Shown piece after piece: positions 1 to 64,000 of a stretch of DNA of 64,000 nucleotides. A model generated the notes under the pieces. The model saw only the letters and a list, made by a program, of their open reading frames with translations. It had not been told where the DNA came from and did no database searches. Origin of the DNA: Acidimicrobiia bacterium (GTDB lineage Bacteria > Actinomycetota > Acidimicrobiia > Spongiisociales > ZC4RG35). Both the position numbers and the translations under genes were made by a program. How positions within the stretch are numbered: position 1 is the stretch's first letter; each line of letters begins with the position of its first letter. The DNA lies in assembly GCA_015488325.1 (NCBI GenBank), contig WFOA01000123.1, positions 1,226 to 65,225 of the forward strand, read 5' to 3'.

Positions 1-2
1 GC

Positions 3-794
3 GATCACCTCCTCTACGACCTGCCCGGTGTCGGTCCCCGTGGACCGTGGGAGGCGTGGACGTCCCTCGCCGCCCTCGCCGAAGCCACCCAACGGGTCGA
101 ACTGGGCCCCCTGGTCGCCGCCACCGCGTTCCATCAGCCTCAGATGCTGGCGAAGATGGCCGCCACCGTCGACGAGATCTCAGGTGGACGCCTCGTCCTC
201 GGCCTCGGAGCCGGCTGGAACGAACGAGAGTTCCGGGCCTTCGGGTTCCCCTACGACCACCGGGTGTCGAGGTTCGAGGAGGCCTTCACCATCATCCGAC
301 GGCTCCTCAGGGAAGGGCAGGTGGACTTCCAGGGCCGGTTCTTTCGGGCCGACGACTGTGTCCTCTCCCCCCGGGGCCCACGTCCCCAAGGACCTCCGCT
401 GCTCATCGGCTCGACGGGCCGAAGGATGCTCACCATCACCCTCCCCCACGCCGACGCCTGGAACGTGTGGTGGGCGCGTTTCGGGAACACCCCGGAAGGT
501 TTCGCCCGACAGTCCCGCCTGGTCGACGACGTCTGCGAAGAGGTGGGTCGGGACCCGGCCGGGATCGAACGGACCGCGGCTGTCCTCTGCCAGTTCCCAG
601 GCGGCGGCGGCAGGATCATGGGGGGGCAGATGCCGCAGGGGATCCGCCCGGTGCAGGGCTCCCCGCAGCAGATGGCGGAAGCCCTCGCTGCGTTCGGTGC
701 AGCCGGCGCCGACCATCTCCAGCTCGTCCTCGACCCGATCACCGAAGACACCGTCGCTGCCCTCGCACCCGTCCTCGCGGCGTTGGGACGGTGA
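3..794 (+). CDS. LLM-class (luciferase-like) flavin/F420-dependent oxidoreductase, C-terminal part; the 5' end lies outside the window
   Basis: Frame of ORF 144..794 stays open back to nt 3 and reads DHLLYDLPGVGPRGPWEAWTSLAALAEATQRVELGPLVAATAFHQPQMLAKMAATVDEISGGRLVLGLGAGWNEREF, typical of LLM-family F420-dependent oxidoreductases. Strong GC3 bias. Confidence 0.7.
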   Translation, partial: DHLLYDLPGVGPRGPWEAWTSLAALAEATQRVELGPLVAATAFHQPQMLAKMAATVDEISGGRLVLGLGAGWNEREFRAFGFPYDHRVSRFEEAFTIIRRLLREGQVDFQGRFFRADDCVLSPRGPRPQGPPLLIGSTGRRMLTITLPHADAWNVWWARFGNTPEGFARQSRLVDDVCEEVGRDPAGIERTAAVLCQFPGGGGRIMGGQMPQGIRPVQGSPQQMAEALAAFGAAGADHLQLVLDPITEDTVAALAPVLAALGR

Positions 795-797
795 CGT

Positions 798-1466
798 TCA
801 GATGTCGGCGAGCCTCTCCACCGCCGCGGACAGGTCGCCCACCACCAGGTCGGGAGGCGGGTCGGGAAGGCCCCACACCACTCCCGGTCGGGCGAGGAAA
901 CAGCCTTCCATGCCGACCGACCGGGCGCCGATGATGTCCCAGTCGTGGGCTGCCACCAGCATCGCCCGGTCGGTGTCGACGCCGGCCAGGGCACAGGCGT
1001 GGAGGTAGGGCTCGGGCGCCGGTTTGAATCGGGACACGGCGTCCACGGAGAACGACTGTTCGAAGAAGCCTTCGATTCCGGCGTTGCGGAGCTGGTCGAC
1101 CACCGCCTCGGAGGAGCCGTTGGTCAACGTCACCAGACGGAACCCAGCGGAGCGGAGCCGCTCCAACGCGTCGGGGACGTCACGGTGGGCGGGCAGGGAA
1201 CGCATGCCTTGGACGATGGCCGCGATCCGCTCCGGCGACACGTCGATCCCCCGTTTCAGGGCGAGGACCATGAGGGCTTCGGCCCCGATCTGGCCGAAGG
1301 GACGGTAGTTGCCTACATGGTTGGCGACGAGGGACCCGTGCAGCATCCGGGCGAACCATTCGCCCATCGGCTCCGCCGATCCGAAGACGTCGACGAATCC
1401 GGGACGTAACGCGGCCAGGTCGAGAAGCGTCTCGTTGACGTCGAACACCAACAGGTCGGGTCTCAT
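798..1466 (-). CDS. HAD-superfamily hydrolase (haloacid dehalogenase type II-like)
   Basis: C-terminal 222 aa of the artefactual ORF 798..4277 begin MRPDLLVFDVNETLLD (HAD motif I, DxDxT-like) and continue through LTNGS and GVDTDRAMLVAAHDWDIIGA (motifs III/IV). The ATG at 1466 overlaps the stop of the upstream gene as ATGA. Confidence 0.7.
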   Translation of the reverse strand: MRPDLLVFDVNETLLDLAALRPGFVDVFGSAEPMGEWFARMLHGSLVANHVGNYRPFGQIGAEALMVLALKRGIDVSPERIAAIVQGMRSLPAHRDVPDALERLRSAGFRLVTLTNGSSEAVVDQLRNAGIEGFFEQSFSVDAVSRFKPAPEPYLHACALAGVDTDRAMLVAAHDWDIIGARSVGMEGCFLARPGVVWGLPDPPPDLVVGDLSAAVERLADI

Positions 1467-1888
1467 CGTTCCACCGGACCTTGCAGCCGTTCCACCGCCT
1501 CCACGAAGAAGTCGGGGACCGGGGTCTTTTGGAACGTCTCGGCGTCGACCACCACCTGCACCTCCCGACCTTCCACGACGGTACGGCCCGACTCCAGCTC
1601 CCAGGTGCGGAGCTCGAAGACGACCGACGTCGTCCCGATCCTCGCCACTCGAGCTCCCGTGAGGAGCACGTCGCCGATCCGGGCAGACGACCGGAAATCG
1701 ACCTCCGCCCTCGCCAGGACCATCTCGTAGCCTCGGCCGGTGAACTCGTCCCAGGGAATCCCGAGAGCGTCGAAGTAGTCGGTGATCGTGTCGTCGAAGT
1801 AGGTGAGGTAGTTCCCGTTGAAGACGATGCCTTGGGCGTCGCTGTCGGAGAACCGCACCTTGCGCTGATAGGTGACCGGAAAGTCCAT
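1463..1888 (-). CDS. acyl-CoA thioesterase, 4HBT/YbgC hot-dog fold
   Basis: 141-aa ORF with the pattern RFSDSDAQGIVFNGNYLTYFD (Asp-His type hot-dog thioesterase). Likely translationally coupled to the HAD gene. Confidence 0.7.
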   Translation of the reverse strand: MDFPVTYQRKVRFSDSDAQGIVFNGNYLTYFDDTITDYFDALGIPWDEFTGRGYEMVLARAEVDFRSSARIGDVLLTGARVARIGTTSVVFELRTWELESGRTVVEGREVQVVVDAETFQKTPVPDFFVEAVERLQGPVER

Positions 1889-1897
1889 GGCGGAACG

Positions 1898-4066
1898 CTA
1901 CCGGCTCCCCGACGGGGACGTCGGGACACTGCCTCCGCCAGGCGACGAGCCCAACATGGCCGACAGGGCGGCGACGGCCTCCCCGTAGGCGGGTTCGAAC
2001 CAGTAGCCGCCGTGGATACGCACCTCCGGATCGTCCAGCGGTGGGGCGTCGATCCCGCGACGGACCGGCCCTCCGATCGGATCGTCGGCGCGGAACAGGT
2101 TCACCCAGGCGGGCGTGTCGGGCCCGCCGAGCGCGCGGTCGAGGCCGTCGAAGAATCCGTCGTCGAAATGGGCGGGGAAGAACCGCCGGTACAGCGACCC
2201 GAGGGGACTCCCGAAGGTGAGGAGAGCCACCTTCGCCGCGGGGACGCCGTAGGCACGCACGGCGGCGGCCGCCACCACCGAACCTTGGGAATGGCAGGCC
2301 AACAGGAGACGGTCGGGACCGTCGACGTGGGAGCGGATCACGTCGGCCAAGTCGGGGACCGCCACCGGCCCGTACGCCGGTGGGGCGAAGGGATGGAACC
2401 ACCGGGGGAAGAACGATCCGACGTCCCAGATGATGGCGAGGGTTCGTCGATCCTCCCGGCTGCGGACGGCACCGACGATCCGGGATGCCACCAGCCCGAG
2501 CGGGAGGAGCAGCGTCACCGAGACGGCCGTGTCGGTGAACCCGGCGAACCCGAGGCGGACGCCGAACAGCGACAACGCCGGTGAGTCGACCAACGTCAGC
2601 CACCCGAACGTCCCGACCGTGGCGGCGACGACGAGGAGCCGCCGCACAGTCGAGGTGAACGCCCACAACGCCAAGCCCAACCCGACCACCACGATCACAC
2701 CGCCGGGGATCGCCACCCACGAGGCGTCCGGGCGGAGGTCCCACCATCCGACCGCCGCCCCGGCGTCGACGGACACGAGGACGAACGTCACCGCCAGCGT
2801 CGTCCCCAACACGAGCTCGGCCCGGTCGCGCCAGCGTCGAAGCCCCACGAACAGGGCAACGGTTCGGTCCGGGCCAGGCCGTACCCCCGCCACGTACAGG
2901 ACCAAGGCCACCGCCAGCACCCAGACCCCGCCGACCAGGAACCCTTCGGCCAGCCGTTCCAGCCCTTCGGTTCGCTCCGCACCGGCCAACCCTCCTCCCA
3001 CCACGATGAGGGCGGCGCCGACGCTCGCCCCGCTCGCCCCGGCCAACGTCATCAGCGCAGGCGCCACCGTGACGGCCCTGCCTCCCCAGCCGAGGAGGAA
3101 CACCGTCGCCGTCGCCGCCGCATACACGAGGACGGTGACACGCACCGCGTCGCCGAGGGCCCGGAAGGAGGGGTCGTCGACGCATCCTCGACCGCACGGG
3201 CCGACGAGGGCGGAGAGCACCAGTAGGGACGCCAGAGCGGCGGCGGCGGTGAGGGCCAGCAGGAACGACGCCGGTTCCACCCAGCGGTGGGTGCCGTCCC
3301 GCCGCAGGGCCGCCGTGACGGCCGTCACCACCACACCTGCGCCGACGGCGGCGAGGACCACCAGCCCCGGCGGGGCAGGTCCGGCTCCTGACAGGGCACC
3401 GTTGGCGAACACGACGGCGGCGGCGACGACGGCCAGCGCCACACTGATGTGCAGGTTTCGGAGGGTCTCGCCGACCAGGTCGGATTCCCAGGTGGCCGGA
3501 TCCCCCACCGACACGTCCGCCGCCGGGTCGGAACCGCCCGGATGGGATCGGGAGTGGAGGAACCGGCGGAACGGGTCCCTGCCGGGTCCTGGGTGTTCGA
3601 CCCGACTGGTCACCATCCACAACCCGACGAGGACGAAAGCGGCGACGAGCCCACCGACGACGACACCGCCTTCGGGACCGAACCAGCCGAGGCGTCGGGA
3701 CGCCAGCCAATAGCCGCCCAGCTCCACGAATCCGATCCCGGCGACGAACGAGAACAGGGCGGTGAGCGCCAGACCGGCGAGGCGGACGACGACGACGGCG
3801 GCGCGCCGCACCCGGGGAGGACGAGGCGGAAGGGCCCACCCGGCCACGTTCAGCAGCATGTAGGGGACGAGCAGCAGCCACAGCGCCTTGCGGGGACTCC
3901 CCGATGTGAGGGAGCTCCACTGGTAGGCCCGCAGCCCGCCGTAGGCGGGAGCGGGCCGGAAGATCCGGGTGTCGCCCCGATCCTCGAGGACGACCGGCGC
4001 CGTACCCAGCATGATGTCCGGCGGCGTCCCCGACACCCCGTGGACCCGCATCTCGATCAGGGCCAT
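1898..4066 (-). CDS. polytopic membrane protein with a C-terminal alpha/beta-hydrolase (esterase/lipase-like) domain
   Basis: 722-aa ORF. The N-terminal 560 aa or so are hydrophobic with at least 10 predicted TM helices. The C-terminal section reads LLLACHSQGSVVAAAA (a nucleophile elbow of the form small-x-Ser-x-small) followed by LLTFGSPLG and a catalytic His region. Confidence 0.6.
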   Translation of the reverse strand: MALIEMRVHGVSGTPPDIMLGTAPVVLEDRGDTRIFRPAPAYGGLRAYQWSSLTSGSPRKALWLLLVPYMLLNVAGWALPPRPPRVRRAAVVVVRLAGLALTALFSFVAGIGFVELGGYWLASRRLGWFGPEGGVVVGGLVAAFVLVGLWMVTSRVEHPGPGRDPFRRFLHSRSHPGGSDPAADVSVGDPATWESDLVGETLRNLHISVALAVVAAAVVFANGALSGAGPAPPGLVVLAAVGAGVVVTAVTAALRRDGTHRWVEPASFLLALTAAAALASLLVLSALVGPCGRGCVDDPSFRALGDAVRVTVLVYAAATATVFLLGWGGRAVTVAPALMTLAGASGASVGAALIVVGGGLAGAERTEGLERLAEGFLVGGVWVLAVALVLYVAGVRPGPDRTVALFVGLRRWRDRAELVLGTTLAVTFVLVSVDAGAAVGWWDLRPDASWVAIPGGVIVVVGLGLALWAFTSTVRRLLVVAATVGTFGWLTLVDSPALSLFGVRLGFAGFTDTAVSVTLLLPLGLVASRIVGAVRSREDRRTLAIIWDVGSFFPRWFHPFAPPAYGPVAVPDLADVIRSHVDGPDRLLLACHSQGSVVAAAAVRAYGVPAAKVALLTFGSPLGSLYRRFFPAHFDDGFFDGLDRALGGPDTPAWVNLFRADDPIGGPVRRGIDAPPLDDPEVRIHGGYWFEPAYGEAVAALSAMLGSSPGGGSVPTSPSGSR

Positions 4067-4119
4067 GGGTTCTGTCTAGTCGCCACCGACAGCCGATGAC
4101 GGCCAGGAGGCGGTCCCGG

Positions 4120-4566
4120 TCAGCGTGGCGAGGCGACCCGTCGTGCCCGGCGAGGACGGATACGGCCACGGATGAGCCACAGTCCGACGGCGACGACGAT
4201 CGCCGGGGCGACCAGCAGCGGCAGCGTGCTCGGGCTGGGAGGCGGATCGAGGAGGATCCAGGTCCCGTACCGGGCAACGAAATAGTCGATGATCTCCTGG
4301 TCGGTTCGGCCTTCCGCCACCTGGGAGGCGATCAGCTCGCGCATCTCCCGGGCGGTCTCCGACGGTGAGTCGAGCACCGATTCGGACTGGCATACGGGGC
4401 ATCGGAGTTGGGCAGCGATGATCTTCGTGCGATCTTGGGGGCGGGGAGGGGCAGTCAGGAGCCCGACGGTGACGACCCCGACCGCCACCGCCAGCAGCAC
4501 CACCAGCGCCCGCCGGGTCGGACGGGGCGCGTCGGGGCCTGGAAGGTCAGGTCGGTGATCCGACAT
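4120..4566 (-). CDS. ccmH: cytochrome c-type biogenesis protein CcmH
   Basis: Signal/TM anchor, then LRCPVCQSESVLDSPSETAREMRELI (the CcmH LRCxxCQ motif) and a C-terminal TM segment. It overlaps the ccmF stop by 20 nt. Confidence 0.7.
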   Translation of the reverse strand: MSDHRPDLPGPDAPRPTRRALVVLLAVAVGVVTVGLLTAPPRPQDRTKIIAAQLRCPVCQSESVLDSPSETAREMRELIASQVAEGRTDQEIIDYFVARYGTWILLDPPPSPSTLPLLVAPAIVVAVGLWLIRGRIRPRRARRVASPR

Positions 4567-6529
4567 GGTCTTTCGCCGCTGTCAGGTCGTCCCGTTCCGG
4601 TTTGCGGAACACGAACGACGCCAGACCGCCGACCGACATCAGGATCCCCCCGATCCACACCAGGTACATCATCGGGTGGGTCTGGACGTCGAGGATCACC
4701 GAGTCGGAGTCCAGCCTGCGGATCGTCAGGTAGATGTCACGGGCGAGACTCGTGTTGACGGCGGGGGTGCCGATCGCCTGCTGGAAATTCGGGTACTGGT
4801 TGAGGCTGGGTTCCATCACCGCCACCAGTTCGCCGTCCCGGTAGACGGCGGCCCGAACCCCGGTGACGAGGCGGTTCGGCTCGGGCCGCTGGAACGATTC
4901 GAGATAGGTGATTTCGTAGCCGAGGGCCGAGCCGGTCTCGCCGGGACGCAGCGTCACCATCGCCTCGGAACTCAGGTTGCCGTACAGGGCGACCCCGACG
5001 GCGAGGATCGCCACCCCCAGATGGGCGACTTGACCTCCCCAGAAGCGGGGGTCGCGCACCACCACCCGCCTGACCGCCTCCCACCGTGTCCGACCCTGGG
5101 ACTCCATCACCGCCGACGCCTGACGCCAGAGGCGCTCCGCCACCGGGCCGACCACCAGGATGGCGAGTCCGACGATGGCGACGACGTGACCCACCCGCAC
5201 TCCGACGACGACGAGGAGGGCGCCGGCGAGGGCGGCCACCGCCAGGGACCCGCGGATCCGATCCCACACGACGACCGGACGTGCCTTCCGGTAGGGGGCG
5301 ATGCTCCCCACCCCCATCGCCGCCAACAGGATGTAGGAGAGGGGAACGGCGTACCGGTCGAAGAAGGGTCGGCCCACCGATATCTGTTCTCCGGAGATGG
5401 CTTCGACGATCATCGGGTAGATGGTGCCGAGGAGCACCACCACCGCCAGGGTCGACAACACCAGGTTGTTGAGGAGGAAGATCCCTTCGCGGCTCACCAT
5501 CGTGTCGAGACGCCGCGGCGACGACACGGCCGGAGCACGGAACCCGAGGAGGATCAGGCTGGACACCAGGATGACGGCGAAGAACCCGAGGAGCACCGGT
5601 CCGATCGCCGACTGCGAGAAGGCATGGACCGATCCGATCACCCCCGACCGGGTGAGGAACGTGCCGAAGATCGTCATGGCGAAGGTGAGGATGACGAGGA
5701 CGAAGTTCCAGCTCCGCAGCACTCCCCGCCGCCGCTCCACCACCGCCGAATGGATGAAGGCGGTGGCCGTTAGCCAGGGGATGAACGAAGCGTTCTCCAC
5801 GGGATCCCACGCCCAGAAGCCACCCCAGCCGAGGACTTCGTACGACCACCATCCGCCGATGACGATGCCGGCCCCGAGGAAACTCCAGGCGACGAGGGAC
5901 CACGAGTGGGTTCGTTCAAGCCAGTCGCTGCCCGACACCCCTTTCGCCAACGAGGCGACCGCGAAGGCGAAGGGGACGGTGAACCCGACGAACCCCAGGT
6001 AGAGGAGGGGCGGGTGGATCGCCATCATGATGTGGTTCTGGAGGAGCGGGTTGGGTCCGGGACCGTCGGGGGGCACCACGTCCAACGTCTGGAAGGGGTC
6101 GGCGACGGTCGCCATCACACCGAAGAAGAACAAGGCGACGACGCCGATCACGGCGATCGCTCCCGACCCGACATCGTCTCCGTCGCGGTGTTTCCTCACC
6201 ACCGTCCAGGCGTATCCGGCCAGCACCAGGCCCCACAGCACGATCGAACCTTCCAGCGCCGCCCAAGCGGTGGCGACGTTGAACGGGAAGGGCGTCGACC
6301 GGGAATGGTTCTCGGCCACGTAACGGATGGAGAAGTCGTTCCCCAACAGGGCGGCCTGCAGCGCCCCCATCGCGGCGAGGGCTCCCACCACCAGCGCCGC
6401 GGTGGCCGCCCCCAGGTAGGCGCGGCTCGCCCGGTTCGGGTTCCTGAACCCGATGACCCCACGCCGGATCATCTCGAGAGACGCCAGCACCCCCAACAGG
6501 ACGCCGGCCTTGCCGAACAGGGCGATCAT
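4547..6529 (-). CDS. ccmF: cytochrome c heme lyase subunit CcmF (NrfE family)
   Basis: 660-aa polytopic protein containing WGGFWAWDPVENASFIPWL, the tryptophan-rich WWD heme-handling signature of CcmF/NrfE. Confidence 0.85.
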   Translation of the reverse strand: MIALFGKAGVLLGVLASLEMIRRGVIGFRNPNRASRAYLGAATAALVVGALAAMGALQAALLGNDFSIRYVAENHSRSTPFPFNVATAWAALEGSIVLWGLVLAGYAWTVVRKHRDGDDVGSGAIAVIGVVALFFFGVMATVADPFQTLDVVPPDGPGPNPLLQNHIMMAIHPPLLYLGFVGFTVPFAFAVASLAKGVSGSDWLERTHSWSLVAWSFLGAGIVIGGWWSYEVLGWGGFWAWDPVENASFIPWLTATAFIHSAVVERRRGVLRSWNFVLVILTFAMTIFGTFLTRSGVIGSVHAFSQSAIGPVLLGFFAVILVSSLILLGFRAPAVSSPRRLDTMVSREGIFLLNNLVLSTLAVVVLLGTIYPMIVEAISGEQISVGRPFFDRYAVPLSYILLAAMGVGSIAPYRKARPVVVWDRIRGSLAVAALAGALLVVVGVRVGHVVAIVGLAILVVGPVAERLWRQASAVMESQGRTRWEAVRRVVVRDPRFWGGQVAHLGVAILAVGVALYGNLSSEAMVTLRPGETGSALGYEITYLESFQRPEPNRLVTGVRAAVYRDGELVAVMEPSLNQYPNFQQAIGTPAVNTSLARDIYLTIRRLDSDSVILDVQTHPMMYLVWIGGILMSVGGLASFVFRKPERDDLTAAKDHVGSPT

Positions 6530-6574
6530 CGAACCCTCCTGCAGTCGTAGGATCGTTGGGGGGTCACGGCCACC

Positions 6575-7207
6575 TCAGGAGTCGGGACTCGACTGGACCG
6601 TCCCGACCGTCTGGGAGCCGGGTCGTCCCCCGGCGAGCATCGTGTCGATCGTGGAAGCCAGGATGAAGGCGTTCGACTGTCCGGTGATCTTGCCGGCGAT
6701 GGTGCCGTCGGCATCCACGAAGAAGGTCTCGGGCACTCCGAACACCCCGAATTCGATCGCCGCCCGGGCGTCCGGATCCAACACGCTCGGGTATCCCCGC
6801 CCGAGCTCGTCGAGGAAGGCGATGGCGGCCTTCGGGTCGTCCTGGTACACGATCCCGATGAATTCGACCCCCCGATCCGCGTAGGCGGCGGCGGTGGCCA
6901 TCAGATCGGGGTGTTCTTCTCGACAGGCGGTGCACCAGGAAGCCCAGAAGTTGATGACGAGGATCGTACCCCGCTTCTCACGCAATGAGATCGCCCCCTC
7001 ACCTTCGAGGAGCGGGAGGGTCAGGTCGGGGACGGGCTGGCCAATGAGGGGTGATTTCACGAGGCTCGGGTCGCTTCCGAACCGTGACCCGAGGACGACC
7101 AGGAACGCCAGGACCAGGACGCCCACGACCGAGACCACCGCCCAGATCCGTCTGCTCTGGCGGGTCGGGTCGCCGAGTTCGGGAGTCAGGTCGGGGGGTG
7201 TCGTCAC
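6575..7207 (-). CDS. resA: thiol:disulfide oxidoreductase ResA/CcmG (DsbE/TlpA family)
   Basis: N-terminal TM anchor and a thioredoxin fold with the WCTAC active site (INFWASWCTACREEHPDL). First gene of the ccm operon. Confidence 0.8.
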   Translation of the reverse strand: MTTPPDLTPELGDPTRQSRRIWAVVSVVGVLVLAFLVVLGSRFGSDPSLVKSPLIGQPVPDLTLPLLEGEGAISLREKRGTILVINFWASWCTACREEHPDLMATAAAYADRGVEFIGIVYQDDPKAAIAFLDELGRGYPSVLDPDARAAIEFGVFGVPETFFVDADGTIAGKITGQSNAFILASTIDTMLAGGRPGSQTVGTVQSSPDS

Positions 7208-7302
7208 CTCGTGCCTCCGGTCGTCGCTTCGTCGCCGGCGACCGAGACGGGAGCCGGTTCCGTCGGAATTGTTGCATACCGAACCGGGCTAGCCTGCCGA
7301 CC

Positions 7303-8028
7303 ATGCCGGCATGGTTGCTGCCTTTCCTCGCCGTCGCCGCAGGGGTGGTGTCGATCAGCTCCCCCTGCGTCCTGCCGCTCATCCCCGGCTACGTCTCCTA
7401 CATGACGGCCCTGCCCGTCTCGGAAGTGGGGGCCGCCGGGACGCGCCGGCTGGTGTTGAGGACGTCGCTGCTGTTCGTCGCCGGCTTCACCCTCGTCTTC
7501 ACCATCCTCGGGGCGTCGTCGGCCCTGGTCGGCACGTTGCTGCTCCGCAACCTGCCGGTGCTGGTGCGGTGGGCGGGGGTGGGGATCATCGCCTTGGGCC
7601 TCGCCATGGTCGGATGGTTGAAGATCCCCGGGCTGGGTCGGGGCGGTTTCGCCTTGAAGCGGTTCCGGCCCGGCGGCCGGTCCGCCTTCGGGATGGGGAT
7701 GGCGTTCTCGGTGGGATGGATCCCCTGCATTGGCCCTGTGCTGGGGACGATCCTCGCCGCGGCGGCGGCGACCGAGACGGTGGCGTGGGGGGCGTTTCTC
7801 CTCGCCCTGTACTCCCTGGGCCTCGGTATCCCGTTCGTGCTGATCGCCCTCGGTTTCCACCGGGCGCGGCGGGCGACGGCGTGGCTGCGCCGCAACGGAC
7901 GCAGGATCGAGGTGGCGGGAGGGGTGATGGTGATCCTGGTAGGTGTCGCCTTCGTCGCCGGATGGTGGCAGCAGATCTTCATCCCCCTGCAACGGGCGTT
8001 CGCCCGGCTCGGATGGCCGCCCATTTGA
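7303..8028 (+). CDS. ccdA: cytochrome c biogenesis thiol-reductant transporter CcdA (DsbD transmembrane core)
   Basis: Internal ATG at 7303 of ORF 7051..8028 gives MPAWLLPFLAVAAGVVSISSPCVLPLIPGYVSYM and later FSVGWIPCIGPVLG, the two conserved Cys of CcdA. Divergent from resA. Confidence 0.8.
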   Translation: MPAWLLPFLAVAAGVVSISSPCVLPLIPGYVSYMTALPVSEVGAAGTRRLVLRTSLLFVAGFTLVFTILGASSALVGTLLLRNLPVLVRWAGVGIIALGLAMVGWLKIPGLGRGGFALKRFRPGGRSAFGMGMAFSVGWIPCIGPVLGTILAAAAATETVAWGAFLLALYSLGLGIPFVLIALGFHRARRATAWLRRNGRRIEVAGGVMVILVGVAFVAGWWQQIFIPLQRAFARLGWPPI

Positions 8029-8173
8029 CGATGGCCGCGACGGGGCACGGCGGACCGACGGGTCCCTTCGTTCGGTGTGTGGACACCGTCCGGCGGTTTG
8101 TCGACTCGACCTGGGCACCGTGGGTCACCCCCGAGGTTCGACGCTGAGCGCGAGATGATAGAGAGAACCGGGA

Positions 8174-8219
8174 GGTACCCATCCCCCCGGGGGTGGGTGC
8201 CCCTCCGGGGTGGGGCGTA
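8174..8219. promoter_or_regulatory. GC-rich dyad-symmetry element in the acyl-CoA dehydrogenase 5' region
   Basis: GTACCCATCCCCCCGGGGGTGGGTGCCCCTCCGGGGTGGGGCGTAC forms two adjacent near-palindromes (ACCCATCCCCCC/GGGGGTGGGT and GCCCC-tccggggt-GGGGC) flanked by GTAC. It lies about 45 nt upstream of the ATG at 8264. Confidence 0.3.
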
Positions 8220-8263
8220 CCGAGGTTCGCCTTCCCGACGACCCTGCTGCGATACTGGAGGCC

Positions 8264-9448
8264 ATGGCCGACCTCTCCTTCCACACCCCCGACCCCAAAG
8301 ACTTCCTCGACCTGCGGTCAGAGCTGTCGGACGAAGAGCGACTCCTCGCCGACACGGTCCGCAGCTTCGTCGAAGACAAGATCCTCCCCGACGTCGCCGA
8401 ATGGTACGAGGCGGGGACCTTCCCCCGTGAGCTGGCCAAAGAGATGGGTCAGATGGGGCTGTTCGGAATGCATCTCGAAGGCTACGGGTGCGCCGGGACA
8501 TCCAACGTCGCCTACGGTCTCGCCTGCCTCGAACTGGAAGCGGGCGACTCGGGGACCCGCAGCTTCGTGTCGGTCCAAGGCTCCCTCGCCATGTTCCCCA
8601 TCTGGAAGTTCGGCTCCGAAGAGCAGAAACAGGACTGGCTGCCCCGGATGGCCTCCGGCGAAGTCATCGGATGTTTCGGACTCACCGAAGCGGACGCCGG
8701 GTCGGACCCGTCGTCGATGCGTACCCGGGCCCGCCGTGACGGCTCCGACTGGATCATCGACGGGTCGAAGATGTGGATCACCAACGGCTCCATCGCCGAC
8801 GTCGCCATCGTCTGGGCCAAGACCGACGAAGGGGTACGTGGCTTCATCGTCCCCACCGACTCCCCCGGGTTCACCGCCAACACCATCCACCACAAGGCGA
8901 GCCTCAGGGCTTCGATCACCTCGGAGCTGGTGCTCGACGGGGTGCGGGTACCCGACGAATTCGTGCTGCCGGGAGTGGCGTCGATGCGTGGTCCCCTCTC
9001 CTGCCTCAACGAAGCCCGGTTCGGGATCGCCTGGGGGGTCGTCGGTGCCGCCCGTTCGTGCTACGAGACGGCCCTCGAATACGCGATCGAACGCCACCAG
9101 TTCGGTCGCCCCATCGCCTCGTTCCAGCTCACCCAGGCCAAGTTGGTCGAGATGATGGTGAAGGTGAACCGGGCGGGACTGGTCGCCCTCCACCTGGGGC
9201 GAATGAAAGACGAAGGTCGGCTCACACCCCACCAGATCTCCTTCGGGAAGATGGACAACGTCCGCAACGCCCTCGAAGTGGCACGGATCGCCCGATCGGT
9301 CCTCGGCGCCAACGGCATCACCCTCGAATACCCGGTGATCCGCCACATGGCGAACCTGGAGACGGTGTACACCTACGAAGGCACCAACGAGATCCACACC
9401 CTGGTGATGGGCAACGCCATCACCGGGATCCAGGCGTTCAGTCCGTAG
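8264..9448 (+). CDS. acyl-CoA dehydrogenase (glutaryl-CoA dehydrogenase-like)
   Basis: ATG at 8264 gives MADLSFHTPDPKDFLDLRSELSDEERLL ... GCFGLTEADAGSDPSSMRTRA ... YEGTNEIHTL, the ACAD family with a GcdH-like N-terminus. Confidence 0.85.
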   Translation: MADLSFHTPDPKDFLDLRSELSDEERLLADTVRSFVEDKILPDVAEWYEAGTFPRELAKEMGQMGLFGMHLEGYGCAGTSNVAYGLACLELEAGDSGTRSFVSVQGSLAMFPIWKFGSEEQKQDWLPRMASGEVIGCFGLTEADAGSDPSSMRTRARRDGSDWIIDGSKMWITNGSIADVAIVWAKTDEGVRGFIVPTDSPGFTANTIHHKASLRASITSELVLDGVRVPDEFVLPGVASMRGPLSCLNEARFGIAWGVVGAARSCYETALEYAIERHQFGRPIASFQLTQAKLVEMMVKVNRAGLVALHLGRMKDEGRLTPHQISFGKMDNVRNALEVARIARSVLGANGITLEYPVIRHMANLETVYTYEGTNEIHTLVMGNAITGIQAFSP

Positions 9449-9460
9449 AGGCGGCCGTCC

Positions 9461-10618
9461 TCACGTCCTCGTGAAGGCCAGCCCGAGGACCCGGGCCCGG
9501 AACGGGATCCGGTACCGCGCCCCGGTTTCCAGGTCGGCGAAGACGAGATCGCTGCGGGGACGGAACCGGTCGGTCGACGCGGAAGCCACGAACCGGCCGT
9601 CGGGACTCCACGCCGGAACGACCCGGTCCACCCCTTCGACGGTGACCGCCACCTCCCAACCCGACCCTTCGGTGTCTCCCATCGTCCACACCTCGAGCCG
9701 GGAGTCCGCGGCGGCGCCACAGACGACGGCCACCGTTCCCGGATCGGTCGGGGAGAAGGACACGATCCCGCAGTCCCGACCCCAGGGGACCTCCATCAGC
9801 GGTGTGAGGTCGGCGGAGACCAACTGGACGGAGCCGCCCAGTTCGGCCACCCCGAAGGTGGATCCGCCGGCGAGGAAGGCGCCGTCGGCCTGGGCCGCTA
9901 CCCGCCCGGCGTCGTCGATGAAGGTGAGCCGGCGTGAGGTGGCGACCACGACACCCGCCTCCGTCCACCACACCGGATAGGCCCCCGGTGGGATCCGGGC
10001 GATCACCCGCCGCTGCGGGGATCCTCGGGTCCGGAGCTCCGCTTCGACGAGGACCGTCTCCGCGGTCGAGGTGATCTCCGACCAGATGACCCGTGCCGGA
10101 AGGCTGGAGCTCCAGGTCGCCCCGATGACGTTGGTGGCGGCCGGATCCATCCGGTCGTCGTCTCCGATCCAGAGGGCGTTGCCGATCGAGAACCTGCTCG
10201 GCGTCACCGACGACAGCCACAAACCTCCCAGGTCAGCGGCCAGTTCCCCTCCCGGGAGCGGGCGGGGGGTGGGGGCCTCCGCCGACGCCTCCCACACCCA
10301 GACCTGGCGGCCACCGAGATCGGCTGGGATGGTGATGACCACCCCGTCGACGAGACCCGGGACCATCGTGGCGAGTCGGGTGACGTCCCGGGGAACCCGG
10401 GTGGTCGTCGTCGTGAACGAGGGCGGAGCGACGACCGGCTCCTCTTCCGGCACCGTCGTCGGCAGCGTCGGGGCCCGGGCACTGCCGAACAGACCCCCCA
10501 GCACCACACCGACGACGAGGCCGACCAGAACGAGACCGGCCGCCCCACGACGGCGCCTCACGCCGCCTTCGGGTTCGTCCGGCTCTGCTCCGGCGGGGAT
10601 GATCAGAGAGTCGTTCAC
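9461..10618 (-). CDS. membrane-anchored hypothetical protein with a beta-propeller (PD40/TolB-like) region
   Basis: 385 aa with an N-terminal TM helix (AAGLVLVGLVVGVVLGGLFG), a Pro/Thr-rich linker, and a C-terminal WSPDGRFVASASTD PD40-like motif. Confidence 0.55.
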   Translation of the reverse strand: MNDSLIIPAGAEPDEPEGGVRRRRGAAGLVLVGLVVGVVLGGLFGSARAPTLPTTVPEEEPVVAPPSFTTTTTRVPRDVTRLATMVPGLVDGVVITIPADLGGRQVWVWEASAEAPTPRPLPGGELAADLGGLWLSSVTPSRFSIGNALWIGDDDRMDPAATNVIGATWSSSLPARVIWSEITSTAETVLVEAELRTRGSPQRRVIARIPPGAYPVWWTEAGVVVATSRRLTFIDDAGRVAAQADGAFLAGGSTFGVAELGGSVQLVSADLTPLMEVPWGRDCGIVSFSPTDPGTVAVVCGAAADSRLEVWTMGDTEGSGWEVAVTVEGVDRVVPAWSPDGRFVASASTDRFRPRSDLVFADLETGARYRIPFRARVLGLAFTRT

Positions 10619-10704
10619 GCCGGGCGGATTATCCCCGCCGGGTCCCGACTATGTGCCGGCGGCTCGGTGTGGTGGAATCGGAGGACAGCCGACCGGGAGG
10701 GCAG

Positions 10705-12468
10705 GTGGCCGAACCGATCCGTATCGCCAACATCGCCGGTCTCTTCGGGGACCGTCCCTCCGCCGCAAGGGAGATGCTCGAAGGCGGACCCGTCGACGTC
10801 CTCACTGGAGACTGGCTCGCCGAGCTGACCATGCTGATCTTGGCCCGGACCCGCGCCCGGCGTCCCGACGGCGGATACGGCCGCACCTTCGTCGATCAGA
10901 TGGAGGAGGTGATGGGCACCTGCCTCGCCCGGGGAGTGAAGGTCGTGGTCAACGCCGGCGGACTCGACCCCCTCGGGTGTGCTGCCGCCGTCGAAGAGGT
11001 GGCCGCCCGTCTCGGACTGTCGCCGGTGGTGGCGGCGATCACCGGGGACGACCTCACCCCCCGGCTCCGGGAGCTGGTCGACGCCGGCGTCTCGTTCGCC
11101 AACCTGGACACCGGTGAAGACATCGGCGACCGTCTCGACCAGATGGTGGTCGCCAACGCCTACCTCGGAGGGTGGGGGATCGCCGCCGCCCTCGAACGCG
11201 GAGCCGACATCGTCGTGACAGGCCGCGTCACCGACGCCGCCCTCGCCGTCGGCCCGGCGATCTGGCGGCACGGATGGAGCCGGGACGACTGGGACGCCCT
11301 CGCCGGGGCGGTGGTGGCCGGCCACGTGATCGAATGCGGCGCCCAGGCGACCGGCGGCAACTATTCGTTCTTCACCGACGTAGCCGGACTGGAATACCCG
11401 GGTTTCCCGTGGGCGGAAATCCACGAAGACGGGTCGTCGGTGATCGGAAAACACGACGGCACCGGCGGTGAAGTGTCGGTGGGCACCGTCACCAGCCAGC
11501 TCCTCTACGAGATCGGCGGCCCTCGGTACCACAATCCCGACGTCACCGCCCGTTTCGACTCGATCGAACTCACCGAGATCGCCTCCGACCGGGTCCGGAT
11601 CTCCGGGGTGAAAGGGGAGCCGCCTCCCACCGACCTGAAGGTGGCGGCGGCGATCCCCGGCGGATACCGCAACTCGGTGATGATCGGCCTCACCGGCCTC
11701 GACGCCGAAGCGAAGGCCGACCTCGTGTACCGACAGTTCTGGGAAGCGTGTCCTTGGGACCCCGACGACTACGAAGAGGTTCGCGCCACCCTGATCGGCA
11801 CCCCGGCCGCAGATCCCCGGTCCAACGCCGCGGCGATCACCTTCTTCGAGATCGCCGTCAAAGACCCCGACGAGGAGAAGGTGGGGAGGGCATGGTCGAA
11901 CGTCATGGCGCAGATCGCCCTGACGTCCATCCCCGGGCTGTTCGGACTGTGGCCGCCGGCTCCCGCCAAACCGTTCGCCCGATACTGGCCGACGACCGTC
12001 CCGCGACGCCACATCACCCAGACCGTCCATCTCGGCGACGAACGGTTCACGGTCCAGCCCACCGACCCGGGCCCTCCTCACCCTGCATCGGTGCCCCCTC
12101 CGCCGCCGACTCCGGCCGTCCCCGACGGCCCCACCGTCCGAGTCCCGCTCGGCCGGGTCGTCGGAGCCCGCTCGGGCGACAAGGGAGGCAACGCCAACCT
12201 GGGGGTGTTCGTCCGTGACCGGGCCGCCTACGGGTGGCTGGTCGCCACCCTCACCCCGGCCAGGCTCGCCGAGCTCCTCCCCGACCTGGCCGGATATCGG
12301 ATCGAACGGTTCGAGTTCCCCCGCCTGGCCGCCGTCAACTTCGTCATCCACGGTCTGTTGGACGGCGGGGTGAGCTCCACCCTCCGGGTCGACCCCCAGG
12401 CAAAGGGGCTCGGCGAGTACCTTCGTGCCCGAGAGATGGACGTCCCCCGAGCCCTGGTCGGGTCGTGA
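10705..12468 (+). CDS. AtuA-family protein (DUF1446, acyclic terpene utilisation family; function unknown)
   Basis: Starts IRIANIAGLFGDR ... DVLTGDWLAELTM, the AtuA N-terminal signature. GTG at 10705 lies 6 nt after GGGAGGG. The first in-frame ATG at 10651 is an alternative start. Confidence 0.7.
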   Translation: MAEPIRIANIAGLFGDRPSAAREMLEGGPVDVLTGDWLAELTMLILARTRARRPDGGYGRTFVDQMEEVMGTCLARGVKVVVNAGGLDPLGCAAAVEEVAARLGLSPVVAAITGDDLTPRLRELVDAGVSFANLDTGEDIGDRLDQMVVANAYLGGWGIAAALERGADIVVTGRVTDAALAVGPAIWRHGWSRDDWDALAGAVVAGHVIECGAQATGGNYSFFTDVAGLEYPGFPWAEIHEDGSSVIGKHDGTGGEVSVGTVTSQLLYEIGGPRYHNPDVTARFDSIELTEIASDRVRISGVKGEPPPTDLKVAAAIPGGYRNSVMIGLTGLDAEAKADLVYRQFWEACPWDPDDYEEVRATLIGTPAADPRSNAAAITFFEIAVKDPDEEKVGRAWSNVMAQIALTSIPGLFGLWPPAPAKPFARYWPTTVPRRHITQTVHLGDERFTVQPTDPGPPHPASVPPPPPTPAVPDGPTVRVPLGRVVGARSGDKGGNANLGVFVRDRAAYGWLVATLTPARLAELLPDLAGYRIERFEFPRLAAVNFVIHGLLDGGVSSTLRVDPQAKGLGEYLRAREMDVPRALVGS

Positions 12469-12513
12469 CGTCTCCGGTTCTGGTAGACCAGGGAGCAACG
12501 CAAAGGAGGTGAC

Positions 12514-14190
12514 TTGACCGATTCGAACTTTCTGGTGCTCGGTGGCGCCGGCATGGTGGGCTTCCAGATCGCCTACCGCATCGCCACCGAGCTGAACCCA
12601 CGCCGGGTCGTGCTGGTCGGTCTCCGGGAGACCGAGGTGGAGGAAGCGGCGGAGGCGCTGGCCGAACTCGCCCCCGGGGTCGAAATCCTCGGAGAGTGGG
12701 GGGACATCCTCGTCCGCGACGAATTCTCCCGACGTCCCCGCCGGGACCTGCTGGCAGACCCGTCCGCCCGGGAGGCGATCTTCTCGGACCTCCTCGGCCC
12801 CTTCGACCCCGCCTTCGAACGTTCCCGTCTGGCTCGACTGATCCGTGAACACCGTCCTGACGTCGTCGTCGACGCCATCAACACCGCCACCGCCATCAGC
12901 TACCAGGACGTCTACACCACCGCCGTACTGGCCAAACGTGACGTCGACGCCCTCCAGGAAGGAGAGGACGTCGCCGTCGAAGACCTGGCCGGACACGTCG
13001 AATCCCTCATCCTGTCGCTGTCGGTGCCCCAGCTCATCCGTCACGTACGTACCCTCCATCGCGCCCTCGTGGAGGTCGGCACCCGCCTCTACCTGAAGGT
13101 CGGCACGACCGGCACCGGCGGGATGGGATTGAACATCCCCTACACCCATTCGGAAGACCGACCTTCCGCGAAGCTGATGACGAAGGCGGCGGTCGGTTTC
13201 GCCCACACCGGGCTGCTGTTCCTCATGGCCCGGACGGCCGGCGGCCCCATCGTGAAGGAGGTGAAACCGGCGGCGTTGATCGGATACGCCGACATCTCCC
13301 ATCGGGTGGTCTCCGAACGGGGCGAACCGGTGGGCCGGTTCCGGGCACGGAGAGAGAACCTCGGGTCGAGCCTGAGCCTCCACCTCCCTGCCGACGAATT
13401 CACCCGGGAAGGCGACATGGCGCTGCCGGTGGTGAACACCGGCGAGAACGGGGTGTTCACCCGGGGGGAGTTCGAAGCGATCACCTCCCTCGGCCAGATG
13501 GAGTTCGTCACCCCCGAGGAGATCGCCCACCTGTGCGTCGCCGAGATCCGGGGGGCCAACACCGGCCGGGACGTCATCGCCGCCATGGACGGGGCGATCA
13601 TCGGCCCCAGCTACCGGGGTGGCATCCTCCGGGCTCGGGCCCTCGAGGAGCTGCGACGACTCGAATCAGAAACGGGGACCCATTCCGTCGCCCTCGGCCA
13701 GCTCGGCCCGCCCGAACTGTCGAAGCTGTTGTGGGAGGCGGAGCTATTGTCGGTGGTGGCCGGCACCGTCGACGGGGTCGTCGACGCCGACCCGACCAGG
13801 CTGGCGGCCGACCTGGAGGCACTCCTCCGGGACCGCTCGGACCTGGTGGACACGATCACTTCCCTGGGACTTCCGATCCTCTCCGCCGACGGCAGAGAGA
13901 TCCTCCGGGGACCGTTCATCCGGATCCCTGAAGTCCCCGGTGAACGGGAGGTCCCCGTCACCGCCGAGGACCGGGACCGTTGGGCCGAGAAAGGTTGGGT
14001 GGATCTACGGCCGTCGAACGTCGAACGGTGGCAGGGCCGCTTCACGGCCATGCGCAAGGCCCGTCTCGGCAAGGCGCAGCGGGGTTCGGCCGGTGTCACC
14101 TTGGCCTCCTACCTCCCGGAGGGGATCGAGGTCGGCACCGTGGCCGCCTGGGTGCTCGCCAACGAGCACGGCGGCTACCGGATCAAATAG
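12514..14190 (+). CDS. 558-aa Rossmann-fold NAD(P)-binding protein of unknown function
   Basis: TTG start 7 nt after AAAGGAGG. N-terminus LVLGGAGMVGFQIAYRIA is a GxGxxG dinucleotide fold. Later comes the LKVGTTGTGGMGLNIPYTHSE motif. I cannot place the family, though it loosely resembles saccharopine-dehydrogenase-like enzymes. Probably co-operonic with the AtuA-like gene. Confidence 0.6.
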   Translation: MTDSNFLVLGGAGMVGFQIAYRIATELNPRRVVLVGLRETEVEEAAEALAELAPGVEILGEWGDILVRDEFSRRPRRDLLADPSAREAIFSDLLGPFDPAFERSRLARLIREHRPDVVVDAINTATAISYQDVYTTAVLAKRDVDALQEGEDVAVEDLAGHVESLILSLSVPQLIRHVRTLHRALVEVGTRLYLKVGTTGTGGMGLNIPYTHSEDRPSAKLMTKAAVGFAHTGLLFLMARTAGGPIVKEVKPAALIGYADISHRVVSERGEPVGRFRARRENLGSSLSLHLPADEFTREGDMALPVVNTGENGVFTRGEFEAITSLGQMEFVTPEEIAHLCVAEIRGANTGRDVIAAMDGAIIGPSYRGGILRARALEELRRLESETGTHSVALGQLGPPELSKLLWEAELLSVVAGTVDGVVDADPTRLAADLEALLRDRSDLVDTITSLGLPILSADGREILRGPFIRIPEVPGEREVPVTAEDRDRWAEKGWVDLRPSNVERWQGRFTAMRKARLGKAQRGSAGVTLASYLPEGIEVGTVAAWVLANEHGGYRIK

Positions 14191-14263
14191 ACACCGCACC
14201 GTTTCCGGTGCCTGCCGGCCCTGGTCTCCCCAACCGGGCACAGACGAGACGGACCGGGGACGG

Positions 14264-14500
14264 TCACCGTCCCCGGTCCGTCGGTTCGGCTCTCCCCATC
14301 CGACGCCGCAGCGCTTCGGCGTCTCGCTCCGTCTCCTCTCGGGCGTGGCGTGAGCACAACTTTCCGATCGTCGCGATCACCGTCGCCGGACGGTCACAGC
14401 GGTCACAGGTGCCGTCGTCCGATGTCCGTCGATCCGCCATGATGTCTGCATCGACATGGACGTCCCGACGCTGGAGCAGGGTTCGGATTCTGCCCGACAT
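14264..14500 (-). CDS. small hypothetical zinc-ribbon-like protein (78 aa)
   Basis: ORF carrying GTCDRCDRPATVIATIGKLCSRH (CxxC...CxxH) with GGGAG upstream of the ATG. Moderate GC3 bias but several rare codons. Confidence 0.3.
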   Translation of the reverse strand: MSGRIRTLLQRRDVHVDADIMADRRTSDDGTCDRCDRPATVIATIGKLCSRHAREETERDAEALRRRMGRAEPTDRGR

Positions 14501-14571
14501 GACTAGCTCCCGGAGACGGTCCGGAGGGGCCGCCGACGCGGCCCCTCCGGACGCTGCGCGAGACCGTTCTG

Positions 14572-15744
14572 TCAGCGAGCCAGGCCGTAGTCGGCCAGGC
14601 AGTCGTTCGACGCCGCGGCCGCTTCCGCCGCCGCCAGGGCGGCGTCGCTCACCGCCGCCGACCCGCCCAGGGCGACGATCTGGGTGGGCTGCAGACGGCA
14701 GATCTCCCGCAGGGTGACGGTGGGAACGGTCCCCCCGAGGCTGTTCCAGAACAGGATCGGCCCGGCCATGTAGGGGTCGGACTGTCCCATCAGCCCTCCG
14801 CCGGCGAGGGCGTCGGGGAAGTTGAAGGCGTCGGCCAGGTAGACGGTGAAGGTGCCGCCAGTCCCGTATGTGAGCGGTGTGGTCGTCATCAACACGGAGG
14901 ATCCGACCGGGTAGGCACGACGGGAGATCTCCACCGCGGTGGCATAACGGTCCGAGCCGGCGGCGCGGGTGACGGCGGTTCCGGACGTCATCACCAGATT
15001 GGCGTTGTCGGCCGCCACGGTGAAGAAGTCGCCGGGGGAGGTGATCCCGAACCAGACCCGTCCCGAACCGCCGAAACAGTCGGGGTCGATGTCCACCGTG
15101 AAGGATGTGGCGGCGCTCACCGACGGCGTATAGAAGCGGTCCGGATCACCCGACGTGGCTCCGGTCCGCCCCGCGCACGCCAAGGTGTCTCCGTCGGGTC
15201 GGCCCCAGGTGATCCCGAAGAACGAGAAGCTGTCGTTGAAGTAGGTTGCGGCGTCGGGTTCGTAGGTGGTCCCGTACTCCACTTGGTGGGTCAGCACGGC
15301 GTAGTGGGTCGTCCACGCAGTGACGTCCTCGGCCGTCGTCGACGACGGCGTCGCCCTGGTGGCGAAGTTGAACGCCCAACCGGTCTCGTCCCGGAGGTCG
15401 TAGGCGGAGCACAGGTTCACGGTGAACCGCCAATTCCCGTCGTCTTGGAGTTCGATGACGACGTCGTCGATGTCGGCTTGGCCGACGGCGCCGTCACCGC
15501 AGCCGTCGGTGATGGTGGCGAGGGTGGAGACCACGCTGGCCATCGGCTGAAACCCGCCGTCTGCTCCGCCGGTGGTGGGCCCGTTCCAGTCGGGATCCTC
15601 GCCGGGCTGCTTCCATTCGACTTCGGCGTGGGCTGCGACCAGTTCGTCACCGGACGGCTGGTCGCCGGCACCGAAGGCCACCACGGCACCGGCGGCGAAC
15701 ACCAACGCCAGGGCGGCTATGAGCGCGATGAGCCGTGAACGCAC
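14572..15744 (-). CDS. secreted protein with a C-terminal CW_binding_2-type cell-wall-binding repeat
   Basis: Signal peptide MRSRLIALIAALALVFAAGAVVAFGAG. The C-terminus reads GSDRYATAVEISRRAYP ... NFPDALAGG ... IVALGG, matching the putative cell-wall-binding repeat 2 pattern. Confidence 0.6.
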   Translation of the reverse strand: MRSRLIALIAALALVFAAGAVVAFGAGDQPSGDELVAAHAEVEWKQPGEDPDWNGPTTGGADGGFQPMASVVSTLATITDGCGDGAVGQADIDDVVIELQDDGNWRFTVNLCSAYDLRDETGWAFNFATRATPSSTTAEDVTAWTTHYAVLTHQVEYGTTYEPDAATYFNDSFSFFGITWGRPDGDTLACAGRTGATSGDPDRFYTPSVSAATSFTVDIDPDCFGGSGRVWFGITSPGDFFTVAADNANLVMTSGTAVTRAAGSDRYATAVEISRRAYPVGSSVLMTTTPLTYGTGGTFTVYLADAFNFPDALAGGGLMGQSDPYMAGPILFWNSLGGTVPTVTLREICRLQPTQIVALGGSAAVSDAALAAAEAAAASNDCLADYGLAR

Positions 15745-16042
15745 GACAGACTCCTCCTTTGGGATTCACAGGACCTACAGTCTATCCGGAAGAGCCGACA
15801 GGGTGACGGAATGTTCGGCGGCGGTGGCTGTGCCCTCTCCCCGTCACACGTCCCGTCACCGCACCCGAGGCGGTACCCGAACACCTCTGCGCCGGCGATC
15901 GGGAAACGCCGTCGGCGGAGACCGGTGGGGATCCCACGAGCCGCACCGCGAGACGAAGCGGAACGGCCGAAACGGACCACACGGACAGGAGAGCCCGACG
16001 ACCGAAGGGTCGCGACGGTGTCGGGTCGGTGGGAGAGGCGGC

Positions 16043-16117
16043 GGTGGTCAGGGGCGGGGTCGAACCGCCGACCTCCGGTTTTTCAGACCGGCGCTCTACC
16101 AACTGAGCTACCTGACC
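16043..16117 (-). tRNA. tRNA-Phe (anticodon GAA)
   Basis: Minus strand reads GGTCAGGTAGCTCAGTTGGTAGAGCGCCGGTCTGAAAAACCGGAGGTCGGCGGTTCGACCCCGCCCCTGACCACC. It forms a cloverleaf with anticodon loop CTGAAAA and a GTTCGA T-loop; CC is encoded, the terminal A is not. Confidence 0.85.
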
Positions 16118-16146
16118 GGGGCGGCCGCCGAGGACGGCGCCTCGGC

Positions 16147-16224
16147 TGGCGGGGACGACGGGATTTGAACCCGCGACCTCCGGCTTGACAGGCCGGCGTG
16201 AACTCCAGACTTCACCACGCCCCC
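16147..16224 (-). tRNA. tRNA-Asp (anticodon GTC)
   Basis: Minus strand reads GGGGGCGTGGTGAAGTCTGGAGTTCACGCCGGCCTGTCAAGCCGGAGGTCGCGGGTTCAAATCCCGTCGTCCCCGCCA. Anticodon loop CTGTCAA, GTTCAAAT T-loop, CCA encoded. Confidence 0.8.
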
Positions 16225-16369
16225 GGGAGTTGTGGCCGAGCGGCCGCCGATCTCGGCACGAGCAGTATAGGTGCCACCCACCGGCGGACAACCCCGGACA
16301 CCGGCGGAATCATCCCGTGGGCATCAGAACGCGGAATCCGCCATCGAGTGCACACGACGGGCGTCGGAT

Positions 16370-17389
16370 TCAGCCGATCCGCAGCGCCACCTTCCCCAAC
16401 TGCTCTCCGGCGTCGAGCCGCGCCAACGCCTCCGGCAAGTCGGTGAAGTCGTACACACGGTCGACGGGAGGACGCACCGCCCCCGACGCCACCAGATCCA
16501 CCACATCGGCGAACTCCCCGAAGGTGAACATGGTGGAACCGACCACCTCGAGCTGTTTGAAGAACAGCACCGGCATCGACAGCTCCACCTTCGGTCCCGA
16601 CGTCGACCCGCAGACGACGATCCGCCCACCCGGGCCCGCAGCCCGGACCGACTGGCCCCACGTCGCCGGGCCGACATTCTCGACGACGACGTCGGCGGGC
16701 CTTCCGGCTGCCGCCTTCAGCTCCTTGGCGAACTCCCCAGCCGAATCGAAGCCCGCTTCGGCGCCGTGGTCGAGCGCCCAGGCGACCTTGTCCGGACTCC
16801 GGCTGGTGACGAACACCCGGGCACCCATCGCCCGACCCAACACGACGGCGGCACTGGACACGCCACCTCCGACCCCGACGACCAACAGCACGTCGCCTGC
16901 ACCCAACCGGCCTCGGCGCAGCATCCGAAAGGCCGTCCCGGTCGCCAGCCCGAAGGATCCGGCGGTCTCCCAGTCGAGACCGGCCGGTTTGGGCGCCACG
17001 TTGCGGGCCGGGACGACCACCGCCTCCGCCAGGGTTCCGGGGCGGTGCTCGCCGAGGATGCCGTACGACCGACAGAAGACGATGTCGCCTGCCAGACAGG
17101 CGGGGCACAGCCCACAGGACAGCGACGGGTTGACGATCACCTCGTCCCCCATCGCCACCGTGGTGACACCGTCACCGACCGCGTCGACGATGCCGGCACC
17201 GTCGGCACCGGCGATATGGGGGAGACGGTCGGGGGCGGGGAGGCCCCGGGACACCCACAGGTCGAGATGGTTGAGGGCGACGACCCGCAACGCCACCCTG
17301 ACTTCGCCAGGACCGGGCTCGGGGGTCGGGACCTCGTCGAGGGAGAAGGCGTCGGGGCCGGTGGTGTCGTGCAGTTGCCAGGCTCGCAT
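16370..17389 (-). CDS. zinc-binding alcohol dehydrogenase / quinone oxidoreductase (MDR family)
   Basis: 339 aa with ... GADGAGIVDAVGDGV ... and the LLVVGVGGGVSSAAVVLGRAMGARV Rossmann segment. Confidence 0.8.
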   Translation of the reverse strand: MRAWQLHDTTGPDAFSLDEVPTPEPGPGEVRVALRVVALNHLDLWVSRGLPAPDRLPHIAGADGAGIVDAVGDGVTTVAMGDEVIVNPSLSCGLCPACLAGDIVFCRSYGILGEHRPGTLAEAVVVPARNVAPKPAGLDWETAGSFGLATGTAFRMLRRGRLGAGDVLLVVGVGGGVSSAAVVLGRAMGARVFVTSRSPDKVAWALDHGAEAGFDSAGEFAKELKAAAGRPADVVVENVGPATWGQSVRAAGPGGRIVVCGSTSGPKVELSMPVLFFKQLEVVGSTMFTFGEFADVVDLVASGAVRPPVDRVYDFTDLPEALARLDAGEQLGKVALRIG

Positions 17390-17436
17390 GACTCCGAGGG
17401 TAGAGGCTCCGACACCCCGCTAGGGTCGTCGGAGCC

Positions 17437-17847
17437 ATGGCGCACCGCACCACCATCAAGGTCCGTTTCGCCGACCTCGACCCCTACGACCACGTCAACC
17501 ACGCCCGCTACCTCACCTACTTCGAGTCCGCCCGCATCGAAGCCCTCGACGAGATCGGATTCGGGATGGACACGATGAAGGCCGCCGGCGTCCAGATCGT
17601 CCTGGTGGAACTCACCGTCCGCTACCGGCGGGCGGCCCGGCTCCACGACGAACTGGAGATCGTCACCTGGGTGGAGGAGGTCGGCAGGGCGACGAGCCGG
17701 TGGCGGCAGCGGGCATGTCTGGACAGAGAGACGGTGGCGGAAGCGGACATCTTCGCCACCTTCACCGACCTTCGTGGGCGACCCCGACGGGCCCCCGCCG
17801 GTTTCGCCGAAGCCGCCGCACGATTCGACGCCCCCGCCGGGACCTGA
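17437..17847 (+). CDS. acyl-CoA thioesterase (4HBT hot-dog)
   Basis: KVRFADLDPYDHVNHARYLTYFESARIEAL, the YbgC/4HBT signature. Confidence 0.7.
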   Translation: MAHRTTIKVRFADLDPYDHVNHARYLTYFESARIEALDEIGFGMDTMKAAGVQIVLVELTVRYRRAARLHDELEIVTWVEEVGRATSRWRQRACLDRETVAEADIFATFTDLRGRPRRAPAGFAEAAARFDAPAGT

Positions 17848-18105
17848 ACCGACCGGCCCGCTCTCGTCACGTCGCCCTCACCCGGGTCGCGTCCAGGTGC
17901 AGAAGAGAACCCGATGTCCCATCACCGACGCACCCGTCCGTAGACGGAACATCGCGCCCGCCAAAAGACCACACCCGGCGGCCGGGAAGACCTCGAGTCC
18001 GCTGCCAGCAGATACGGTCCCGCTGAGGATGCGGGGTCTTCACCGCCGAGCACGCCCCCTCCGACAGCCTGGAAGACCCCCCCTTGCCTCGCCCGGCGGC
18101 GGCGA

Positions 18106-18930
18106 TCAGCCCGGTCCCGCCGGAGCTGCGCACGGCTCCTCGCCGGGCACGAGCGGACGAGCGAGCATCGTGTATTCGGCGTCACCGCTCCGCCAGCGGG
18201 TCGCCTGGGTGGCGTCGGAGAAGAGCTCGACGAGCCGGTCTCGTTCCGCACCTTCGTAGGTGGTGCACCGCCACCCGGCGAAGACCGGTACGAGATCGTC
18301 GAAGGCCTCCGGCAGCGGCCAGTCCCGAACGTCGCCGACGGGCCGTTCGGCAGAGCCTTCGGCGGGTCCGACCCACACCTGGAGCCGCTGCCCCACATAG
18401 GGGACGGCGGCGCCCGAAGCCGCCACCCCTTCGAGCAGCGCCGCCAGCTCCTCGAACCGGGCGACCCTCGGATCCGAAGATGAGACCAGGCCGAGGGCAT
18501 ACACGGAGAACCGGTGAGGTCGGCCCTCTGCGTCGAAGAAGGTGACCACCTCGGTGGTGGCGTCGGCCACCCGAGACGACGCCTCGGTGTTGGCTTCGAA
18601 GTCGATACCGGCGAGGCCCATGGCGTCGACCACCTCCAAGATCTGTTCCATCGTCACTGCGTCGACGCGGGTCGCCTGCAGTCCGATGAGCATCGGACCC
18701 GGAAAGGCACCGGGACCAGGACCTTCGAAGATGAGGTCGCCACCCGCGGTCAACGCGTACCTGGGTGCCCGGTTGAGCAGAAACATCGCCGGGGCGAACC
18801 CACCTTCGCTTCGGACCTGCAGGACGGGGGCGTCGGGATCGTCGAACAGCCTCGAGCCGACCCCGCCACCGCAGGCGGCGGTCATCAGAGCGAACGCGGC
18901 GAGGAACGCGACGAACGTCCGCATACCCAT
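18106..18930 (-). CDS. lipoprotein, function unknown
   Basis: Signal peptide with lipobox LMTAACGG. 274 aa with no recognisable domain. Confidence 0.5.
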   Translation of the reverse strand: MGMRTFVAFLAAFALMTAACGGGVGSRLFDDPDAPVLQVRSEGGFAPAMFLLNRAPRYALTAGGDLIFEGPGPGAFPGPMLIGLQATRVDAVTMEQILEVVDAMGLAGIDFEANTEASSRVADATTEVVTFFDAEGRPHRFSVYALGLVSSSDPRVARFEELAALLEGVAASGAAVPYVGQRLQVWVGPAEGSAERPVGDVRDWPLPEAFDDLVPVFAGWRCTTYEGAERDRLVELFSDATQATRWRSGDAEYTMLARPLVPGEEPCAAPAGPG

Positions 18931-18961
18931 TCGACGTCCCCGAACCCGGGGCGGTTCCTCG

Positions 18962-19594
18962 TCAGCGAGGACGGCGACCGGTGACGACGGTCACGACCGC
19001 CAGCGTCGCGTAGACACCCGCTGACAGATGGCGGGCACGGCGCGCGAAGTGCGGTCGTCGCCGCAACAGCCGTCCGATCCGCCCCGCACCCACCGCATAG
19101 AGACCGTCGGAGATCAGCCCGGCCACCACGAACAGCGCTCCCAGGACGAGGAGCTGCAGGCGGGCGGCGCCGGCCGGGTCGACGAACTGGGGCACGAACG
19201 CCACGAAGAACACCGCGGTCTTGGGGTTGAGGAGGTTGACGACGAACCCCTGCACGAACACCCGACGCAGACCCACCGGCTGCACCGCACCGGCTGCGGT
19301 CGGGGAGTCGCCTTCGGTGGCGGCCCGGACCGCCAGATAGACCAGATAGACGGCACCGGCCCACTTCACCGCCGCGAAGGCGGACGCCGAAGCAGCGACC
19401 ACCGCGGTGAGACCGGCCATGGCGGCGGCGACGTGGACGAGGCTGGCGGCGTGGATCCCGAGGACCGACACCAGACCCGCCGTCCGACCCTGGGCGACAC
19501 TTCGACCCGTCACATACAGCACCGCGGGGCCCGGTACGACGAAAAGGGCGACGGCAGCAGCGAGGAACAACCCGATGGTGGAAGCGGTCGGCAT
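18962..19594 (-). CDS. LysE/RhtB-family amino-acid exporter
   Basis: 210-aa membrane protein with FVVPGPAVLYVTGRSVAQGRTAG and FVVNLLNPKTAVFFVAF, typical of LysE/RhtB proteins. Confidence 0.75.
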   Translation of the reverse strand: MPTASTIGLFLAAAVALFVVPGPAVLYVTGRSVAQGRTAGLVSVLGIHAASLVHVAAAMAGLTAVVAASASAFAAVKWAGAVYLVYLAVRAATEGDSPTAAGAVQPVGLRRVFVQGFVVNLLNPKTAVFFVAFVPQFVDPAGAARLQLLVLGALFVVAGLISDGLYAVGAGRIGRLLRRRPHFARRARHLSAGVYATLAVVTVVTGRRPR

Positions 19595-19667
19595 CCCGCC
19601 ACCTCAAGGGACCGTCCCGGCCACGATGCCGACATCGGGTCACCGTCCGCCTATCTTGGGGCGCCAC

Positions 19668-20333
19668 ATGCGCAACAGCACCCCCCTCGAAGGGCCCGTC
19701 CTCCGATACGCCGCCGACCATTCGATGGCTCCCGGCCCCGTCCACCGATGGATCGTCGCCGAAACCGACCGCCGCTTCCCCGACCTCGTCCAGATGCAGA
19801 TCGAATCCCACCAGGGTCCTCTGCTGGCGGTCCTCGTCGAACTGCTGGCAGCCCGTCGGGTCCTCGAGGTCGGAACCTTCACCGGTCTGTCGTCGCTCTG
19901 GATCGCCGAGGCACTCCCCGCCGACGGCCGGCTCGTCTGCTGCGACGTCTCCGAGGACTACACGTCGGTGGCCCGGCAAGCATGGGAGCGGGCTGGTGTC
20001 GCCGACCGGATCGAACTGCATCTCGCACCGGCCCTCGACACCCTCGCCCGCCTCGACGGGACCTTCGATCTCGCCTTCCTCGACGCCGACAAGGAGAACT
20101 ACCCCCGGTACCTCCCCGAGCTGATCCGTCTGGTCCGCCCCGGCGGAGCGATCGTCGCCGACAACACCCTCTGGTACGGGCGGGTCGTCGACGACGACGA
20201 CCGGTCCGCCGAGACGGAAGGGATCCGCCGGTTCAACGCCGACGCGGCGGCGTCGCCGTGGCTGGATGTGGCGCTCCTCCCCATGGCCGACGGCGTCTCC
20301 CTGATGTATCGACGGTCGTCTCAGCGTTCGTAG
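19668..20333 (+). CDS. class I SAM-dependent O-methyltransferase (caffeoyl-CoA OMT-like)
   Basis: Internal ATG at 19668 gives MRNSTPLEGPVLRYAADHS ... VLEVGTFTGLSSLWIAEAL ... FDLAFLDADKENY. Confidence 0.75.
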   Translation: MRNSTPLEGPVLRYAADHSMAPGPVHRWIVAETDRRFPDLVQMQIESHQGPLLAVLVELLAARRVLEVGTFTGLSSLWIAEALPADGRLVCCDVSEDYTSVARQAWERAGVADRIELHLAPALDTLARLDGTFDLAFLDADKENYPRYLPELIRLVRPGGAIVADNTLWYGRVVDDDDRSAETEGIRRFNADAAASPWLDVALLPMADGVSLMYRRSSQRS

Positions 20334-21595
20334 TCGGACAGGGCTTCGTCGATCAGGCCGATCGCCCAGTCGAGCTCCTCGTCGGTGGTGACGAGAGGCG
20401 GGATGAACCGGATCACGTTGCCGTCGGGTCCGCAGGGGATGATCACCAGCCCCCGTTCCAACGTGTAGGCCTGGACATGCCGGAAGGCCTCCGGATCCGG
20501 GACCCGGGTGTCCCGGTCGGCGACCAGCTCCACCCCGATCATGAGACCCAGCCCGCGGACGTCGCCGACCGTCGGATGGGAGGCGGCGAGTTCGTCGAAG
20601 CGGGCGAACGCCCGCCGGGACAGCTCCCGGGCGTGGGGAAGCAGATCGCCCATCACGTCGATCACCGCCGCCGCCGCCGCACAGGCGACCGGGTTGCCTC
20701 CGAAGGTGGTGCCGTGCGCCCCCACCGGCCAGGCGTCGATACGGTCCGCCGACGCCCCGTAGGCAGAGAGGGGGAGCCCGTTGGCGATCCCCTTGCCGAG
20801 GGCGACGATGTCGGGGGTGACGTCGAAGTGGTCGGCGGCGAACCATTCGGCGGTGCGCCCGAAACCCGTCTGGATCTCGTCGAAGACGAGGGCGATCCCG
20901 TGCCGGTCGCAGATCTCCCGCAGCGCCGTCAGGAACGGAGCCGGCGCCGGGTAGTAGCCGCCTTCGCCCTGGACGGGTTCCACCAACATGGCGGCGATGT
21001 TCTTCGGCGTGACTTCGTGGCGGAACAGCATCTCCAGTTCCATCAGCGCATGCTCCACCGCCTGTTCTTCGCTCATCCCCCACCGGTAGGGGTGGGGAAA
21101 CGGCACCACCCAGACCGACCCGAGGACCGGGTGGTATCCGTCGCGGTACTTGGCGCTGGACGTCGTGTAGGTGACCGAACCCATCGTCCGACCGTGGAAG
21201 GCTCCCCGGAATGCGACGACCCCCTGCCTGCCGGTCGTGTACTTGGCGAGCTTGACAGCCGCCTCCACCGCTTCGGCCCCCGAGTTGGCGAACCCGAACT
21301 TTTCGATGCCGTCAGGGGTGATCCGTGCCAGCCGTTCGGCCTCCTCGACGAGGGCGTCGTAGCGGAAGACGCAGCCGGAATGCATCACCTTGTCGAGTTG
21401 GGCGCGGGCGGCGTCCACCACCGCCGGATGGTTGTGGCCCAGGTTGGTGACGGCGGTGCCGCAGGCGAAATCGGCCCAGCGGTTGCCGTTCCGGTCGTAC
21501 AGCCAGAGCCCTTCGGCCCGGACGATCTGAAGCGTCGTGTCGAATGCGATGACGGGAGCGATGACGTCGCCGTGGCGGCGGATGAGGTCGTTCAT
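20321..21595 (-). CDS. class III PLP-dependent aminotransferase (GABA/acetylornithine aminotransferase-like)
   Basis: 424 aa with ... LVFDEIQTGFGRTAEWFA ... and TTFGGNP. Confidence 0.85.
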   Translation of the reverse strand: MNDLIRRHGDVIAPVIAFDTTLQIVRAEGLWLYDRNGNRWADFACGTAVTNLGHNHPAVVDAARAQLDKVMHSGCVFRYDALVEEAERLARITPDGIEKFGFANSGAEAVEAAVKLAKYTTGRQGVVAFRGAFHGRTMGSVTYTTSSAKYRDGYHPVLGSVWVVPFPHPYRWGMSEEQAVEHALMELEMLFRHEVTPKNIAAMLVEPVQGEGGYYPAPAPFLTALREICDRHGIALVFDEIQTGFGRTAEWFAADHFDVTPDIVALGKGIANGLPLSAYGASADRIDAWPVGAHGTTFGGNPVACAAAAAVIDVMGDLLPHARELSRRAFARFDELAASHPTVGDVRGLGLMIGVELVADRDTRVPDPEAFRHVQAYTLERGLVIIPCGPDGNVIRFIPPLVTTDEELDWAIGLIDEALSDYER

Positions 21596-21744
21596 GGGGC
21601 GCCTCCTCGGACGGTGGGGACGGACGGGGTGCCGAGATCCGAGGTGTCTCTACGGCGCGGCGAACAGCGCCCTCCGGGACTGGCGCGGGGTCGGTCGCTC
21701 CATGGAGGTCATTCTGCCAGACACATCGGGTCGACGGCTCCGGC

Positions 21745-22749
21745 TCACGTGAAGACGACACCCCGGGGTCCGGCGACGACCTCACCGATCACCGTCGCCC
21801 GATGTCCACCGTCGGCGACGACGCCCTCCACCTCCCCCACGTCCTCCGGGTCGACGACGAGGACGAACCCGATCCCCAGGTTGAAGGTCCGCCGCATCGA
21901 GTCGACGTCCACGCCCCGCCGCCCGATCTCGGCGAACACCGGCGGCGGCTCCCACGACGAAGCGTCGACGACCGCTCGACATCCGGGCGGCAACACACGG
22001 ACCAGATTCCCCGGGATCCCGCCACCGGTGACGTGGGCGGCGGCAGCCACCAGGTCACGAGCGACCAGCGTCGCCACCACCGGCGAATAGATGACCGACG
22101 GTTCCAACAGGACTTCGGCGACGGTGGCGTCCCCACCGGGGAACGGCGCGTCGAGGTCGTCGAAGAGTCGCCGGATCAGGGAGAAGCCGTTGGAGCGGAG
22201 GTTCGGTGACGCCAACCCGACCAGGGTCAAGCCGGGATGCACCCGGTCTGGCCCCAAGATCCGGTCCCGGGACACCACCCCGAGGGCGGTGCCGGCCAGA
22301 TCGACCTGGTCGGCGGCCATCACCCCCGGATGTTCCGCCGTCTCCCCGCCCAGCAGAGGACACCGAGCCTCCGAGCACGCCGCGGCGATCGACTCGACGA
22401 TGGCGGCGTCACGGTCCCCGTCGAGGGCACCGACCGCCAGATAATCGACGAACCCGATCGGGCGAGCACCCACCGCGGCCAAATCGTCGACGCACATGGC
22501 GACCAGGTCGTATCCGACCCCCTGCCAGAGGCCGGTCCGTCGTGCCAGTTCCAGCTTCGTCCCCACCCCGTCGGTGGTCATCATCAGGACCGGATCGGGG
22601 ATGTCGGACGGCACGGCGACACCGGCGGCGAAACCGCCGAAACCGCCCACCACGTCCGGCCCCCAGGTGGCGGTGACCACCGGAGAGATCCGTCCCACAT
22701 GCCGGTCGGCTCCGTCCAAGTCGACCCCGGCTTCGTGGTAGGCGGTCAC
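21745..22749 (-). CDS. purM: phosphoribosylformylglycinamidine cyclo-ligase (AIR synthetase)
   Basis: 334 aa with HEAGVDLDGADRHVGRI ... TDGVGTKLELA ... NLGIGFVLVV. Directly downstream of purF. Confidence 0.9.
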   Translation of the reverse strand: MTAYHEAGVDLDGADRHVGRISPVVTATWGPDVVGGFGGFAAGVAVPSDIPDPVLMMTTDGVGTKLELARRTGLWQGVGYDLVAMCVDDLAAVGARPIGFVDYLAVGALDGDRDAAIVESIAAACSEARCPLLGGETAEHPGVMAADQVDLAGTALGVVSRDRILGPDRVHPGLTLVGLASPNLRSNGFSLIRRLFDDLDAPFPGGDATVAEVLLEPSVIYSPVVATLVARDLVAAAAHVTGGGIPGNLVRVLPPGCRAVVDASSWEPPPVFAEIGRRGVDVDSMRRTFNLGIGFVLVVDPEDVGEVEGVVADGGHRATVIGEVVAGPRGVVFT

Positions 22750-24188
22750 CGGCGGGCCACCCGCTCCAACTCGAACTTGTCCGACGCCCCGCTCACGTCG
22801 GTCGGGTAATCACCCGACAGGCACGCCGTGCAGGACCGGTCTCCACCCCCCACCGCCTCGAGCAGCCCGGGGAGGGACAGGTAGCCGACGGAGTCGGCGC
22901 CGAGCACGTCGGCGATGTCGTCGAGCGCCACCCTGGCCGCCAGCAGCGCCGACCGGTCCGACGTGTCCATCCCGTAGAAGCAGGGCCAGCGGTAGGGCGG
23001 GGACGAGATCCGGAGGTGGACTTCGACGGCGCCGGCGTCTCGCATCATCTGGACGAGCTGGCGGGTGGTCGAACCGCGGACGATCGAGTCGTCGACCAGC
23101 ACGACACGGCGGCCGGCGACCGTGGACGGGATCGGGTTGAGCTTCAGGCGGATGCCCCGATCCCTGAGCATCTGGCTCGGCTCGATGAACGTCCGTCCCA
23201 CGTACCGGTTCTTCACCAACCCGTCCACGTAGGGCAGTCCGCTCACCTGGGCGTAGCCTTCCGCCGCCGGGATCCCCGACTCGGGGACCGGCACCACCAC
23301 GTCGGCGAGGGCGGGATGTTCGGTGGCGAGGATCCGACCCATCTCCTGGCGGGCGGCGTGGACCGACCGTCCGTCGAGGATCGAGTCGGGACGGGCGAAG
23401 TAGACGAACTCGAAGATGCAGAGGGCGGGCCGGGCCGGCGGGAACGGCCGGAAGCTGCGCAGACCGCCGGCGTCGATCACCACCATCTCCCCCGGTTCGA
23501 CGTCCCGTTCCACCTTGGCGCCGACCAGGTCGAGGGCCGAGGTCTCCGACGACAGCACCCAGTCGCCGGTCTCCAGACGCCCCAAGGTGAGGGGACGGAA
23601 CCCGTGGGGGTCGCGCACTCCGATGAGGTGCCCCTGGTCCATCACGACGAGGGAGAACGCTCCGGAGAAGGCGGGGAGCACTTCGACCAGGGCGAGTTCG
23701 AGGCCACGTCCGTCGGAGCGCCCGTCGGCCACCGCCCGAGCGATCGCCTCGGTCATCAGATCGGAATCGGTGGTGGCGGACCCCACCCCCAGCTCGTGGG
23801 CGAGATCGGCGGTGTTGGTGAGGTTGCCGTTGTGGGCGAGAGCCACCGAGGTGGCGCCGATCTGGCGGTGCGTGGGTTGGGCGTTCTCCCACCGAGTCGT
23901 CCCGGTCGTGGAGTAGCGGGTGTGTCCGACGGCGATGTGGCCTTCCAGGCCGGCGAGGGACGCCTCGTCGAACACCTGGGCGACGAGCCCGAGATCTTTG
24001 AAGACGGTGAGGGTCTGCCCGTCGGACGCTGCGATCCCCGCCGACTCCTGGCCCCGATGCTGAAGCGCGAAGAGGCCGAAGTACACCAGCGAGGCGGCTC
24101 GTCGGCCCGGCGCGTACACCCCGAACACGCCACAGGCCTCTCCCGGGCGGTCACCGGCGAACACGTGGTAGGGACGTCGAGCCGTCAC
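22746..24188 (-). CDS. purF: amidophosphoribosyltransferase
   Basis: Ntn-type GEACGVFGVYAPG ... ALQHRGQESAGIA ... VALAHNGNLTN. GTG at 24188 gives a short propeptide before the catalytic Cys. The first ATG at 24308 is the alternative. Confidence 0.8.
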   Translation of the reverse strand: MTARRPYHVFAGDRPGEACGVFGVYAPGRRAASLVYFGLFALQHRGQESAGIAASDGQTLTVFKDLGLVAQVFDEASLAGLEGHIAVGHTRYSTTGTTRWENAQPTHRQIGATSVALAHNGNLTNTADLAHELGVGSATTDSDLMTEAIARAVADGRSDGRGLELALVEVLPAFSGAFSLVVMDQGHLIGVRDPHGFRPLTLGRLETGDWVLSSETSALDLVGAKVERDVEPGEMVVIDAGGLRSFRPFPPARPALCIFEFVYFARPDSILDGRSVHAARQEMGRILATEHPALADVVVPVPESGIPAAEGYAQVSGLPYVDGLVKNRYVGRTFIEPSQMLRDRGIRLKLNPIPSTVAGRRVVLVDDSIVRGSTTRQLVQMMRDAGAVEVHLRISSPPYRWPCFYGMDTSDRSALLAARVALDDIADVLGADSVGYLSLPGLLEAVGGGDRSCTACLSGDYPTDVSGASDKFELERVARR

Positions 24189-24348
24189 CTGGCGGGATTG
24201 TAGGACCGGGCGTCGCACACCGAATGCCCCTGGCGCCGTCGACGTCGGTGCGTCGGATCCGCCGGGCCGGCGCCCACGAACGGCCAGGATGTCACTCGCC
24301 GTGTGCACGGGCTGGCGGAAACCGCGAGCCGGTACACCCGACAGGTGG

Positions 24349-25143
24349 TCACTCGTCGACGAACCTCGGTGCCCGGCGCTCCTTCAACGCCGCCAACCCC
24401 TCCTGGGCGTCCCGGCCCCGGAAACCGAGGAACTCGAAAGCGGCAGAGGCTTCGAAGGCCGGTGCCGCCGTCTTCAGCCACAGGTTGAGGGCCTGTTTGG
24501 TCCATCGGATGGCGGTGGCGCTGCCCTGGGCCAGCTCGGCGGCAATGGCGAGGGCGGTGGGGTACAGCTCGTCGTCGTCCACCACCTTGGCCACCAGGCC
24601 GATCCGTTCCGCCTCCTCGCCGTCGAGGGGTTCGTTGGTCAACAGGTAGTACTTGGCTTTGGCCATCCCCACCAACAGGGGCCAGATGATCACGGCGTGG
24701 TCACCGGCGGCGACGCCCAGTTTGACGTGACCGTCGAGGATCCGGGCAGACCGGCCCGCGATGGGGATGTCGGCGACGAGCGCGGCGGCGAGCCCGGCGC
24801 CCACCGCCGGTCCGTTGATCGCCGACACGATCGGTTTCGAGCAGTCCATGACGTTGTAGACGAGGTCCTTCGCCTCCCGGAAGATCCGGTTGGCGAACGC
24901 CGCGTCCTCGATCACCCGTTCGATGAGGGTGAAGTCACCCCCGGCCGAGAACGCCCGACCTTCGCCCCTCAACAGGACCGCCCGGACATCGGGGTCGGCG
25001 TCGATGTCCCGCCACACGTAGGTGAGTTCACGGTGGCCTTCGATCCCCACCGAGTTGAGGGTTTCGGGGTTGTCGATCACCACTTCGAGCACGCCGTCTG
25101 CCGGGTATTCGAAGCGGAGCGTTCCGTACTGGCTCTGATCCAT
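24349..25143 (-). CDS. enoyl-CoA hydratase/isomerase family protein
   Basis: 264 aa with ... [15 protein letters not shown] ... and [27 protein letters not shown], the crotonase fold. Confidence 0.8.
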
Positions 25144-25224
25144 GGGTCCGATTCTGCCGGGTTCGACGCCCGGATCGAAGTCGGCCGTGCAGGCCCGGCC
25201 GGTCGTGGCCCCTGACAGAACGCC

Positions 25225-26694
25225 TCAGATACCTCTGCGTCGACGTCGAGCCTCCGCCAGATGGCGCCGCAGCCGCCACACCGGCAGTGCGCCGGCGGCA
25301 GCGAGGACCACGGCGGTGACGACCGCCGCCCGGAACCCTTCGACGATGGCTTCGTCGGCACCGGGCGGAACCCCGGTGGTCTCCCCTGCGAGAAGCCGAC
25401 GGACCTGTTCGACGTCACCGACCCTGCGGGCCACCACGAAGAGGATCACCGTCCCCGCCAGAGCGGCCCCGTAGGCGACCCCCTGGTTCCGTAGGAACTG
25501 GTGAGCCGCCGACGTCCGCCCGATCTCCGCCGGGTCGGAGACGGCCCGCAGGAGGGTGAGGGCGGCGTTGGTGGACACCCCGACGCCGAGCCCGGCGACG
25601 AACCAGGCCGTAAACTGGAGGGCGATCGACCCTTCGGTGAAGACCCAGGCGGCGGAGAGGGCCGGGACGGTCACGAAGAAGCCGGAGACGGCCAAGGTGG
25701 ACTCGGCGATCCGTTCCGTCAGCCGACTCCCCACGTTGGCGCCGGTCGTCCATCCGATGGTGATGAACAGCACCGACCATGCCGCCACCGCCGTCGACGT
25801 GCCCCTGCCTCCCTGGAGGAAGAGCGGAAGGTACGAGTGGGCGCCGAGGGCCCCTGCCAGCAGCAGCCCCATCCCCAGAGCCAGCCCGGCGAACGGCTGA
25901 CGAACGACATGTTCGAGCCGCACCACCGGCTGAGAAGCTCGGCGGGCATGGACTACGTAGGCGGCGGCGAGGAGGAGGGAGACGGCGAGCCACCCGAGGC
26001 TGGCCGCCGACACCGACGACACGGCGAGGAGGGTGGTGACGGTGACGGCGACCACCAGAGCGGTCCCGACGACGTCGATGCGGAGCGGTTCGGCGTCGGG
26101 ACGACGGGGAGGCATCGCCCGCCATCCGGAGGCGAGGGCGAGGGCACCGAGGGGGACGTTGACCCAGAAGATCCACCGCCAGTCGAAGGCGGTGAGCAGG
26201 AACGCGGCGAAGGCCGGTCCCGCCACACCCATCACCCCCCACACCGTCGAGTTGGCGGCGTAGGCTCGAGCGACGAGATGGTCCGGATATCCGAGGGCGA
26301 CGGCGGCGAGCCCGACGGCGATGATGAGTCCCCCGCCGGCCCCCTGCACGATCCGGGCCGCCACCATGATCTCCATCGACGGGGCGGCGGCGGCGAGGAC
26401 GCTGCCGACGACGAACACCGCCACCGACCATCGGAACATGACCGTCGTCCCCAAAGAGTCGACCAGCGGGCCCGACAGGACCGTCGCCACCCCCGAGGTG
26501 ACGAGGAACCCGGTGATCACCCAGGGCAGCAGCCGCACCTGCCCGAGGTCGGCAGCCACGTCGGGGAGGGCGGCGACGACGGCGAGGCCTTCGAAGGCGA
26601 CGAGGGCGACGGTCGTGTAGATCGCAGCCGACAGCGGCAACAACGGACGCGACAGCACCGACCGGGGCTCTTCCATGGGCAGGGACCGTACCAA
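25225..26694 (-). CDS. MFS transporter (DHA2-like drug:H+ antiporter)
   Basis: 489 aa with about 14 hydrophobic segments. Start may be the downstream MEEPRSV at 26676. Confidence 0.75.
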   Translation of the reverse strand: MVRSLPMEEPRSVLSRPLLPLSAAIYTTVALVAFEGLAVVAALPDVAADLGQVRLLPWVITGFLVTSGVATVLSGPLVDSLGTTVMFRWSVAVFVVGSVLAAAAPSMEIMVAARIVQGAGGGLIIAVGLAAVALGYPDHLVARAYAANSTVWGVMGVAGPAFAAFLLTAFDWRWIFWVNVPLGALALASGWRAMPPRRPDAEPLRIDVVGTALVVAVTVTTLLAVSSVSAASLGWLAVSLLLAAAYVVHARRASQPVVRLEHVVRQPFAGLALGMGLLLAGALGAHSYLPLFLQGGRGTSTAVAAWSVLFITIGWTTGANVGSRLTERIAESTLAVSGFFVTVPALSAAWVFTEGSIALQFTAWFVAGLGVGVSTNAALTLLRAVSDPAEIGRTSAAHQFLRNQGVAYGAALAGTVILFVVARRVGDVEQVRRLLAGETTGVPPGADEAIVEGFRAAVVTAVVLAAAGALPVWRLRRHLAEARRRRRGI

Positions 26695-26947
26695 GGGTCG
26701 GGCGGGACGCGGACCCCGTCCGGTGGCGCCGCCACCCAGCGAAGAAGAGATCGCCCAGATCTACGAGGAGCTCCTCGAAGTCGCCGACTGCCTCCGGAAC
26801 GAAGGCTACGACATCGCCCCGGCGCCGTCCCTCGAAGCCTTCGTCGACACCTACGAAACGGGGCCGTGGCATCCCTACCTGTCCCTCCCCGACGACCTCT
26901 CGGCGTCCGAATGGGACCGCCTGGAACGGGTCTGTCCTCAGCCCTGA
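26675..26947 (+). CDS. small hypothetical protein (about 90 aa)
   Basis: Strong GC3 bias (EEEIAQIYEELLEVADCLRNEGYDIAPAPSLEAFVDTYETGPWHPYL). Divergent from the MFS gene. Start uncertain, since it overlaps the annotated MFS start. Confidence 0.35.
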   Translation: MGRDRTKGRAGRGPRPVAPPPSEEEIAQIYEELLEVADCLRNEGYDIAPAPSLEAFVDTYETGPWHPYLSLPDDLSASEWDRLERVCPQP

Positions 26948-26951
26948 ACCG

Positions 26952-28037
26952 TCACCGCACCAGCAGGGGGATCGCTATCTCTTCGTCGGTGAGGCCGCCG
27001 TGCTGGCCGATGGTCCAGGCGTCGTTGCCGGGGAAGGAGAAGGCGTACCCGGGGTCGGCGAGGAGGACGCCGTCGGGACGGCGGGCCTCGAACCGGGGAT
27101 GGAACGGTTCCGGGCCCCACCAACCGTCGGTGGCAGCAGCCGGATACCAGACGGCAGGGATGTTCTCCGCCATCTCCTCGCCCAGCTCCGGGTCTCCGTG
27201 GACGTACACCGCCCGGGAGTCACCGTAGAGCACCACCCCGTCGGGAGGTGTCAAGTCGAGCCGGTGCTCTTCGGGGATGTCCACGTGCCCGTGGTCGGCG
27301 GTACCCACCAGGCACACCCCAGCCGGGAGCCGTTCCACCAGCTCCTCCCACACCGCCGAAGCCCGTCCCAACGCCGCCGCGTATTCGACGGACGACTGCC
27401 CGTGATAGTGGGCGGCGGCGTCGACGTCCGGCAGGTAGACGACGGTGACCCCGCGGCCCCGTTCCACGGCGGTGACGGTCAGCGGAACGATCTCGCCGAC
27501 GTGGTCCCATCCGAAGGGTGTCGCCCCTCGGAACAGGAGCCGCTCGAGGGGGCTGCCGATGAACCCGGCAGGCAACACGACCGACACCTCACATCCTCCG
27601 GAGAGAAGACGTTCGGTCAGGTTCGGAGAAGGGAGGAACCCGTCCGGATCCGCCGGTACCGCCTCGCCGTCGATGCGCAACCACCAGACGGTGTTGACGA
27701 CGCCGCCGAAGTCGGGGTCGTGCAGGAGGTAGGCGATCAGACCGTGCCGGGACGGCGCCAGCCCGGACGCCAGGGTGGCCGTCGCCACCGTGGTCTGGGA
27801 GGAGAAGGGCGCGTCGAGGGTCGCCACCCGGGCCGACGTCAGCGGGCCGGCGGCGGGATGGGTGAGCTGGCGGTCGCCCAAGCCGTCGAAGAGGACCAGG
27901 ACGTATCGGTCCGATTCGGGGACGGCCGCGGCCGCATCGGCTGTGAGCCCCGGAGTGGGTGCGTCCCCGACGAGGCGACGCTCCAGCTCGGCGACGAGGT
28001 TGACGAGACCCCGACCGTCGTAGGAGGGAACCCGCAT
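26952..28037 (-). CDS. alkaline-phosphatase-superfamily protein (type I phosphodiesterase/nucleotide pyrophosphatase-like)
   Basis: Internal ATG at 28037 of ORF 26952..29213 gives [10 protein letters not shown] ... YVLVLFDGLGDRQL ... CLVGTADHGH, a metal-ligand pattern of the AlkP core. Start overlaps the pfkA stop by 1 nt. Confidence 0.7.
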   Translation of the reverse strand: MRVPSYDGRGLVNLVAELERRLVGDAPTPGLTADAAAAVPESDRYVLVLFDGLGDRQLTHPAAGPLTSARVATLDAPFSSQTTVATATLASGLAPSRHGLIAYLLHDPDFGGVVNTVWWLRIDGEAVPADPDGFLPSPNLTERLLSGGCEVSVVLPAGFIGSPLERLLFRGATPFGWDHVGEIVPLTVTAVERGRGVTVVYLPDVDAAAHYHGQSSVEYAAALGRASAVWEELVERLPAGVCLVGTADHGHVDIPEEHRLDLTPPDGVVLYGDSRAVYVHGDPELGEEMAENIPAVWYPAAATDGWWGPEPFHPRFEARRPDGVLLADPGYAFSFPGNDAWTIGQHGGLTDEEIAIPLLVR

Positions 28038-29158
28038 CAGTCGCCGAGACAGATCCCGAGACGGCGGGCACTCACCACCCAGGGATGGTCGACGGGGACC
28101 GCCTTGCGTTTGCCCGCCACCTCCTTCAGGTCCACCGGTTCGGTGCCCTCCCCCCGGGCGGCCACCATCACCCCGCGGAGACCCTCCACGATGTAGTCGA
28201 CGCAGGCGGTGCCGAGCCTCGTCGCCAGCACCCGGTCGACGGCCGACGGCGTACCGCCACGTTGCACGTGTCCGAGGATCGTCACCCTCGACTCCAGGCC
28301 GGTGCGTTCTTCGAGGTCGGCGGCGAGGGTTTCGGTGTGCCGTTTCTGGACGGCGTGGAACTCTGCCAGGTCCCGTTTCGCCTGTTCGCGGATGCCGTCG
28401 TCCGGGTTGGTGGCCAGTTCGGCGAGACGGTCGTGACGTTCCCGGTCGGCTGCCGACAGGGCCCCTTCGGAGACGGCGACGATCGAAAACGCCGACCCGG
28501 CGGCTTTCCGTTGCAGGATCGATTCGGCGACGACTTCGACGTCGTAGGGGATCTCGGGGATGAGGATCACGTCGGCGCCTCCCGCCAGCCCGGCTCCGAG
28601 GGCCAGCCATCCGGTGTTGTGACCCATCAGCTCGACGACGACGATGCGGTGGTGGGAGTGGGCGGTGGAATGGAGTCGGTCGATGGCTTCGGTGGCGATG
28701 GTGAGGGCGGTATCGAATCCGAAGGTGGCGTCGGTGCCCCACACGTCGTTGTCGATGGTCTTGGGGAGGGCGATGACGGGGATCCCCACTTCGGCGAGGC
28801 GAAGGGCGTTCTTCATCGTCCCTCCACCGCCCAGACAGACCAGGGCGGTGAGGTCGTGGGATTCGACGACCTGTTTCATGAGGGGCCGCATGTCCATGCG
28901 CTTGCCGTTGCCCACGTGCATCTTGTGGACCTTGTCCCGGCTGGTACCGAGGATCGTCCCGCCGGTGGTGAGGATGCCGGAGAGGGTTTCGGAGTCGAGA
29001 CGGACCGACCGGTCGTGCATGAGCCCCCGGAACCCGTCTCGGAAGCCGATGACGTGCATCCCGTAGGTGCGTTCCGCCGCCTTGCCCACCGCCCGGATGG
29101 CGGCGTTGAGTCCGGGGGAGTCGCCCCCGGCGGTGAGGATCCCGATGGTCTGGGCCAT
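28037..29158 (-). CDS. pfkA: 6-phosphofructokinase
   Basis: ATG at 29158 gives [24 protein letters not shown] ... [12 protein letters not shown] ... [18 protein letters not shown], the PFK family. Confidence 0.85.
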
Positions 29159-29254
29159 GGTGACAGGGTACCGGCTCCCGACCCCGACCCCACCACCCGA
29201 ACTGACAGCACAAAACGGCAAATACCGCCCCAATCTGCTGTCAAAACGGCCGGG

Positions 29255-30442
29255 TCAGGAGACGACGCCGAGGGACCGCCCCACCCGAAGGAACGCCTCC
29301 GCCCCGTACTCGAGGTCCTCCCGGCTGTGCGCGGCGGAGATCATCACCCGGATACGGGCCTTCCCGAGGGGCACGGTCGGATAGGCGATGGCCTGGGCAA
29401 ACACCGCCTCGTCGTCGAAGAGCCTCCGGGAGAACTCCTGGGCGGTCTGTTCGTCGCCCAGCATCACCGGGGTGATCGGGGTCTGCGACAGGCCCAGGTC
29501 GAACCCGGCAGCCGCCATCCGCTCCTTGAACCAGGCGGCGTTGGACCACAGCCGGTCGACCAGCTCGGTGGAGGCGTCGAGGATCTCCACCGAGGCGATG
29601 CAGGCGGCCACGTCGGGGGGCGTCACCGCCGAGGAGAACAGGAACGGCCGGGACCGCTGGCGCAGCCACTCTACGACCGGGGCGGGCCCGGCGACGTAGC
29701 CGCCGACCACTCCGAAGGCCTTCGACATGGTCCCCACCTCCACCTCCACCCGCCCGTGGAGCCCGAAATGGTCGACGATGCCCCGTCCGCCCTTGCCGAG
29801 GACCCCTTCCCCGTGGGCGTCGTCCACCATCACCATCGCCTCGTAGGCATCGGCGGTCTCGACGATCCGGTCGAGGGGGGCGATGTCCCCGTCCATCGAG
29901 AAGACCCCGTCGGTGATGACGAGGATCCGCCGGGCCCCTTCGGCCCGGGCCTCCGCCAGTTTGGCGGCGAGGTCGTCGACGTCGCAGTGGCGGTAGATCT
30001 TCCGGGAGGCCTTGGAGAGCCGGACCCCGTCGATGATGGAGGCGTGGTTGAGTTCGTCGGTGACGATGACGTCGCCGTCGCCGACGAGGGCGGGGATGGT
30101 CCCGGCGTTGGCGACGAACCCGGCCTGGAAGGAGATGGCCGCCTCCACCCCTTTGAACCGGGCCAGTTTCTCCTCCAGTTCGTCGTGGATGGTCATCGTC
30201 CCGGCGATGGTGCGGACGGCCCCCGGACCGATGCCGTACCGGCCCAGGGCAGCTTTGGCGGCCGAGACCAGACGGGGATCCGACGCCAACCCCAGGTAGT
30301 TGTTGGAACAGAAGTTGAGGACCCGTTTGCCGTCTACGACGAGCCACGGGCCCTGGGGCGAGTCGATGTGGCGGATGGTGTTGTAGAGCCCCTGCTCCCG
30401 CAGTTCGGCGAGGAGGTCCCGCAGGTAGCCGACCTTGTCCAT
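29255..30442 (-). CDS. kbl: glycine C-acetyltransferase (2-amino-3-ketobutyrate CoA ligase)
   Basis: ATG at 30442 preceded by GAAAGGAG gives [24 protein letters not shown] ... [17 protein letters not shown] ... GTMSKAFG, the PLP class II Kbl/BioF family. Immediately downstream of tdh. Confidence 0.85.
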
Positions 30443-30453
30443 ACCGGCTCCTT

Positions 30454-31512
30454 TCAGCTCAGCGGCCCATCGGCGTCGGCCGGGTCGGGGAACATGACCA
30501 CTTTCCCGCATTCCCCCGACGCCATCAGGTCGAAGGCCCGTTCGAAGTCGTCGAGGGCGAAGCGGTGGGTGACGACCGGGCCCAGATCCACCGCCCCCGA
30601 CCGCAACAGGCCCCGCATCTCGTACCACGTGTCCCACAGTCTCCGCCCGACGATCCCGTGCACGGTGGCCCCCTTGAAGATGACGTTGTCGTCGAGGTCG
30701 AATTCGAGGGACCGGGAGGAGAGGCCCAACAGTGCGGCTTCACCACCCCGGACGAGGGAACGGAACCCCTGGTCGATGGCCGATGGTGCTCCCGACATCT
30801 CCAGGAGCACGTCGACACCTTCGCCGTCGGTCATCTCCCGGACCACCGCCACCAGATCTTGGCTGCTCGGGTCGACGGTGACGTCGGCCCCCATGGTCTT
30901 CGCCATGTCGAGCCGGTAGGCGCTGATATCCGAGGCGATGACGAGCCGGGCCCCCATCGCCTTGGCGGTGGCGATGGCCATCACCCCGACCGGACCGCAG
31001 CCGGTCACCAGCACTTTCCGTCCCGAGACGCTGGGGACCGACACGGTGTGGACGGCGTTGCCGAAGTTCTCCTGGAGCGACGCGATCGAAAGGGGCATGT
31101 CGGGCGGGTCGGGCCAGGCGTTGATGGCGGGGACCGCCACGTATTCGGCGTAGACGCCGTCCCGGTCTACCCCGAGGATCTGGGTGTTGTCGCAGAGGTG
31201 GCCTTTCCCGGTGCGGCAGAATCGGCAACGGCCGCAGACGACGTGGGATTCGACCGAGACGAGCTGACCCAGGTCGGGACCGTTCGCCTTCGGGCCTTTG
31301 TCGACGACGACTCCGCACATTTCGTGGCCGATCACCAGCGGTGGGGTGACGTGGGTCTCCGCCCAGGGATCCCAGCGGGCGATGTGGAGGTCCGTACCGC
31401 AGATCGACGTTGCCTTCACCTGGATGAGGACGTCTTCGGGGCCACATTCGGGGATGGGGAGGTCGACCATCTCCAGCCCGGACCCGGCGGTGGGCTTGAC
31501 GATCGCTCTCAT
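30454..31512 (-). CDS. tdh: L-threonine 3-dehydrogenase
   Basis: [44 protein letters not shown] ... GHEMCGVV ... [10 protein letters not shown], a zinc MDR with the Tdh signature. Confidence 0.9.
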
Positions 31513-31554
31513 CGACCCCCAGGCTACCGTGGCGGCGGCCGACCGATCCGGTGC

Positions 31555-32730
31555 TCAGCCCTGGGGTGCCGCAGCTACCCGAACCTGGAATCCGGCGGCT
31601 GGGTCGCCGGTGACGTCGATCGTCACCGACTCGGCTTCCGCCCAGGTGTCTGCCGGGAGCGTGGCGATCACGCCGGCGGTCGTCAGGTCGGGGAACGTAG
31701 TCGACGCCCAGCCGACCAGTTCGGCGTCGGTGCCGGCGGGGAAGTAGCCGAACACCGGCACCGGCCCGGTCTCGGGGCCTTCTTCGGTCCGGAGCCCGAA
31801 GGGACCGAGGATCCCTACTCCAGGGAACCGCAGCCCCACCCACGGGTAGGCGGCGGCGAGGTCGGTGACGTCGGCGATCACCAGTTCCCGCTGCACCCAG
31901 CCGTCGACACCTGCGGCCACGTCGGCACCGGGAATGACTTCGTCGTCGGTGACGAAGAGCTGGCGTGCTTCGGGCGGGTCGGCCAGCCACGCCTCCAACC
32001 GGTCCGATGCAGTCCCCTCAGATGGAGGCCCCTCCACCCCCTTCTCCCGGCGCCACTCCCCCAACGGGCCCGGAGTAGTGGCCTCAGGAGCGGGCAAGCC
32101 CGCCTCGAGGGCTTCGGTGCGCGCGTCCCGGGCCTTCCGGCCGGCGATCGCATCCGCGATCAATCCCAACACCGCTTCCCGACCCTGCCCATAGAGGGCA
32201 TAGACCTCGGCGTACTGGTCGTAGTTCCCGGTAGCTGCGTCGATGAGACGCCACTGCTCGTCGAACACCATGATCACCGCATAGGCGCGTAGTCCGTCAC
32301 CTTCGGTGACGCCTCGTTCCAGTTCGGCGGGACTCCCGGCAGCCTGGAGGGCGACGAACGCCCGGCGGCCCTTCAGATCCACCTTCGTCGACGGAGCGAC
32401 GAGCATCGCCGGAACCGGCGTACCGACGGGGAGTTCCGGCGTTTCGTACTCCACCCACGACACGTACACCGGCTTCTGAAACAACACGTCTGTCACGACC
32501 AGGTCGAGATAGCGGTACGCGGGGGGGATGTCCTCCTGCGCCACGACGTCGGCTTCGACCAGCCAGGTCGTCGCCGCGAGGTAGTCGGTCGCATCTTCGG
32601 TACCACTGAAACTGGTGCCAGCCGGCGAACAGGCTCCTGCGACCAGGGCGAGAACGGCGAGGAAGGCCGCGAAGGAACAGGATCGCGGTGACCCCGACCG
32701 AGCCAGCGGGTGACGAAACCTGAACATCAC
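31555..32730 (-). CDS. lipoprotein, function unknown
   Basis: Lipobox LVAGACSP after a signal peptide. 391 aa with no recognisable domain. Confidence 0.5.
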   Translation of the reverse strand: MMFRFRHPLARSGSPRSCSFAAFLAVLALVAGACSPAGTSFSGTEDATDYLAATTWLVEADVVAQEDIPPAYRYLDLVVTDVLFQKPVYVSWVEYETPELPVGTPVPAMLVAPSTKVDLKGRRAFVALQAAGSPAELERGVTEGDGLRAYAVIMVFDEQWRLIDAATGNYDQYAEVYALYGQGREAVLGLIADAIAGRKARDARTEALEAGLPAPEATTPGPLGEWRREKGVEGPPSEGTASDRLEAWLADPPEARQLFVTDDEVIPGADVAAGVDGWVQRELVIADVTDLAAAYPWVGLRFPGVGILGPFGLRTEEGPETGPVPVFGYFPAGTDAELVGWASTTFPDLTTAGVIATLPADTWAEAESVTIDVTGDPAAGFQVRVAAAPQG

Positions 32731-32814
32731 GACACCTCGTCGCCAAGTATCGCGCCGGCCACCCCTGTCAAGAGATTCGGCAAGCTTCCTTTTCGCGTTC
32801 TCGCCTAACTCGAA

Positions 32815-35064
32815 CTACCCCACCCGGCGGGGGATCGCCTCGCGGTAGGTGCGGGCTGCGGTCTCGACGTCCACCGACGCGACGGCGCCCGGCAGCTCGA
32901 AGACGATGTCGATCCCTTCGAACCGACCGATCCGCCGGGCCGGGATCCCCGCTTCGGCGGCCACCTCGGCGATGCGGTCGCCGTCCTCGGGGGCGGCGGC
33001 GGCCAAGAACCGGTGGGGATCTTCGGCGTAGAGGTGACGCCAGTCCGACACCCGCAGCGACACCCCGATGTCGGAGGCGATGCAGATCTCGGCGACCGCC
33101 ACCGCCAGCCCCCCGTCGGAGATGTCGTGGAGGACCGGCGCCAGACCGTCGGCCGCCAACGTGACCGCCGCGTCGATCGCGGCCGCCGCCAACGTCGGGT
33201 CGGGGGCGACGGGGCGTCCACCCACGTGCCCGAAGGCGACCTGTTCGAACGCCGACCCCGCCAGGTTGATTGCCCATTCGGGGCCGAACAGCCACAGGTC
33301 CATGCCGTCGGCCGCCCGGTCGAGGCGGGGTGGCGTAGCCGGCATCGGGTCCGCCAGACCCAACATCCCCACCACCGGCGTCGGGTAGATGTCCTGGCCG
33401 TCGGTCTCGTTGTAGAAGCTGACGTTGCCGCCCACCACCGGCACGCCGAGGGCCTCGCAGGCCTCGGCGATCCCCTCCACCGTCTCCCGGAACTGCCACA
33501 TCACCTCGGGCTTCTCCGGGTTCCCGAAGTTCAGGTTGTCCACCACCGCCCGCGGCCGGGCTCCGCACAGGGCGACGTTGAGGGCGGCCTCGTACACGAG
33601 CCGGGCGGCGCCCCGGCGCGGGTCGAGATAGCAGAGCCGACCGTTGCCGTCGGTGGAGACGGCCAGACCCTTCCTCGTCCCTTTGACCCGCAACAGGGTG
33701 CCGTCGTGACCCGGACCGATGACCGTGTTGAGGAACAGCATGTGGTCGTACTGTTCGTACACCCACGCCGCCGACGCGATCGACGGGTCGTCGAGGAGCA
33801 GGAGCAGGGTCTTCGACGTGTCGGGCGGAGCCACCAGACCCAGGGTGTTCGACCACAGGTCCTCCATCCACCCCGGCTCCCCCAGCTCCCGGTGGTAGCG
33901 GGGAGCGTCCTCGGACAGCGACGCCGCCGGAACCTCGGCGACGAGTTCGTCGCCTTCGTAGACCGACAGCGTCCCACCGGCCCGCACCGTGCCCACCACC
34001 GACGCGTCCACCTCCCACCGTTCGGCGACGGCGAGGACCTGGTCGACGTGGTCGGGGTCGACGAAGGCCATCATCCGTTCCTGGGATTCGGACATCAGCA
34101 GTTCGGCGGCGGTCATCCCCGGTTCGCGGACGTGGACCGCCTCCAGGTGCACTTCCATGCCGACGCCGGCCCGGGCGGCCGGTTCGGAGGTGGCGCAGGA
34201 CAGCCCGGCGGCGCCGAGGTCCTGGATGCCGACGACCAGGCCCCTGCGGTACAGTTCGAGACAGGCTTCGATGAGCTTCTTCTCCTCGAAGGGGTCCCCC
34301 ACCTGCACCGACGGGCGTTTCGTCGTCGAAGACTCGTCGAAGGAGGCCGACGCCAGCACCGATGCTCCGCCGATCCCGTCCCGTCCGGTGGCGGCACCCA
34401 GGAGGACCGCCACCGTGCCCGGCCGGCCGGCGGTCCCCAACACCAGCTCGTCGGAACGCATGAGCCCCAGACACATGACGTTGACGAGGGGGTTGCCCGA
34501 ATAACACTCTTCGAAGGCGACCTCGCCGCCGACGGTGGGGACCCCGACGGCGTTGCCGTACCAGGCGATACCGGAGACCGCCCCCGTGAACAGATACCGG
34601 TTGCGGGGCTGGTCGAGGGGCCCGAAGCGGATCTGGTCCCAGAGGGCGACCGGCCGTGCCCCCATGGTGAAGACGTCCCGGAGGATCCCGCCGATCCCGG
34701 TGGCAGCACCCTGGAAGGGTTCGACGAAGGTGGGATGGTTGTGGGATTCGATCCGCAGCGCCGCCAGCCAGCCATCCCCCAGGTCGATGACACCGGCGTT
34801 CTCGCCCGGTCCCACCACCACCCACGGCGCCTCGGTGGGGAACCGGTCGAGGAACGGTCGGGACGACTTGTACGAGCAATGCTCCGACCACATGACCGAG
34901 TACATGGCCAGCTCCGCCGGCCTCGGTTCTCGCCCGAGGATGCGGCAGACCGACCGGTACTCGTCGTCGGTCAACCCGAGACGTCGGTGAAGCGGCTCCG
35001 GACCCGGCTCCGGTTCGGGGACGTAGGCGTCTTCGAACTTGAGGTCGTCGGTGGGGGTGGTCAC
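32815..35064 (-). CDS. purL: phosphoribosylformylglycinamidine synthase subunit PurL
   Basis: GTG at 35064 forms a GTGA overlap with the purQ stop. Reads VTTPTDDLKFEDAYV ... MWSEHCSYKSSRP ... ESHNHPTFVEPFQGAATG. 750 aa. Confidence 0.9.
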   Translation of the reverse strand: MTTPTDDLKFEDAYVPEPEPGPEPLHRRLGLTDDEYRSVCRILGREPRPAELAMYSVMWSEHCSYKSSRPFLDRFPTEAPWVVVGPGENAGVIDLGDGWLAALRIESHNHPTFVEPFQGAATGIGGILRDVFTMGARPVALWDQIRFGPLDQPRNRYLFTGAVSGIAWYGNAVGVPTVGGEVAFEECYSGNPLVNVMCLGLMRSDELVLGTAGRPGTVAVLLGAATGRDGIGGASVLASASFDESSTTKRPSVQVGDPFEEKKLIEACLELYRRGLVVGIQDLGAAGLSCATSEPAARAGVGMEVHLEAVHVREPGMTAAELLMSESQERMMAFVDPDHVDQVLAVAERWEVDASVVGTVRAGGTLSVYEGDELVAEVPAASLSEDAPRYHRELGEPGWMEDLWSNTLGLVAPPDTSKTLLLLLDDPSIASAAWVYEQYDHMLFLNTVIGPGHDGTLLRVKGTRKGLAVSTDGNGRLCYLDPRRGAARLVYEAALNVALCGARPRAVVDNLNFGNPEKPEVMWQFRETVEGIAEACEALGVPVVGGNVSFYNETDGQDIYPTPVVGMLGLADPMPATPPRLDRAADGMDLWLFGPEWAINLAGSAFEQVAFGHVGGRPVAPDPTLAAAAIDAAVTLAADGLAPVLHDISDGGLAVAVAEICIASDIGVSLRVSDWRHLYAEDPHRFLAAAAPEDGDRIAEVAAEAGIPARRIGRFEGIDIVFELPGAVASVDVETAARTYREAIPRRVG

Positions 35065-35714
35065 ACCTTCACCTCCCGGCAGGCCTCCACGAAGCCGCTG
35101 AGCAGCACCAGACCGTCGTCGGAGCCGAGGATCGGTTCCGAGGCCCGTTCCGGATGGGGCATGACCCCGACCACGTTGCCCTCCTGGTTCGCCACCGCCG
35201 CCGCCTGGTCCTGGGAGCCGTTGGGGTCGTCGGTGTAGCGGAGGACGACCCGTCCTTCGCCCGTGGGGTCCACCCACGCTCCCTCGTAGGAGTTGAGGGG
35301 GATACGGAGACGCCGTCCCGGCTCGGCGGCCCGGGTGAGGACCGACCCGGTGTCGACCACCTCCACTTCGACGGGACGGCAGATGAAGGCGAGGTCCCGG
35401 TTGGCGATGTGGGCGCCGGGCAGCAGACCTGCCTCGCAGAGGATCTGGAACCCGTTGCAGACGCCGAGGACCGGTCGGCCTTCGTCGGCGAGACGTGCCA
35501 CCTCGCCCATCACCGGCGAGAAACGGGCGATCGCCCCGGGACGCAGATAGTCCCCGTGGGCGAAACCGCCGGGGAGCACCACGCCGTCGAGGCCCGCCAG
35601 GTCCGTGTCCCGATGCCAGACCAACTCGGCGTCGGCCCCGGCCAGCCCGAGCGCGTGGACGGTGTCGTGTTCGCAGTTGGAGCCGGGGAAGGTGATCACT
35701 CCGATTCTGGTCAT
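35061..35714 (-). CDS. purQ: phosphoribosylformylglycinamidine synthase glutaminase subunit PurQ
   Basis: ATG at 35714 gives MTRIGVITFPGSNCEHDTVHA ... GFAHGDYL. 218 aa. Confidence 0.85.
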   Translation of the reverse strand: MTRIGVITFPGSNCEHDTVHALGLAGADAELVWHRDTDLAGLDGVVLPGGFAHGDYLRPGAIARFSPVMGEVARLADEGRPVLGVCNGFQILCEAGLLPGAHIANRDLAFICRPVEVEVVDTGSVLTRAAEPGRRLRIPLNSYEGAWVDPTGEGRVVLRYTDDPNGSQDQAAAVANQEGNVVGVMPHPERASEPILGSDDGLVLLSGFVEACREVKV

Positions 35715-35745
35715 CGCCGCCCACTCCCCCGACGTCGGGTCTCGC

Positions 35746-35988
35746 TCATCCCTCCACCACGACATCGAAGTCTTCGAGCACCGGGTTCGCCAGCAGCTCT
35801 TCGCACATCCGCACCACCTCGGCCCGCACCTGGTCCGGGTCGTCGCCGTCCACCTCGAGGTGGATGGATCGGTCGACCCGGACCGACCGGACGGCGCCGT
35901 GACCCAGGTCACGCAACGCCCGGGCGACGGTGGCGCCCTGCGGGTCGGCGATGTCGGGGCGCCGGACGATGTTCACGGTCACCTTCAT
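35746..35988 (-). CDS. purS: phosphoribosylformylglycinamidine synthase subunit PurS
   Basis: ATG at 35988 after GGAG gives MKVTVNIVRRPDIADPQGATVARALRDLGH. 80 aa. Confidence 0.8.
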   Translation of the reverse strand: MKVTVNIVRRPDIADPQGATVARALRDLGHGAVRSVRVDRSIHLEVDGDDPDQVRAEVVRMCEELLANPVLEDFDVVVEG

Positions 35989-36896
35989 GCCCCCATCTCC
36001 TCCAGATACTCGGTGAAGGGTCGTTCCGTGATCTTCTCGTACGCCTCCACATACCGGGATCGGGTTCCGGCGATCACCTCGTCGGGCAACCGGGGAGCCG
36101 GTGGCGTGTGGTCCCACCCGGTCGAATCCAGCCAGTCGCGCACGTACTGTTTGTCGAAGCTGGGCATCGTCTTGCCCGACTCCCATTCGTCGGCGGGCCA
36201 GTACCGGGACGAATCGGGGGTGAGGACCTCGTCGACCAACACCAGCTCGTCGCCGACGAACCCGAACTCGAACTTGGTGTCGGCGAGGATCACACCCCGG
36301 GAGACGGCGTGGTCGGCGGCGCGGCGGTAGATGTCGAGGGAGCGGCGACGCAGCTCCTCGTACAGGTCGTCACCGACCAGGGTCCGGGCTCCTGCCTCGT
36401 CGAGGTTCTCGTCGTGGCCGTCGGTGGCTTTCGTCGCCGGCGTGAAGATCGGTTCGTCCAGTTCCGAACCCATCTCGAGGCCGGCGGGGAGATGCTCGGT
36501 GGTCGGGCCGCCTCCCGCCCGGTATTCCCGCCATGCCGACCCGTACAGGTAGCCCCGCACGACACATTCCATCGGCACCACGTCGGCCCGGCGGACCACC
36601 ATCGCCCGGCCGACGAGTTCCCGCCGGGCGTCGTCGTCGAGCGGGAGGTCGCCGAGGTCGGTGGTGAGGAGATGGTTGGGGACGTCGAGGAGGTCGAACC
36701 AGTAGAGGGACAGTCCCGTCAAGACCCGGCCTTTGTCGGGGATCGGGTCGGGGAGGATCACGTCGTAGGCGGAGATCCGGTCGGTGGCGACGAAGAGCAG
36801 CCGCTCGTCGTCGAGCTCGTAGATCTCCCGAACCTTGCCGGAGGCGAGGTGGCGGAAAGGCAGCGTTGCGAGGCTCACGGACCCGTTCTTCGTCAC
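35985..36896 (-). CDS. purC: phosphoribosylaminoimidazole-succinocarboxamide synthase (SAICAR synthetase)
   Basis: ASGKVREIYELDDERLLFVATDRISAYD ... ILADTKFEFG, PurC motifs. Overlaps the purS start by 4 nt. Confidence 0.85.
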   Translation of the reverse strand: MTKNGSVSLATLPFRHLASGKVREIYELDDERLLFVATDRISAYDVILPDPIPDKGRVLTGLSLYWFDLLDVPNHLLTTDLGDLPLDDDARRELVGRAMVVRRADVVPMECVVRGYLYGSAWREYRAGGGPTTEHLPAGLEMGSELDEPIFTPATKATDGHDENLDEAGARTLVGDDLYEELRRRSLDIYRRAADHAVSRGVILADTKFEFGFVGDELVLVDEVLTPDSSRYWPADEWESGKTMPSFDKQYVRDWLDSTGWDHTPPAPRLPDEVIAGTRSRYVEAYEKITERPFTEYLEEMGA

Positions 36897-37003
36897 GAGA
36901 CGGCGGCAGCGTAGTCGCTGGCCACCGTTGTGTGGCGGCAGGTCGCCGCCGTGTTCGCCGAACCCGTCCGACAGCCCTCTCCCGGCCTCTACCCTGGCGG
37001 CCC

Positions 37004-37696
37004 ATGGGTGACATCGTCGTGATCTGGAACGACGAGACCAGTCCCCCCGGGAGGCTGGTCTCGGCGATGGAGAAGGCCGGGGTGTCCTGGCGGGACGTCC
37101 GCGCCGACCAGGGAGAGGACCTCCCGGACTTGGACGGCACCGCGGCCGTCGTCCTGTTGGGCGGATACATGGCGGCCTACGAAGAGGACCAGTACCCGTG
37201 GCTCGCCGCCGAGAAGGCCTTCGCCCGCCGGGCCGTGGAACGTGACGTCCCGGTGTTGGGGATCTGCCTGGGAGCTCAGCTCCTCGCCGACGCCCTCGGC
37301 GGGCAGGTGTTCAAGGCGGACAAACCCGAGGTGGGGGTGGTGCAGCTCTCGTTCACCCCGGAGGGACGTGCCGACCCGGTCGTCGGGCCGCTTCCGTCGA
37401 AGGTGTTCGCCTTCCATCAGGACACCTTCGACGTTCCGCCGGGAGCGCAGCTCTTGGCCCGCTCGGACCGGTTCCCGCACATCTTCCGCTTCGGCTCGGC
37501 GCTCGCCCTGCAGTTCCATCCGGAGACGCCGACCGATCTGGCGTTGTCGTGGGGGGAGGAAGCCGCCACCTCGATCCTCGAGCCGGCCGGGCTGACCGTC
37601 GACGAGTACGCGGCGATGGTCCGAGCGTCCGACCGGGATCTGGAGGTCGCCGCCGAAGGACTGTTCTCCCGGTGGCTGTCGTCCCTCAGTCGCTGA
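37004..37696 (+). CDS. class I glutamine amidotransferase-like protein
   Basis: ATG at 37004 gives MGDIVVIWNDETSPPGRL ... VPVLGICLGAQLLADALGG ... ALQFHPE, the Cys-His triad. Confidence 0.7.
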   Translation: MGDIVVIWNDETSPPGRLVSAMEKAGVSWRDVRADQGEDLPDLDGTAAVVLLGGYMAAYEEDQYPWLAAEKAFARRAVERDVPVLGICLGAQLLADALGGQVFKADKPEVGVVQLSFTPEGRADPVVGPLPSKVFAFHQDTFDVPPGAQLLARSDRFPHIFRFGSALALQFHPETPTDLALSWGEEAATSILEPAGLTVDEYAAMVRASDRDLEVAAEGLFSRWLSSLSR

Positions 37697-38300
37697 ACCG
37701 GAAACTGGCGAAGATCCTCTGCACGAGCTTGGACAGCAGCCCCAGGCGGTCGGCGGTGGTGACGAACGTCACCTCGTAGGCGGTCCCGTCCCGGAGGAAC
37801 AGCATCCGCGAGATCCCCACCGGCACGCCGTCCTGGGTCGCGGTCAACGTGATCCCGCGACCCGGCACGCCGTCGATGGTGACGGTGGCCTCCTCGAGGA
37901 TCTCGGCGTCCGGCAACACGCTCCGGATCCGCTGCACCTCGGCGTCGTAGTAGGCGACCGGCAGCAGGTTCCCGACTTCACCCACCACGACGTTGAAGTT
38001 GTCGCTGAATCCCGGCCCCACCGTCGGCCCGGTGAAGGTGACGATCCCGGCTGCTTCGTCCTCTTCGACGGTCCAGTCGGCCGGATAGTCGATCGAGAAC
38101 CCCAGCGTGGACGTGTAGGTGACGAGGGCCGATTCGCTGAAACCGAGAGTGGTCGTCGGTTGTGGGTCCTCGGTCTCGGCAGGAGCCGAGGTGCCGCCGC
38201 AGGCGGCGGCGACGGTGGCGAAGACGACGAGGGAGACGAAGGCACGCACCGACCGGAGGGTACCCTCCTGCCGTCGATGCGGGAACCCGGCTACCGTCAT
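37686..38300 (-). CDS. lipoprotein, function unknown
   Basis: Lipobox VAAACGG. 204 aa. Confidence 0.5.
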   Translation of the reverse strand: MTVAGFPHRRQEGTLRSVRAFVSLVVFATVAAACGGTSAPAETEDPQPTTTLGFSESALVTYTSTLGFSIDYPADWTVEEDEAAGIVTFTGPTVGPGFSDNFNVVVGEVGNLLPVAYYDAEVQRIRSVLPDAEILEEATVTIDGVPGRGITLTATQDGVPVGISRMLFLRDGTAYEVTFVTTADRLGLLSKLVQRIFASFRFSD

Positions 38301-38305
38301 CGGAC

Positions 38306-38707
38306 GTGAGCAGTCCCATCCGTGACCACGTCTTCCGGCTCCTCGCCGAGGATCCCTACGCCGCCCATCTCGGGATCCGGGTGGTCGAAGCCGGGGAGGC
38401 GGCGGTGACGGTCGCGATGGACGTGCAGCCGTTCCACCGGAACTTCCTCGGGGGGGTCCACGGCGGGGCCGTCTTCTCCCTGGCAGACGCCGCCTTGAGC
38501 CTCATCTCCAACGCTCCCGGACCGCGTGCGGTGGCGATCGACACCCACCTGGTGCTGACCGGGTCGGCCGAAGTCGGTGAGACCCTCACCGCCGTCGCCG
38601 AAGAGACCAGCCGGGGCCGGACCCTGGCGACCTACCGGATCACCGTCCGTCGCGAAGACGGGCGGGTGGTGGGTGTGTTCACCGGAACCGTCTTCATTCA
38701 GAGCTGA
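38306..38707 (+). CDS. PaaI-family hot-dog thioesterase
   Basis: GTG at 38306 gives VSSPIRDHVFRLLAEDPYAAHLGIRVVEAGEAAVTVAM ... FLGGVHGGAVFSLADAA, PaaI/YbdB-like. 133 aa. Confidence 0.65.
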   Translation: MSSPIRDHVFRLLAEDPYAAHLGIRVVEAGEAAVTVAMDVQPFHRNFLGGVHGGAVFSLADAALSLISNAPGPRAVAIDTHLVLTGSAEVGETLTAVAEETSRGRTLATYRITVRREDGRVVGVFTGTVFIQS

Positions 38708-38774
38708 CGACTCCCGACAACACGCCTGCGGGTTCTAGGATCTGGGAGCCCCACAGACGCGCGGGAGTTGGGTC

Positions 38775-39917
38775 ATGGGTTGGGTCCGTGCACATCCCAT
38801 CCGAACGGCGGTGATCGCCGTCGCTGCGATCGTCGTCGGCGCGGTCGGCTTCGTGGTCGTCCGGTCGGTCCGTGCCTTCGACGAGATCGCCGCCGAAGAG
38901 TTCGAGGTGGACACCGCCCGCGCGGCGTTGGACGAGCTGTCCGACACCGAAGTGGCGGAGCTGCGTCGCACCCTGTCCGAGGAACAACGGGCGGCGCTGG
39001 CCCGGGCCTACCAGCGCGAGCTGGAGGCGGCCCAGGCCGAAGCCCAGGCACTGGCCGACGCCGAAGAACTGCTGTCCACGGCGTCGAAGGGTTTCTCCTC
39101 CCCGTACGCGGAGAGCCCCGACCTGCCCGACGACATGTTCGACACGGTCCTGCTCATCGGCTCCGACGCCTCCGGCTACCTCGCCGACGCCATCGTCTAT
39201 GTGCTCCTCCCCACCGACGGCTCGCCTCCGATCATGGCTTCGATCCCCCGTGACCTGTATCTGCCGAACCGCTGCACCCGTACCTACCGCCGCATCAACA
39301 CCGCCTTGGGCGGCTGCAAGGGGTACGCCACCGGCTCGGAGCTGTTGGCCTTGACGGTCGAGGACTTCACCGGGATCCCCGTCGACCATTTCGCCCGGGT
39401 CTCCTTCGACGGGTTCAAACGGGTCGTGGACGGCCTCGGCGGGGTCACCATCTGTGTCGAATACCCGACCCGGGACGTCAAGTCGGAGCTGCTCATCGAG
39501 ACACCCGGATGCGTGCTCGCCGACGGGGCGACCACCCTCGCCTGGGTCCGGTCCCGCAGCACCGAACAGCTCATCGACGGGGAATGGAAGCGGGTGGCCA
39601 GCAGCGACTTCGTCCGCCAGACGAGGGAGCAGAACGTCCTGTTCCAGCTCGGCAGGAAACTCGCCTCGTATTCGACCCTGGGATCCCTCACCCAGGCCCT
39701 CGAGAACCTCTCCTACGCCGTCCGTATGGATTCCGGTTGGTCGGTCCCCGAAGCCGCCGCTCTCGCCTACCGCTACCGGAACTTCGACAAGAACGACGTG
39801 ATCCGTCTGCGGATCCCGGTCGAGAACTACCGCACCGAAGCCGGGGCCCTCGTCCTCCTCCCCACCGCCTCCTTCAACGACGTCCTGGCCGAGGTCTACC
39901 CGAAGGCTGCCCGGTGA
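38775..39917 (+). CDS. LCP-family (LytR-CpsA-Psr) cell-envelope phosphotransferase
   Basis: N-terminal TM helix, then DTVLLIGSDASG ... MASIPRDLYLP ... VDHFARVSFDGFKRVVDGLGGV. Confidence 0.8.
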   Translation: MGWVRAHPIRTAVIAVAAIVVGAVGFVVVRSVRAFDEIAAEEFEVDTARAALDELSDTEVAELRRTLSEEQRAALARAYQRELEAAQAEAQALADAEELLSTASKGFSSPYAESPDLPDDMFDTVLLIGSDASGYLADAIVYVLLPTDGSPPIMASIPRDLYLPNRCTRTYRRINTALGGCKGYATGSELLALTVEDFTGIPVDHFARVSFDGFKRVVDGLGGVTICVEYPTRDVKSELLIETPGCVLADGATTLAWVRSRSTEQLIDGEWKRVASSDFVRQTREQNVLFQLGRKLASYSTLGSLTQALENLSYAVRMDSGWSVPEAAALAYRYRNFDKNDVIRLRIPVENYRTEAGALVLLPTASFNDVLAEVYPKAAR

Positions 39918-40825
39918 CGGTCCGCATCGGTGTCGACCTCGGAGGCACCAAGATCGAAGCCGTCGCCCTCGGCGACCGCGACGAGGAGCTGGTCCGCACC
40001 CGAGTCCCCACACCGGCGTCGGACTACCGGGCCATCGTCGCCGCCATCGTCGACCTCGTCGCCCGGGTGGAAGAGGCGACAGGCCCGGCAGCACCCACGG
40101 TGGGGGTCGGAACCCCCGGTGCGATCTCGCCGTTCACAGGGACGTTGAAGAACTCGAACACGACGGTCCTCAACGGCCAGCCCCTCGACCGGGATCTCGC
40201 CGCCGCCTTGGGTCGCCCGGTGCTGATCCGCAACGATGCCGACTGCTTCGCCCTGTCGGAGGCACGGAGCGGAGCCGCCGCCGGAGCCGACCCGGTCTTC
40301 GGGGTGATCCTCGGCACCGGGGTGGGTGGCGGGGTCGTCGTCGGCGGCCGGGTCGTCACCGGCCCGAACCGGATCGGTGGGGAATGGGGCCACAACCCGC
40401 TCCCCTGGCCTCGGCCCGACGAACTCCCCGGACCGCCCTGCTACTGCGGAAAGTCGGGATGTGTCGAGACGTTCCTGTCGGGGCCCGGGTTCGCTCGGGA
40501 CCACGAAGCGGCGACGGGTGAACGCCTCGCCCCACCCGAGATCGCCTCCCGGGCGGCGGCCGGAGACGCCGGGGCGGTGGAGTCCCTCCGCCGCTACACG
40601 GACCGTCTCGCCCGCAGCCTCGCCGTCGTCATCGACATCCTCGACCCGGAGGTGGTGGTCCTCGGGGGCGGCATGTCGAACGTCGCGGCCCTGTACGAGC
40701 AGGTACCGAAGGTGTGGGACCGCTACGTGTTCGGGGGCGAGGTCGCCACCCGGCTGGTCCGCAACCTCCACGGCGACTCGTCGGGGGTCCTCGGCGCCGC
40801 CTTCATGGTGGAAGACCCACCGTGA
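39914..40825 (+). CDS. ROK-family sugar kinase (N-acetylglucosamine/fructo-kinase-like)
   Basis: GTG at 39914 overlaps the LCP stop as GTGA. Reads VTVRIGVDLGGTKIEAV ... GGEWGHNPLPW ... CYCGKSGCVETFLSG, the ROK zinc motif. Confidence 0.75.
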   Translation: MTVRIGVDLGGTKIEAVALGDRDEELVRTRVPTPASDYRAIVAAIVDLVARVEEATGPAAPTVGVGTPGAISPFTGTLKNSNTTVLNGQPLDRDLAAALGRPVLIRNDADCFALSEARSGAAAGADPVFGVILGTGVGGGVVVGGRVVTGPNRIGGEWGHNPLPWPRPDELPGPPCYCGKSGCVETFLSGPGFARDHEAATGERLAPPEIASRAAAGDAGAVESLRRYTDRLARSLAVVIDILDPEVVVLGGGMSNVAALYEQVPKVWDRYVFGGEVATRLVRNLHGDSSGVLGAAFMVEDPP

Positions 40826-41247
40826 AGACGATGGACGACACCGAAGCGAAGGCCTTCCTCGCTTCGGGGACCCGCACCGGGAAGCTGGCCGTCGTCCGAG
40901 CAGACGGGCGTCCTCACGTCAGCCCGGTGTGGTTCGTCCTCGACGGCGACGACCTGGTGTTCACGACGTGGGGCGACTCGGTGAAAGGAAAGGCCCTGCG
41001 TCGGGACCCTCGCGTCGCCTTGACCGTCGACGACGAATCCCCGCCGTACGCGTTCGTCATGGTCGAAGGGACCGTCTCCATCTCCGAAGACCCCGACGCC
41101 CTCCTCCATTGGGCGACGGTGATCGCGGCACGGTACATGGGGACCGGCCGGGCGGAGACGTACGGACGCCGCAACGGTGTCCCCGGCGAGCTCCTGGTGC
41201 GCCTCACCCCCGACCGGATCGTGGGCCGCACCGGGGTGGCCGAATGA
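40822..41247 (+). CDS. pyridoxamine 5'-phosphate oxidase-like (PPOX-class, probably F420-dependent) protein
   Basis: GTG at 40822 overlaps the ROK stop; the alternative ATG is at 40831. Reads MDDTEAKAFLASGTRTGKLAVVRADGRPHVSPVWFVLDGDDLVFTT. About 140 aa. Confidence 0.65.
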   Translation: MKTMDDTEAKAFLASGTRTGKLAVVRADGRPHVSPVWFVLDGDDLVFTTWGDSVKGKALRRDPRVALTVDDESPPYAFVMVEGTVSISEDPDALLHWATVIAARYMGTGRAETYGRRNGVPGELLVRLTPDRIVGRTGVAE

Positions 41248-41272
41248 CCCGGCCTGCGGTCCGGACCGGCGC

Positions 41273-41295
41273 CGTCGGGCCGTCGCCGCCCGACG
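41273..41295. terminator. GC hairpin between convergent genes (bidirectional terminator candidate)
   Basis: CGTCGGGC-cgtcgcc-GCCCGACG (8-bp perfect stem) in the 48-nt gap between the PPOX-like gene (+) and the MgtC-like gene (-). Confidence 0.35.
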
Positions 41296-41964
41296 TCAGG
41301 GAACCCCCGGCGGCGGCACCACCCGCACCACCTCTTCCCGTGCCCGCAACTCGTCGACGATCTGCGCCACGTCCTCCGGCCCCGCCCCGGCGATCTCCAC
41401 CACCAGTTTCCGCAGCCCGTCGGATTCCGTCATCGACATCGACTCGACCCGGGCACCGACGGCGTTGAGCGACTCGAACAGCGGCGTCAGGGTCCCGTGA
41501 CCGGCGCGGTAGTCGATCTCCAGCGGCAGGAGGGCGCTGCGACGCATGTACTTCCGGATCGGGGCGAAACCCACCATCACCGTCAACGCCAGGACCAGGG
41601 CGAGGGGGGCGAGGACGTAGAGGCCGAACCCGGCAGCCAGCCCCAGGGCGGCGGCGAGCCACAGCGTCGCCGCCGTCGTGATGCCGGTCACCGTGAATCC
41701 GGTCCGCAGCATCCCCCCGGCTCCGATGAACCCGATGCCGGTCACCACCTGGGCGGCGATCCGGGTGCGGTCGACCCCGACCTCGTCGAAGGCGTACGCA
41801 CCGGCGATCGTGAACAACGCGGCACCGATCGACACCATCGTGTGGGTGCGAAGCCCGGCGGTCTTCATGTGGATCTCCCGCTCGGCGCCCAGCACCGCCC
41901 CGAGGAGGGCGGCGAGCGCCACCCGAGCGGCCAACTCCAACTGGAAGGTGTCCATGCCGTCCAC
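41296..41964 (-). CDS. MgtC/SapB-family membrane protein
   Basis: 222 aa with the LGAEREIHMKTAGLRTHTMVSIGAALF N-terminal MgtC signature and a C-terminal ACT-like tail. Confidence 0.75.
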   Translation of the reverse strand: MDGMDTFQLELAARVALAALLGAVLGAEREIHMKTAGLRTHTMVSIGAALFTIAGAYAFDEVGVDRTRIAAQVVTGIGFIGAGGMLRTGFTVTGITTAATLWLAAALGLAAGFGLYVLAPLALVLALTVMVGFAPIRKYMRRSALLPLEIDYRAGHGTLTPLFESLNAVGARVESMSMTESDGLRKLVVEIAGAGPEDVAQIVDELRAREEVVRVVPPPGVP

Positions 41965-42044
41965 ACTAGGAGCATCCGGCCGACACGGATGGACGGCCGC
42001 CTGGGGTTGGCAGACTGGGGGTGTGTCTACCGCGGAGGATCGCC

Positions 42045-43421
42045 GTGCCCTACCGGACCATCATCGAACCGTTCCGGATCCACACCGTCGAACCGATCGA
42101 CTTCCCTGACGAGGACCGGCGTCGGGCGGCGCTCGAACGGGTCGGCTACAACGTGTTCGGCCTGCACGCCGACGAGGTGATCATCGACCTGCTCACCGAC
42201 TCGGGCACCGGGGCGATGTCGACCCGCCAGTGGGCGGGGATCATGCAGGGTGACGAGTCCTACGCCGGGAGCCGCTCCTTCTACCGCTTCCGGGACACCG
42301 TGGCCGAGATCACCGGCCTCACCGAGGTGATCCCCACCCATCAGGGGCGGGCTGCAGAACGGATCCTCTTCGCGGTGACGACGAACGCCGGCGACGTCGT
42401 CCCCAACAACACCCACTTCGACACCACCCGCGCCAACGTCGAGTACCAGGGGGCCGAAGCTCGGGACCTGGTGATCCCCGCCGGCCTCGACCCCGCCGCC
42501 GAGCATCCCTTCAAAGGCAACATGGACGTCGACGCCCTCGAAGCCACCATCGAGGAGGTCGGGCGCGACCGGGTGCCGCTGGTGATGGTGACGGTCACGA
42601 ACAACTCCGGGGGAGGCCAGCCCGTGTCGATGGCCAACCTCCGGGCCGTCCGGGAGGTCTGCGACCGTCACGGGATCCCCCTGTTCCTCGACGCCTGCCG
42701 GTTCGCCGAGAACGCCTGGTTCATCAAGCTCAGGGAGCCGGGCTACGCCGACAAGACCCCCATCGAGATCGCCCGGGAGATGTTCTCCCTGGTGGACGGA
42801 TGCACCATGTCGGCGAAGAAGGACGGGATGTCCAACATCGGCGGGTTCTTGGCGATGAACGATCCCACCCTGGCCCAGGAATGCCGGAACCTCCTCATCC
42901 TCACCGAAGGCTTCCCCACCTACGGGGGGCTGGCGGGCTACGACCTCGAAGCGGTGGCTCAGGGCTTGTGGGAGGCCCTGGAAGAGGAGTACCTGCGCTA
43001 CCGGATCCGCTCGACCGAGTACCTGGCGGAGAAGGTCGCCGCCGCCGGTGTCCCCATCGTCAAACCGCCGGGGGGCCACGCCGTGTACCTCGACGCCAAG
43101 GCGCTGCTCCCGCACATCCCCCCCTCCCAGTATCCGGCCCAGGCGCTCGCCTGCGCCCTCTACCTGGAAGGGGGGGTGCGCGGGGTGGAGATCGGCAGCG
43201 TCATGTTCGGCAAACCGCAGCCCGACGGTACCGAGATCCCGGCGCCGATGGAGCTGGTACGTCTCGCCGTGCCACGGCGGACCTACACCCAGAGCCACAT
43301 CGACTACGTGGGGGAGGTGATGATCGCCGTCGCCGAGAAGGCGGGAGACCTCCGGGGTCTACGGATGGTGAGTCAGCCCCCATGGCTTCGCCACTTCACC
43401 GCGACCTTCGAGCCTCTCTGA
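42045..43421 (+). CDS. tnaA: tryptophanase / tyrosine phenol-lyase (beta-eliminating lyase)
   Basis: GTG at 42045 lies 5 nt after GGAGGA. Reads VPYRTIIEPFRIHTVEPI ... SGTGAMSTRQW ... CTMSAKKDGMSNIGGFL (the PLP lysine). Confidence 0.8.
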   Translation: MPYRTIIEPFRIHTVEPIDFPDEDRRRAALERVGYNVFGLHADEVIIDLLTDSGTGAMSTRQWAGIMQGDESYAGSRSFYRFRDTVAEITGLTEVIPTHQGRAAERILFAVTTNAGDVVPNNTHFDTTRANVEYQGAEARDLVIPAGLDPAAEHPFKGNMDVDALEATIEEVGRDRVPLVMVTVTNNSGGGQPVSMANLRAVREVCDRHGIPLFLDACRFAENAWFIKLREPGYADKTPIEIAREMFSLVDGCTMSAKKDGMSNIGGFLAMNDPTLAQECRNLLILTEGFPTYGGLAGYDLEAVAQGLWEALEEEYLRYRIRSTEYLAEKVAAAGVPIVKPPGGHAVYLDAKALLPHIPPSQYPAQALACALYLEGGVRGVEIGSVMFGKPQPDGTEIPAPMELVRLAVPRRTYTQSHIDYVGEVMIAVAEKAGDLRGLRMVSQPPWLRHFTATFEPL

Positions 43422-43426
43422 TGGGG

Positions 43427-44077
43427 TCAGGCGTTCGGCGTCTGGGACTCACCCACGTTTGCGAACGTCACTTCGACGACCCACGAGTTCCCCGGGTCGG
43501 CGAGCTGGTATCCGGTGATCACGTCTTCGTAGAAGATCGTGATCTGGGCGTCGACCGGCTCGGTGTCACCTTGGCCGAAGTCGGGCACCGCCGCCGCCGG
43601 GAGGACGCCCCGCACCATGCCGGGCCCTTCCTCGGTCACCTGGACCATACCCAACAGGCCGAGGGACGGGCCGGTCGGTGCCTCCGCCAGGGGGATCTCG
43701 GTGGCCCCGTCGGGGCCGACGACCGTCGCCACGCCGTCCAACACGAGCGTCTTCACCGTCTGGTCGCCGGCGGTCACGAGGAGTTCGCGGTCGGCGCCGT
43801 CCACCCAGCCGCTCAACTCGACCTTCACTTCACCCGAGGCGGGGAACAGACTGACCGTCGCCTCGAAGGCGTAGGCGGAAGCCGCCTGGGTCGCGGCGAG
43901 GGCCTCACCGAACGGACTCTCCGCCGAGAGGGTCGGGTTCGGGGCCATCGTGGACGACGGGGCGACCGGTTCCGGTGCCGACGTCGCCGGCGAGACGGTG
44001 CCGACCGTGTCGGTGGACGGGCCGCCACAGGCCGCGGCGACGAGGGCCACGAGGAGGAGCGGAGCGAAGCGCCTCAT
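43427..44077 (-). CDS. lipoprotein, function unknown
   Basis: Lipobox LVAAACGG. 216 aa. Last gene of the sigma / anti-sigma cluster. Confidence 0.5.
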   Translation of the reverse strand: MRRFAPLLLVALVAAACGGPSTDTVGTVSPATSAPEPVAPSSTMAPNPTLSAESPFGEALAATQAASAYAFEATVSLFPASGEVKVELSGWVDGADRELLVTAGDQTVKTLVLDGVATVVGPDGATEIPLAEAPTGPSLGLLGMVQVTEEGPGMVRGVLPAAAVPDFGQGDTEPVDAQITIFYEDVITGYQLADPGNSWVVEVTFANVGESQTPNA

Positions 44078-44080
44078 CGG

Positions 44081-44884
44081 TCAAGACCCGTCGTCGCCGT
44101 CGGAGTCGCCGTCGTCCGACCCGTCATCCGAGTCGTCCTTCTTCTTCTCGTCCTTCTTGCCGTTGCTGTCATCGTCGTCCTCGCTGCTGTCGTCGTCGTG
44201 GTCGTTGCTGTCGTCACGGTCGTCGTTCTGGTCGTCGTCGGTGCCGTCGTCGTCACGGTCGTCGTCGTCACGACCGTCCCGGTCGTCGTCGGAATCCTCC
44301 TCCGATGCCGGCATCGACGTCGTCGTGGAAGGCTCCGCCACCTCCGACCCGTCCTCTTCTTCGACGACGGCGGCGGTCGCCGGCGGCGTGTCGTCGTCAT
44401 CGTCGTCGTCGTCCACGTAGGCGGCACCGGCGATCTCGTCGATTCGGGGGATCAGGTCGTCGGCCCTGGTTTCGGCGACCGCCGCCCGCGCCGCTTCGAT
44501 CGCCTCCTCGATGACGTCGCCTTCCACACCCTCAGCGGCCAACCGTTCGAGCTCGGCGACACGATGCTCCGCCTGGATCCGCGGATAGAACGGTTCGGCC
44601 ACCACCTCCACCGCCCGTTTCACCGGGTAGAGCACCTCACCCGGGAGGGCGTCTTGGCTCGCCACCGCGGCCACCGGCATCGCGGTGATCCCGGTGGTCA
44701 GCCAGGCGAGGGCGGCCCGGTGACGGACGAACCAGCTCACACCCCGGGCTGCTCCGACCGGTGGGGCGTTCAGTTCACGCCGGATGGCGGCGAGATGGCG
44801 GTCCCGAAGCGACTCCGGGACGCTCACCTCGGCCCTCACGCCGTCGAACAGCTTGTCCACGTCACCCTTCACGGGCGCCTCCAA
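44081..44884 (-). CDS. putative single-pass anti-sigma factor with an extreme poly-Asp/Glu C-terminal tail
   Basis: The 100-aa N-terminal cytoplasmic part (LRDRHLAAIRRELNA) precedes one TM helix (ALAWLTTGITAMPVAAVA). The roughly 120-aa C-terminus is almost entirely D/E/S (DDDDDDDDTPP ... DDSDDGSDDGDSDGDDGS). It overlaps the stop of the ECF sigma gene, so the start may be an internal GTG. Confidence 0.5.
   Translation of the reverse strand: MEAPVKGDVDKLFDGVRAEVSVPESLRDRHLAAIRRELNAPPVGAARGVSWFVRHRAALAWLTTGITAMPVAAVASQDALPGEVLYPVKRAVEVVAEPFYPRIQAEHRVAELERLAAEGVEGDVIEEAIEAARAAVAETRADDLIPRIDEIAGAAYVDDDDDDDDTPPATAAVVEEEDGSEVAEPSTTTSMPASEEDSDDDRDGRDDDDRDDDGTDDDQNDDRDDSNDHDDDSSEDDDDSNGKKDEKKKDDSDDGSDDGDSDGDDGS
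44090..44420 (-). repeat. (GAC/GAT/GAG)n-rich low-complexity coding tract (poly-acidic tail of the anti-sigma-like protein)
   Basis: The plus strand is dominated by gtcgtc/gtcatc/gtcgcc triplets, which encode about 120 aa of D/E/S. Confidence 0.6.
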
Positions 44885-45503
44885 GATCGATTACGTCCGC
44901 CTCCACAGATACGGACGCCGGCGAGCTCGCGGATTCGACGGCCCCGTCGAGGAGCCGGCGAAGGGTCGCCTCCGCCCGGGAACCGGCGGCATACACGGCG
45001 GCCCGGTTCGAGCCGAGGATCTCGGCGATCTCCGCCCCGTCGAAGCCATGCACGTGGCGAAGGAGGACGATCGCCCGCTGGCGGGGACTGAGAGCAGCCA
45101 AGGCGGATTCCAGCTGGGGGCTCATGCCGTCGTCGAAGGCCTCGGCGAACGGGCGGTCCGGCATCCGCTCGTGGGGCTCTTCAGGGTGTCGACGGCGTCG
45201 CCGAACCTCGTCGAGGACACCGAAACGCACCGCCCGGTACAGCCAGCTCCGGAGACTCCTGCCGTCCCCCTCGAACCGGTGGGAGGCTCGGGCCAGCTCC
45301 AAGAACGCCTGCTGGACGGCGTCTTCGGCCGCCCCCCGGTCCCGCAGCATCCGCCCGGCGAAGGCGAGGAGCGGACCTGCCATGGCGTCGTAGAGATCCG
45401 CGAACGCCTGGTCGTCGCGTTCGCGTATGCCGGAAACGAGGTGGTCGAGGGGGTCAGGCACGGAGATCACACGGCGAAGGGACGGCCACCGGGGCCGTCC
45501 CAT
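44862..45503 (-). CDS. ECF-type RNA polymerase sigma factor (sigma-70 family)
   Basis: Region 2 (DDQAFADLYDAMAGPLLAFAGRMLRDRGAAEDAVQQAFLELAR) and region 4 (LSPRQRAIVLLRHVHGFDGAEIAEILGSNRAAVYAAGSRAEATLRRLL). Confidence 0.75.
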   Translation of the reverse strand: MGRPRWPSLRRVISVPDPLDHLVSGIRERDDQAFADLYDAMAGPLLAFAGRMLRDRGAAEDAVQQAFLELARASHRFEGDGRSLRSWLYRAVRFGVLDEVRRRRRHPEEPHERMPDRPFAEAFDDGMSPQLESALAALSPRQRAIVLLRHVHGFDGAEIAEILGSNRAAVYAAGSRAEATLRRLLDGAVESASSPASVSVEADVIDLGGAREG

Positions 45504-45527
45504 CGCCGGGGTCGAGGGGAACTTGGA

Positions 45528-46262
45528 TCAGTCGTCGCTGTCGCGAGACCCTTCGTCGTCGTCATCGTCGCCGCCACGCTTCGACTTCGACGAGGCCTTG
45601 TCGTCGTCATCGTCGTCGTCACGGTCCTCGTCGTCACGGTCCTCATCGTCGTGGTCGGCGGCGTCGTCGTCGTCGGCTTCGTCATCGACCTCGTCATCGG
45701 CTTCTTCGGCCTCGACCTTGAAGGTCAAGGTGCCGTCTTCGAGTTCAAGCTTGACCTCGACGGCCCCGTCCTCGGAGACCAGCTTGACCTTGGTCTCGTC
45801 GCCGTCCGAATCCACCTCGAAGGTCCACCCGTCGGGCACGGAGATCACGTCGAACGTGCCGTCGTCGTTCACGTTGATCGTCACGACGCCCACGTCGGGG
45901 ATGCTCACCGAATGCTCACCGGGGGCGAGGCCGTCGACCTTGACCTTCAGCTCGCCTTCTTCGACCTCGATCTTCAGGGCGGCCAGCACACCGTTCGGGT
46001 CGGAGAGCCTGAACTCGGCCTCGTCGTCGTCGTTGTCGTGGTCGGGGGTGACCGTGTATCCGTCGGGGACGGTCACCAGCTCCACACCACCCGTGTCGGC
46101 GACGGCGACGCTGATCGTGCCGACACCGGGGATCGTGATGTCGTACTGGCCGGGGGCGAGGGCTTCGTCGGCCAGCGCGAAGGCGCCGAAGGCGAGGGCG
46201 GCGAGTGCGCCCGCCACACCGGCGACCAGGATTCTCATCTTCACGGACATCGTCATGGGCAA
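45528..46262 (-). CDS. secreted protein with two tandem ~70-aa domains and a poly-acidic C-terminal tail
   Basis: Signal peptide MRILVAGVAGALAALAFGAFALA. Two repeats (PGQYDITIPGVGTISVAVADTGGVELVTVPDGYTVTPDHD and PGEHSVSIPDVGVVTINVNDDGTFDVISVPDGWTFEVDSD). The C-terminus reads DDEVDDEADDDDAADHDDEDRDDEDRDDDDDDD. Confidence 0.55.
   Translation of the reverse strand: MPMTMSVKMRILVAGVAGALAALAFGAFALADEALAPGQYDITIPGVGTISVAVADTGGVELVTVPDGYTVTPDHDNDDDEAEFRLSDPNGVLAALKIEVEEGELKVKVDGLAPGEHSVSIPDVGVVTINVNDDGTFDVISVPDGWTFEVDSDGDETKVKLVSEDGAVEVKLELEDGTLTFKVEAEEADDEVDDEADDDDAADHDDEDRDDEDRDDDDDDDKASSKSKRGGDDDDDEGSRDSDD
45531..45720 (-). repeat. second poly-acidic low-complexity coding tract (tail of the secreted tandem-domain protein)
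   Basis: gtcgtcgtc-rich plus strand encoding DDEVDDEADDDDAADHDDEDRDDEDRDDDDDDD. It resembles the tract 1.3 kb downstream. Confidence 0.6.
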
Positions 46263-46372
46263 CCTCTCGGGTCGGGTTCTCCCTCACAGACGCCGCACAC
46301 CCACCAGATTCGACGGCCTCCCCCAATCTTTCTCCGGTGGCCGGCCACGGGGCCTACGCTGCGGTATGGGAG

Positions 46373-46903
46373 GTGATCACCGTGGAACCGTCATCCGAGG
46401 TCTACCGGGCGATCCGTTCGCTCCGGGTCGTGAGGAACTACCTGCCCGAACCCCTGCGTGACGAAGACCGGCTCGCCATCCTGGAGGCGGCCCGCTGGAC
46501 CGGAAGCTCGAAGAACCGCCAAGACTGGGTGTTCGTCGTGGTCCGAGACCGGGAACGTCTCGACCGTCTCGCCGAATGCGGTGACTTCACCACTCCGCTG
46601 CGGCGGGCACCCGAGGCGATCGTCCCGGTCGGACTCCCCGGATCGTACGAATGGGACCTGGGCCGCGCGTCCCAGAACATCATGTTGGCGGCGGCGGCGC
46701 TGGGGGTCGGCTCCTGCCCGGTGACCATGCATCGGGAATCCTGCGCCCGCCAGGTGTTGGGGGTCCCGGACGACCACCGGAGCCGATACGCCATCGCCCT
46801 CGGCTACCCCGACCACGCGGCCGAACGCCGCGCCCGGGAACGGTCCCCCCTCCACGGCCGCAAACCCCTCGACGAGGTCGTCCGCTGGGAGACGTTCTCC
46901 TGA
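46373..46903 (+). CDS. nitroreductase-family protein
   Basis: GTG at 46373 follows GGGAGG. Reads VITVEPSSEVYRAIRSLRVVRNYLPEPL ... SQNIMLAAAALGVGSCPV. 176 aa. Confidence 0.7.
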   Translation: MITVEPSSEVYRAIRSLRVVRNYLPEPLRDEDRLAILEAARWTGSSKNRQDWVFVVVRDRERLDRLAECGDFTTPLRRAPEAIVPVGLPGSYEWDLGRASQNIMLAAAALGVGSCPVTMHRESCARQVLGVPDDHRSRYAIALGYPDHAAERRARERSPLHGRKPLDEVVRWETFS

Positions 46904-46904
46904 C

Positions 46905-47369
46905 TCACCCTCCCCTGACGGGAACGGCAGTCACGACCACCCCTCCGCCACGGACGGCTCCGTGGACCCGCAAGGTGGGGGCATCCTCGGGGAGTTCCTC
47001 GGGATCGGCCACGTCGATCTGGGTTTGCCCCCAACGGAGATCGACATCGGTCTCGACCTTCCATGCCGGGTCGACTACGAGCCGGATCCCGCCGGCGACC
47101 ACCGTCAGTTCCACGGTGGCCCCTTCGGGAGACAGGGTCGCCGGTCGAAGGTCGACGTCGGCTCCTCCGGCGACGACCCGAACCCGACCTCCTCGCAGGC
47201 CGACGGCCCGGCTGGTGAAGACCCGGCCCCCCATCACCGCCAACAGGTCGAAGTCGTCGGCCTCGGGGGTCACTCGTTCACCCAGCAACCGAACCACCGT
47301 CCCCGACAACGCCCGGACGGCACCTCCGAGGACGATCAGCCACACGAAACGACGGAACCAGCGACCCAC
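46905..47369 (-). CDS. small membrane-anchored hypothetical protein (possibly toastrack/DUF4097-like)
   Basis: N-terminal TM helix (FVWLIVLGGAV), then repetitive GGRV...GG...VDL beta-strand-like segments. Directly downstream of the GAF histidine kinase. Confidence 0.4.
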   Translation of the reverse strand: MGRWFRRFVWLIVLGGAVRALSGTVVRLLGERVTPEADDFDLLAVMGGRVFTSRAVGLRGGRVRVVAGGADVDLRPATLSPEGATVELTVVAGGIRLVVDPAWKVETDVDLRWGQTQIDVADPEELPEDAPTLRVHGAVRGGGVVVTAVPVRGG

Positions 47370-47393
47370 GGAGCCGACTCTACCGACGGGCGG

Positions 47394-49208
47394 TCACGAC
47401 GGCAGGGTGAGACGGAACACGCTCCACGAACCGTCACGGAGGTAGACGAGGTCGCCGTCCATGAGGCGTGCGAGCTGTCTGCTCACGGTGAGCCCGAGAC
47501 CCACACTCGCCGGCTGGCCCATGATGTCGTGGGCCGTCCGGTAGGGCTCGAAGATGCGTTCGCGAAGCTCGGGAGGGATCCCCTCGCCGTCGTCGCGGAC
47601 CTCGATGATCGTCACGCCGTCGCCGGGACGCACCCGCACCTCGACCCGGGGCCCGCCGTACCGGCGGGCGTTGGTCGACAGGTTGCGGAGGATCTGGCGG
47701 AGACGGCGCGGGTCGGCGGTCACCGTCGCCGGATCGCCCGCCACCGTCACCTCGCCATCGGCGAAGACCGCGGCGAGGGCCCGTTCCAACTCGGGGCGGA
47801 TCTCGACCCGGGTGGGTGCCACGTTCACCTGGCCGATATCGGCCCGGGCGACCACGAGGAGGTCTTCGACGATGTGGGCGACCTCGGTCGCCTGGTCGGC
47901 GATGAGCCCGACGAACTCCTCCAGTTCGTCACGGGAGAAACGCCCGAGGTCGGACCGCAGCTCCTGGGCGAGGCCGACCACCGCCGTCAACGGCGTCCGC
48001 AGTTCGTGGGAGACGGCCGCCACGAATTCGTCTTTCGAACGGACCAGCTTCTCCAACGTCTCCTTGGCTCGCATCCGATCCCAAAACACCCCGACCATGC
48101 GGGCCGCCGTCGCCAACAACAGCAGATCCTGGCGGTCCCAGGTGCGGGCTCGGGACAGGTCGGAGAACCCGATGATCCCCGCCAGGTCCCCGCCGATGAA
48201 GATGGGGATCTTCACTTCGGAACGGATCCTGGTGGGAGCCTGTTCGTACCAGGCCCGTTCCTTCCCGTTCAGCTCGTCGATGGTGAAGGCGAACGCTCGG
48301 CCCTGCGCCACCTGTCGGTAGGCGGTGGGCAGACGCGACCAGGGGACTCTCCGCCAGTACTCCCAGTCGGCGACCGTCGCCACCAGACCCGGCGCGGCGA
48401 CGGTCACGTGGCTGCAGATGACGGGTCCCAGCTCAGGGTCGTCTTCGCAGGTGTTCACGAACGCGAAGGAGGCGCCGGTGGCCCGCCGGAGGGCTTCGAG
48501 GGCCTGGCGGAGCGAGTCTTCGCCGTGGCCCAGCAGCAGCATGCGCCCGGCTTCGGCCAAGGCGTGTTCCATCTCGATGCGACGGGCCATCGCCGCCATG
48601 CTGGTCGTACGGGCCTCGTCGAGCTCCTGGCGTTCCCAGAAGGTGGCGATGAGGCTGGCGACGGTGCCGAGGAGGTCGAGGTCGTCGTCGGACCACCGGT
48701 GCCCCGCTTCGGTCCGGGCGAATCCCAACACGCCCATCCAGCGTCCCCGCCGCCCGACGGGGAGCTTCACCACCGAGCGGGTGACCGTCTCCACCACGTC
48801 CCGGTAGAAGCACCGTTCGGGGCCCTCCAGTTCGTCGACGGTGAAGGCCACCGCCCGCCCCTCCTCCAGCCCCTGCCTGCTGTGGGGAAGGCGGCTCCAC
48901 GGAACGAAGGTGAAGATGTCTGCGACCTGGCTCGAAAGCTCCAACCCTGGGCGGCACCGAGCCGCCACGTTGGTGAAACCGAAGCCCCGCTCAGGGTCGT
49001 GGACGTTGCGGTCGAGGAACACGAAATCCGTGTCCGTCGCCTCCAACAGGACATCGAGGACCCGTTCGATCCCGTCGTCGCCTTCGTCGGCGAGCAGCGT
49101 GGACGCAGCCACGGCGACGGCGCGTTCGATCCGGACCGGACGTTCGACCGCCGGCGGAGGCGTCTCGCCTCGCCCGTCGGCCGCGAGGGTTTCGGACACT
49201 GGTTTCAT
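47394..49208 (-). CDS. cytoplasmic sensor histidine kinase with two GAF domains
   Basis: 604 aa with two GAF-like regions, HisKA (FVAAVSHELRTPLTAV) and HATPase (RLRQILRNLSTNARRYG ... GLGLTVSRQLA). No TM segment, and no response regulator adjacent. Confidence 0.8.
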   Translation of the reverse strand: MKPVSETLAADGRGETPPPAVERPVRIERAVAVAASTLLADEGDDGIERVLDVLLEATDTDFVFLDRNVHDPERGFGFTNVAARCRPGLELSSQVADIFTFVPWSRLPHSRQGLEEGRAVAFTVDELEGPERCFYRDVVETVTRSVVKLPVGRRGRWMGVLGFARTEAGHRWSDDDLDLLGTVASLIATFWERQELDEARTTSMAAMARRIEMEHALAEAGRMLLLGHGEDSLRQALEALRRATGASFAFVNTCEDDPELGPVICSHVTVAAPGLVATVADWEYWRRVPWSRLPTAYRQVAQGRAFAFTIDELNGKERAWYEQAPTRIRSEVKIPIFIGGDLAGIIGFSDLSRARTWDRQDLLLLATAARMVGVFWDRMRAKETLEKLVRSKDEFVAAVSHELRTPLTAVVGLAQELRSDLGRFSRDELEEFVGLIADQATEVAHIVEDLLVVARADIGQVNVAPTRVEIRPELERALAAVFADGEVTVAGDPATVTADPRRLRQILRNLSTNARRYGGPRVEVRVRPGDGVTIIEVRDDGEGIPPELRERIFEPYRTAHDIMGQPASVGLGLTVSRQLARLMDGDLVYLRDGSWSVFRLTLPS

Positions 49209-49238
49209 GGTGACGCGGGGAACCCGTCCCCACCGCTT

Positions 49239-50729
49239 CTATCGGCGCTCCGACCCGGAGGATTGAGGATCTCGACGACGCCCCGTCAACGCCACGGCGC
49301 CCACGGCGATCGCCCCCACCTGCAGCCAGTCGCCCCAACGCACATACAGGGTGGGTCCGCCCTCGGCGAGCCGGACCGTACCGACGATCAGCTCGGAGGT
49401 GGCGAGGCCGGTGCGTCGCCCCACCTGCCCGCCGTCGGTGATGAAGGTGGAGCGTCCGGTGACGGCGCTGTGCACGACGTCGACACCCAGCTCCGCCGCC
49501 CGCATGCGCGTGATCCCGATGAGTTGATCCGACGCCGCCGAATACGGGTAGCTGACCTGACTGGTGGCGACGACCAGCAGCTTGGCTCCGGCCCGGACGG
49601 TATCCCTCGGATAGCGGGCGAACGAGCTCTCGAACGAGATCACCGAACCGAACGGCCCGAACCCGACGTCGAAGACGAGGGGATGGGTGCCGCGGATCAT
49701 GTCGCGGGGCACCGCTGCGAGCTCCCGGACCCAGCCGAAGAGGGGCCGGGCCGGGACGTATTCCCCGAAGGGGACGGGATGGCGCTTGCGGTATTCACCG
49801 ACGATCCGACCGGACCGGTCGAACACGACGTTGGCGTTCACCCATTCGGTCTCGGACACGACCCGGTCACCGCCCACCAGGAACGCCGCGCCGATCCGCC
49901 GAGCCTCGGCAGCGATGGCCTCTCCGACCTCACGGTTGAGGACCGGGTCGGCGTTGATGCCCCCGGTCGAGCCTTCCGGCCACACCACCAGGTCGACCGA
50001 ACCTGGGGCGATCGTCCGGGTCAGCGCCAGATGCTGCCGATAGGTCCGAAACCGTTCGTTCTCGCAGTGCTCGCCGGGACAGGGGGTGCTGCCCTGGACG
50101 ATGGCGACCCGCACCTCCCGTCCCCGGTCGACGGGCCCGGCGACGGCGCCGAACGTCACCAGGGCCGCCACCACCGCCACCGTCGCCGACAGGAGCCACC
50201 GGAGACGCCGCTTCTGCCACCCATGTAGGACCAGGACGGCGGCGGCTGCCGCGGCGACCAGCACCACCGACCAGCCGCTGGTGCCGATCCACCGGGCCGC
50301 CGCCCGGGCCGGCGAATACTCACCCATCGGGTATCCGGCCAGCCCCCAGCCGAACCCACCGACCGGGAACCGGACACGGAGGAACTCCATCGCCGCCCAG
50401 CCACCGGTCGCCACGGCCCACCATCGGAGGCTCCGACCCGTACCGACTCGGCGAACCAGCGCGCCGTAGAGGGCAGGGTATGCCGCCTGGCTCAACACCA
50501 GGGGGATGAGGGCGATGACGCCCAGCTCGCCGATCCAGGGGAACAGCAGCCCGAAGAACACGACCCCGAAGACCGCACCCACCGCCGCCGCCCGTCGTAC
50601 CGTCGACACCTCCGTCAACGCCCACAGGAACACGGCGAGCGCAGGGACGACCAACCACCCGGCACCGTACGGCGGGTAGGCGGCGACGAGGAGAACGGCG
50701 GCGACAGCCGCCGCGAAGAATGCACGCAT
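49239..50729 (-). CDS. lnt: apolipoprotein N-acyltransferase
   Basis: 496 aa with N-terminal multi-TM and a C-terminal nitrilase-like domain (VRVAIVQGSTP ... VVWPEGS ... YRKRHPVPFGEYVP). Confidence 0.85.
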   Translation of the reverse strand: MRAFFAAAVAAVLLVAAYPPYGAGWLVVPALAVFLWALTEVSTVRRAAAVGAVFGVVFFGLLFPWIGELGVIALIPLVLSQAAYPALYGALVRRVGTGRSLRWWAVATGGWAAMEFLRVRFPVGGFGWGLAGYPMGEYSPARAAARWIGTSGWSVVLVAAAAAAVLVLHGWQKRRLRWLLSATVAVVAALVTFGAVAGPVDRGREVRVAIVQGSTPCPGEHCENERFRTYRQHLALTRTIAPGSVDLVVWPEGSTGGINADPVLNREVGEAIAAEARRIGAAFLVGGDRVVSETEWVNANVVFDRSGRIVGEYRKRHPVPFGEYVPARPLFGWVRELAAVPRDMIRGTHPLVFDVGFGPFGSVISFESSFARYPRDTVRAGAKLLVVATSQVSYPYSAASDQLIGITRMRAAELGVDVVHSAVTGRSTFITDGGQVGRRTGLATSELIVGTVRLAEGGPTLYVRWGDWLQVGAIAVGAVALTGRRRDPQSSGSERR

Positions 50730-50803
50730 CGGCGGGATCGTACCGCCATCCGGCGACCAGACTCTCCGCTCGCGCTTGGATGGGGACGACGAAAGGTATC
50801 GAG

Positions 50804-51592
50804 ATGACCGACGATCGACGAGTGGCGCTCGAAGCAGCCCGTGCCGGGGCGGAGCTGGTCAGGTCCCGGTTCGGAGGCAGGATCGACACGTCCTTCAAAG
50901 GCGAAGTCGATCCCGTCACCGACGTCGACCGCGCGGCGGAGCGGGCGATCCTCGACACGTTGCACCGGTTCAGACCCGACGACGCCGTCCTCGCCGAAGA
51001 GGGTGGACGCACCGGCCGGCTCCGGGGGCGTGTCTGGATCGTCGACCCCCTCGACGGCACCGTCAACTTCCTCCATGGAATCCCCCACGTCGGGGTGTCG
51101 GTGGCGTTGTGGGAAGACGGCACACCCAAGGTGGGTGTGGTCGTCGATGCCATCGGCGGCGACGAATACGTGGCGGCGGTCGGTGAAGGGACGACCCGTT
51201 CCGGCACACCCGTCACGGTCTCGGCCCGACCCCTCTCCGACGGCCTCGTCGCCACCGGCTTCCCCTACGACCGCCGGGACCACGCCGCCGACTACGCCGC
51301 CACGGTCGGCGCCGTCCTCCGTCGCGCCCAGGGGATCCGCCGGTTCGGCGCAGCCACCCTCGACTTCTGCTGGGTCGCCGACGGACGGTTCGCCGGCTTC
51401 TGGGAGTTCGGCCTCGCACCCTGGGACGTCGCCGCCGGGATCCTCTTGGTCACCGAAGCCGGAGGGACCGTCACCGACCTGGACGGAAACCCTGCCGGTC
51501 TCGAGTCGAATGCCTGGGTGGTGACCAACGGCGTCGCCCACGAAGAGCTCCTCCGGACCGTCGCCGAGCACCGACCCCGCCACCTGCGATGA
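50804..51592 (+). CDS. inositol monophosphatase-family protein (SuhB/ImpA-like)
   Basis: ATG at 50804 after GAAAGG gives MTDDRRVALEAARAGAEL ... VLAEEGG ... WIVDPLDGTVNFLHGIP ... WDVAAGILL. Confidence 0.8.
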   Translation: MTDDRRVALEAARAGAELVRSRFGGRIDTSFKGEVDPVTDVDRAAERAILDTLHRFRPDDAVLAEEGGRTGRLRGRVWIVDPLDGTVNFLHGIPHVGVSVALWEDGTPKVGVVVDAIGGDEYVAAVGEGTTRSGTPVTVSARPLSDGLVATGFPYDRRDHAADYAATVGAVLRRAQGIRRFGAATLDFCWVADGRFAGFWEFGLAPWDVAAGILLVTEAGGTVTDLDGNPAGLESNAWVVTNGVAHEELLRTVAEHRPRHLR

Positions 51593-53130
51593 AGGTCCTC
51601 CTCGCCGACGCGGTCGTCACCGCTGGAGGTCGACAGGGAGACGCCGTCCTCGTCGACCGGGGCCGGATCGTGGCCGTCGGCCGTCGGGACGATCCCCGGT
51701 TCGCATCGCGGACACCGGTCGTCCACGACGGCGTGGTGGTCCCCGGCCTCGTCGACTCCCACCTCCATCCCGTCGGCTACGCCACCACCGTCGCCGGGCT
51801 CAGCGTCGGCCCCGCCGCCTGTTTCGACGATCTCGGGGAGCTGCTCGGAGCCGCCGCGGCCCAGCGGACGCCCCAGAGCGCCCTCGTTGCCGTCCGTCTC
51901 GACGAGGACGGTCTGGCGGAAGGGCGACTCCCCACCGCCGACGACCTCGACCGCTGGACCGGCGACGTCCCCACCGTCGTGTACCGCTACTGCGGGCATG
52001 TGGCGGTGGCCAACCGTGCCGCCCTCCGCCTCGCCGGGGTCGACGCCCGGACCACCGATCCGCCCGGAGGGATCATCGACCGGACGTCGGAGGGGGACCC
52101 CACCGGGGTGCTCCGCGAAACCGCGATCGGCCTGGTCGCCTCCGCAGTGGCCCCGCGGGTGCCTCCCCCCGGACCCGACGACGTCCTCGCCGCCTTGGGG
52201 TCGCTCACCGCGCTGGGTCTCACCCGCATCGTCGCCATCGCCGCCGCCGGGTCCAACGACCTGTGGTGTGGTCCAACCGACGAGGTGGCAGCCCTCGCCG
52301 CCATCGCCGACCGGCTCCCCCTCGACGTCCACCTGTTCGTGGCGACCACCGACCGTCGCCAGCTCGAACGGTCGGCCCGCACCGTCGCCGACGCCGGTGG
52401 CCGCCTCCACTTCGCCGGCGTCAAGCTCTTCGCCGACGGCAGCTTCGGCGGCCGCACCGCCGCCCTCCATCGGCCGTACAGCGACGATCCCGACAACCGG
52501 GGGACGCTCCGCCTCGACCCGACCCGTGACCGTGAGCTCGTCGCCGCGACCCGGGACCTGGGCGGAACGGCCGCCATCCACGCCATCGGCGATCGTGCCA
52601 TCGACGCGGTGCTCGACCTCGCCGCAGATCCGACGGCTCCCCCCGTCCGGATCGAACACGTGTCGCTCCCCACCGAAGAGGCCATCGTCCGGATGGCAGA
52701 TCTCGGGGTCGTCGCGTCGGTGCAGCCACCGTTCCTCGCCTCGGAGGCAACGTGGCTGCCGGGGCGTCTCGGCGACCGGATGGAACGGGTCTACCCCTTC
52801 GCCACCCTCCGCCGGCATGGAATCCCCACCGTCGCCGGTTCGGACTCCCCCGTGGAATCCCCCGACCCGCTGGCCGGTATCGCCGCGGCCCGGCGGCGTG
52901 ACGGGTTCTCTTCTGTCGAGAGGCTCTCCGGATCCGACGCCCTCGGCCTCTACACCGACGAGGCCCACCGGGTCCTCGGCCTGCGCGCTCCCCTCCAGCC
53001 CGGCGCACCGGCCGACCTCGTCGTCCTCGACGGTGACCCCACCGTGGCGGACCCCTCGACCCTCAGGGTCGTCGCCGTCTACAAGGCGGGCGAACCCGTC
53101 GTAGCGACCCCTCTGCCCTGGCCGGGATGA
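51589..53130 (+). CDS. metal-dependent amidohydrolase (amidohydrolase-3 family)
   Basis: 513 aa with ... PGLVDSHLHP ..., VKLFADGSFG and ... GSDSPV ... metal-ligand motifs. ATGA overlap with the preceding IMPase gene. Confidence 0.8.
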   Translation: MKVLLADAVVTAGGRQGDAVLVDRGRIVAVGRRDDPRFASRTPVVHDGVVVPGLVDSHLHPVGYATTVAGLSVGPAACFDDLGELLGAAAAQRTPQSALVAVRLDEDGLAEGRLPTADDLDRWTGDVPTVVYRYCGHVAVANRAALRLAGVDARTTDPPGGIIDRTSEGDPTGVLRETAIGLVASAVAPRVPPPGPDDVLAALGSLTALGLTRIVAIAAAGSNDLWCGPTDEVAALAAIADRLPLDVHLFVATTDRRQLERSARTVADAGGRLHFAGVKLFADGSFGGRTAALHRPYSDDPDNRGTLRLDPTRDRELVAATRDLGGTAAIHAIGDRAIDAVLDLAADPTAPPVRIEHVSLPTEEAIVRMADLGVVASVQPPFLASEATWLPGRLGDRMERVYPFATLRRHGIPTVAGSDSPVESPDPLAGIAAARRRDGFSSVERLSGSDALGLYTDEAHRVLGLRAPLQPGAPADLVVLDGDPTVADPSTLRVVAVYKAGEPVVATPLPWPG

Positions 53131-53136
53131 ACGGCT

Positions 53137-53367
53137 TCACGGGCGCAGGGCGGGGGCGACGTCGGTCTCGTAGTCGGCGTGGCGGCCCGTCGCCTTCTTC
53201 GAATACACCAGGTCCCCGTCGACGGTGACTTCGAACACCCCTCCCGAGGACGGGATGAGCCTGACCTCGAAGGTCTGGCCGAACTCTTCGAAGATCTCAC
53301 TGGCCATGCCCACGGCACGGTCGGTGTAGTTTCAGGTGCGGCAGAACTCGATGGTGACGGTACGCAT
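53137..53367 (-). CDS. selW: SelW/Rdx-family selenoprotein; the in-frame TGA at 53332..53334 is read as selenocysteine
   Basis: Minus-strand translation from ATG 53367 is MRTVTIEFCRT-U-NYTDRAVGMASEIFEEFGQTFEVRLIPSSGGVFEVTVDGDLVYSKKATGRHADYETDVAPALRP, 80 aa, with stop TGA at 53137..53139. It has the CxxU redox motif and the GGVFEV..G.L..SKK core that is diagnostic of SelW-like proteins. It is not in the ORF track because of the internal TGA. Confidence 0.7.
53304..53320 (-). promoter_or_regulatory. candidate bacterial SECIS hairpin downstream of the selW UGA
   Basis: RNA CCGUG-CCGUGGG-CAUGG (5-bp stem including one G-U, apical loop containing GU) begins 12 nt after the UGA. That spacing fits known bSECIS elements, which start about 11 nt downstream. 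Confidence 0.4.
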
Positions 53368-53416
53368 GCCCCGAGGATACGACCCAAATCCCCCCGGGCG
53401 GTAACGTGCCGCTGCC

Positions 53417-55372
53417 ATGACCTTCGACTACAGCTCCGTCGACTCCGCAACCGTCGAATCCACCGTCGAGGAAGCCCTCGACCGCGCCGAAGGACTCGTC
53501 GCCCGGGTCGTCGACCCCGACACACCCCCCACCTTCGACGGTGTCCTCGGCCCCCTCGACGACCTCGCAGACCTGCTGACCCGCACCTTCGGGATGTCGG
53601 GATTCTGCGGGTACGTCCACCCCGACCCCGACACCCGGGAAGCCGGGAAGAAGGCGGAGACCCGCCTGGGGAGTTGGGCGTCGGATCTGTGGTTCCGCGA
53701 CGACCTGTATCGGGCGGTACGGCGCTTCGCCGCCACCGACGAGGCTTCCTCCCTCACCGGCGAACGTGCGCGGCTCCTCCGCTTCGTCCTGCGTGACCTC
53801 CGACGGGCCGGGCACGAACTCGCCCCGGCCGACCGGGAGCGGGTCCGCCGGCTCACCCAGCGTCTCGTCGAGTTGGGGGTCGCCTTCGAACGGAACATCG
53901 CCGAGCACCGAGACCACCTCGCCCTCACCCGTGACGACCTCGAAGGGCTCCCCGACGGCTACGTCGACGGCCTGGAGCGGGGAGAAGACGGACGGTTCCT
54001 CGTGACGATGGCCTATCCCCACGTCGTCCCGTTCATGGAGCAGGCCCGCCGCCGCGACCTTCGTGAACGCCTCTCACGAAAGTTCAACAGCCGGGCCGTC
54101 GAAGCCAACCGCCCCATCCTCGCCGAAGCCGTCGAGGTGCGCCGTGAGATCGCCCAGATCTTCGGGCGTCCCTCCTGGGCCCACCACCAGCTCGAAGAAC
54201 GCATGGCGAAGACGCCCGAAGCCGTCGAAGCCTTCTACGAGGACCTGTTGCCGCCCCTCACCCGAGCCGCCGAAGCGGAGATCGCACGGATGACCGAGCT
54301 CCTCGTCGCCGACGGCGAAGAGCCACCCCTTCAGCTCTGGGATTGGCGCTACTACGACACGGTGCTCCGCAAGACCGAATACGGGGTCGACCCCAACGAA
54401 GTGGCCGCCTACTTCCCCCTGGAACGGGTCCTCGAAGGGCTGTTCGACCTCACCGGCACCGTCTTCGGGCTGCGATACGAACAGGTCGACGCCCCGGTGT
54501 GGCATCCCGACGTGGTCGCCTACGCCATCGTCGACCGGGACAGCGACCGCCAGATCGCCACCTTCTACGCGGATCTGTTCCCCCGCGAAGGCAAATTCAG
54601 CCACGCGGCGGCGTTCACCCTCGTCCCCGGCAGACGGCTGCGGGACGGGAGCTACCAGCGTCCCGTCTCCGCCATCGTCGCCAACTTCACCAAACCGACC
54701 GACCGCCGACCCTCCCTCCTCCAGCATTCCGAGGTCACGACCCTCTTTCACGAGTTCGGCCATGTCCTCCACCAGACCCTGACACGCACCGAACTCGCCT
54801 CGTTCTCGGGCACCAACGCCGAGCGGGACTTCGTCGAAGCCCCCAGCCAGATCATGGAACATTGGACCTGGCAGCCGGAGATCCTCGCCCGGTTCGCCCG
54901 GCACCACGAAACCGGGGAGCCGATCCCGGCCGAACTGGTCGAACGCCTCACCGCGGCCCGTCGACTCAACATCGGGTTGTCCACCCTCCGTCAGATCCAG
55001 TTCGGTCTCCTCGACATGTTCCTCCACGGCGCGTCCGAACCGGTCGACCTCGACGAGGCGGTCCGGCGGGCGACGGCGGTGACCCTCCTGCCCTACCACG
55101 AGGGAACGTTCTTCCCGGCCAGTTTCGGCCATCTTCTCTCCGGCTACGACGCCGGCTACTACGGCTACCTGTGGTCCGAGGTGTACGGAGACGACATGTT
55201 CAGCCGTTTCGAGGCCGAAGGGATCGACAGTCCCGAAGTGGGTCGGGCCTACCGCCGCGAGATCCTCGAGACCGGCGGCAGCCGAGACGCCGTCGAACAT
55301 CTCCGGGCGTTCCTCGGACGTGAACCCGACGCTCGGGCGTTCCTCCGCCACCTCGGGATCGGATCCGACTGA
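53417..55372 (+). CDS. M3-family zinc metallopeptidase (oligopeptidase A / peptidyl-dipeptidase Dcp-like)
   Basis: 651 aa with the HEFGH zinc site (TTLFHEFGHVLHQ) and a downstream EAPSQIMEHW glutamate ligand region. Confidence 0.85.
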   Translation: MTFDYSSVDSATVESTVEEALDRAEGLVARVVDPDTPPTFDGVLGPLDDLADLLTRTFGMSGFCGYVHPDPDTREAGKKAETRLGSWASDLWFRDDLYRAVRRFAATDEASSLTGERARLLRFVLRDLRRAGHELAPADRERVRRLTQRLVELGVAFERNIAEHRDHLALTRDDLEGLPDGYVDGLERGEDGRFLVTMAYPHVVPFMEQARRRDLRERLSRKFNSRAVEANRPILAEAVEVRREIAQIFGRPSWAHHQLEERMAKTPEAVEAFYEDLLPPLTRAAEAEIARMTELLVADGEEPPLQLWDWRYYDTVLRKTEYGVDPNEVAAYFPLERVLEGLFDLTGTVFGLRYEQVDAPVWHPDVVAYAIVDRDSDRQIATFYADLFPREGKFSHAAAFTLVPGRRLRDGSYQRPVSAIVANFTKPTDRRPSLLQHSEVTTLFHEFGHVLHQTLTRTELASFSGTNAERDFVEAPSQIMEHWTWQPEILARFARHHETGEPIPAELVERLTAARRLNIGLSTLRQIQFGLLDMFLHGASEPVDLDEAVRRATAVTLLPYHEGTFFPASFGHLLSGYDAGYYGYLWSEVYGDDMFSRFEAEGIDSPEVGRAYRREILETGGSRDAVEHLRAFLGREPDARAFLRHLGIGSD

Positions 55373-55563
55373 ACCGCGGTCCCCCGAAGCCACGTACAGG
55401 GAGACGTGACCGCGCCTTTACAGCCCGTTTACGTGCGTCCCGGAGAATGGGGGGTGACAGGAGACGAGGAAGTCGTTCCGACTTCGTCGCATCTTTGGAA
55501 CAAACCGACGCCGGGAGACGTTTCTCCCCATACGAATGCCCCTCCGGGGAAGGAGGCGACCAG

Positions 55564-55758
55564 ATGACCGAAGTTCTCAAGGGAAGAGCCATCAAGGGGG
55601 TGACTCGACCCAACAAACAGTTCAAAGAGGATCGTGTCTGCGCCAAGAAGGGCTGCAACACCAAACTGAGCCGGTACAACAAGCGGGAGTACTGCTACGC
55701 CCACGCTCCCGTCCGGTTCCCCCGGGTCAGGGGCAGGATCGTTCCTGAAGGCACCTGA
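55564..55758 (+). CDS. small zinc-ribbon hypothetical protein (64 aa)
   Basis: ATG 8 nt after GGAAGGAGG. Reads MTEVLKGRAIKGVTRPNKQFKEDRVCAKKGCNTKLSRYNKREYCYAH (CxxC ... CxxH). Followed by a hairpin at 55820..55847. Confidence 0.45.
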   Translation: MTEVLKGRAIKGVTRPNKQFKEDRVCAKKGCNTKLSRYNKREYCYAHAPVRFPRVRGRIVPEGT

Positions 55759-55819
55759 TCTCCTAGGCGCCGCGGTTCCGGTTCTCTCCCCCTCCCCCGA
55801 CACTGCGACGCCGAAGGAC

Positions 55820-55847
55820 GAGGCCCCGGTGATCCCGCCGGGGCCTC
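55820..55847 (+). terminator. GC-rich hairpin, candidate intrinsic terminator
   Basis: GAGGCCCCGG-tgatcccg-CCGGGGCCTC followed by GCTTCTGTTC. Sits between the small zinc-ribbon gene and yjjI. Confidence 0.35.
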
Positions 55848-55983
55848 GCTTCTGTTCGGCCGTCGCCCGGATCGACGTCCGCCCAGACAGCCCGAACCCG
55901 CTCGGCCCCTTCGATGGGGCCTTCCGGCCCTGGTGCCCCCGGGACGTTCATGGAACCCTCAGGCCAGCGACGGACGGAGGACC

Positions 55984-57534
55984 ATGCCCTCATTCGACGA
56001 CGTGACGCATGCGGTACGGGACATCGTCACCTCCCCTCGGCTCACCTACCGCCAGCGTCTCCACCAACTCGCCCTCGCCGCCGAAGATCTGCTGCCCTAC
56101 CCGGAGATCTCCGCCGACGCCCGCCGGGCCATCGACGAAGGCGTCGTCTGTGACCTCGCCGAAGGTCACGCCCCCTACCGCCCCCGATATGTCCTGCCCG
56201 ACTACGCCACCGCCCTCCGCCAAGGGTCCGACTATCTGGAGCTCGACCCTCCGCAGAGCCTGGAAGAGGCCGTCGACTTCCTCCAGATCCTCTACCACCA
56301 CATCCCGTCCATCACCGGCCTGCCCGTCTACTTCGGGGATCTGGACACGATCCTCGGGCCGTACCTCGACGACACCTGGACCGACGACCGCCTCGACCGC
56401 CTCTTCACGCGGTTCTGGCGTTACCTGGACCGCACCATCCCCGACGCCTTCGCCCACGCCAACATCGGCCCGGACGACACCCCGATCACCCGGTCGATCC
56501 TGCGGGTGGATCGCGCCCTGGCGCAGGTGGTACCCAACCTCACCTTGAAATGGGATCCGGTGGTGTCCGGAGACGGACTGTTGCGGGAAGCGGCCGTCGC
56601 CATCGCCGAAGTGAACAAACCGCACATCGCCAACGACCCGCTGATCCGCCGCGACTTCCCCGAGGGGTACGGGGTCGTGAGTTGCTACAACACCCTCCCC
56701 CTCGGCGGCGGCTCCCACACCCTCGTCCGTCTCAACCTGCACGCCAGCCTCGCCCACCACACCGGCTCGATCGAGCGTTACCTCACCCGCACGCTGCCCG
56801 ACCACGTCGAACTCACCTTCGAGGTGATGGAGGCCCGTATCCGTTTCCTGGTGGAAGAGGCCGCCTTCTACGAGCACTCGTTCCTCGTCGACGAAGGCCT
56901 CATCCATCCGGAGCGGTTCACCGCCATGTTCGGGATCTTCGGCGTGGCCGAACTGGTGGAAGGGTTGCTCCCCGGCTGCACCTACGGGCGCCACGACGAA
57001 GCCGCCGACCTGGCCCGGCAGGTGATCGACACGATCGCCGACATCGTCCGGTCACGGCCGGTCCCCTACTGCCGGAACGACCGCGCGCTCCTCCACGCCC
57101 AGTCGGGGATCGCCGACGACGTCGGCGTGACCGCCGGGGCGAGGGTGCGGATCGGAGCCGAACCCGAACTCGTCGACCACATCCTCACCGTGGCCCCCCA
57201 TCATCCCCGCTTCCCGGCGGGCATCAGCGACATCTTCGCCCTCGAACGGTCGGTCCGCGCCAACCCCCAGGCGATCGCCGACGTGACCAAAGGGGCCTTC
57301 GCCCGGGGGATGCGGGAGATCACCTTCAACGTCGAAGGCTCCGACCTGGTCCGCGTCACCGGATACATGGTCCGCCTCTCCGACGTCGAGAAGCTGCGCC
57401 GGGAGGCTTCACGGATCAACAGCACCGGACTCGGCGCCGACTCCATCGAGAACTGGCGGCTCCTCGATCGCGTCCCCAGGGTCATCGGAATGGAGACCGA
57501 CCCGCGGATGCGGTCGCTCCTCCGTTCCGGATGA
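55984..57534 (+). CDS. yjjI: YjjI-family glycyl-radical enzyme (DUF3029), substrate unknown
   Basis: ATG at 55984 after GGAGGA. 516 aa, the same length as E. coli YjjI. C-terminal glycyl-radical signature DLVRVTGYMVRLS (Gly codon 57361..57363) lies about 57 aa from the end. The stop overlaps the start of the activase gene (ATGA). Confidence 0.7.
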   Translation: MPSFDDVTHAVRDIVTSPRLTYRQRLHQLALAAEDLLPYPEISADARRAIDEGVVCDLAEGHAPYRPRYVLPDYATALRQGSDYLELDPPQSLEEAVDFLQILYHHIPSITGLPVYFGDLDTILGPYLDDTWTDDRLDRLFTRFWRYLDRTIPDAFAHANIGPDDTPITRSILRVDRALAQVVPNLTLKWDPVVSGDGLLREAAVAIAEVNKPHIANDPLIRRDFPEGYGVVSCYNTLPLGGGSHTLVRLNLHASLAHHTGSIERYLTRTLPDHVELTFEVMEARIRFLVEEAAFYEHSFLVDEGLIHPERFTAMFGIFGVAELVEGLLPGCTYGRHDEAADLARQVIDTIADIVRSRPVPYCRNDRALLHAQSGIADDVGVTAGARVRIGAEPELVDHILTVAPHHPRFPAGISDIFALERSVRANPQAIADVTKGAFARGMREITFNVEGSDLVRVTGYMVRLSDVEKLRREASRINSTGLGADSIENWRLLDRVPRVIGMETDPRMRSLLRSG

Positions 57535-58412
57535 GCCTCGCCGTCCGTCATCCCCTCGACCGCGACGGCGAGATCCTCGAAGTCGCCGGGGTGGCCCCGT
57601 CGAGTTTCGTCGACGGGCCAGGCAACCGCTACGTCCTGTTCCTCCAAGGCTGCAACTTCGACTGTCCCGCCTGCCACAACCCGACCACCATCGGGCGCTG
57701 TGACGGCTGCGGCGTCTGCATCGACGTGTGCGCCCTCGAAGCCCTCACCCTCCCCGTCACCGGCACGGTCCTCTTCCATCCTGACCGCTGCGACTCGTGC
57801 GGAGACTGCCTCCGGGTCTGTCCCACCGACGCCGACCCCACCATCCGACCGCTCCCCGTCGACGAGGTGGTGTCCGACATCGCCGTCCACGCCCCGTTCG
57901 TCTCCGGCGTCACCGTGAGCGGCGGCGAACCGACCCTGCAGCTCGACGGCCTGATCCGGCTGTTCAGCCGCCTCCGCGACGACCCCGGCCTCGCCCACCT
58001 CGAACGTCTGGTGGACACCAACGGCAGCCTCGACCGGGACGGCTGGGAACGGCTGCTGAAGGTGATCGACGGGGCGATGGTCGACCTCAAAGCCGCCTCC
58101 CCCGAGCGGCACCGTCGCCTCACCGGACACGACATCGAACCGGTCATCGAGTCGCTCCGGCTCCTCGCCGAACGGAACAAACTCACCGAGGTCCGCCTGC
58201 TCGTCATCGAAGGTGAAACCGACGACGAGACCGAGCTCCTCGCCTGGGCCGGGATCGTCCGGTCGGTAGACCCGTCGGTCCCGGTACGGCTGATGCCGTT
58301 CCGACGCCAGGGAACCCGACCGCTCGCCCGGCGATGGCATGACACGACACCCGAAGCCATCGCCCGGGCCCGGACCGTCCTCGCCGCCGCCGGACTGCGG
58401 AACGTCCGTTGA
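57531..58412 (+). CDS. yjjW: glycyl-radical enzyme activating protein (radical SAM, YjjW type with ferredoxin-like inserts)
   Basis: SFVDGPGNRYVLFLQGCNFDCPACHNP is the CX3CX2C radical-SAM site. Two extra Cys clusters (CDGCGVCIDVC, CDSCGDCLRVC) are typical of GRE activases. GGEPTL is the SAM-binding motif. Confidence 0.8.
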   Translation: MSLAVRHPLDRDGEILEVAGVAPSSFVDGPGNRYVLFLQGCNFDCPACHNPTTIGRCDGCGVCIDVCALEALTLPVTGTVLFHPDRCDSCGDCLRVCPTDADPTIRPLPVDEVVSDIAVHAPFVSGVTVSGGEPTLQLDGLIRLFSRLRDDPGLAHLERLVDTNGSLDRDGWERLLKVIDGAMVDLKAASPERHRRLTGHDIEPVIESLRLLAERNKLTEVRLLVIEGETDDETELLAWAGIVRSVDPSVPVRLMPFRRQGTRPLARRWHDTTPEAIARARTVLAAAGLRNVR

Positions 58413-58452
58413 CCGGCCTCGCAACCTTCCGGTGTCGATACGCTGAACGGAC

Positions 58453-60861
58453 GTGACCACCCCCGGGCTGCAAGCCTTCACCGAGTTCAGGGCATCCCTC
58501 GTCGAGGCGCCGGTCGGCGACGGAGGCGTCGACGTGTGTGAGGCCCTCACCTCCCTCCTCGACGCGGCCGTCGAAGAGCTCGCCTCCGACCTGGGTGGAG
58601 GTGCAGCGGTGGTCGCCGTCGGCGGATACGGCCGTCGGGAACAATGCCTGTGGTCGGACCTCGACGTCATGGTGCTGCACGCCGGGGACGACCCCGAGCC
58701 GCTGGTCCGCAGCGTCCTCTACCCCCTGTGGGACGCCCACCTGGCGGTCGGTCACGCGGTCCGCACCGTCGCCGAATGCCGCGCCGCCGCCGTCGACGAC
58801 TTCGAGACGCTCACGTCGCTGCTGTCGGCTCGGCTGGTCGCCGGCGACCAGGGCCTCTACGACGACCTGATCGCCACCCTCACCGATCTGGTCCGACACC
58901 GGCCCCTCACCCCCGACCTCGTCACCCGAGAACGTGAACGCAGGGCACGCGAGCCCTACCCGGTGATGGCGGCAGACCTGAAGGAGAGCCGAGGGGCCCT
59001 CCGCACCCACCAGGGGTTCTGGTGGGAGCGGCGGCGGGCCCAGCTCGTCGGGTTCGCCACCCACGACCCGTCGGTAGAGGAGACCGACGCCCGTCGCGTC
59101 CTCCTCCAGGCCCGCAACGCCCTCCACGCCGTGTCCGGACGGGCGATGGACCGCTACGTCGTCGACCTGCGGGAAGCGGCCGCCGCCTGGCTCAGAACCG
59201 ACGTCTACGAGCTGTCTGCCCGCCTGATGCATGCCCTCGAACGGGGTGACCGGCTGGCCGACCGCTGGTGGCCCGACCTCCACACCGAACACGACCCTCT
59301 GGTCGGGTTCGGACGGAGACTGTTCGGACGGGTCCGCAGTCGCTTCGGCCCGGACGCCGACGGCACCCCCGCCGACTCGGTCCTGGAGGTGGCGGTGAGG
59401 GCAGCCGGCCGCCGCTCGGGTGTCTCCTTACATCCCCGGGAAGAAGAGCTGATCCGCCATGCCGAACCGGCCACCTGGACGGCGGCCGACCGGGCCGCGT
59501 TCGTGAAGCTGCTCGCCGCCGGCGAACGCGGTCGGGCCGTCTTCGGTCTCCTCGAAGACCTGGGCTGGGTGGACCGCGAGCTGCCCGAGTGGGGACCGGT
59601 CGCCACCGCACCCCAGCTTGCGCCATTCCACGACCATCCCGTCGGAGCCCACCTGTGGCGGACCGCGGCCGAGATGCGGAACCTCATCGAAGACCACGGG
59701 CCGGTCGGTCAGGTCGCCGCCGAGCTCGGCGACACCGAAGAGTTGTTCCTCGCCGCGTTCTTCCACGACATCGGCAAGGCACGTGACGGCGACCATTCGG
59801 AGATCGGCGCCGAACTCACCTCCGGTTTCCTCCGCCGTCACGGGTTCGGAGCGGCGACCTCCGGTGTGGTGGTCGACGTCGTCCGTCACCACCTGCTGCT
59901 GTCCGAGACCGCCACCCGCCGCGACATCGACGACCCGGCCGTGATCGACGAAGTCGCCGCGGTCGTCGGTGATCTGCGTCGACTCCAGGTCCTCTATCTG
60001 GTCACCATCGCCGACCTCCGGGCCACCGGCACCACCATGTGGAACTCGTGGCGAGCGACGCTGCTGCGGCGCCTGTACGAGCGGGTCCGGGAAGCCCTCG
60101 AAGCCGGCGGTGCCGTCCCGGCGACCCCGGACGTGGACTCGGTCCTCGCCGTCTGCGACGCCCACCAGGACCGCCGGGCGGTCGAAGAGCACGTGGCGGC
60201 GATGCCTTCGGACTACCTGGCCACATCCAGCCCCACCGAGGTCCTCTGGCATCTCCAGGTCGCAGACACCCTCGACGGGCCGGCGGCGGTCGTCCCCGAC
60301 CCTCAGGATCCAGGACGGGTGCTGGTGGCGGGCCGTGACCGGGCCGGGTTCCTGGTGGCGGTGACCCGGGCGTTCACCTCCCACGGCGTGGCCGTCCTCG
60401 ACGCCCGTCTCCGCACCCGAGCCGACGGTGTCGCCCTCGACACCTTCCACGTCGTCGACGACCGGACCGGCGACCCGGTCCCGCCCGGGCGGTGGCCGAA
60501 GGTGGCAGCCGACCTGGTGGATGGACTCGAAGGGCGCCGCGACCTGGCGGTGGCGTCCCGTCGACGGACCGAGAGCTACCGCCCTCGACGTCCCATGGCA
60601 CGGGCCGCCGTATCCGTCCGGCGGGAAGGCAGATACACCATCGTCGAGGTCCGAGCTCCCGACCGGGTGGGTCTCCTGGCCGAGATCGTCGAAGCCCTCT
60701 ACCTGGAAGGCCTCGACATCCACCTCGCCCGGATCGACACGATGGGAGGCGAAGCCCGTGACGTGTTCTTCACCCGCCGGGTCGGCGGCATCCCCATATT
60801 GGTGGAGGAGGAGCTGGCGGCCCTCCGGCGAAGGCTGGAGGACCGCCTCGACTCCCTGTAG
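58453..60861 (+). CDS. glnD: [protein-PII] uridylyltransferase/uridylyl-removing enzyme
   Basis: 802 aa with a nucleotidyltransferase domain (VVAVGGYGRREQCLWSDLDVMVLH), an HD domain (HDIGKARDGDH ... HHLLLS) and two C-terminal ACT domains. Confidence 0.85.
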   Translation: MTTPGLQAFTEFRASLVEAPVGDGGVDVCEALTSLLDAAVEELASDLGGGAAVVAVGGYGRREQCLWSDLDVMVLHAGDDPEPLVRSVLYPLWDAHLAVGHAVRTVAECRAAAVDDFETLTSLLSARLVAGDQGLYDDLIATLTDLVRHRPLTPDLVTRERERRAREPYPVMAADLKESRGALRTHQGFWWERRRAQLVGFATHDPSVEETDARRVLLQARNALHAVSGRAMDRYVVDLREAAAAWLRTDVYELSARLMHALERGDRLADRWWPDLHTEHDPLVGFGRRLFGRVRSRFGPDADGTPADSVLEVAVRAAGRRSGVSLHPREEELIRHAEPATWTAADRAAFVKLLAAGERGRAVFGLLEDLGWVDRELPEWGPVATAPQLAPFHDHPVGAHLWRTAAEMRNLIEDHGPVGQVAAELGDTEELFLAAFFHDIGKARDGDHSEIGAELTSGFLRRHGFGAATSGVVVDVVRHHLLLSETATRRDIDDPAVIDEVAAVVGDLRRLQVLYLVTIADLRATGTTMWNSWRATLLRRLYERVREALEAGGAVPATPDVDSVLAVCDAHQDRRAVEEHVAAMPSDYLATSSPTEVLWHLQVADTLDGPAAVVPDPQDPGRVLVAGRDRAGFLVAVTRAFTSHGVAVLDARLRTRADGVALDTFHVVDDRTGDPVPPGRWPKVAADLVDGLEGRRDLAVASRRRTESYRPRRPMARAAVSVRREGRYTIVEVRAPDRVGLLAEIVEALYLEGLDIHLARIDTMGGEARDVFFTRRVGGIPILVEEELAALRRRLEDRLDSL

Positions 60862-60873
60862 GTACCGGTCGGT

Positions 60874-61212
60874 TCAGAGGGCGTCCCGGTCGCGCTCGCC
60901 GGTCCGGATCCTGATCACCGCGTCGACGTCGGTGATCCAGATCTTTCCGTCGCCGATCTGGCCGGTGACGGCGGCCGAACGAACCGCGTCGGCGACGGCA
61001 GCGGCGTCGTCGGCGTCCACCAACACCTCCAGCTTGGCTTTGGGCATGAACTCCACCTTGTATTCGGCGCCCCGGTACGTCTCCGAATGTCCGCCCTGGC
61101 GGCCGAATCCTTTCACCTCGGTGACGGTGATCCCTTTCACGCCGACCTTGCGCAACGCCTCTTTGATCTCGTCGACCTTGTGCGGCCTGACGACCGCGGT
61201 TACCAGCTTCAT
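60874..61212 (-). CDS. glnK: nitrogen regulatory protein P-II
   Basis: ATG at 61212 gives MKLVTAVVRPHKVDEIKEALRKVGVKGITVTEVKGFGRQGGHSETYRGAEYKVEFMPKAKLEVLV, the T-loop RGAEY. 112 aa. Downstream of amtB. Confidence 0.9.
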   Translation of the reverse strand: MKLVTAVVRPHKVDEIKEALRKVGVKGITVTEVKGFGRQGGHSETYRGAEYKVEFMPKAKLEVLVDADDAAAVADAVRSAAVTGQIGDGKIWITDVDAVIRIRTGERDRDAL

Positions 61213-61226
61213 GTGCTCCGCTCCTC

Positions 61227-62558
61227 TCAACCTGCGGACAGCGCCGACACGTCGGGACCGTACCCGGGGGATCCGTGCTCGGCGACGTCGAGCCCTTCGA
61301 TCTCCTCCTCCGGCGGGACCCGCAGCCCGATGGTCGCCTTGATCGCGTAGAACAGCGCCCCGGAGGTGACGGTGACGAACACGAAGACGGCCACCACCCC
61401 GATGATCTGAGATCCGAGCTGCGCCCAGCCACCCCCATAGAACAGACCGGTGTCGGTGGCCAACAGGCCGACCATCAACGTCCCGAAGGCTCCGCAGACA
61501 CCGTGGACCGAGACGGCCCCGACGGGGTCGTCGATCCCGCGGCGGTCGAAGAAGATCACCGAGTAGACGACGATGATGCCTGCCAGCGCCCCGATGACGA
61601 GCGCCCCCCAGTTGGAGACGTTCGCCGTCCCGGCGGTGATCCCCACGAGGCCGCCGAGCACCCCGTTGCCGGCCATCGCCACGTCGGGTACGCCGGTCTT
61701 CAACCAGATGGTGATGGTCGCCAGCACACCCCCGGCTGCGCCGGCGATGAGGGTGGTGACGGCGATCCTCGGCACCGCCGCGTCGGCGGCGAGCTGCGAA
61801 CCGGGGTTGAAGCCGAACCAGCCGATGAAGAGGATGAAGACACCGACGATGGCGAAGGGGATCGAATGACCCGGGATAGCCCGGGGTTTTCCGTCGGCGT
61901 CGTACTTCCCGATGCGGGGTCCGAGGACCAACGCCCCCATCAGAGCCGCCCATCCTCCGACACCGTGGACGATGGTGGAACCGGCGAAGTCGATCATCGG
62001 GGTGGAGAGCTGAGCCAGCCAGCCGCCGCCCCAGAGCCAGTGGACGACCACCGGATAGATGATGGCGGTGATGACGAAGCTGTAGACGAAGTAGCTCTTG
62101 AACCTGGTGCGTTCCGCCATCGCGCCGGAGACGATCGTCGCCGCGGTGGCGGCGAACGCCACCTGGAACAGGAAGAAGGTGGCGAGGGACAGATTCCCGA
62201 AGGTCCCTTCGGTGAAATGACCAGGGTCGAGGAACCACCCGTTCGTCCCGAAGAAGGCGTTCCCCGCCCCGAACGCGATGGCGAACCCGATCGCCCCGAA
62301 GGCGAGCACCCCCGCCGAGAAGTCCATCAGGTTCTTCATCATGATGTTCGCCACGTTCTTGGCACGGGTGAGCCCCGCCTCCACGAGGGCGAACCCCGCC
62401 TGCATCAGGATGACCAGGATCGCAGCGGTCACGATCCAGATGTTGTCGAGGGTCGCCTGCACCGACTCGGCGGTGATCTCCTGCGCCCAGGCGGGGCTGG
62501 CCGACACGAGGGTCAGCAGGGCGGTCGTCGCCGCGACGGACAGCACTCTTCGTCTCAT
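61227..62558 (-). CDS. amtB: ammonium transporter
   Basis: Signal peptide then QAGFALVEAGLTRAKNVANIMMKNLMDFS ..., the Amt/MEP family. 443 aa. Confidence 0.9.
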   Translation of the reverse strand: MRRRVLSVAATTALLTLVSASPAWAQEITAESVQATLDNIWIVTAAILVILMQAGFALVEAGLTRAKNVANIMMKNLMDFSAGVLAFGAIGFAIAFGAGNAFFGTNGWFLDPGHFTEGTFGNLSLATFFLFQVAFAATAATIVSGAMAERTRFKSYFVYSFVITAIIYPVVVHWLWGGGWLAQLSTPMIDFAGSTIVHGVGGWAALMGALVLGPRIGKYDADGKPRAIPGHSIPFAIVGVFILFIGWFGFNPGSQLAADAAVPRIAVTTLIAGAAGGVLATITIWLKTGVPDVAMAGNGVLGGLVGITAGTANVSNWGALVIGALAGIIVVYSVIFFDRRGIDDPVGAVSVHGVCGAFGTLMVGLLATDTGLFYGGGWAQLGSQIIGVVAVFVFVTVTSGALFYAIKATIGLRVPPEEEIEGLDVAEHGSPGYGPDVSALSAG

Positions 62559-62671
62559 ATCGCCTCCTGTTGGGTGACGGCGGCGAAGCTACGGGGAGGA
62601 GATTGCGGCGCGGTCGCGGGACTGTTGTCGTTTCGTTTCGGACCGGTGAACGGCTTGTGACGGAGGCGGCT

Positions 62672-63505
62672 TCAGCGGTCCCGAAGGAACCGTTCGATCT
62701 CCTCCACCAGCCGTCGACCCTCCGCGTCGCCGTCGGCGCGGGATTCCTGTTCCAGCTCGCGTACGTAGTCGGCCAGCCCTTCGGACTCCTCCAGCACCGC
62801 CTCCATCGTCCGTCGGAACTCCGCCACCTCCGCCGTGAACGCCGACGTGTCGACGGTGATGCCCAGGAGCTCGGATGCCTTCTCCAACAGGGCGAGGGCC
62901 CCCGGCGGGTAGGCCTGGGCCGAGAGGTAGTGGGGAACGGCCGCCCACACGCTCACGGTGTCGATTCCGGCGTCGCCCAACGCCACGTTGAGGGCACCGA
63001 TGATCCCGGTGGGACCTTCATATCCGGAGATGAGCAGCCCCCGGTCCCGGAGACGGTCCGGGTCACCTCCCACACCCACCAGGGGGACCGGAAGCGTGTG
63101 GGGCACCTGCCCGATGAACGCGCCCAACGTCACCGCCGCGTCGACACCGAGTTCGACCATCACGTCGGCGATGAGACGGGTGAACGCCTTCCATCGGATG
63201 TTCGGTTCGGCACCCCGAACGACGACGAGGTCCCGTCCCGACCCTTCGAGACGCAGCCCGAGGATCTCGACTTCGGGCCACACCAGTCTGCGGTGTTCAC
63301 CCCCCTCCAACTCGACCACCGGCCTCGTCACCTGGAAGTCGAAGAACCCGTCCGGGTCGATCGACGCGACCGGCATCACCTGTCCCCGTCCGAGCAGATA
63401 CTCGACGGCGGCGCTCGAGGCCTCCCCGGCGTCTCCCCATCCGGTGAACGCCACCACCGCCGATGGTGCGTGCAGCGGCGCATGGTCGTGGCGGACCAGC
63501 TCCAT
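62672..63505 (-). CDS. PAC2-family protein (proteasome-assembly-chaperone-2-like)
   Basis: ATG at 63505 gives MELVRHDHAPLHAPSAVVAFTGWGDAGEASSAAVEYL ... the PAC2 fold pattern. 278 aa. Confidence 0.6.
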   Translation of the reverse strand: MELVRHDHAPLHAPSAVVAFTGWGDAGEASSAAVEYLLGRGQVMPVASIDPDGFFDFQVTRPVVELEGGEHRRLVWPEVEILGLRLEGSGRDLVVVRGAEPNIRWKAFTRLIADVMVELGVDAAVTLGAFIGQVPHTLPVPLVGVGGDPDRLRDRGLLISGYEGPTGIIGALNVALGDAGIDTVSVWAAVPHYLSAQAYPPGALALLEKASELLGITVDTSAFTAEVAEFRRTMEAVLEESEGLADYVRELEQESRADGDAEGRRLVEEIERFLRDR

Positions 63506-63515
63506 GCCCGAGAGG

Positions 63516-64000
63516 CTACTCAGGGCGCAGGGTGGAGGTCGGAGCCAGGATCCTACGGAGGAACGAGACGGTCCGCTCCCAGGCGACACCGGTCGCCGAA
63601 GGGGCGAAGGTCGGCTCGGCCGGATCGGCGAAGCCGTGGGCAGTCGCCGGGTAGACGTGGAAGGTGGCGTCCCGACCCAGATCCCTCAGCCCCCGTTCCA
63701 GGTCGGCGGCCACGTGAGGTGAAGCCCAACGGTCCTCAGAAGCGTAGTGGCCCAGGAACGCCGCCTCCGCCCGACCGAAGTCGGGACGCACGTCGGTCCA
63801 CGGGACCGCCCCGTAGTACGTGACGCAGGCGGCGACTCGGCGGTCCAACGTGCTGAGCCACAGGGCGAGGCCGCCGCCGAACGAGTATCCGACGATCCCG
63901 ACCCGCTCGCCCGTCACCGCCGGATGGGCGACGAGGGCGTCGACGGCGGCGGCGAGATGCGACGACACGGTGGGAGGGTCGAGGGCCATCATCAGCTCTT
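63516..64000 (-). CDS. dienelactone-hydrolase-family protein, C-terminal part (the 5' end probably lies beyond the window)
   Basis: GIVGYSFGGGLAL (nucleophile elbow) ... HVYPATAHGF (catalytic His). A 158-aa fragment is short for a DLH, and the reading frame is open to the window edge. Confidence 0.55.
   Translation of the reverse strand, partial: ELMMALDPPTVSSHLAAAVDALVAHPAVTGERVGIVGYSFGGGLALWLSTLDRRVAACVTYYGAVPWTDVRPDFGRAEAAFLGHYASEDRWASPHVAADLERGLRDLGRDATFHVYPATAHGFADPAEPTFAPSATGVAWERTVSFLRRILAPTSTLRPE

Follow-up and report, generated by a model that had tools for sequence, protein, structure and literature searches.

A minus-strand cluster of four tightly spaced ORFs from an uncultured actinobacterium (positions 43427-46256) reads best, in our view, as a single, autoregulated operon for ECF envelope signalling in an Acidimicrobiia-like actinobacterium, an interpretation to which we assign, mechanism included, a probability of roughly 55%. 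In the mechanism we propose, the conserved cytoplasmic N-terminus (~50 aa) of a single-pass membrane protein would hold the sigma factor at the membrane. Outside the membrane, a helical DUF5667-like domain would be followed by a disordered tail of ~110 aa reaching into the cell wall. A perturbation of the wall or of ionic conditions would be sensed via this tail and its partners and lead to the anti-sigma factor's destruction, in analogy to the regulated proteolysis of RsgI, RsdA, and RseA, and the released sigma factor would induce the operon from a GGAA-N14-CGTCGAATC promoter. Two accessory proteins would belong to the module, namely, a secreted beta-repeat protein with a disordered tail of its own and a LolA-fold lipoprotein with an RseB-like role. 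We infer both the sensing role of the tails and, from these analogies, the proteolytic activation of the operon's sigma factor.

A four-gene operon with a putative ECF-type promoter

The window, i.e., the whole 64,000-nucleotide stretch of DNA that was analysed, contains all four ORFs as given in a preliminary description of this DNA, and the gene order stated there is borne out. In operon order and all on the minus strand, they encode a secreted, acidic-tailed protein of tandem beta repeats (45528..46256; 242 aa), an ECF (group 4) sigma factor (44862..45503; 213 aa; Pfam and NCBIfam), a putative single-pass membrane anti-sigma factor from a family that is DUF5667-like but divergent (44081..44872; 263 aa), and a lipoprotein with a predicted LolA/LprG/LppX/RseB-like fold (43427..44077; 216 aa). 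The intergenic gaps are 24, -11, and 3 nt, and the interior of the cluster contains no terminator-like and no sigma-70 promoter-like site, which fits a single operon. The secreted protein starts at ATG 46256, which is preceded by a Shine-Dalgarno-like GAGAGG and corresponds to the same Met in the ortholog P0006. For the membrane protein, GTG 44872 is a more likely start than TTG 44884; a GGAGG lies 5 nt upstream of this GTG, and every ortholog begins with MKGD. The previously noted overlap with the sigma gene holds with this start and amounts to 11 nt up to and including the sigma stop codon.

The sigma factor, recognized as ECF from the outset, matched Sigma70_r2 (1e-15) and Sigma70_r4_2 (2e-13) in Pfam and, as defines the ECF group, has no sigma domains besides sigma-2 and sigma-4, sigma-3 and sigma-1 both being absent. 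It scored well above the cutoff of the NCBIfam superfamily TIGR02937 (81.4 bits; cutoff, 42.9). No NCBIfam equivalog or subfamily model reached its cutoff, the best being PRK05602 (96.5 bits; cutoff, 208), SigE-fam_strep (93.9 bits; cutoff, 141.6), and SigM (75 bits; cutoff, 190). The identity to the sigma factors of related modules is 37-55%.

A conserved motif situated about 50 nt upstream of the operon's first gene reads GGAGAAAGATTGGGGGAGGC-CGTCGAATC (46307..46335, minus strand), that is, a GGAA-like -35 element, ~14 nt, and then CGTCGAATC. The core CGTC[GA][GA]ATC with GGAA 14 nt upstream likewise precedes the first module gene in the loci L001, L003, L011, L009, and L021, consistent with a putative autoregulated ECF-type promoter. 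The exact 9-mer CGTCGAATC occurs six times in the window (1.8 expected), and only the copy at 46307-46335 is intergenic with a gene downstream. The copy in the sigma gene (44932-44940) is unlikely to mark a second, internal promoter, since it lacks a GGAA-like -35 element and codes for a conserved V-E-S motif.

The cluster is wholly syntenic in L001, and the distant locus L091 contains all four genes in a different order. All homologs come from metagenomes or MAGs and carry no annotation beyond "hypothetical protein." A word-indexed protein search retrieved only five or six close relatives per protein when run with the three non-sigma proteins, and the wider family became visible only with an exhaustive HMMER search. 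A scan of viral contigs gave no match, and a scan of genome contigs returned a single true locus, L003 (an Acidimicrobiia MAG); its other candidate, L004 (Nonomuraea), was a false positive consisting of an out-of-frame ORF in an unrelated region.

Topology and acidic tails

All features below lie on the minus strand. The membrane protein comprises a cytoplasmic N-terminus (44717-44872), a transmembrane helix (44660-44716; residues 53-71, AALAWLTTGITAMPVAAVA), a helical juxtamembrane domain with the motif LPGEVLYPVKR (44414-44659), and an acidic disordered tail (44084-44413; stop codon, 44081-44083). By itself, the transmembrane segment is weakly hydrophobic (Kyte-Doolittle, 1.58 versus a family median of 2.15); it falls at the family-wide transmembrane position. 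Among 149 family members, a hydrophobic segment occurs at one position with a strong positive-inside bias, Lys/Arg averaging 4.4 in the 12 residues that precede it and 0.07 in those that follow. The N-in/C-out signals appropriate to the single-pass anti-sigma-like protein of the preliminary description are present across the family. The secreted protein consists of a signal peptide (46170-46256), repeat 1 (45933-46154), repeat 2 (45708-45926), and an acidic disordered tail (45531-45701; stop codon, 45528-45530).

The tails had been called nearly pure D/E/S tracts; their acidity is evident, and their purity was overstated. The tail of the membrane protein (residues 154-263; 110 aa) contains 47 D, 9 E, and 13 S (63% D/E/S; net charge, -47), and that of the secreted protein (residues 186-242; 57 aa) contains 30 D, 5 E, and 5 S (70%; net charge, -28). 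A Lys-rich cluster is present in both, and a T/P/A-rich stretch in the former, and they share a common plan of an acidic run, a Lys cluster, and an acidic end. Measured over 30 residues, the acidic fraction reaches 0.67 and 0.77 in the tailed pair and at most 0.37 elsewhere among 42 likely genes of the window, which rules out that the tracts stem from a proteome of general, halophile-type acidity. An origin of the two tails in recent duplication or in gene conversion was also rejected, as their DNA similarity of 60-72% is at the level of low-complexity sequence.

All members of the membrane protein family have a disordered extracytoplasmic tail, with a median length of 86 aa and a mean hydropathy of -1.4, and its composition ranges widely from P/S/T-rich to acidic (about 50% Asp/Glu). 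The acidic content is usually ~22%, and the 51% of the window tail is extreme. In our reading, poly-Asp reflects a lineage-specific tuning of disordered tails and no separate domain. The preliminary description took the poly-Asp tail for the sensing moiety of an apparently undescribed ECF group. It is instead the acidic extreme of a family-wide feature, and since sensing by disordered tails has already been described for RsgI (PMC9732909) and RsdA (PMC11175481), it defines no new kind of system.

Possibly, the acidic tracts are neutral low-complexity expansions that arose by slippage at GAC codons in a sigma/anti-sigma operon with nothing unusual about it otherwise, so that any disordered spacer would do and poly-Asp would have no specific function. 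The preliminary description had regarded tracts not conserved in length or position in related genomes as a mark of such expansion. Tails do diverge faster than the folded parts (ortholog identity of 31-54% versus 72-82%), yet length and net charge are kept while the sequence drifts: relatives have tails of 105-113 aa and -31 to -47 in the membrane protein and of 43-61 aa and -24 to -32 in the secreted protein, and position, length, and charge persist down to 72% identity of the structured part of the former and 43% identity of the latter. Slippage would fit the tail DNA, a period-3 GTC/GAC array in degenerate form, but the arrays match at only 62-63%, which makes them old rather than recent. 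The wide compositional range of the family and the continued function of RsgI with heterologous and even scrambled disordered tails (PMC9732909) also speak for a neutral origin. Against it, acidic tails recur together on both proteins in at least five independent lineages and P/S/T or DRP tails do so in three others, the linker of the lipoprotein from the same operon is non-acidic, and no other protein of the window has such a tract. On balance, we consider neutral expansion rather unlikely.

Alternatively, the poly-Asp tails might act as sensors or buffers of Ca2+/Mg2+ or cationic peptides, with cations bridging the tails to each other or to anionic membrane or wall polymers, and with cation depletion or cationic peptides causing release and thereby activation of the sigma factor. 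The acidic patch of PhoQ and the poly-Asp tails of the calsequestrin type offer comparisons. The net charges of -47 and -28 outside the membrane, the match between the tails of the two proteins, and their shared acidic-Lys-acidic plan would all suit such a role. Metal-binding motifs or domains are absent, however, and most family members combine non-acidic tails with the same architecture, so cation sensing is not the core mechanism of the family. An MgtC-family gene at a distance of two genes (41296-41964; by synteny with L001) would also fit, but this linkage is confined to close relatives and no copy of the promoter core is found near the gene. We judge cation sensing improbable as the function of the tails.

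The secreted protein and the pairing of the tails

As described earlier, the secreted protein is built of two tandem domains of ~70 aa. The repeats are ~72 aa each (residues ~35-108 and ~111-183) and form 2 x 7 beta strands in an AF2 model with a pLDDT of 74-83 in the repeats and ~50 in the tail. No Pfam family matched at threshold, and when the model was compared with the PDB by Foldseek, nothing credible matched (best E, 0.03; TM, <0.25). The repeats define a new secreted beta-repeat domain that lacks a Pfam or PDB match. Genes for such proteins are found upstream of the sigma gene in L007, L009, L011, L091, and L094.

In a sister subtype, the membrane protein itself carries the beta domain of the secreted protein, as a fusion at the end of its tail. 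The fused domain of P0152 matched the secreted repeats of L009 (BLASTP, 4e-7), and in a search of 723 ORFs with an HMM of the subtype-B domain only, the secreted proteins of the window, L001, and L003 ranked as the top three (E, 3e-5 to 1e-4; next match, 0.13), the scores of 18-19 bits being modest. Given this fusion, the secreted protein and the anti-sigma protein most likely act together outside the cell.

The recurrence of like tails on both proteins is mirrored in their composition, with a cosine of 0.84 within a locus versus 0.67 between loci (exact permutation, p=0.007) in a test of eight lineages, two of them with fragmentary tails, in which phylogeny and genome-wide composition of disordered regions were uncontrolled. 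The two acidic tails of the window seem to have been matched as a pair in evolution. A more specific proposal, which we regard as quite unlikely, is that the tails form a functional pair that co-evolves, and that the sigma-induced secreted protein engages the anti-sigma factor outside the cell via tail-tail chemistry. In the acidic subtype, the tails might pair as polyanions bridged by cations or might partition together in the wall, and in the fused sister subtype the contact would be one of beta domain to beta domain. If true, the tail-paired system would be a feedback-wired disordered-region sensor, a type undescribed for any sigma/anti-sigma system.

The membrane protein as a probable anti-sigma factor

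The family of the membrane protein is large and uncharacterised, with at least 250 representative clusters, and the DUF5667-like gene has an ECF sigma ORF right upstream on the same strand in 64 or more of 87 loci. The window protein matched DUF5667 (PF18915) with 23.7 bits (E, 6.6e-5), below the gathering threshold of 27 bits. Such matches at an E of ≤0.01 were obtained for 38 of 62 family members, every one sub-threshold, and no other family matched consistently. The matches come from the helical juxtamembrane region with its LPG..LYP.K motif, and the scores all stay under the gathering threshold; the family is best described as a divergent branch or relative of DUF5667. Literature searches on DUF5667 yielded nothing relevant and no function, and those combining "acidic tail" with anti-sigma or Acidimicrobiia with ECF sigma likewise yielded nothing relevant.

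The cytoplasmic part carries a conserved motif, RxRHLAAI, with the His present in at least 90% of members. With ~50 aa and no Cys, it falls short of the size of class I anti-sigma domains (~80-90 aa, four helices) and lacks the HxxxCxxC signature of ZAS proteins. Pfam detected no known anti-sigma domain in this N-terminus, zf-HC2 and RskA included, and PDB sequence searches with the N-terminal half of the anti-sigma protein and with the family profile returned only noise. Short, two-helix class II anti-sigma domains of the CnrY type are known. We infer from the conserved gene adjacency and the topology that the N-terminus binds the sigma factor, and the membrane protein is a probable anti-sigma factor of the adjoining ECF sigma. 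That it is instead a co-transcribed envelope protein, a target or effector of a sigma factor regulated otherwise, would agree with the lack of a recognised anti-sigma domain, the small cytoplasmic part, and the Pfam status of DUF5667 as a domain of unknown function, but is very unlikely given its translational coupling to the adjoining sigma gene in these at least 64 of 87 loci (with sigma factors 37-55% identical), the conserved cytoplasmic motif, an N-in topology that matches membrane anti-sigma factors, and the CnrY precedent for short anti-sigma domains. With the anti-sigma assignment, a branch of DUF5667 gains a probable role.

Relation to known systems

Bacterial signalling by extracellular disordered regions is a recent idea, with RsgI as a tested case and RsdA as a proposed one. 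The periplasmic part of RsdA contains a long disordered region (~160 aa) that was proposed to sense cell envelope defects, and activation involves site-1 (MarP) and site-2 (Rip1) proteolysis (PMC11175481). Like the window operon with its putative anti-sigma factor, the RsdA/sigma-D system (ECF40, Mycobacteriales) pairs an actinobacterial ECF sigma factor with a single-pass membrane anti-sigma factor that has a disordered exterior. In contrast to RsdA, the window protein has a helical DUF5667-like juxtamembrane domain and a polyanionic tail, and its operon adds a secreted beta-repeat partner and a LolA-like lipoprotein. Also, no RsdA_SigD_bd match was found in Pfam at an E of ≤1, and SigD was absent from the top NCBIfam models for the sigma factor, none of which reached cutoff.

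The C-terminal extracellular disordered region of Bacillus subtilis RsgI is needed for sensing cell wall defects, and it is its composition rather than its sequence that counts, as heterologous and scrambled tails work (PMC9732909). As proposed for the window protein, RsgI is a membrane anti-sigma factor with a C-terminal disordered region outside the cell. However, its partner sigma-I is not an ECF sigma factor and RsgI has no matched secreted partner, and neither the RsgI N-terminal domain nor the autoproteolytic SEAL domain was detected by Pfam in the window protein.

The present family offers a natural experiment, with one architecture in at least 250 clusters, tails that range from P/S/T-rich to ~50% Asp/Glu, and a secreted partner with a tail that varies in step with the anti-sigma tail. 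It makes testable whether the charge and length of disordered tails encode signal specificity, whether two disordered tails function as a pair, and whether a LolA-fold lipoprotein has an RseB-like role in a monoderm.

The lipoprotein

The lipoprotein, correctly recognized as such before, has the lipobox LVAAAC/GG and a linker rich in P/S/T/A. A LolA-like fold consists of an N-terminal helix and an unclosed antiparallel beta half-barrel of ~11 strands, and the AF2 model shows one helix and 11 strands at low confidence (pLDDT, 56; pTM, 0.50). All 25 Foldseek matches of this low-confidence model in the PDB at an E of ≤1e-3 belong to the LolA-like superfamily (TM, 0.40-0.47), including LprG (3mh8; 1e-6) and RseB (2v43; 7e-4). 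The predicted fold is hence LolA/LprG/LppX/RseB-like; no sequence family matched in Pfam or NCBIfam, MucB_RseB included.

In the RseA-RseB (MucA-MucB) systems of Gram-negative sigma-E, the genes for the sigma factor and the membrane anti-sigma factor are followed directly by that for a LolA-fold protein, a layout that the window operon, with its predicted LolA-like lipoprotein, would share. RseB binds the anti-sigma ectodomain and gates proteolysis, and the window lipoprotein, whose fold matches include RseB and MucB, may act in an RseB-like way on its own anti-sigma factor's ectodomain. Unlike RseB, it is a lipid-anchored lipoprotein of a monoderm and is better matched by LprG, LolA, and LppX, and it has a single domain in 216 aa versus the two domains of RseB/MucB. 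The resemblance, drawn by analogy, is limited to proposed function and gene position. Homologs of the lipoprotein are present in L001, L011, and L091, and in L006 the start of a lipoprotein follows the anti-sigma gene.

Results

The preliminary description had reported a row of four minus-strand genes encoding two acidic-tailed exported proteins, and this arrangement was confirmed: the genes form a tight array at 43427-46256, in DNA of high GC content (about 70%), and the membrane and secreted protein tails carry net charges of -47 and -28, respectively. The first gene (45528-46256, minus strand) encodes a secreted protein of 242 aa with a signal peptide ending ALA|DE, two beta repeats of ~72 aa, and a 57-aa acidic tail. 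It is followed on the same strand by genes for an ECF sigma factor of 213 aa (44862-45503; Sigma70_r2 and Sigma70_r4_2 domains), a membrane protein of 263 aa (44081-44872), and a lipoprotein of 216 aa (43427-44077; lipobox LVAAAC). For the sigma factor, the only matching model was that of the ECF superfamily; none of the equivalog models reached its cutoff. The membrane protein had been assigned a TTG start, but GTG 44872, 12 nt downstream, is most likely the true start because it has GGAGG 5 nt upstream and gives the MKGD N terminus found in all orthologs. With this start, there is an 11-nt overlap with the sigma stop codon, and the remaining intergenic gaps in the cluster measure 24 nt and 3 nt. 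Given these small gaps and a search inside the cluster that found no terminator-like or sigma-70 promoter-like sites, the four genes look like a single operon.

A putative ECF-type promoter, GGAGAAAG-N-CGTCGAATC, located at 46307-46335 on the minus strand, precedes the first gene by about 50 nt. The core CGTC[GA][GA]ATC, with GGAA 14 nt upstream, likewise precedes the first gene of the module in five metagenomic or MAG loci (L001, L003, L011, L009, and L021), and the site looks like an autoregulated promoter. The window holds no other intergenic copy of the core, so no further regulon member is visible there. The sigma gene itself contains, in its 3' end at 44932-44940 (minus strand), a second exact copy of CGTCGAATC, noted together with a site at 409-435 of locus L006; the start of the anti-sigma gene follows some 60 nt downstream. 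This copy specifies V-E-S, a motif that several related sigma factors conserve at their C termini, and it lacks a GGAA-like -35 element; it probably reflects a constraint on coding and not a promoter within the operon.

The operon is flanked by an MgtC-family gene (41296-41964, minus strand) and a gene for a beta-eliminating, tryptophanase-like lyase (42021-43421, plus strand), both identified through synteny with L001. In other bacteria, MgtC is associated with Mg2+ homeostasis, and its position beside an operon for polyanionic tails is suggestive; the linkage is seen in close relatives only, and no promoter core was found near the MgtC gene. On the other side, beyond a divergently transcribed nitroreductase-like gene, lie minus-strand genes for a 154-aa protein with no Pfam match (46905-47369), a GAF-GAF-HisKA-HATPase histidine kinase (47394-49208), and an Lnt-like apolipoprotein N-acyltransferase (49239-50729), which are syntenic in L001 and L003.

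Residues 1 to 153 of the membrane protein, used as the query of an exhaustive HMMER search, yielded 250 representative clusters at E<=1e-3. The family shares an N terminus of ~50 aa in which an RxRHLAAI-like motif is conserved, a positionally fixed hydrophobic segment (median Kyte-Doolittle value, 2.15), a helical region that starts with an almost invariant PG..LYP.K motif, and a hydrophilic, low-complexity tail (median, 86 aa). In the 12 residues flanking the hydrophobic segment, K/R number 4.4 before it versus 0.07 after it. Pfam DUF5667, for which we found no mention in the literature, was matched below threshold by 38 of 62 members, and there was no other consistent family match. In at least 64 of 87 loci, the family gene directly follows an ECF sigma ORF of the same strand, and many of the others lie at contig ends; the sigma factors of related modules are 37 to 55% identical to that of the window and have conserved motifs in common. 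Pfam and PDB sequence searches detected no known anti-sigma domain in the membrane protein. Given the conserved coupling with an ECF sigma factor and the N-in topology, a putative anti-sigma factor is the best inference.

In the window, the tail of the membrane protein (residues 154 to 263) contains 47 Asp, 9 Glu, and 13 Ser, and that of the secreted protein (residues 186 to 242) 30 Asp and 5 Glu. Both follow the same order, with an acidic run, a Lys cluster (KASSKSKRGG and NGKKDEKKKDD, respectively), and an acidic end. A generally poly-acidic proteome as their source is ruled out, since the acidic fraction per 30 aa reaches 0.67 and 0.77 in these two proteins and stays at or below 0.37 in all others among the 42 probable genes of the window. 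The lipoprotein, too, has a P/S/T/A-rich, non-acidic linker despite sharing the operon with both tails. Nor is there any sign of recent slippage or gene conversion between the tails: their DNA consists of period-3 GAC arrays that are degenerate (only 62 to 63% matches), and they resemble each other at the low-complexity level only.

Orthologs of the three non-sigma proteins were found in metagenomes and MAGs only, the closest named relative of the window being an Acidimicrobiia MAG (L003), and the four-gene cluster with its neighbors is syntenic in GCA_054017735.1 (L001). The only cultured-organism match of the genome scan, on a Nonomuraea sp. contig (L004), was a false positive, the matching ORF running out of frame through a large phage-tail-like gene. 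Variation in the length or position of the acidic tracts among relatives had been named beforehand as the observation that would speak against their function; both were kept. In the membrane protein orthologs, the folded part is 72 to 82% identical and the tail 31 to 54%, and the tails nevertheless measure 105 to 113 aa with net charges of -31 to -47. The secreted protein orthologs likewise have tails of 43 to 61 aa with charges of -24 to -32, including where identity in the folded part is as low as 43%. Length and charge kept while sequence drifts is the pattern of functional disordered regions, in which composition and length would be constrained and sequence free.

Across the family, tails are mostly rich in T/S/P/G/D/R, with a median acidic fraction of 0.22; the fraction is at least 0.40 in only 12 of 146 tails and at least 0.50 in only 4. 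The window protein, at 0.51, is thus the extreme of a continuum, which indicates that a disordered tail is the family hallmark and poly-Asp chemistry a lineage-specific variant.

Proteins with a signal peptide, one to three copies of the ~72-aa beta domain, and a low-complexity tail are encoded just upstream of sigma in L007/L008, L009/L010, L011, L091, and L094, and contig-end tail fragments of such a gene occur in L005 and L092. In four relatives of the membrane protein (P0017, P0043, P0131, and P0152), the beta domain is fused to the C terminus after a disordered linker, and in P0152 this fused copy is similar to the secreted repeats encoded at the same locus (BLASTP E value, 4e-7). With an HMM built from the fusion subtype only, the three best-ranked of 723 ORFs were the secreted proteins from the window, L001, and L003 (E values, 3e-5 to 1e-4), the next match having an E value of only 0.13; hhalign (E value, 1.4e-4) and hmmsearch also linked the subtypes. 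No Pfam family matched the domain above threshold, and no PDB fold matched the structure model of the secreted protein (pLDDT, 74 to 83 across the repeats and about 50 for the tail). By these comparisons, the secreted protein genuinely belongs to the sigma/anti-sigma module. In other loci of the wider family, L021 (429-953), L025 (943-1473), and L013 (3-734), the position upstream of sigma is occupied by a gene for another kind of secreted protein, with (TQ)n repeats and Cys-rich segments and without the beta-repeat domain, and in L021 a GAAAG-N-CGTCGAATC motif is still found upstream of it. The slot ahead of sigma thus seems conserved even with a changed occupant.

Two subtypes can be distinguished. 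In subtype A (the window, L001-L003, L011, and L091; partly L005, L006, and L092), only the secreted protein carries the beta domain, and acidic tails and a LolA-like lipoprotein are found; L091 has the rearranged order secreted protein, lipoprotein, sigma, anti-sigma, but its four genes have remained clustered. In subtype B (L007-L010, L094, and L095), the anti-sigma tail carries a fused beta domain as well, P/S/T- or DRP-rich tails take the place of acidic ones, and there is no lipoprotein. Acidic tails are paired with acidic tails in the window, L005, L011, L091, and L092, P/T with P/S/T tails in L007 and L009, and DRP repeats with DRP repeats in L094. The mean cosine of tail composition between the two proteins was 0.84 within a locus versus 0.67 between loci (exact permutation P = 0.007; 8 lineages), in a small sample that includes two tail fragments and with phylogeny and genome-wide bias uncontrolled in the P value. 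Co-variation of the two tails is thereby suggested. The locus of P0081 (L093) has an acidic anti-sigma tail and no beta-repeat gene upstream; two genes downstream, at 4492-4824, is a different lipoprotein with a cupredoxin-like C-terminal sequence (…DQLHVHGYDLHH).

The AF2 model of the operon lipoprotein is weak (pLDDT, 56; pTM, 0.50) and shows one helix followed by 11 strands. With this weak query, all 25 Foldseek PDB matches at E<=1e-3 belong to the LolA superfamily (LprG, LolA, LppX, RseB, and EPDR1), with MucB and LolB just past the cutoff. Its predicted LolA fold and the place of its gene directly behind that for the putative membrane anti-sigma factor bring RseB/MucB to mind, in function and position only, since Pfam and NCBIfam did not place it in that sequence family. 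A second lipoprotein of 204 aa (37686-38300, minus strand; lipobox ...VAAACGG), about 5 kb from the operon, weakly matched the operon lipoprotein HMM (E value, 3.6e-4) and may be a distant paralog.

Discussion

The four genes most likely form an autoregulated, envelope-sensing ECF operon of a large, uncharacterised DUF5667-like family of putative anti-sigma factors. Sensing or spacing would be the task of the disordered tails outside the cell, and poly-Asp would be a conserved, lineage-specific tuning of their chemistry, common to the anti-sigma factor and its secreted partner. The earlier proposal of sensing by poly-Asp tails thus stands in part: the tails are conserved and shared with the secreted partner, but poly-Asp itself is a variant of one lineage. 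Cation binding by the poly-Asp tails is plausible but cannot be the general mechanism of the DUF5667-like family.

Disordered tails on anti-sigma factors have precedents. Sensing by RsgI requires its tail outside the cell, which can be scrambled or replaced by a heterologous one and remain functional (PMC9732909); in RsdA, an actinobacterial ECF anti-sigma factor, a disordered periplasmic domain of ~160 aa has been proposed as the sensor (PMC11175481). The window system would work like these and, through its lipoprotein, is perhaps also akin to RseA-RseB. By sequence, it belongs to none of RsdA, RsgI, the ZAS/class I anti-sigma domains, and RseB, and our literature search found neither acidic-tailed anti-sigma factors nor ECF systems of Acidimicrobiia. 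The newest elements are the matched, apparently co-evolving pair of disordered tails and the domain-fusion link between anti-sigma factor and secreted partner.

Two further features of the tails deserve mention. Runs of 4 to 6 Thr, which are typical O-mannosylation sites in actinobacteria, are very common in the family, including P0002-P0005 and most members, so the tails may be glycosylated; the window membrane protein has STTTS at 44300-44330. In addition, many family tails end in the same tripeptide, exactly RDG in 15 of 146, with DG-like ends (...DRPRDG, ...RRDG, and ...GDG) on 33 of 146; the window protein ends in ...GDDGS and does not share the exact motif. Such an extreme C terminus, conserved on a tail that otherwise is not, could serve as a tag recognised by, for example, a PDZ-type protease.

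Follow-up and report, generated by a model that had tools for sequence, protein, structure and literature searches.

The window analyzed here is a stretch of 64,000 nucleotides from a contig of an Acidimicrobiia bacterium. Its minus strand holds a short SelW-like reading frame that is interrupted at the twelfth codon by an in-frame TGA. This raises the question whether the codon is decoded as selenocysteine (Sec) in a functional gene, or whether it is a true stop, a codon for another residue or an error of the sequence. Based on the evidence below, we consider the SelW-like gene a real feature that is very probably functional (probability roughly 0.88). It is predicted from its sequence to encode a 76-residue thioredoxin-fold protein of the Rdx (SelT/SelW/SelH) type, of the bacterial "SelW-like" kind, with the active site Cys9-x-x-Sec12.

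The SelW-like gene and its reading frame

The SelW-like/Rdx selenoprotein ORF occupies positions 53137..53367 on the minus strand and comprises 76 codons followed by a terminal stop (product MRTVTIEFCRTU...ALRP). Translation of the minus strand from 53367 to 53137 reads MRTVTIEFCRT-stop-NYTDRAVGMASEIFEEFGQTFEVRLIPSSGGVFEVTVDGDLVYSKKATGRHADYETDVAPALRP-stop, in which the single internal stop is the TGA at 53334..53332. Read as selenocysteine, this codon (53332..53334, minus strand) provides U12 of the motif C9-R-T-U12. The first residue of this CxxU redox motif, Cys9, is encoded by a TGC at 53341..53343 (minus strand), and the gene ends with a TGA at 53137..53139 (minus strand). An earlier interpretation made without database searches (the sequence-only reading) had proposed this gene; our re-translation reproduced its sequence and coordinates exactly, and corrects the product length from 80 aa to 76 residues.

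The start codon is the ATG (Met1) at 53365..53367 (minus strand). Homologues start 10–11 codons before the TGA, and several of them have an in-frame stop just 5′ of the methionine equivalent to Met1. Another in-frame ATG, located 17 codons further upstream (53418..53416, minus strand), was considered as a start and rejected, as it finds no support in the homologues; it overlaps the ATG of an M3 peptidase gene (53417, plus strand) on the opposite strand.

Stop codon usage in the window was determined from 41 long ORFs, which end in TGA (34) or TAG (7), and the terminal stop of the SelW-like gene is itself a TGA. UGA is thus an ordinary terminator here, and an internal UGA therefore needs a local recoding signal.

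Similarity to Rdx proteins

With U written as C, the protein scored 75.7 bits against the Pfam Rdx profile (PF10262, gathering score 22.6), matching profile positions 1–65 of 74. The fragment after the TGA scored 45.9 bits by itself, so that approximately 30 bits come from the sequence before and immediately after the TGA. The NCBIfam model TIGR02174 (CXXU_selWTH) was passed as well, with 57.9 bits at a cut-off of 34.2, and the SelW/Rdx relationship that had been proposed therefore stands with two profiles above their curated cut-offs. The score for the equivalog NF041051 (SelTWH_Campy), 76.8 bits, is under its cut-off of 88, which places the protein outside this subfamily.

Among solved structures the best match is 2fa8 (Atu0228; E = 5e-12), whose CTQC is aligned on CRTU, followed by further Rdx proteins: 3dex (SAV_2001), 2oka, 2ojl, 2obk and 2p0g. 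The CTQC of 3dex and 2oka likewise falls on CRT(U). Human C17orf37 and mouse SelW (2npb, E = 0.004) are also among the matches. A metagenomic Cys form of 71 aa (P0120) carries C-E-P-C in the columns of C9-R-T-U12. The CxxU motif is thereby upheld: in the solved Rdx proteins and P0120 alike, U falls on the second CxxC cysteine, which is the catalytic Cys position. The ORF, its family membership and this placement of U are direct observations, and the similarity to the solved members suggests a thioredoxin-like fold for the SelW-like protein. The solved Cys-type Rdx proteins align with residues 3–63 and share the GG(V/L)FE(V/I) core, but they are approximately 105 aa long, with Cys instead of Sec and W/L-rich residues after the motif, whereas the present protein has 76 aa, carries U and has a tail that follows the pattern YSKKATGRHA(D/E)YE. 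Mammalian selenoprotein W (2npb) belongs to the same family and has its CxxU at the same position, though it is only a distant relative.

A 2005 study of the Sargasso Sea described bacterial CxxU SelW-like proteins as its largest family, with 48 sequences (PMC1088965). In abundance they ranked first among the selenoprotein families of the GOS survey (427 Sec and 56 Cys forms; PMC2398784), and an analysis from 2006 found few Cys homologues and suggested Sec as the original state (PMC1794560). The bacterial SelW-like selenoproteins of these studies share with the present protein a length of approximately 75–80 aa, an N-terminal CxxU, a "selenoprotein W-related" domain, a SECIS hairpin directly 3′ of the UGA whose small apical loop contains a G, a strong predominance of Sec over Cys forms, and routine misannotation. 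They differ in nothing essential; the present copy comes from an Acidimicrobiia-type MAG and has its own hairpin register. On every sequence-level criterion, the gene is a member of the bacterial SelW-like family. The family is well known and its misannotation a recognized problem; within it the gene is nothing out of the ordinary.

Annotation in public assemblies and databases

In public assemblies, the locus carries a 5′-truncated CDS at 53137..53307 (minus strand), which encodes 56 aa from Met21 and lacks strand β1 and the CxxU motif. This call of the 3′ part is tagged PF10262 Rdx. The gene had been proposed to be unannotated and skipped by gene callers, which is correct for the full ORF with its active site but not for the part from 53307 to 53137, which is called and has its PF10262 tag. 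A database entry of 56 aa that is 100% identical and begins at Met21 (P0001) is present on contigs of several ENA "REYS20-1_SAMN122393xx" assemblies and of the NCBI MAGs GCA_015490925.1 and GCA_015492815.1, always with the same neighbors, and the same gene arrangement was found in a third MAG, GCA_015485415.1.

A database protein search identified 191 relatives, 120 of which are listed. All 120 listed relatives have 43–71 aa, and none of them covers more than 78% of the query. Except for the full-length Cys form P0120 (71 aa), their gene calls begin after the TGA and are without the CxxU. At the position of Met21, the start residue chosen by the callers, 40 of the 78 distinct sequences have Met and 35 have Leu. 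As the calls for the SelW-like gene begin after the TGA, the gene is annotated, yet truncated and devoid of its active site. This truncation, universal among the listed database entries of this clade, is one of two mildly new points of our analysis. Many of the 120 listed 5′-truncated relatives bear the JGI label "selenoprotein W-related protein".

Conservation of the in-frame TGA

A scan with one genome per species yielded 558 relatives, from which the best 80 loci were kept and aligned with the window to give 81 ungapped sequences. According to their record labels, these loci are derived from Acidimicrobiia, other Actinomycetota, Chloroflexota, Gemmatimonadota, Verrucomicrobiales, Latescibacterota, Krumholzibacteriia and others. 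The tblastn matches cross the stop, and a C-x-x-stop is present at the aligned position in 80/80 of the best loci. In all 81 aligned sequences the codon of U12 is TGA (columns T13, G14 and A15 are invariant). The sequence-only reading would have been contradicted by truncating stops in close homologues; the TGA is kept at the U12 codon in every one of the 80 best loci, with no scattered truncation. An automated motif count returned a single TAG (L021) besides 79 TGA, but this was a false upstream motif and the aligned column of that locus reads TGA.

The Cys at position -3 from the TGA is invariant in the 78 distinct sequences, and further conserved residues are found at -8 (I/V/L), -6 (I/L/V), -5 (Glu) and -4 (Tyr/Phe). 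Over the nine codons 5′ of the TGA, the mean column entropy is 0.90, 0.79 and 1.27 at codon positions 1, 2 and 3, respectively. The 20 codons 3′ of the TGA show the same pattern (1.09, 0.86 and 1.42). This codon-position pattern and the conserved residues 5′ of the TGA indicate that the parts on either side of the TGA are translated in the same frame. Both the invariance of the TGA and the coding constraint upstream of it are observed directly in the alignment.

Over the gene region of 284 nt, TGA included, six independent assemblies that elsewhere show 9–75 SNPs per 20 kb do not differ at all, so that a sequencing error can be ruled out.

A SECIS-like hairpin downstream of the UGA

The SECIS element of E. 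coli fdhF lies within the coding sequence as a hairpin that directly follows the UGA and carries G/U in its apical loop. The window has a SECIS-like hairpin that shares these features (53302..53322, minus strand; 12–33 nt after the UGA), in a register that we designate type A. Its stem is formed by pairing of 53320-53314 with 53310-53304 around a GUG apical loop (53313-53311), with outer pairs extending to 53326..53298. The loop (CGUGG in a 5-nt version) starts 20–21 nt after the U of the UGA. When the 37 nt from the UGA were folded, the hairpin reached -13.3 kcal/mol (z = -1.72), and 9 of 200 shuffled sequences were as stable; a longer stretch of 71 nt was no more stable than its shuffles (z = +0.40). 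As the DNA has a [G + C] content of 69%, hairpin stability alone proves little.

We therefore rely on comparative pairing. The 81 sequences split into two hairpin registers, type A and type B, which follow lineage. Type A is found in the window and 38 loci, mostly labeled Acidimicrobiia, with the loop CGUGR, and pairs alignment columns 25–32 with 38–45 (53322..53302 in the window). Of its cells, 92.4% are paired (across 38 sequences) with 17 double-sided changes, counted as sequences tallied and not as independent events; none of 500 shuffles scored as high, and slid controls gave 20–40%. Compensatory changes include C-G to U-A at columns 27/43 and A-U to G-C at 26/44. Type B comprises 42 loci from other phyla and some Actinomycetota (for example L027:10052-10068), and pairs columns 31–36 with 42–47, so that its stem is located 4 nt further from the UGA than that of type A. 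Many type B loops are GGUCU, others AGUUU, AGGAU or AGUAU. In this group, paired cells make up 91.3% and there are 24 double-sided changes (again sequences tallied), with 0/500 shuffles as high and slid controls at 10–62%. The GGUCU loop of type B presumably resembles that of fdhF; the type A hairpin of the window differs in its GUG/CGUGR loop and in a distance to the UGA that is shorter by 4 nt.

When each register was tested in the other group, 57% and 64% of cells were paired, with no excess over shuffles. With neither register holding up outside its own group, a single common hairpin for all 81 sequences was rejected. The paired bases of type B lie in codons with joint amino-acid changes (GTC/ACG, GCC/GCG, ACC/GTG and ATC/ATG), as a constraint on the RNA predicts; selection at the protein level does not explain these changes. 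The sequence-only reading had named a bacterial SECIS as a check of its claim, and comparative pairing in types A and B indeed yields a SECIS-like hairpin with covariation 3′ of the UGA. This covariation is a direct observation, and so are the two lineage-specific hairpin registers, which are the other mildly new point.

The one gene for a Cys form that was available (n = 1, anecdotal) has no comparable hairpin at the equivalent place (z = +0.78). An Rfam search of the hairpin region (up to E = 10) gave no family; Rfam apparently contains no fitting bacterial SECIS model. Eukaryotic SECIS elements differ from the hairpin described here, as they are located in the 3′ UTR and have a different structure (PMC1088965).

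Search for selenocysteine machinery and other selenoproteins

With ARAGORN, no tRNA-Sec was detected in the 64-kb window and the 81 loci (±10 kb around the related genes). Local tblastn searches with approximate E. coli SelD and SelB queries gave no match in 1.49 Mb (window and loci). To the right of the window, the next 10 kb (including L087:1-3000) contain rpsF-ssb-rpsR-rplI-dnaB and no sel genes. As had been stated for the window before, no selA, selB, selD or selC was found there. The absence of sel genes from the window, the 10 kb beyond it and ±10 kb of the related loci shows only that they are not linked to the SelW-like gene. No RNA genes were detected in the window other than those for tRNA-Phe(GAA) and tRNA-Asp(GTC) at 16043..16224 (minus strand), and an Rfam search over the whole window found these two tRNAs and nothing else. 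A crude scan of the window for in-frame TGA codons and coding composition, aimed at further selenoprotein candidates, returned ordinary gene ends only.

Within the class Acidimicrobiia, selA, selB (divergent), selC and selD are reported from 84/84 complete Actinomarinales genomes, and the most abundant predicted Actinomarina selenoprotein is described as an "uncharacterised" family of 78 aa without a database match (preprint, 10.64898/2026.04.03.716425). Judging from size and class, this family may be the same SelW-like family, hidden by truncated annotation. Our literature search found no paper on the SelW-like family specifically in Acidimicrobiia, only this Actinomarina preprint, in which SelW is not named.

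Genomic context

The SelW-like gene is divergent from a gene for an M3 peptidase (53417..55372, plus strand; 441 bits), with the two starts 49 bp apart, and convergent with a gene for an Amidohydro_3 protein (51589..53130, plus strand; 233 bits), with the stops 6 nt apart. A simple promoter/terminator scan found nothing, and thus no sigma-70-like promoter in the intergenic region between the SelW-like and M3 peptidase genes (53368..53418).

The order M3 peptidase, Rdx, Amidohydro_3, inositol phosphatase and Lnt is kept in 11–28 of the type A (Acidimicrobiia-type) loci, in which the neighboring proteins are only 40–70% identical. Synteny with such diverged neighbors indicates that the TGA-containing gene was inherited vertically and that its TGA was kept over a long divergence. 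As the neighbors differ in other phyla, we draw no functional link from them. Two loci labeled Kiloniellaceae (L028) and Acidobacteria (L048) have a type A hairpin and the synteny with Amidohydro_3 and inositol phosphatase, extended in L028 to Lnt; these contigs are probably mis-binned or mislabeled.

Other features were noted on the far side of the M3 peptidase gene. A Cys-rich ORF of 64 aa (55564..55758, plus strand; …RVCAKKGCNTKLSRYNKREYCYAH…) has the pattern C-x4-C-x12-C-x2-H and no Pfam match; public assemblies contain a call for it, and it is conserved next to the M3 peptidase gene in 16 related loci. Further along, 55933..58400 holds genes for a YjjI-like glycyl-radical enzyme (620 bits) and, after it, a radical-SAM/4Fe-4S activase, and approximately 58453..62558 is a nitrogen-regulation cluster of an HD+ACT protein (GlnD-like, 802 aa), P-II and an ammonium transporter.

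Alternative explanations

Public callers annotate exactly the fragment from Met21, and the Sec machinery was not seen in the sequence covered (window, 10 kb beyond and related loci). Both would fit a relic gene, in which Sec decoding has been lost, the UGA truly terminates and no more than a fragment of 56–58 aa is made from Met21 or GTG19. Such a fragment, however, would be without strand β1 and the entire redox motif (Rdx profile positions 1–18), and its supposed internal start is Met in only 40/78 sequences, with Leu in 35/78. Coding constraint acts on the codons 5′ of the TGA, the window sequence has an intact hairpin, and the U12 codon is TGA in 80/80 relatives, never TAA, TAG or a frameshift. 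We regard a relic as unlikely. Another scenario retains recoding but inserts a residue other than Sec, for example Cys by means of a SelB-dependent Cys-tRNA, or Trp or Cys by near-cognate read-through stimulated by the hairpin. As the inserted residue is not told by the sequence, the hairpin and the conservation would look identical in this case. Against it stands that a plain TGC or TGT would give Cys at no cost and is used by 0/80 of the best relatives, that UGA is a normal stop here, and that the family is predominantly Sec (427 Sec vs 56 Cys in GOS; PMC2398784). We consider this scenario very unlikely.

That the ORF arose by chance, or that a sequencing or assembly error produced a false stop, is an a-priori possibility only. 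With a Pfam Rdx score of 75.7 bits, a gene that is identical in six assemblies and a TGA that is conserved in 80 other species, it is extremely improbable.

Proposed mechanism of UGA decoding

For the functional selenoprotein gene that we favor, we propose that translation starts at the ATG at 53367 and that the ribosome would then reach the UGA at codon 12. The mRNA hairpin 12–33 nt downstream, with its small apical loop containing G/GU approximately 21 nt after the U of the UGA, would act as a bacterial SECIS and recruit SelB-GTP-Sec-tRNA(Sec), so that selenocysteine would be inserted instead of termination. At the final UGA of the gene, which has no such hairpin, translation would terminate. 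The product is expected to cycle between the selenol/thiol and selenenylsulfide states, as a small thiol-dependent oxidoreductase. The dependence on SelB and tRNA-Sec, the incorporation of selenium and the redox role of the SelW-like protein are what we infer, in the case of selenium incorporation and redox function from membership in the family.

Implications

Conceptually the gene brings nothing new, as no selenoprotein family known from marine bacteria is more abundant than the CxxU SelW-like proteins. Every close database relative of the gene is stored as a 5′-truncated call without the active site, and such truncation distorts surveys of selenoproteomes and trace elements that are based on standard gene calling. 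The two hairpin registers form a clean natural data set on the constraint that a SECIS imposes over an overlapping protein sequence. More tentatively, the distinct SECIS register of the Acidimicrobiia type may reflect co-evolution with a divergent SelB, and the SelW-like gene, syntenic class-wide, may be among the selenoproteins that keep the Sec trait in Acidimicrobiia; we offer these two parts as one joint reading, conceivable but on balance somewhat doubtful. For the organism itself, the analysis identifies the Acidimicrobiia-type MAG population as a likely selenocysteine user.

What the first reader, a model, noticed from the sequence alone, without database searches (positions are those of the whole stretch)
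55984..58412. YjjI/YjjW glycyl-radical enzyme pair of unknown function in a high-GC actinobacterium
A 516-aa protein ends with the glycyl-radical fingerprint (FNVEGSDLVRVTGYMVRLS, Gly codon at 57361). It is translationally coupled (ATGA) to a radical-SAM activase with CNFDCPAC plus two ferredoxin-like Cys clusters. Length, motif position and gene order match the E. coli yjjI-yjjW pair, whose substrate and reaction are unknown. Glycyl-radical enzymes are oxygen-sensitive and are rare in aerobic Actinobacteria. Together with the selenoprotein, this points to an anaerobic or microaerobic lifestyle. The neighbours (a small zinc-ribbon protein upstream, glnD downstream) give no clue to the substrate.
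Basis: partly seen in the sequence, partly recalled or inferred. Interest (0 to 1): 0.65.

Follow-up and report, generated by a model that had tools for sequence, protein, structure and literature searches.

The report
YjjI/YjjW glycyl-radical pair in Acidimicrobiia
This is a genuine, intact copy of the YjjI glycyl-radical enzyme and its YjjW activating enzyme in an uncultured Acidimicrobiia bacterium. The family is already catalogued and its reaction is still unknown; the one new point is a conserved DNA palindrome in front of the gene that resembles a hypoxia-regulator binding site.

Summary
yjjI is at 55984..57534 (516 aa, Gly460 codon at 57361, motif RVTGYMVR). It overlaps yjjW (57531..58412, 293 aa) by ATGA. 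YjjW carries CX3CX2C and two ferredoxin-type Cys clusters.

Both proteins score above the curated NCBIfam cut-offs: TIGR04040 633.9 against 498.3, and TIGR04041 283.1 against 250.2. The Gly motif and a single invariant Cys (SCYN loop) are conserved in all 42 full-length family members examined. dN/dS is 0.12-0.18. The predicted fold is a glycyl-radical barrel closest to class III ribonucleotide reductase, but the NrdD features tested here are absent (family profile, zinc ribbon, second Cys, ATP-cone).

The organism is an Acidimicrobiia MAG. The gene belongs to a monophyletic Acidimicrobiia/Nitriliruptoraceae clade, so it is not a rarity in that lineage. Only yjjI-yjjW is conserved as a neighbourhood; glnD and the other neighbours are incidental.

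New here: a palindrome GGGNC-N4-GNCCC sits 40-98 nt upstream of yjjI in 15 of 28 actinobacterial loci (0.37 expected). This includes 6 of 10 hold-out loci. It resembles the mycobacterial DosR box.

The substrate remains unknown. The finding is a new member of a known, uncharacterised family, of moderate interest.

The parts
55819..55848 (+). Intrinsic-terminator-like hairpin (13-bp stem, then CTTCTGTTCG) after the upstream 64-aa ORF. It separates that ORF from yjjI.
   Evidence: terminator scan; the hairpin is present in the MFE and centroid folds.
55917..55930 (.). Palindrome GGGCCTTCCGGCCC (pattern GGGNC-N4-GNCCC), 67 nt upstream of the yjjI ATG. Candidate operator, DosR-box-like.
   Evidence: One of only 3 copies in the 64-kb window, against 12.6 expected from shuffles. 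The same pattern lies at -40..-98 in 15 of 28 actinobacterial yjjI loci, against 0.37 expected. This includes 6 of 10 hold-out metagenome loci. The N positions do not covary, so it is not an RNA hairpin.
55976..55981 (+). Shine-Dalgarno-like GGAGGA just upstream of the yjjI ATG.
   Evidence: Read directly from the sequence.
55984..57534 (+). yjjI, YjjI-family glycyl radical enzyme, 516 aa.
   Evidence: TIGR04040 633.9 bits against cut-off 498.3. PF11230 620.6 bits. The same gene is called on independent contigs. AF2 model pLDDT 83.9, GRE barrel. dN/dS 0.12-0.18.
56683..56685 (+). Codon of Cys234, the only invariant cysteine (motif VVSCYN). It sits at the tip of a predicted beta-hairpin (strands 229-232 and 236-239). 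Inferred thiyl-radical site.
   Evidence: Invariant in 15/15 sequences and 42/42 family members. Secondary structure is from the model.
57361..57363 (+). Codon of Gly460 in RVTGYMVR, at the tip of a predicted beta-hairpin (strands 455-458 and 461-464). Inferred glycyl-radical site.
   Evidence: The equivalent E. coli Gly465 was labelled by a radical-trapping probe in live cells (preprint 10.64898/2026.08.13.742689).
57531..58412 (+). yjjW, YjjW-family radical-SAM activase, 293 aa. Overlaps yjjI by ATGA.
   Evidence: TIGR04041 283.1 bits against cut-off 250.2. PF04055, Fer4_12 and Fer4_7 hits. A 4-nt overlap is conserved in 9 related loci, and 23-29-nt overlaps occur in all but one of the others.
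57651..57674 (+). CX3CX2C radical-SAM cluster motif (C41, C45, C48; CNFDCPAC).
   Evidence: Sequence. Invariant in 17 aligned activases.
57699..57821 (+). Ferredoxin-like insert with two CX2CX2CX3C motifs (C57-C67 and C87-C97) for auxiliary [4Fe-4S] clusters.
   Evidence: Fer4_7, Fer4 and Fer4_9 hits at residues 56-101. Present in most orthologues but deleted in two Acidimicrobiia activases, L011 and L086.

Best explanation
The locus is a functional two-gene glycyl-radical module.

Inferred mechanism, from established GRE chemistry:
- Under low oxygen, YjjW uses its CX3CX2C [4Fe-4S] cluster to cleave S-adenosylmethionine. Its two auxiliary ferredoxin-type clusters are presumed to feed it electrons.
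- The resulting 5'-deoxyadenosyl radical abstracts a hydrogen from Gly460 of YjjI, leaving a stable glycyl radical.
- During turnover the radical passes to Cys234 on the neighbouring finger loop. The thiyl radical then abstracts a hydrogen atom from the substrate in the centre of the beta/alpha barrel.

What kind of GRE it is:
- YjjI is a compact, very slowly evolving sister family of class III ribonucleotide reductase.
- It has one catalytic Cys, no zinc ribbon, no ATP-cone and no C-x-E motif. Its chemistry is therefore not that of PFL, NrdD or the known eliminases.

Substrate (inferred):
- The pair travels alone, with no transporter or pathway genes, in Actinomycetota, Gammaproteobacteria, Bacteroidota and Halanaerobiales-type Firmicutes.
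- The substrate is therefore most likely a ubiquitous intracellular metabolite rather than a niche nutrient.

Regulation (inferred):
- In the actinobacterial clade, transcription is probably controlled through a conserved palindrome GGGNC-N4-GNCCC about 70 nt upstream of the start codon.
- The best guess is a DosR/NarL-family hypoxia-responsive regulator. This parallels FNR-dependent anaerobic induction in E. coli.

Shown here: family membership, motif conservation, purifying selection, fold, lack of conserved neighbours, and enrichment of the palindrome. Inferred: radical transfer, the class of substrate and the identity of the regulator.
For: - Family HMMs score above curated cut-offs.
- The Gly motif R[VI][TS]G[YF][LM].[RK] and the SCYN Cys loop are conserved in all 42 full-length family members examined, including the most divergent 50%-identity representatives.
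- Cys234 is the only invariant Cys.
- The AF2 model (pLDDT 83.9, pTM 0.85) places Cys234 and Gly460 at the tips of two beta-hairpins.
- The best PDB matches are class III RNRs, followed by PflD, PFL and other GREs (TM 0.6-0.74, 12-16% identity).
- dN/dS is 0.12-0.18 for yjjI and 0.21-0.28 for yjjW, in the same range as the flanking glnD and M3 peptidase genes (0.11).
- The pair is adjacent and co-oriented in every locus, and the two genes overlap in all but one.
- No other neighbour is shared across clades.
- The family is tiny: 653 hits, many of them fragments, among 1.84 billion representatives. About 25 of those hits are full-length 50%-identity clusters.
- It is 52-53% identical between Acidimicrobiia and Enterobacteriaceae.
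- Palindrome: 15 of 28 loci against 0.37 expected, hold-out 6 of 10. The published DosR consensus is TTSGGGACTWWAGTCCCSAA (PMC2275270).
- E. coli and Yersinia yjjI are induced anaerobically, and the E. coli gene is FNR-activated (PMC3688515; PMC3792023).
- E. coli Gly465 is labelled by a radical probe in vivo.
Against: - No substrate, product or radical has been demonstrated for any YjjI. An August 2026 preprint still calls it uncharacterised.
- The palindrome pattern was chosen after looking at the first set of loci, although the hold-out set confirmed it.
- The window's own site matches only 12 of 20 positions of the Mtb DosR consensus.
- 13 of 28 loci lack an exact copy.
- No LuxR/NarL-type response regulator was found among the 30 window ORFs scanned against Pfam, 8 of which had no hit.
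- Two orthologous activases lack the ferredoxin insert, so its role is not essential.
Confidence: 0.7

Rival explanations
1. YjjI is a minimal class III ribonucleotide reductase (or another nucleotide-reducing enzyme) that supplies dNTPs under anoxia.
For: - The top 23 PDB fold matches are all NrdD structures.
- Pfam NRDD passes its gathering score for the Anoxybacter and Halanaerobiales YjjI proteins (39 and 34 bits against 26.2).
- A local profile match aligns YjjI 17-134 with E. coli NrdD 121-242.
- Scattered nucleic-acid or nucleoside genes lie nearby in some genomes: deoCABD divergent in E. coli, RNase H in three loci, a xanthine/uracil permease in L086.
Against: - The window protein has no NRDD hit even at E <= 10, and no NrdD NCBIfam hit at E <= 0.01.
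- There is no C-terminal Cys4 zinc ribbon and no ATP-cone.
- The NrdD second active-site Cys (E. coli C175) falls in a gap of YjjI in two independent alignments.
- Cys234 is the only invariant Cys, so no reducing Cys pair exists.
- E. coli keeps nrdDG as well.
- The nucleoside-related neighbours are not conserved.
Confidence: 0.06
2. The pair is a decaying or silent relic of horizontal transfer in an essentially aerobic actinobacterium, and does nothing there.
For: - The window also encodes aerobic-type functions: CcmF, a luciferase-like monooxygenase and acyl-CoA dehydrogenases.
- The family has a patchy taxonomic distribution: 354 of 185,579 species genomes.
- One Acidimicrobiia MAG (L048) carries a copy from a different clade.
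Against: - Both ORFs are intact and all catalytic motifs are retained.
- dN/dS is 0.12-0.28, in the range of the flanking glnD and peptidase genes.
- GC content equals that of the surroundings.
- The actinobacterial copies form one clade with Nitriliruptoraceae as the sister branch. That implies long vertical residence.
- A conserved upstream operator is maintained.
Confidence: 0.03
3. The upstream palindrome is real but is not a DosR-type hypoxia operator. It binds an unrelated regulator (for example one sensing the substrate), or it is a promoter-architecture element.
For: - The consensus GGG(A/C/T)C-YTYC-G(G/A)CCC-T-R-R differs from the Mtb DosR box in the central tetranucleotide and in the fourth half-site position.
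- The window site matches only 12 of 20 DosR positions.
- No DosR-like regulator gene was seen in the window.
- Of the other two copies in the window, one (46660-46673) lies inside the nitroreductase gene. The position of the other (373-386) was not checked against the gene calls.
Against: - The core GGGNC-N4-GNCCC with a 3' TAA flank has the architecture of the published DosR consensus.
- The site lies 40-98 nt from the start codon, which is compatible with an activator site.
- One relative (L085) has HSP20 and Usp genes next to yjjI, which are typical DosR-regulon content in mycobacteria. The regulon content is from my own knowledge.
- The enterobacterial orthologues are anaerobically induced.
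Confidence: 0.35
4. The protein is a misassigned member of a characterised GRE class (PFL, an HPAD-type decarboxylase, an X-succinate synthase, or a diol/choline/hydroxyproline eliminase).
For: All of these appear as lower-ranked fold matches.
Against: - PF02901 scores 12.6 bits against its 24.3 cut-off, and PF01228 gives no hit.
- No PDB sequence relative is found even with a family profile.
- The protein is 516 aa, against 750-870 aa for those classes (target lengths).
- It has neither a Cys-Cys dyad nor C-x-E. The loop reads S-C-Y-N.
Confidence: 0.01

Closest known systems
E. coli YjjI (b4380) / YjjW (b4379); NCBIfam TIGR04040 / TIGR04041; Pfam PF11230 (formerly DUF3029)
   Same: - Same length (516 aa) and 52-53% identity.
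- Same Gly motif (VTGYMVR; G465 in E. coli, G460 here) and same SCYN Cys loop.
- Same gene order, with overlapping genes.
- Activase of the same architecture: CX3CX2C plus two ferredoxin-type clusters.

   Different: - Host is a 69% GC Acidimicrobiia MAG.
- The overlap is 4 nt (ATGA), against 29 nt in E. coli.
- Neighbours are unrelated: glnD/glnB/amt here, deoCABD in E. coli.
- The candidate operator is a DosR-like palindrome rather than the FNR binding reported for E. coli.
[quoted passage not shown]
   Same: - Closest solved fold (Foldseek E = 2e-16, TM 0.6-0.74).
- A Cys finger loop opposes a C-terminal Gly loop.
- It is a self-contained enzyme-plus-activase gene pair without pathway neighbours.
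- Weak sequence homology around the N-terminal and central barrel strands.

   Different: - 12-16% identity.
- No zinc ribbon, no ATP-cone or specificity-site helices, and no second catalytic Cys.
- About 200 residues shorter.
- The activase carries a ferredoxin insert, which the E. coli NrdG gene is too short to hold (465 nt, about 154 aa).

Pyruvate formate-lyase PflB/PflA and the PFL-like GREs (PflD, TdcE, and the HypD, CutC and glycerol dehydratase group)
   Same: Same superfamily fold, and a Gly motif of the RVxGY type.
   Different: - No detectable Pfam PFL-like or Gly_radical domain.
- A single Cys instead of the Cys-Cys dyad.
- No C-x-E motif.
- Much smaller.
- Not embedded in catabolic or microcompartment operons.

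Mycobacterium tuberculosis DosR (DevR) operator, TTSGGGACTWWAGTCCCSAA
   Same: - Palindrome with a GGGNC-N4-GNCCC core and an A-rich 3' flank.
- Located in the promoter region of a gene expected to work only at low oxygen.

   Different: - The central tetranucleotide is YTYC rather than TWWA.
- The right half-site is G(G/A)CCC rather than GTCCC.
- The regulator is not identified and binding is not shown.

Membership tests
YjjI family glycine radical enzyme (TIGR04040 / PF11230) | Family HMM score above the curated cut-off over the full length | tested here: met
   TIGR04040 633.9 bits against 498.3, residues 11-499 on profile positions 3-497 of 497. PF11230 620.6 bits, profile positions 1-485 of 485.
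YjjI family glycine radical enzyme (TIGR04040 / PF11230) | Glycyl-radical fingerprint RVTGY(M/L)V(R/K) about 55 residues from the C-terminus | tested here: met
   Gly460 lies in RVTGYMVR. The Gly and its flanking Arg are invariant in 42/42 family members, and the neighbouring positions vary only within R[VI][TS]G[YF].
YjjI family glycine radical enzyme (TIGR04040 / PF11230) | Single invariant Cys on a finger loop (SCYN) | tested here: met
   Cys234 is the only invariant Cys. It lies between predicted strands 229-232 and 236-239.
YjjI family glycine radical enzyme (TIGR04040 / PF11230) | Adjacent, co-oriented YjjW-type activase gene | tested here: met
   ATGA overlap here. The pair is adjacent in every locus that extends past the end of yjjI (21 of the 22 tested; the exception, L017, ends inside yjjI).
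YjjI family glycine radical enzyme (TIGR04040 / PF11230) | A glycyl radical is actually formed on the protein | not testable with these tools
   The only evidence is indirect and comes from E. coli: probe labelling at Gly465 in live cells (preprint).
YjjW family GRE activase (TIGR04041, radical SAM) | Family HMM score above the cut-off, plus the CX3CX2C motif | tested here: met
   283.1 bits against 250.2. C41/C45/C48 are invariant in 17 orthologues.
YjjW family GRE activase (TIGR04041, radical SAM) | Ferredoxin-like insert with two CX2CX2CX3C motifs, and the GGEP SAM-binding motif | tested here: met
   Fer4_7 hit at residues 56-101. VSGGEPTLQ is present. The insert is missing in two related activases (L011, L086), so it is typical of the family rather than universal.
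Class III ribonucleotide reductase NrdD | NRDD family profile (PF13597 or the NrdD NCBIfam models) | tested here: not met
   No PF13597 hit for the window protein at E <= 10, and no NrdD NCBIfam hit at E <= 0.01. Some other YjjI proteins pass weakly.
Class III ribonucleotide reductase NrdD | C-terminal Cys4 zinc ribbon next to the Gly loop | tested here: not met
   There is no Cys after residue 364. The C-terminal tail is Cys-free in all aligned members. E. coli NrdD, by contrast, gives weak, sub-threshold zinc-ribbon hits at residues 643-676.
Class III ribonucleotide reductase NrdD | Second active-site Cys (E. coli C175 / T4 C79) and an N-terminal ATP-cone | tested here: not met
   C175 aligns to a gap in YjjI in both hhalign and hmmsearch (both alignments are low-confidence). 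No ATP-cone domain is present.
Class III ribonucleotide reductase NrdD | GRE barrel fold closest to NrdD | tested here: met
   The top 23 Foldseek PDB hits are NrdD, E = 2e-16 to 2e-13.
PFL-like GREs (PF02901 + PF01228) | PFL-like and Gly_radical Pfam domains; Cys-Cys dyad (PFL) or C-x-E motif (eliminases, decarboxylases) | tested here: not met
   PF02901 scores 12.6 bits against 24.3, and PF01228 gives no hit. The loop reads S-C234-Y-N.
DosR/DevR-type operator | 20-bp palindrome TTSGGGACTWWAGTCCCSAA in the promoter region, bound by a NarL-family regulator | tested here: inconclusive
   The core GGGNC-N4-GNCCC is present and strongly enriched. By my own count, matches to the full consensus are 12/20 in the window, 14/20 in L086 and 16/20 in L095. 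Binding and the regulator could not be tested.

The most novel reading that the evidence does not exclude
In Acidimicrobiia and Nitriliruptoria, yjjIW belongs to a DosR-like hypoxia or dormancy regulon. YjjI is an NrdD-derived, minimal single-Cys glycyl radical enzyme that carries out an undescribed radical transformation of a ubiquitous, possibly nucleotide-derived, intracellular metabolite during anoxic survival. The actinobacterial clade, with its recognisable operator, would then give a regulatory handle for finding the function of the long-orphan E. coli YjjI.
Probability: 0.15. Interest if true: 0.7.

Novelty: new member of a known kind. Interest (0 to 1): 0.35.

Why it matters
YjjI is still described as an uncharacterised putative glycyl radical enzyme in E. 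coli (August 2026 preprint). This locus does not solve its function, but it adds three useful constraints.

1. The family is unusually small and conserved. There are about 25 full-length 50%-identity clusters worldwide, and 52-53% identity across phyla. It always travels as a bare enzyme-activase pair. Both points argue for one conserved reaction on a common metabolite.

2. It is structurally a stripped-down relative of anaerobic ribonucleotide reductase and lacks that enzyme's reducing machinery.

3. A vertically inherited actinobacterial clade carries a conserved, DosR-like palindrome in the promoter region. This is a concrete, testable link to low-oxygen regulation and a way to define co-regulated genes.

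For the organism, the pair indicates a capacity for anoxic metabolism in an uncultured Acidimicrobiia lineage.

Tried and rejected
- **Riboswitch or known RNA upstream of yjjI.** Rfam at gathering thresholds found only two tRNAs in the window. A permissive scan of 55300-56100 gave only sub-threshold noise.
- **Sigma-70 promoter scan.** No hits.
- **Solved structure by sequence.** None was found, even with a family profile.
- **Conserved neighbours as a substrate clue.**
  - tblastn of nine window neighbours against 22 loci found them conserved next to yjjI only in the closest relative, L001 (one weak 64-aa-ORF match in L012 aside).
  - All-against-all ORF clustering gave only yjjI, yjjW and their shadow ORFs, plus clade-local neighbours.
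  - RNase H recurs in three loci, and a LysR regulator recurs in Vibrio and Shewanella. Neither is general.
- **glnD/glnB/amt linkage (the nitrogen idea from PMC3228777).** It is present only in the window's immediate relatives and was rejected as a functional link.
- **Known operator consensus scans.** Rex and FNR gave nothing upstream of yjjI. CRP gave one 2-mismatch hit (L016) and GlnR one 1-mismatch hit (the window), neither recurrent.
- **RNA-hairpin reading of the palindrome.** Rejected because 6 of 14 sites break the fourth base pair.
- **DosR-type regulator gene in the window.** None was found among the ORFs tested.
- **Literature.** I found no functional study of YjjI, YjjW or DUF3029, and nothing on glycyl radical enzymes in Acidimicrobiia. 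The RNA-folding transposon screen hit in yjjW/yjjI was not validated.


Full report
**1. Observation**

- An ATG at 55984, preceded by GGAGGA, opens a 516-codon frame that ends with TGA at 57532-57534.
- Codon 460 (GGA, 57361-57363) is the Gly of ...FNVEGSDLVRVTGYMVRLS...
- The next gene starts with the ATG at 57531-57533, so the two genes overlap as ATGA. It runs to 58412 (293 aa).
- Its product has CNFDCPAC (C41/C45/C48) and two CX2CX2CX3C motifs (C57-C67, C87-C97).
- Independent gene calls on four public contigs give the same two genes. One of those contigs encodes the identical protein and the other three a 98%-identical one.

**2. Identity**

- NCBIfam places protein 1 in TIGR04040, 'YjjI family glycine radical enzyme' (633.9 bits, cut-off 498.3). 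It is the only family hit.
- NCBIfam places protein 2 in TIGR04041, 'YjjW family glycine radical enzyme activase' (283.1 bits, cut-off 250.2). Every other activase model falls far below its cut-off.
- Pfam gives PF11230 YjjI-like (620.6 bits) for protein 1, and Radical_SAM, Fer4_12 and Fer4_7 for protein 2.
- E. coli K-12 YjjI is also 516 aa and YjjW is 287 aa, in the same order and overlapping. RefSeq still labels YjjI 'DUF3029 domain-containing protein'.

Neither is met. The Gly motif R[VI][TS]G[YF][LM].[RK] and a Cys-loop motif SC[YF]N are present in all 42 full-length members examined, including the most divergent 50%-identity representatives.

**3. Organism and distribution**

- The closest proteins are 98% identical (P0001; NCBI, JGI and ENA contigs up to 151 kb) and then 84-58% identical. 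About 90 clusters fall in that range. Those that carry a name are from Acidimicrobiia MAGs.
- Among 185,579 species-representative genomes, 354 encode a relative. The best 80 include 14 Acidimicrobiia or related actinobacterial MAGs and 2 Nitriliruptoraceae. The rest are mostly Enterobacteriaceae, with two Marinifilaceae.
- A further search shows large Vibrionaceae, Shewanella, Psychromonas and Moritella groups.
- In a neighbour-joining tree the window protein sits in a monophyletic Acidimicrobiia clade, with Nitriliruptoraceae as sister. One Acidimicrobiia MAG (L048) carries a copy from another clade.
- GC content does not differ from the surroundings.
- dN/dS is 0.12-0.18 for yjjI and 0.21-0.28 for yjjW, in the same range as the flanking glnD and M3 peptidase genes.

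The pair is therefore long-resident and under purifying selection. It is not a rarity within this lineage.

The family as a whole is very small. A profile search of 1.84 billion 50%-identity representatives found 653 hits, most of them fragments, and only about 25 full-length clusters. Identity between Acidimicrobiia and Enterobacteriaceae is still 52-53%.

**4. Structure and relation to known GREs**

- No PDB entry is detectable by sequence, even with a family profile.
- An AlphaFold2 model built from a 15-sequence alignment is confident (pLDDT 83.9, pTM 0.85).
- The model shows alternating strands and helices. Two beta-hairpins have Cys234 (strands 229-232 and 236-239) and Gly460 (strands 455-458 and 461-464) at their tips.
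- Foldseek against the PDB gives class III ribonucleotide reductases as the top 23 hits (E = 2e-16 to 2e-13, TM 0.6-0.74, 12-16% identity). PflD, PFL, alkyl- and benzylsuccinate synthases, HypD, propanediol and glycerol dehydratases and arylacetate decarboxylase follow.
- At sequence level the link to NrdD is faint but real. Pfam NRDD passes its gathering score for the Anoxybacter and Halanaerobiales YjjI proteins, but not for the window protein. A YjjI profile aligns residues 17-134 to E. coli NrdD 121-242.

The NrdD features tested here are missing:

- There is no ATP-cone.
- There is no C-terminal Cys4 zinc ribbon. The tail after the Gly loop contains no Cys.
- The second active-site Cys (E. 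coli C175) falls in a gap of YjjI in both alignments.
- Cys234 is the only invariant cysteine.

The PFL Cys-Cys dyad and the C-x-E motif of eliminases and decarboxylases are also absent. The loop reads S-C-Y-N. YjjI is therefore a separate, compact branch of the superfamily. It works like a GRE but is not a member of any characterised class.

**5. Activase**

- The CX3CX2C motif is invariant in 17 aligned orthologues, and the GGE core of the GGEP(T) SAM-binding motif is also invariant.
- The ferredoxin-like insert is present in the window and in most relatives. It is cleanly deleted in two Acidimicrobiia activases (L011, L086).
- The 4-nt ATGA/GTGA overlap is conserved in the window's sub-clade (10 loci). 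All but one of the other loci overlap by 23-29 nt, as in E. coli. This is consistent with translational coupling.

**6. Neighbourhood**

- Upstream lies a 64-aa Cys/His-containing ORF (55564..55758) with no family hit. It is followed by a strong terminator-like hairpin at 55819-55848.
- Downstream, after a 40-nt gap without a predicted terminator, lies glnD (best hits are all [protein-PII] uridylyltransferase, below the equivalog cut-offs). Convergent P-II and ammonium transporter genes follow.
- These neighbours are shared only with the 98% and 84% relatives.
- Other Acidimicrobiia have unrelated contexts: PFOR, HSP20, Usp, CoA-transferase and a Na/H exchanger in one; a xanthine/uracil permease in another; HypC and DUF6390 in a third; malic enzyme and an RNA methyltransferase in a fourth.
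- Vibrio, Shewanella and Anoxybacter contexts differ again.
- All-against-all clustering of flanking ORFs from 21 loci recovered only yjjI, yjjW and their shadow frames as universally shared.

The positive inference I draw is as follows. A GRE-activase pair that always travels alone, as NrdDG and PflBA do, probably acts on a common intracellular metabolite. The GRE eliminases, by contrast, sit in catabolic clusters.

**7. New observation: a conserved palindrome upstream of yjjI**

I scanned the upstream regions for known actinobacterial operators. This drew attention to sequences of the form GGGNC-N4-GNCCC.

- In the window the pattern occurs three times in 64 kb, against 12.6 expected from dinucleotide shuffles. 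One copy (GGGCCTTCCGGCCC, 55917-55930) lies 67 nt before the yjjI ATG.
- In the first set of actinobacterial loci, 10 of 24 occurrences in 268 kb lay 46-98 nt upstream of yjjI.
- Because the pattern was chosen after looking at that set, I fetched a second, independent set from metagenome contigs. Six of ten new loci carry it at -71 to -92.
- Overall, 15 of 28 loci have an exact copy in the zone -115..-35. First-order Markov simulations of the local sequence predict 0.37.
- The degenerate fourth position does not covary. Six of 14 sites would break the pair. The element is therefore a DNA site, not an RNA hairpin.
- The extended consensus is GGG(A/C/T)C-YTYC-G(G/A)CCC-T-R-R.
- The core and the A-rich 3' flank resemble the published Mycobacterium tuberculosis DosR operator, 5'-TTSGGGACTWWAGTCCCSAA-3' (PMC2275270). 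By my own count, individual sites match 12 positions of 20 (window) to 16 of 20 (L095).

I could not identify the regulator, and no LuxR/NarL-type response regulator was found among the window ORFs tested.

The DosR-type reading fits three observations. E. coli yjjI is FNR-activated (PMC3688515). Yersinia yjjI is induced anaerobically (PMC3792023). One relative has HSP20 and Usp genes next to yjjI. It remains an inference.

**8. What is known**

[quoted passage not shown] It reports probe labelling at E. coli Gly465 in live cells, which is indirect evidence for the radical. A 2011 biclustering paper proposed a role in nitrogen metabolism from co-expression with narG (PMC3228777). I found no biochemical study.

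**9. Lifestyle claim**

- The selenoprotein is a SelW/SelT/SelH-type protein with an in-frame TGA in a C-R-T-U motif (about 53137..53367 on the minus strand; TIGR02174 57.9 bits against 34.2). From general knowledge, this family is not an anaerobe marker.
- The window also encodes CcmF, a luciferase-like monooxygenase, acyl-CoA dehydrogenases, tryptophanase and purine biosynthesis genes.
- A facultative or microaerobic lifestyle with an anoxic response is the reasonable reading. Strict anaerobiosis is not indicated.

**10. Verdict**

The locus is a new member of a known, catalogued and functionally uncharacterised family. NCBI already names homologues in Acidimicrobiia.

It does not reveal the substrate. 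It does add the following:

- It excludes the tested features of the NrdD, PFL and eliminase classes.
- It shows that the module stands alone and is strongly conserved.
- It identifies a candidate low-oxygen operator specific to the actinobacterial clade.

Interest is moderate (0.35). The open question is real, but this window makes it only slightly more testable.

Noticed in passing
window 53137..53367 (-): SelW/SelT/SelH-family selenoprotein gene with an in-frame TGA in the motif C-R-T-U (MRTVTIEFCRT*NY...). Gene callers truncate it to 56 aa. With U replaced by C it scores 57.9 bits on TIGR02174 (cut-off 34.2). I did not look for a SECIS element.
   Followed up: partly
window 55564..55758 (+), with a terminator-like hairpin at 55819..55848: A 64-aa ORF (…RVCAKKGCNTKLSRYNKREYCYAHAP…, CX4C-X12-CX2H) with no Pfam or NCBIfam hit. 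It is called as a gene on four independent contigs and is followed by a 13-bp-stem terminator. It is not linked to yjjI in other Acidimicrobiia. Its family and function were not investigated.
   Followed up: partly
window 58413..58452 and 58453..60861 (+); 60874..61212 (-); 61227..62558 (-): glnD follows yjjW after a 40-nt gap with no predicted terminator, so it may be co-transcribed with yjjIW. It lies convergent to P-II and amt; from memory, actinobacteria usually have an amtB-glnK-glnD operon in one orientation. The arrangement is shared only with the 98% and 84% relatives.
   Followed up: partly
L011:9505-10236 and L086:5108-5941 (YjjW orthologues): Two Acidimicrobiia YjjW activases lack the whole ferredoxin-like two-cluster insert (about 40-45 residues deleted) but keep CX3CX2C. 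The auxiliary clusters are therefore dispensable in some lineages.
   Followed up: no
window 46334..46900 (+) and 47394..49208 (-): A nitroreductase-family gene lies next to an orphan GAF-GAF-HisKA-HATPase sensor kinase, about 7 kb upstream of yjjI. The domain layout recalls hypoxia, NO or CO sensor kinases, but the dimerisation domain is HisKA (PF00512) and no response regulator is adjacent. One of the three GGGNC-N4-GNCCC copies in the window (46660-46673) lies inside the nitroreductase gene.
   Followed up: partly
L008:7900-8000, L009/L010:7840-7930 and L099:1090-1160 (upstream of yjjI): Short tandem repeats lie directly upstream of yjjI in several Acidimicrobiia loci: GGGCAAC x4 in L008, CCTGTTGA/CCTGGTGA x6-7 in L009/L010, and GGGCGAC x5 in L099. 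Their significance is unknown.
   Followed up: no
L032:10864-11316, L079:10853-11467 and L048:12553-13173 (all minus strand): An RNase H gene lies 0.5-3 kb downstream of yjjW in two Marinifilaceae genomes and in the one Acidimicrobiia MAG whose yjjI belongs to a different clade. This may reflect co-transfer of a segment or may be coincidence.
   Followed up: partly
window 42021..43421 (+): A tryptophanase-family gene (NF009709 688 bits, cut-off 285).
   Followed up: no
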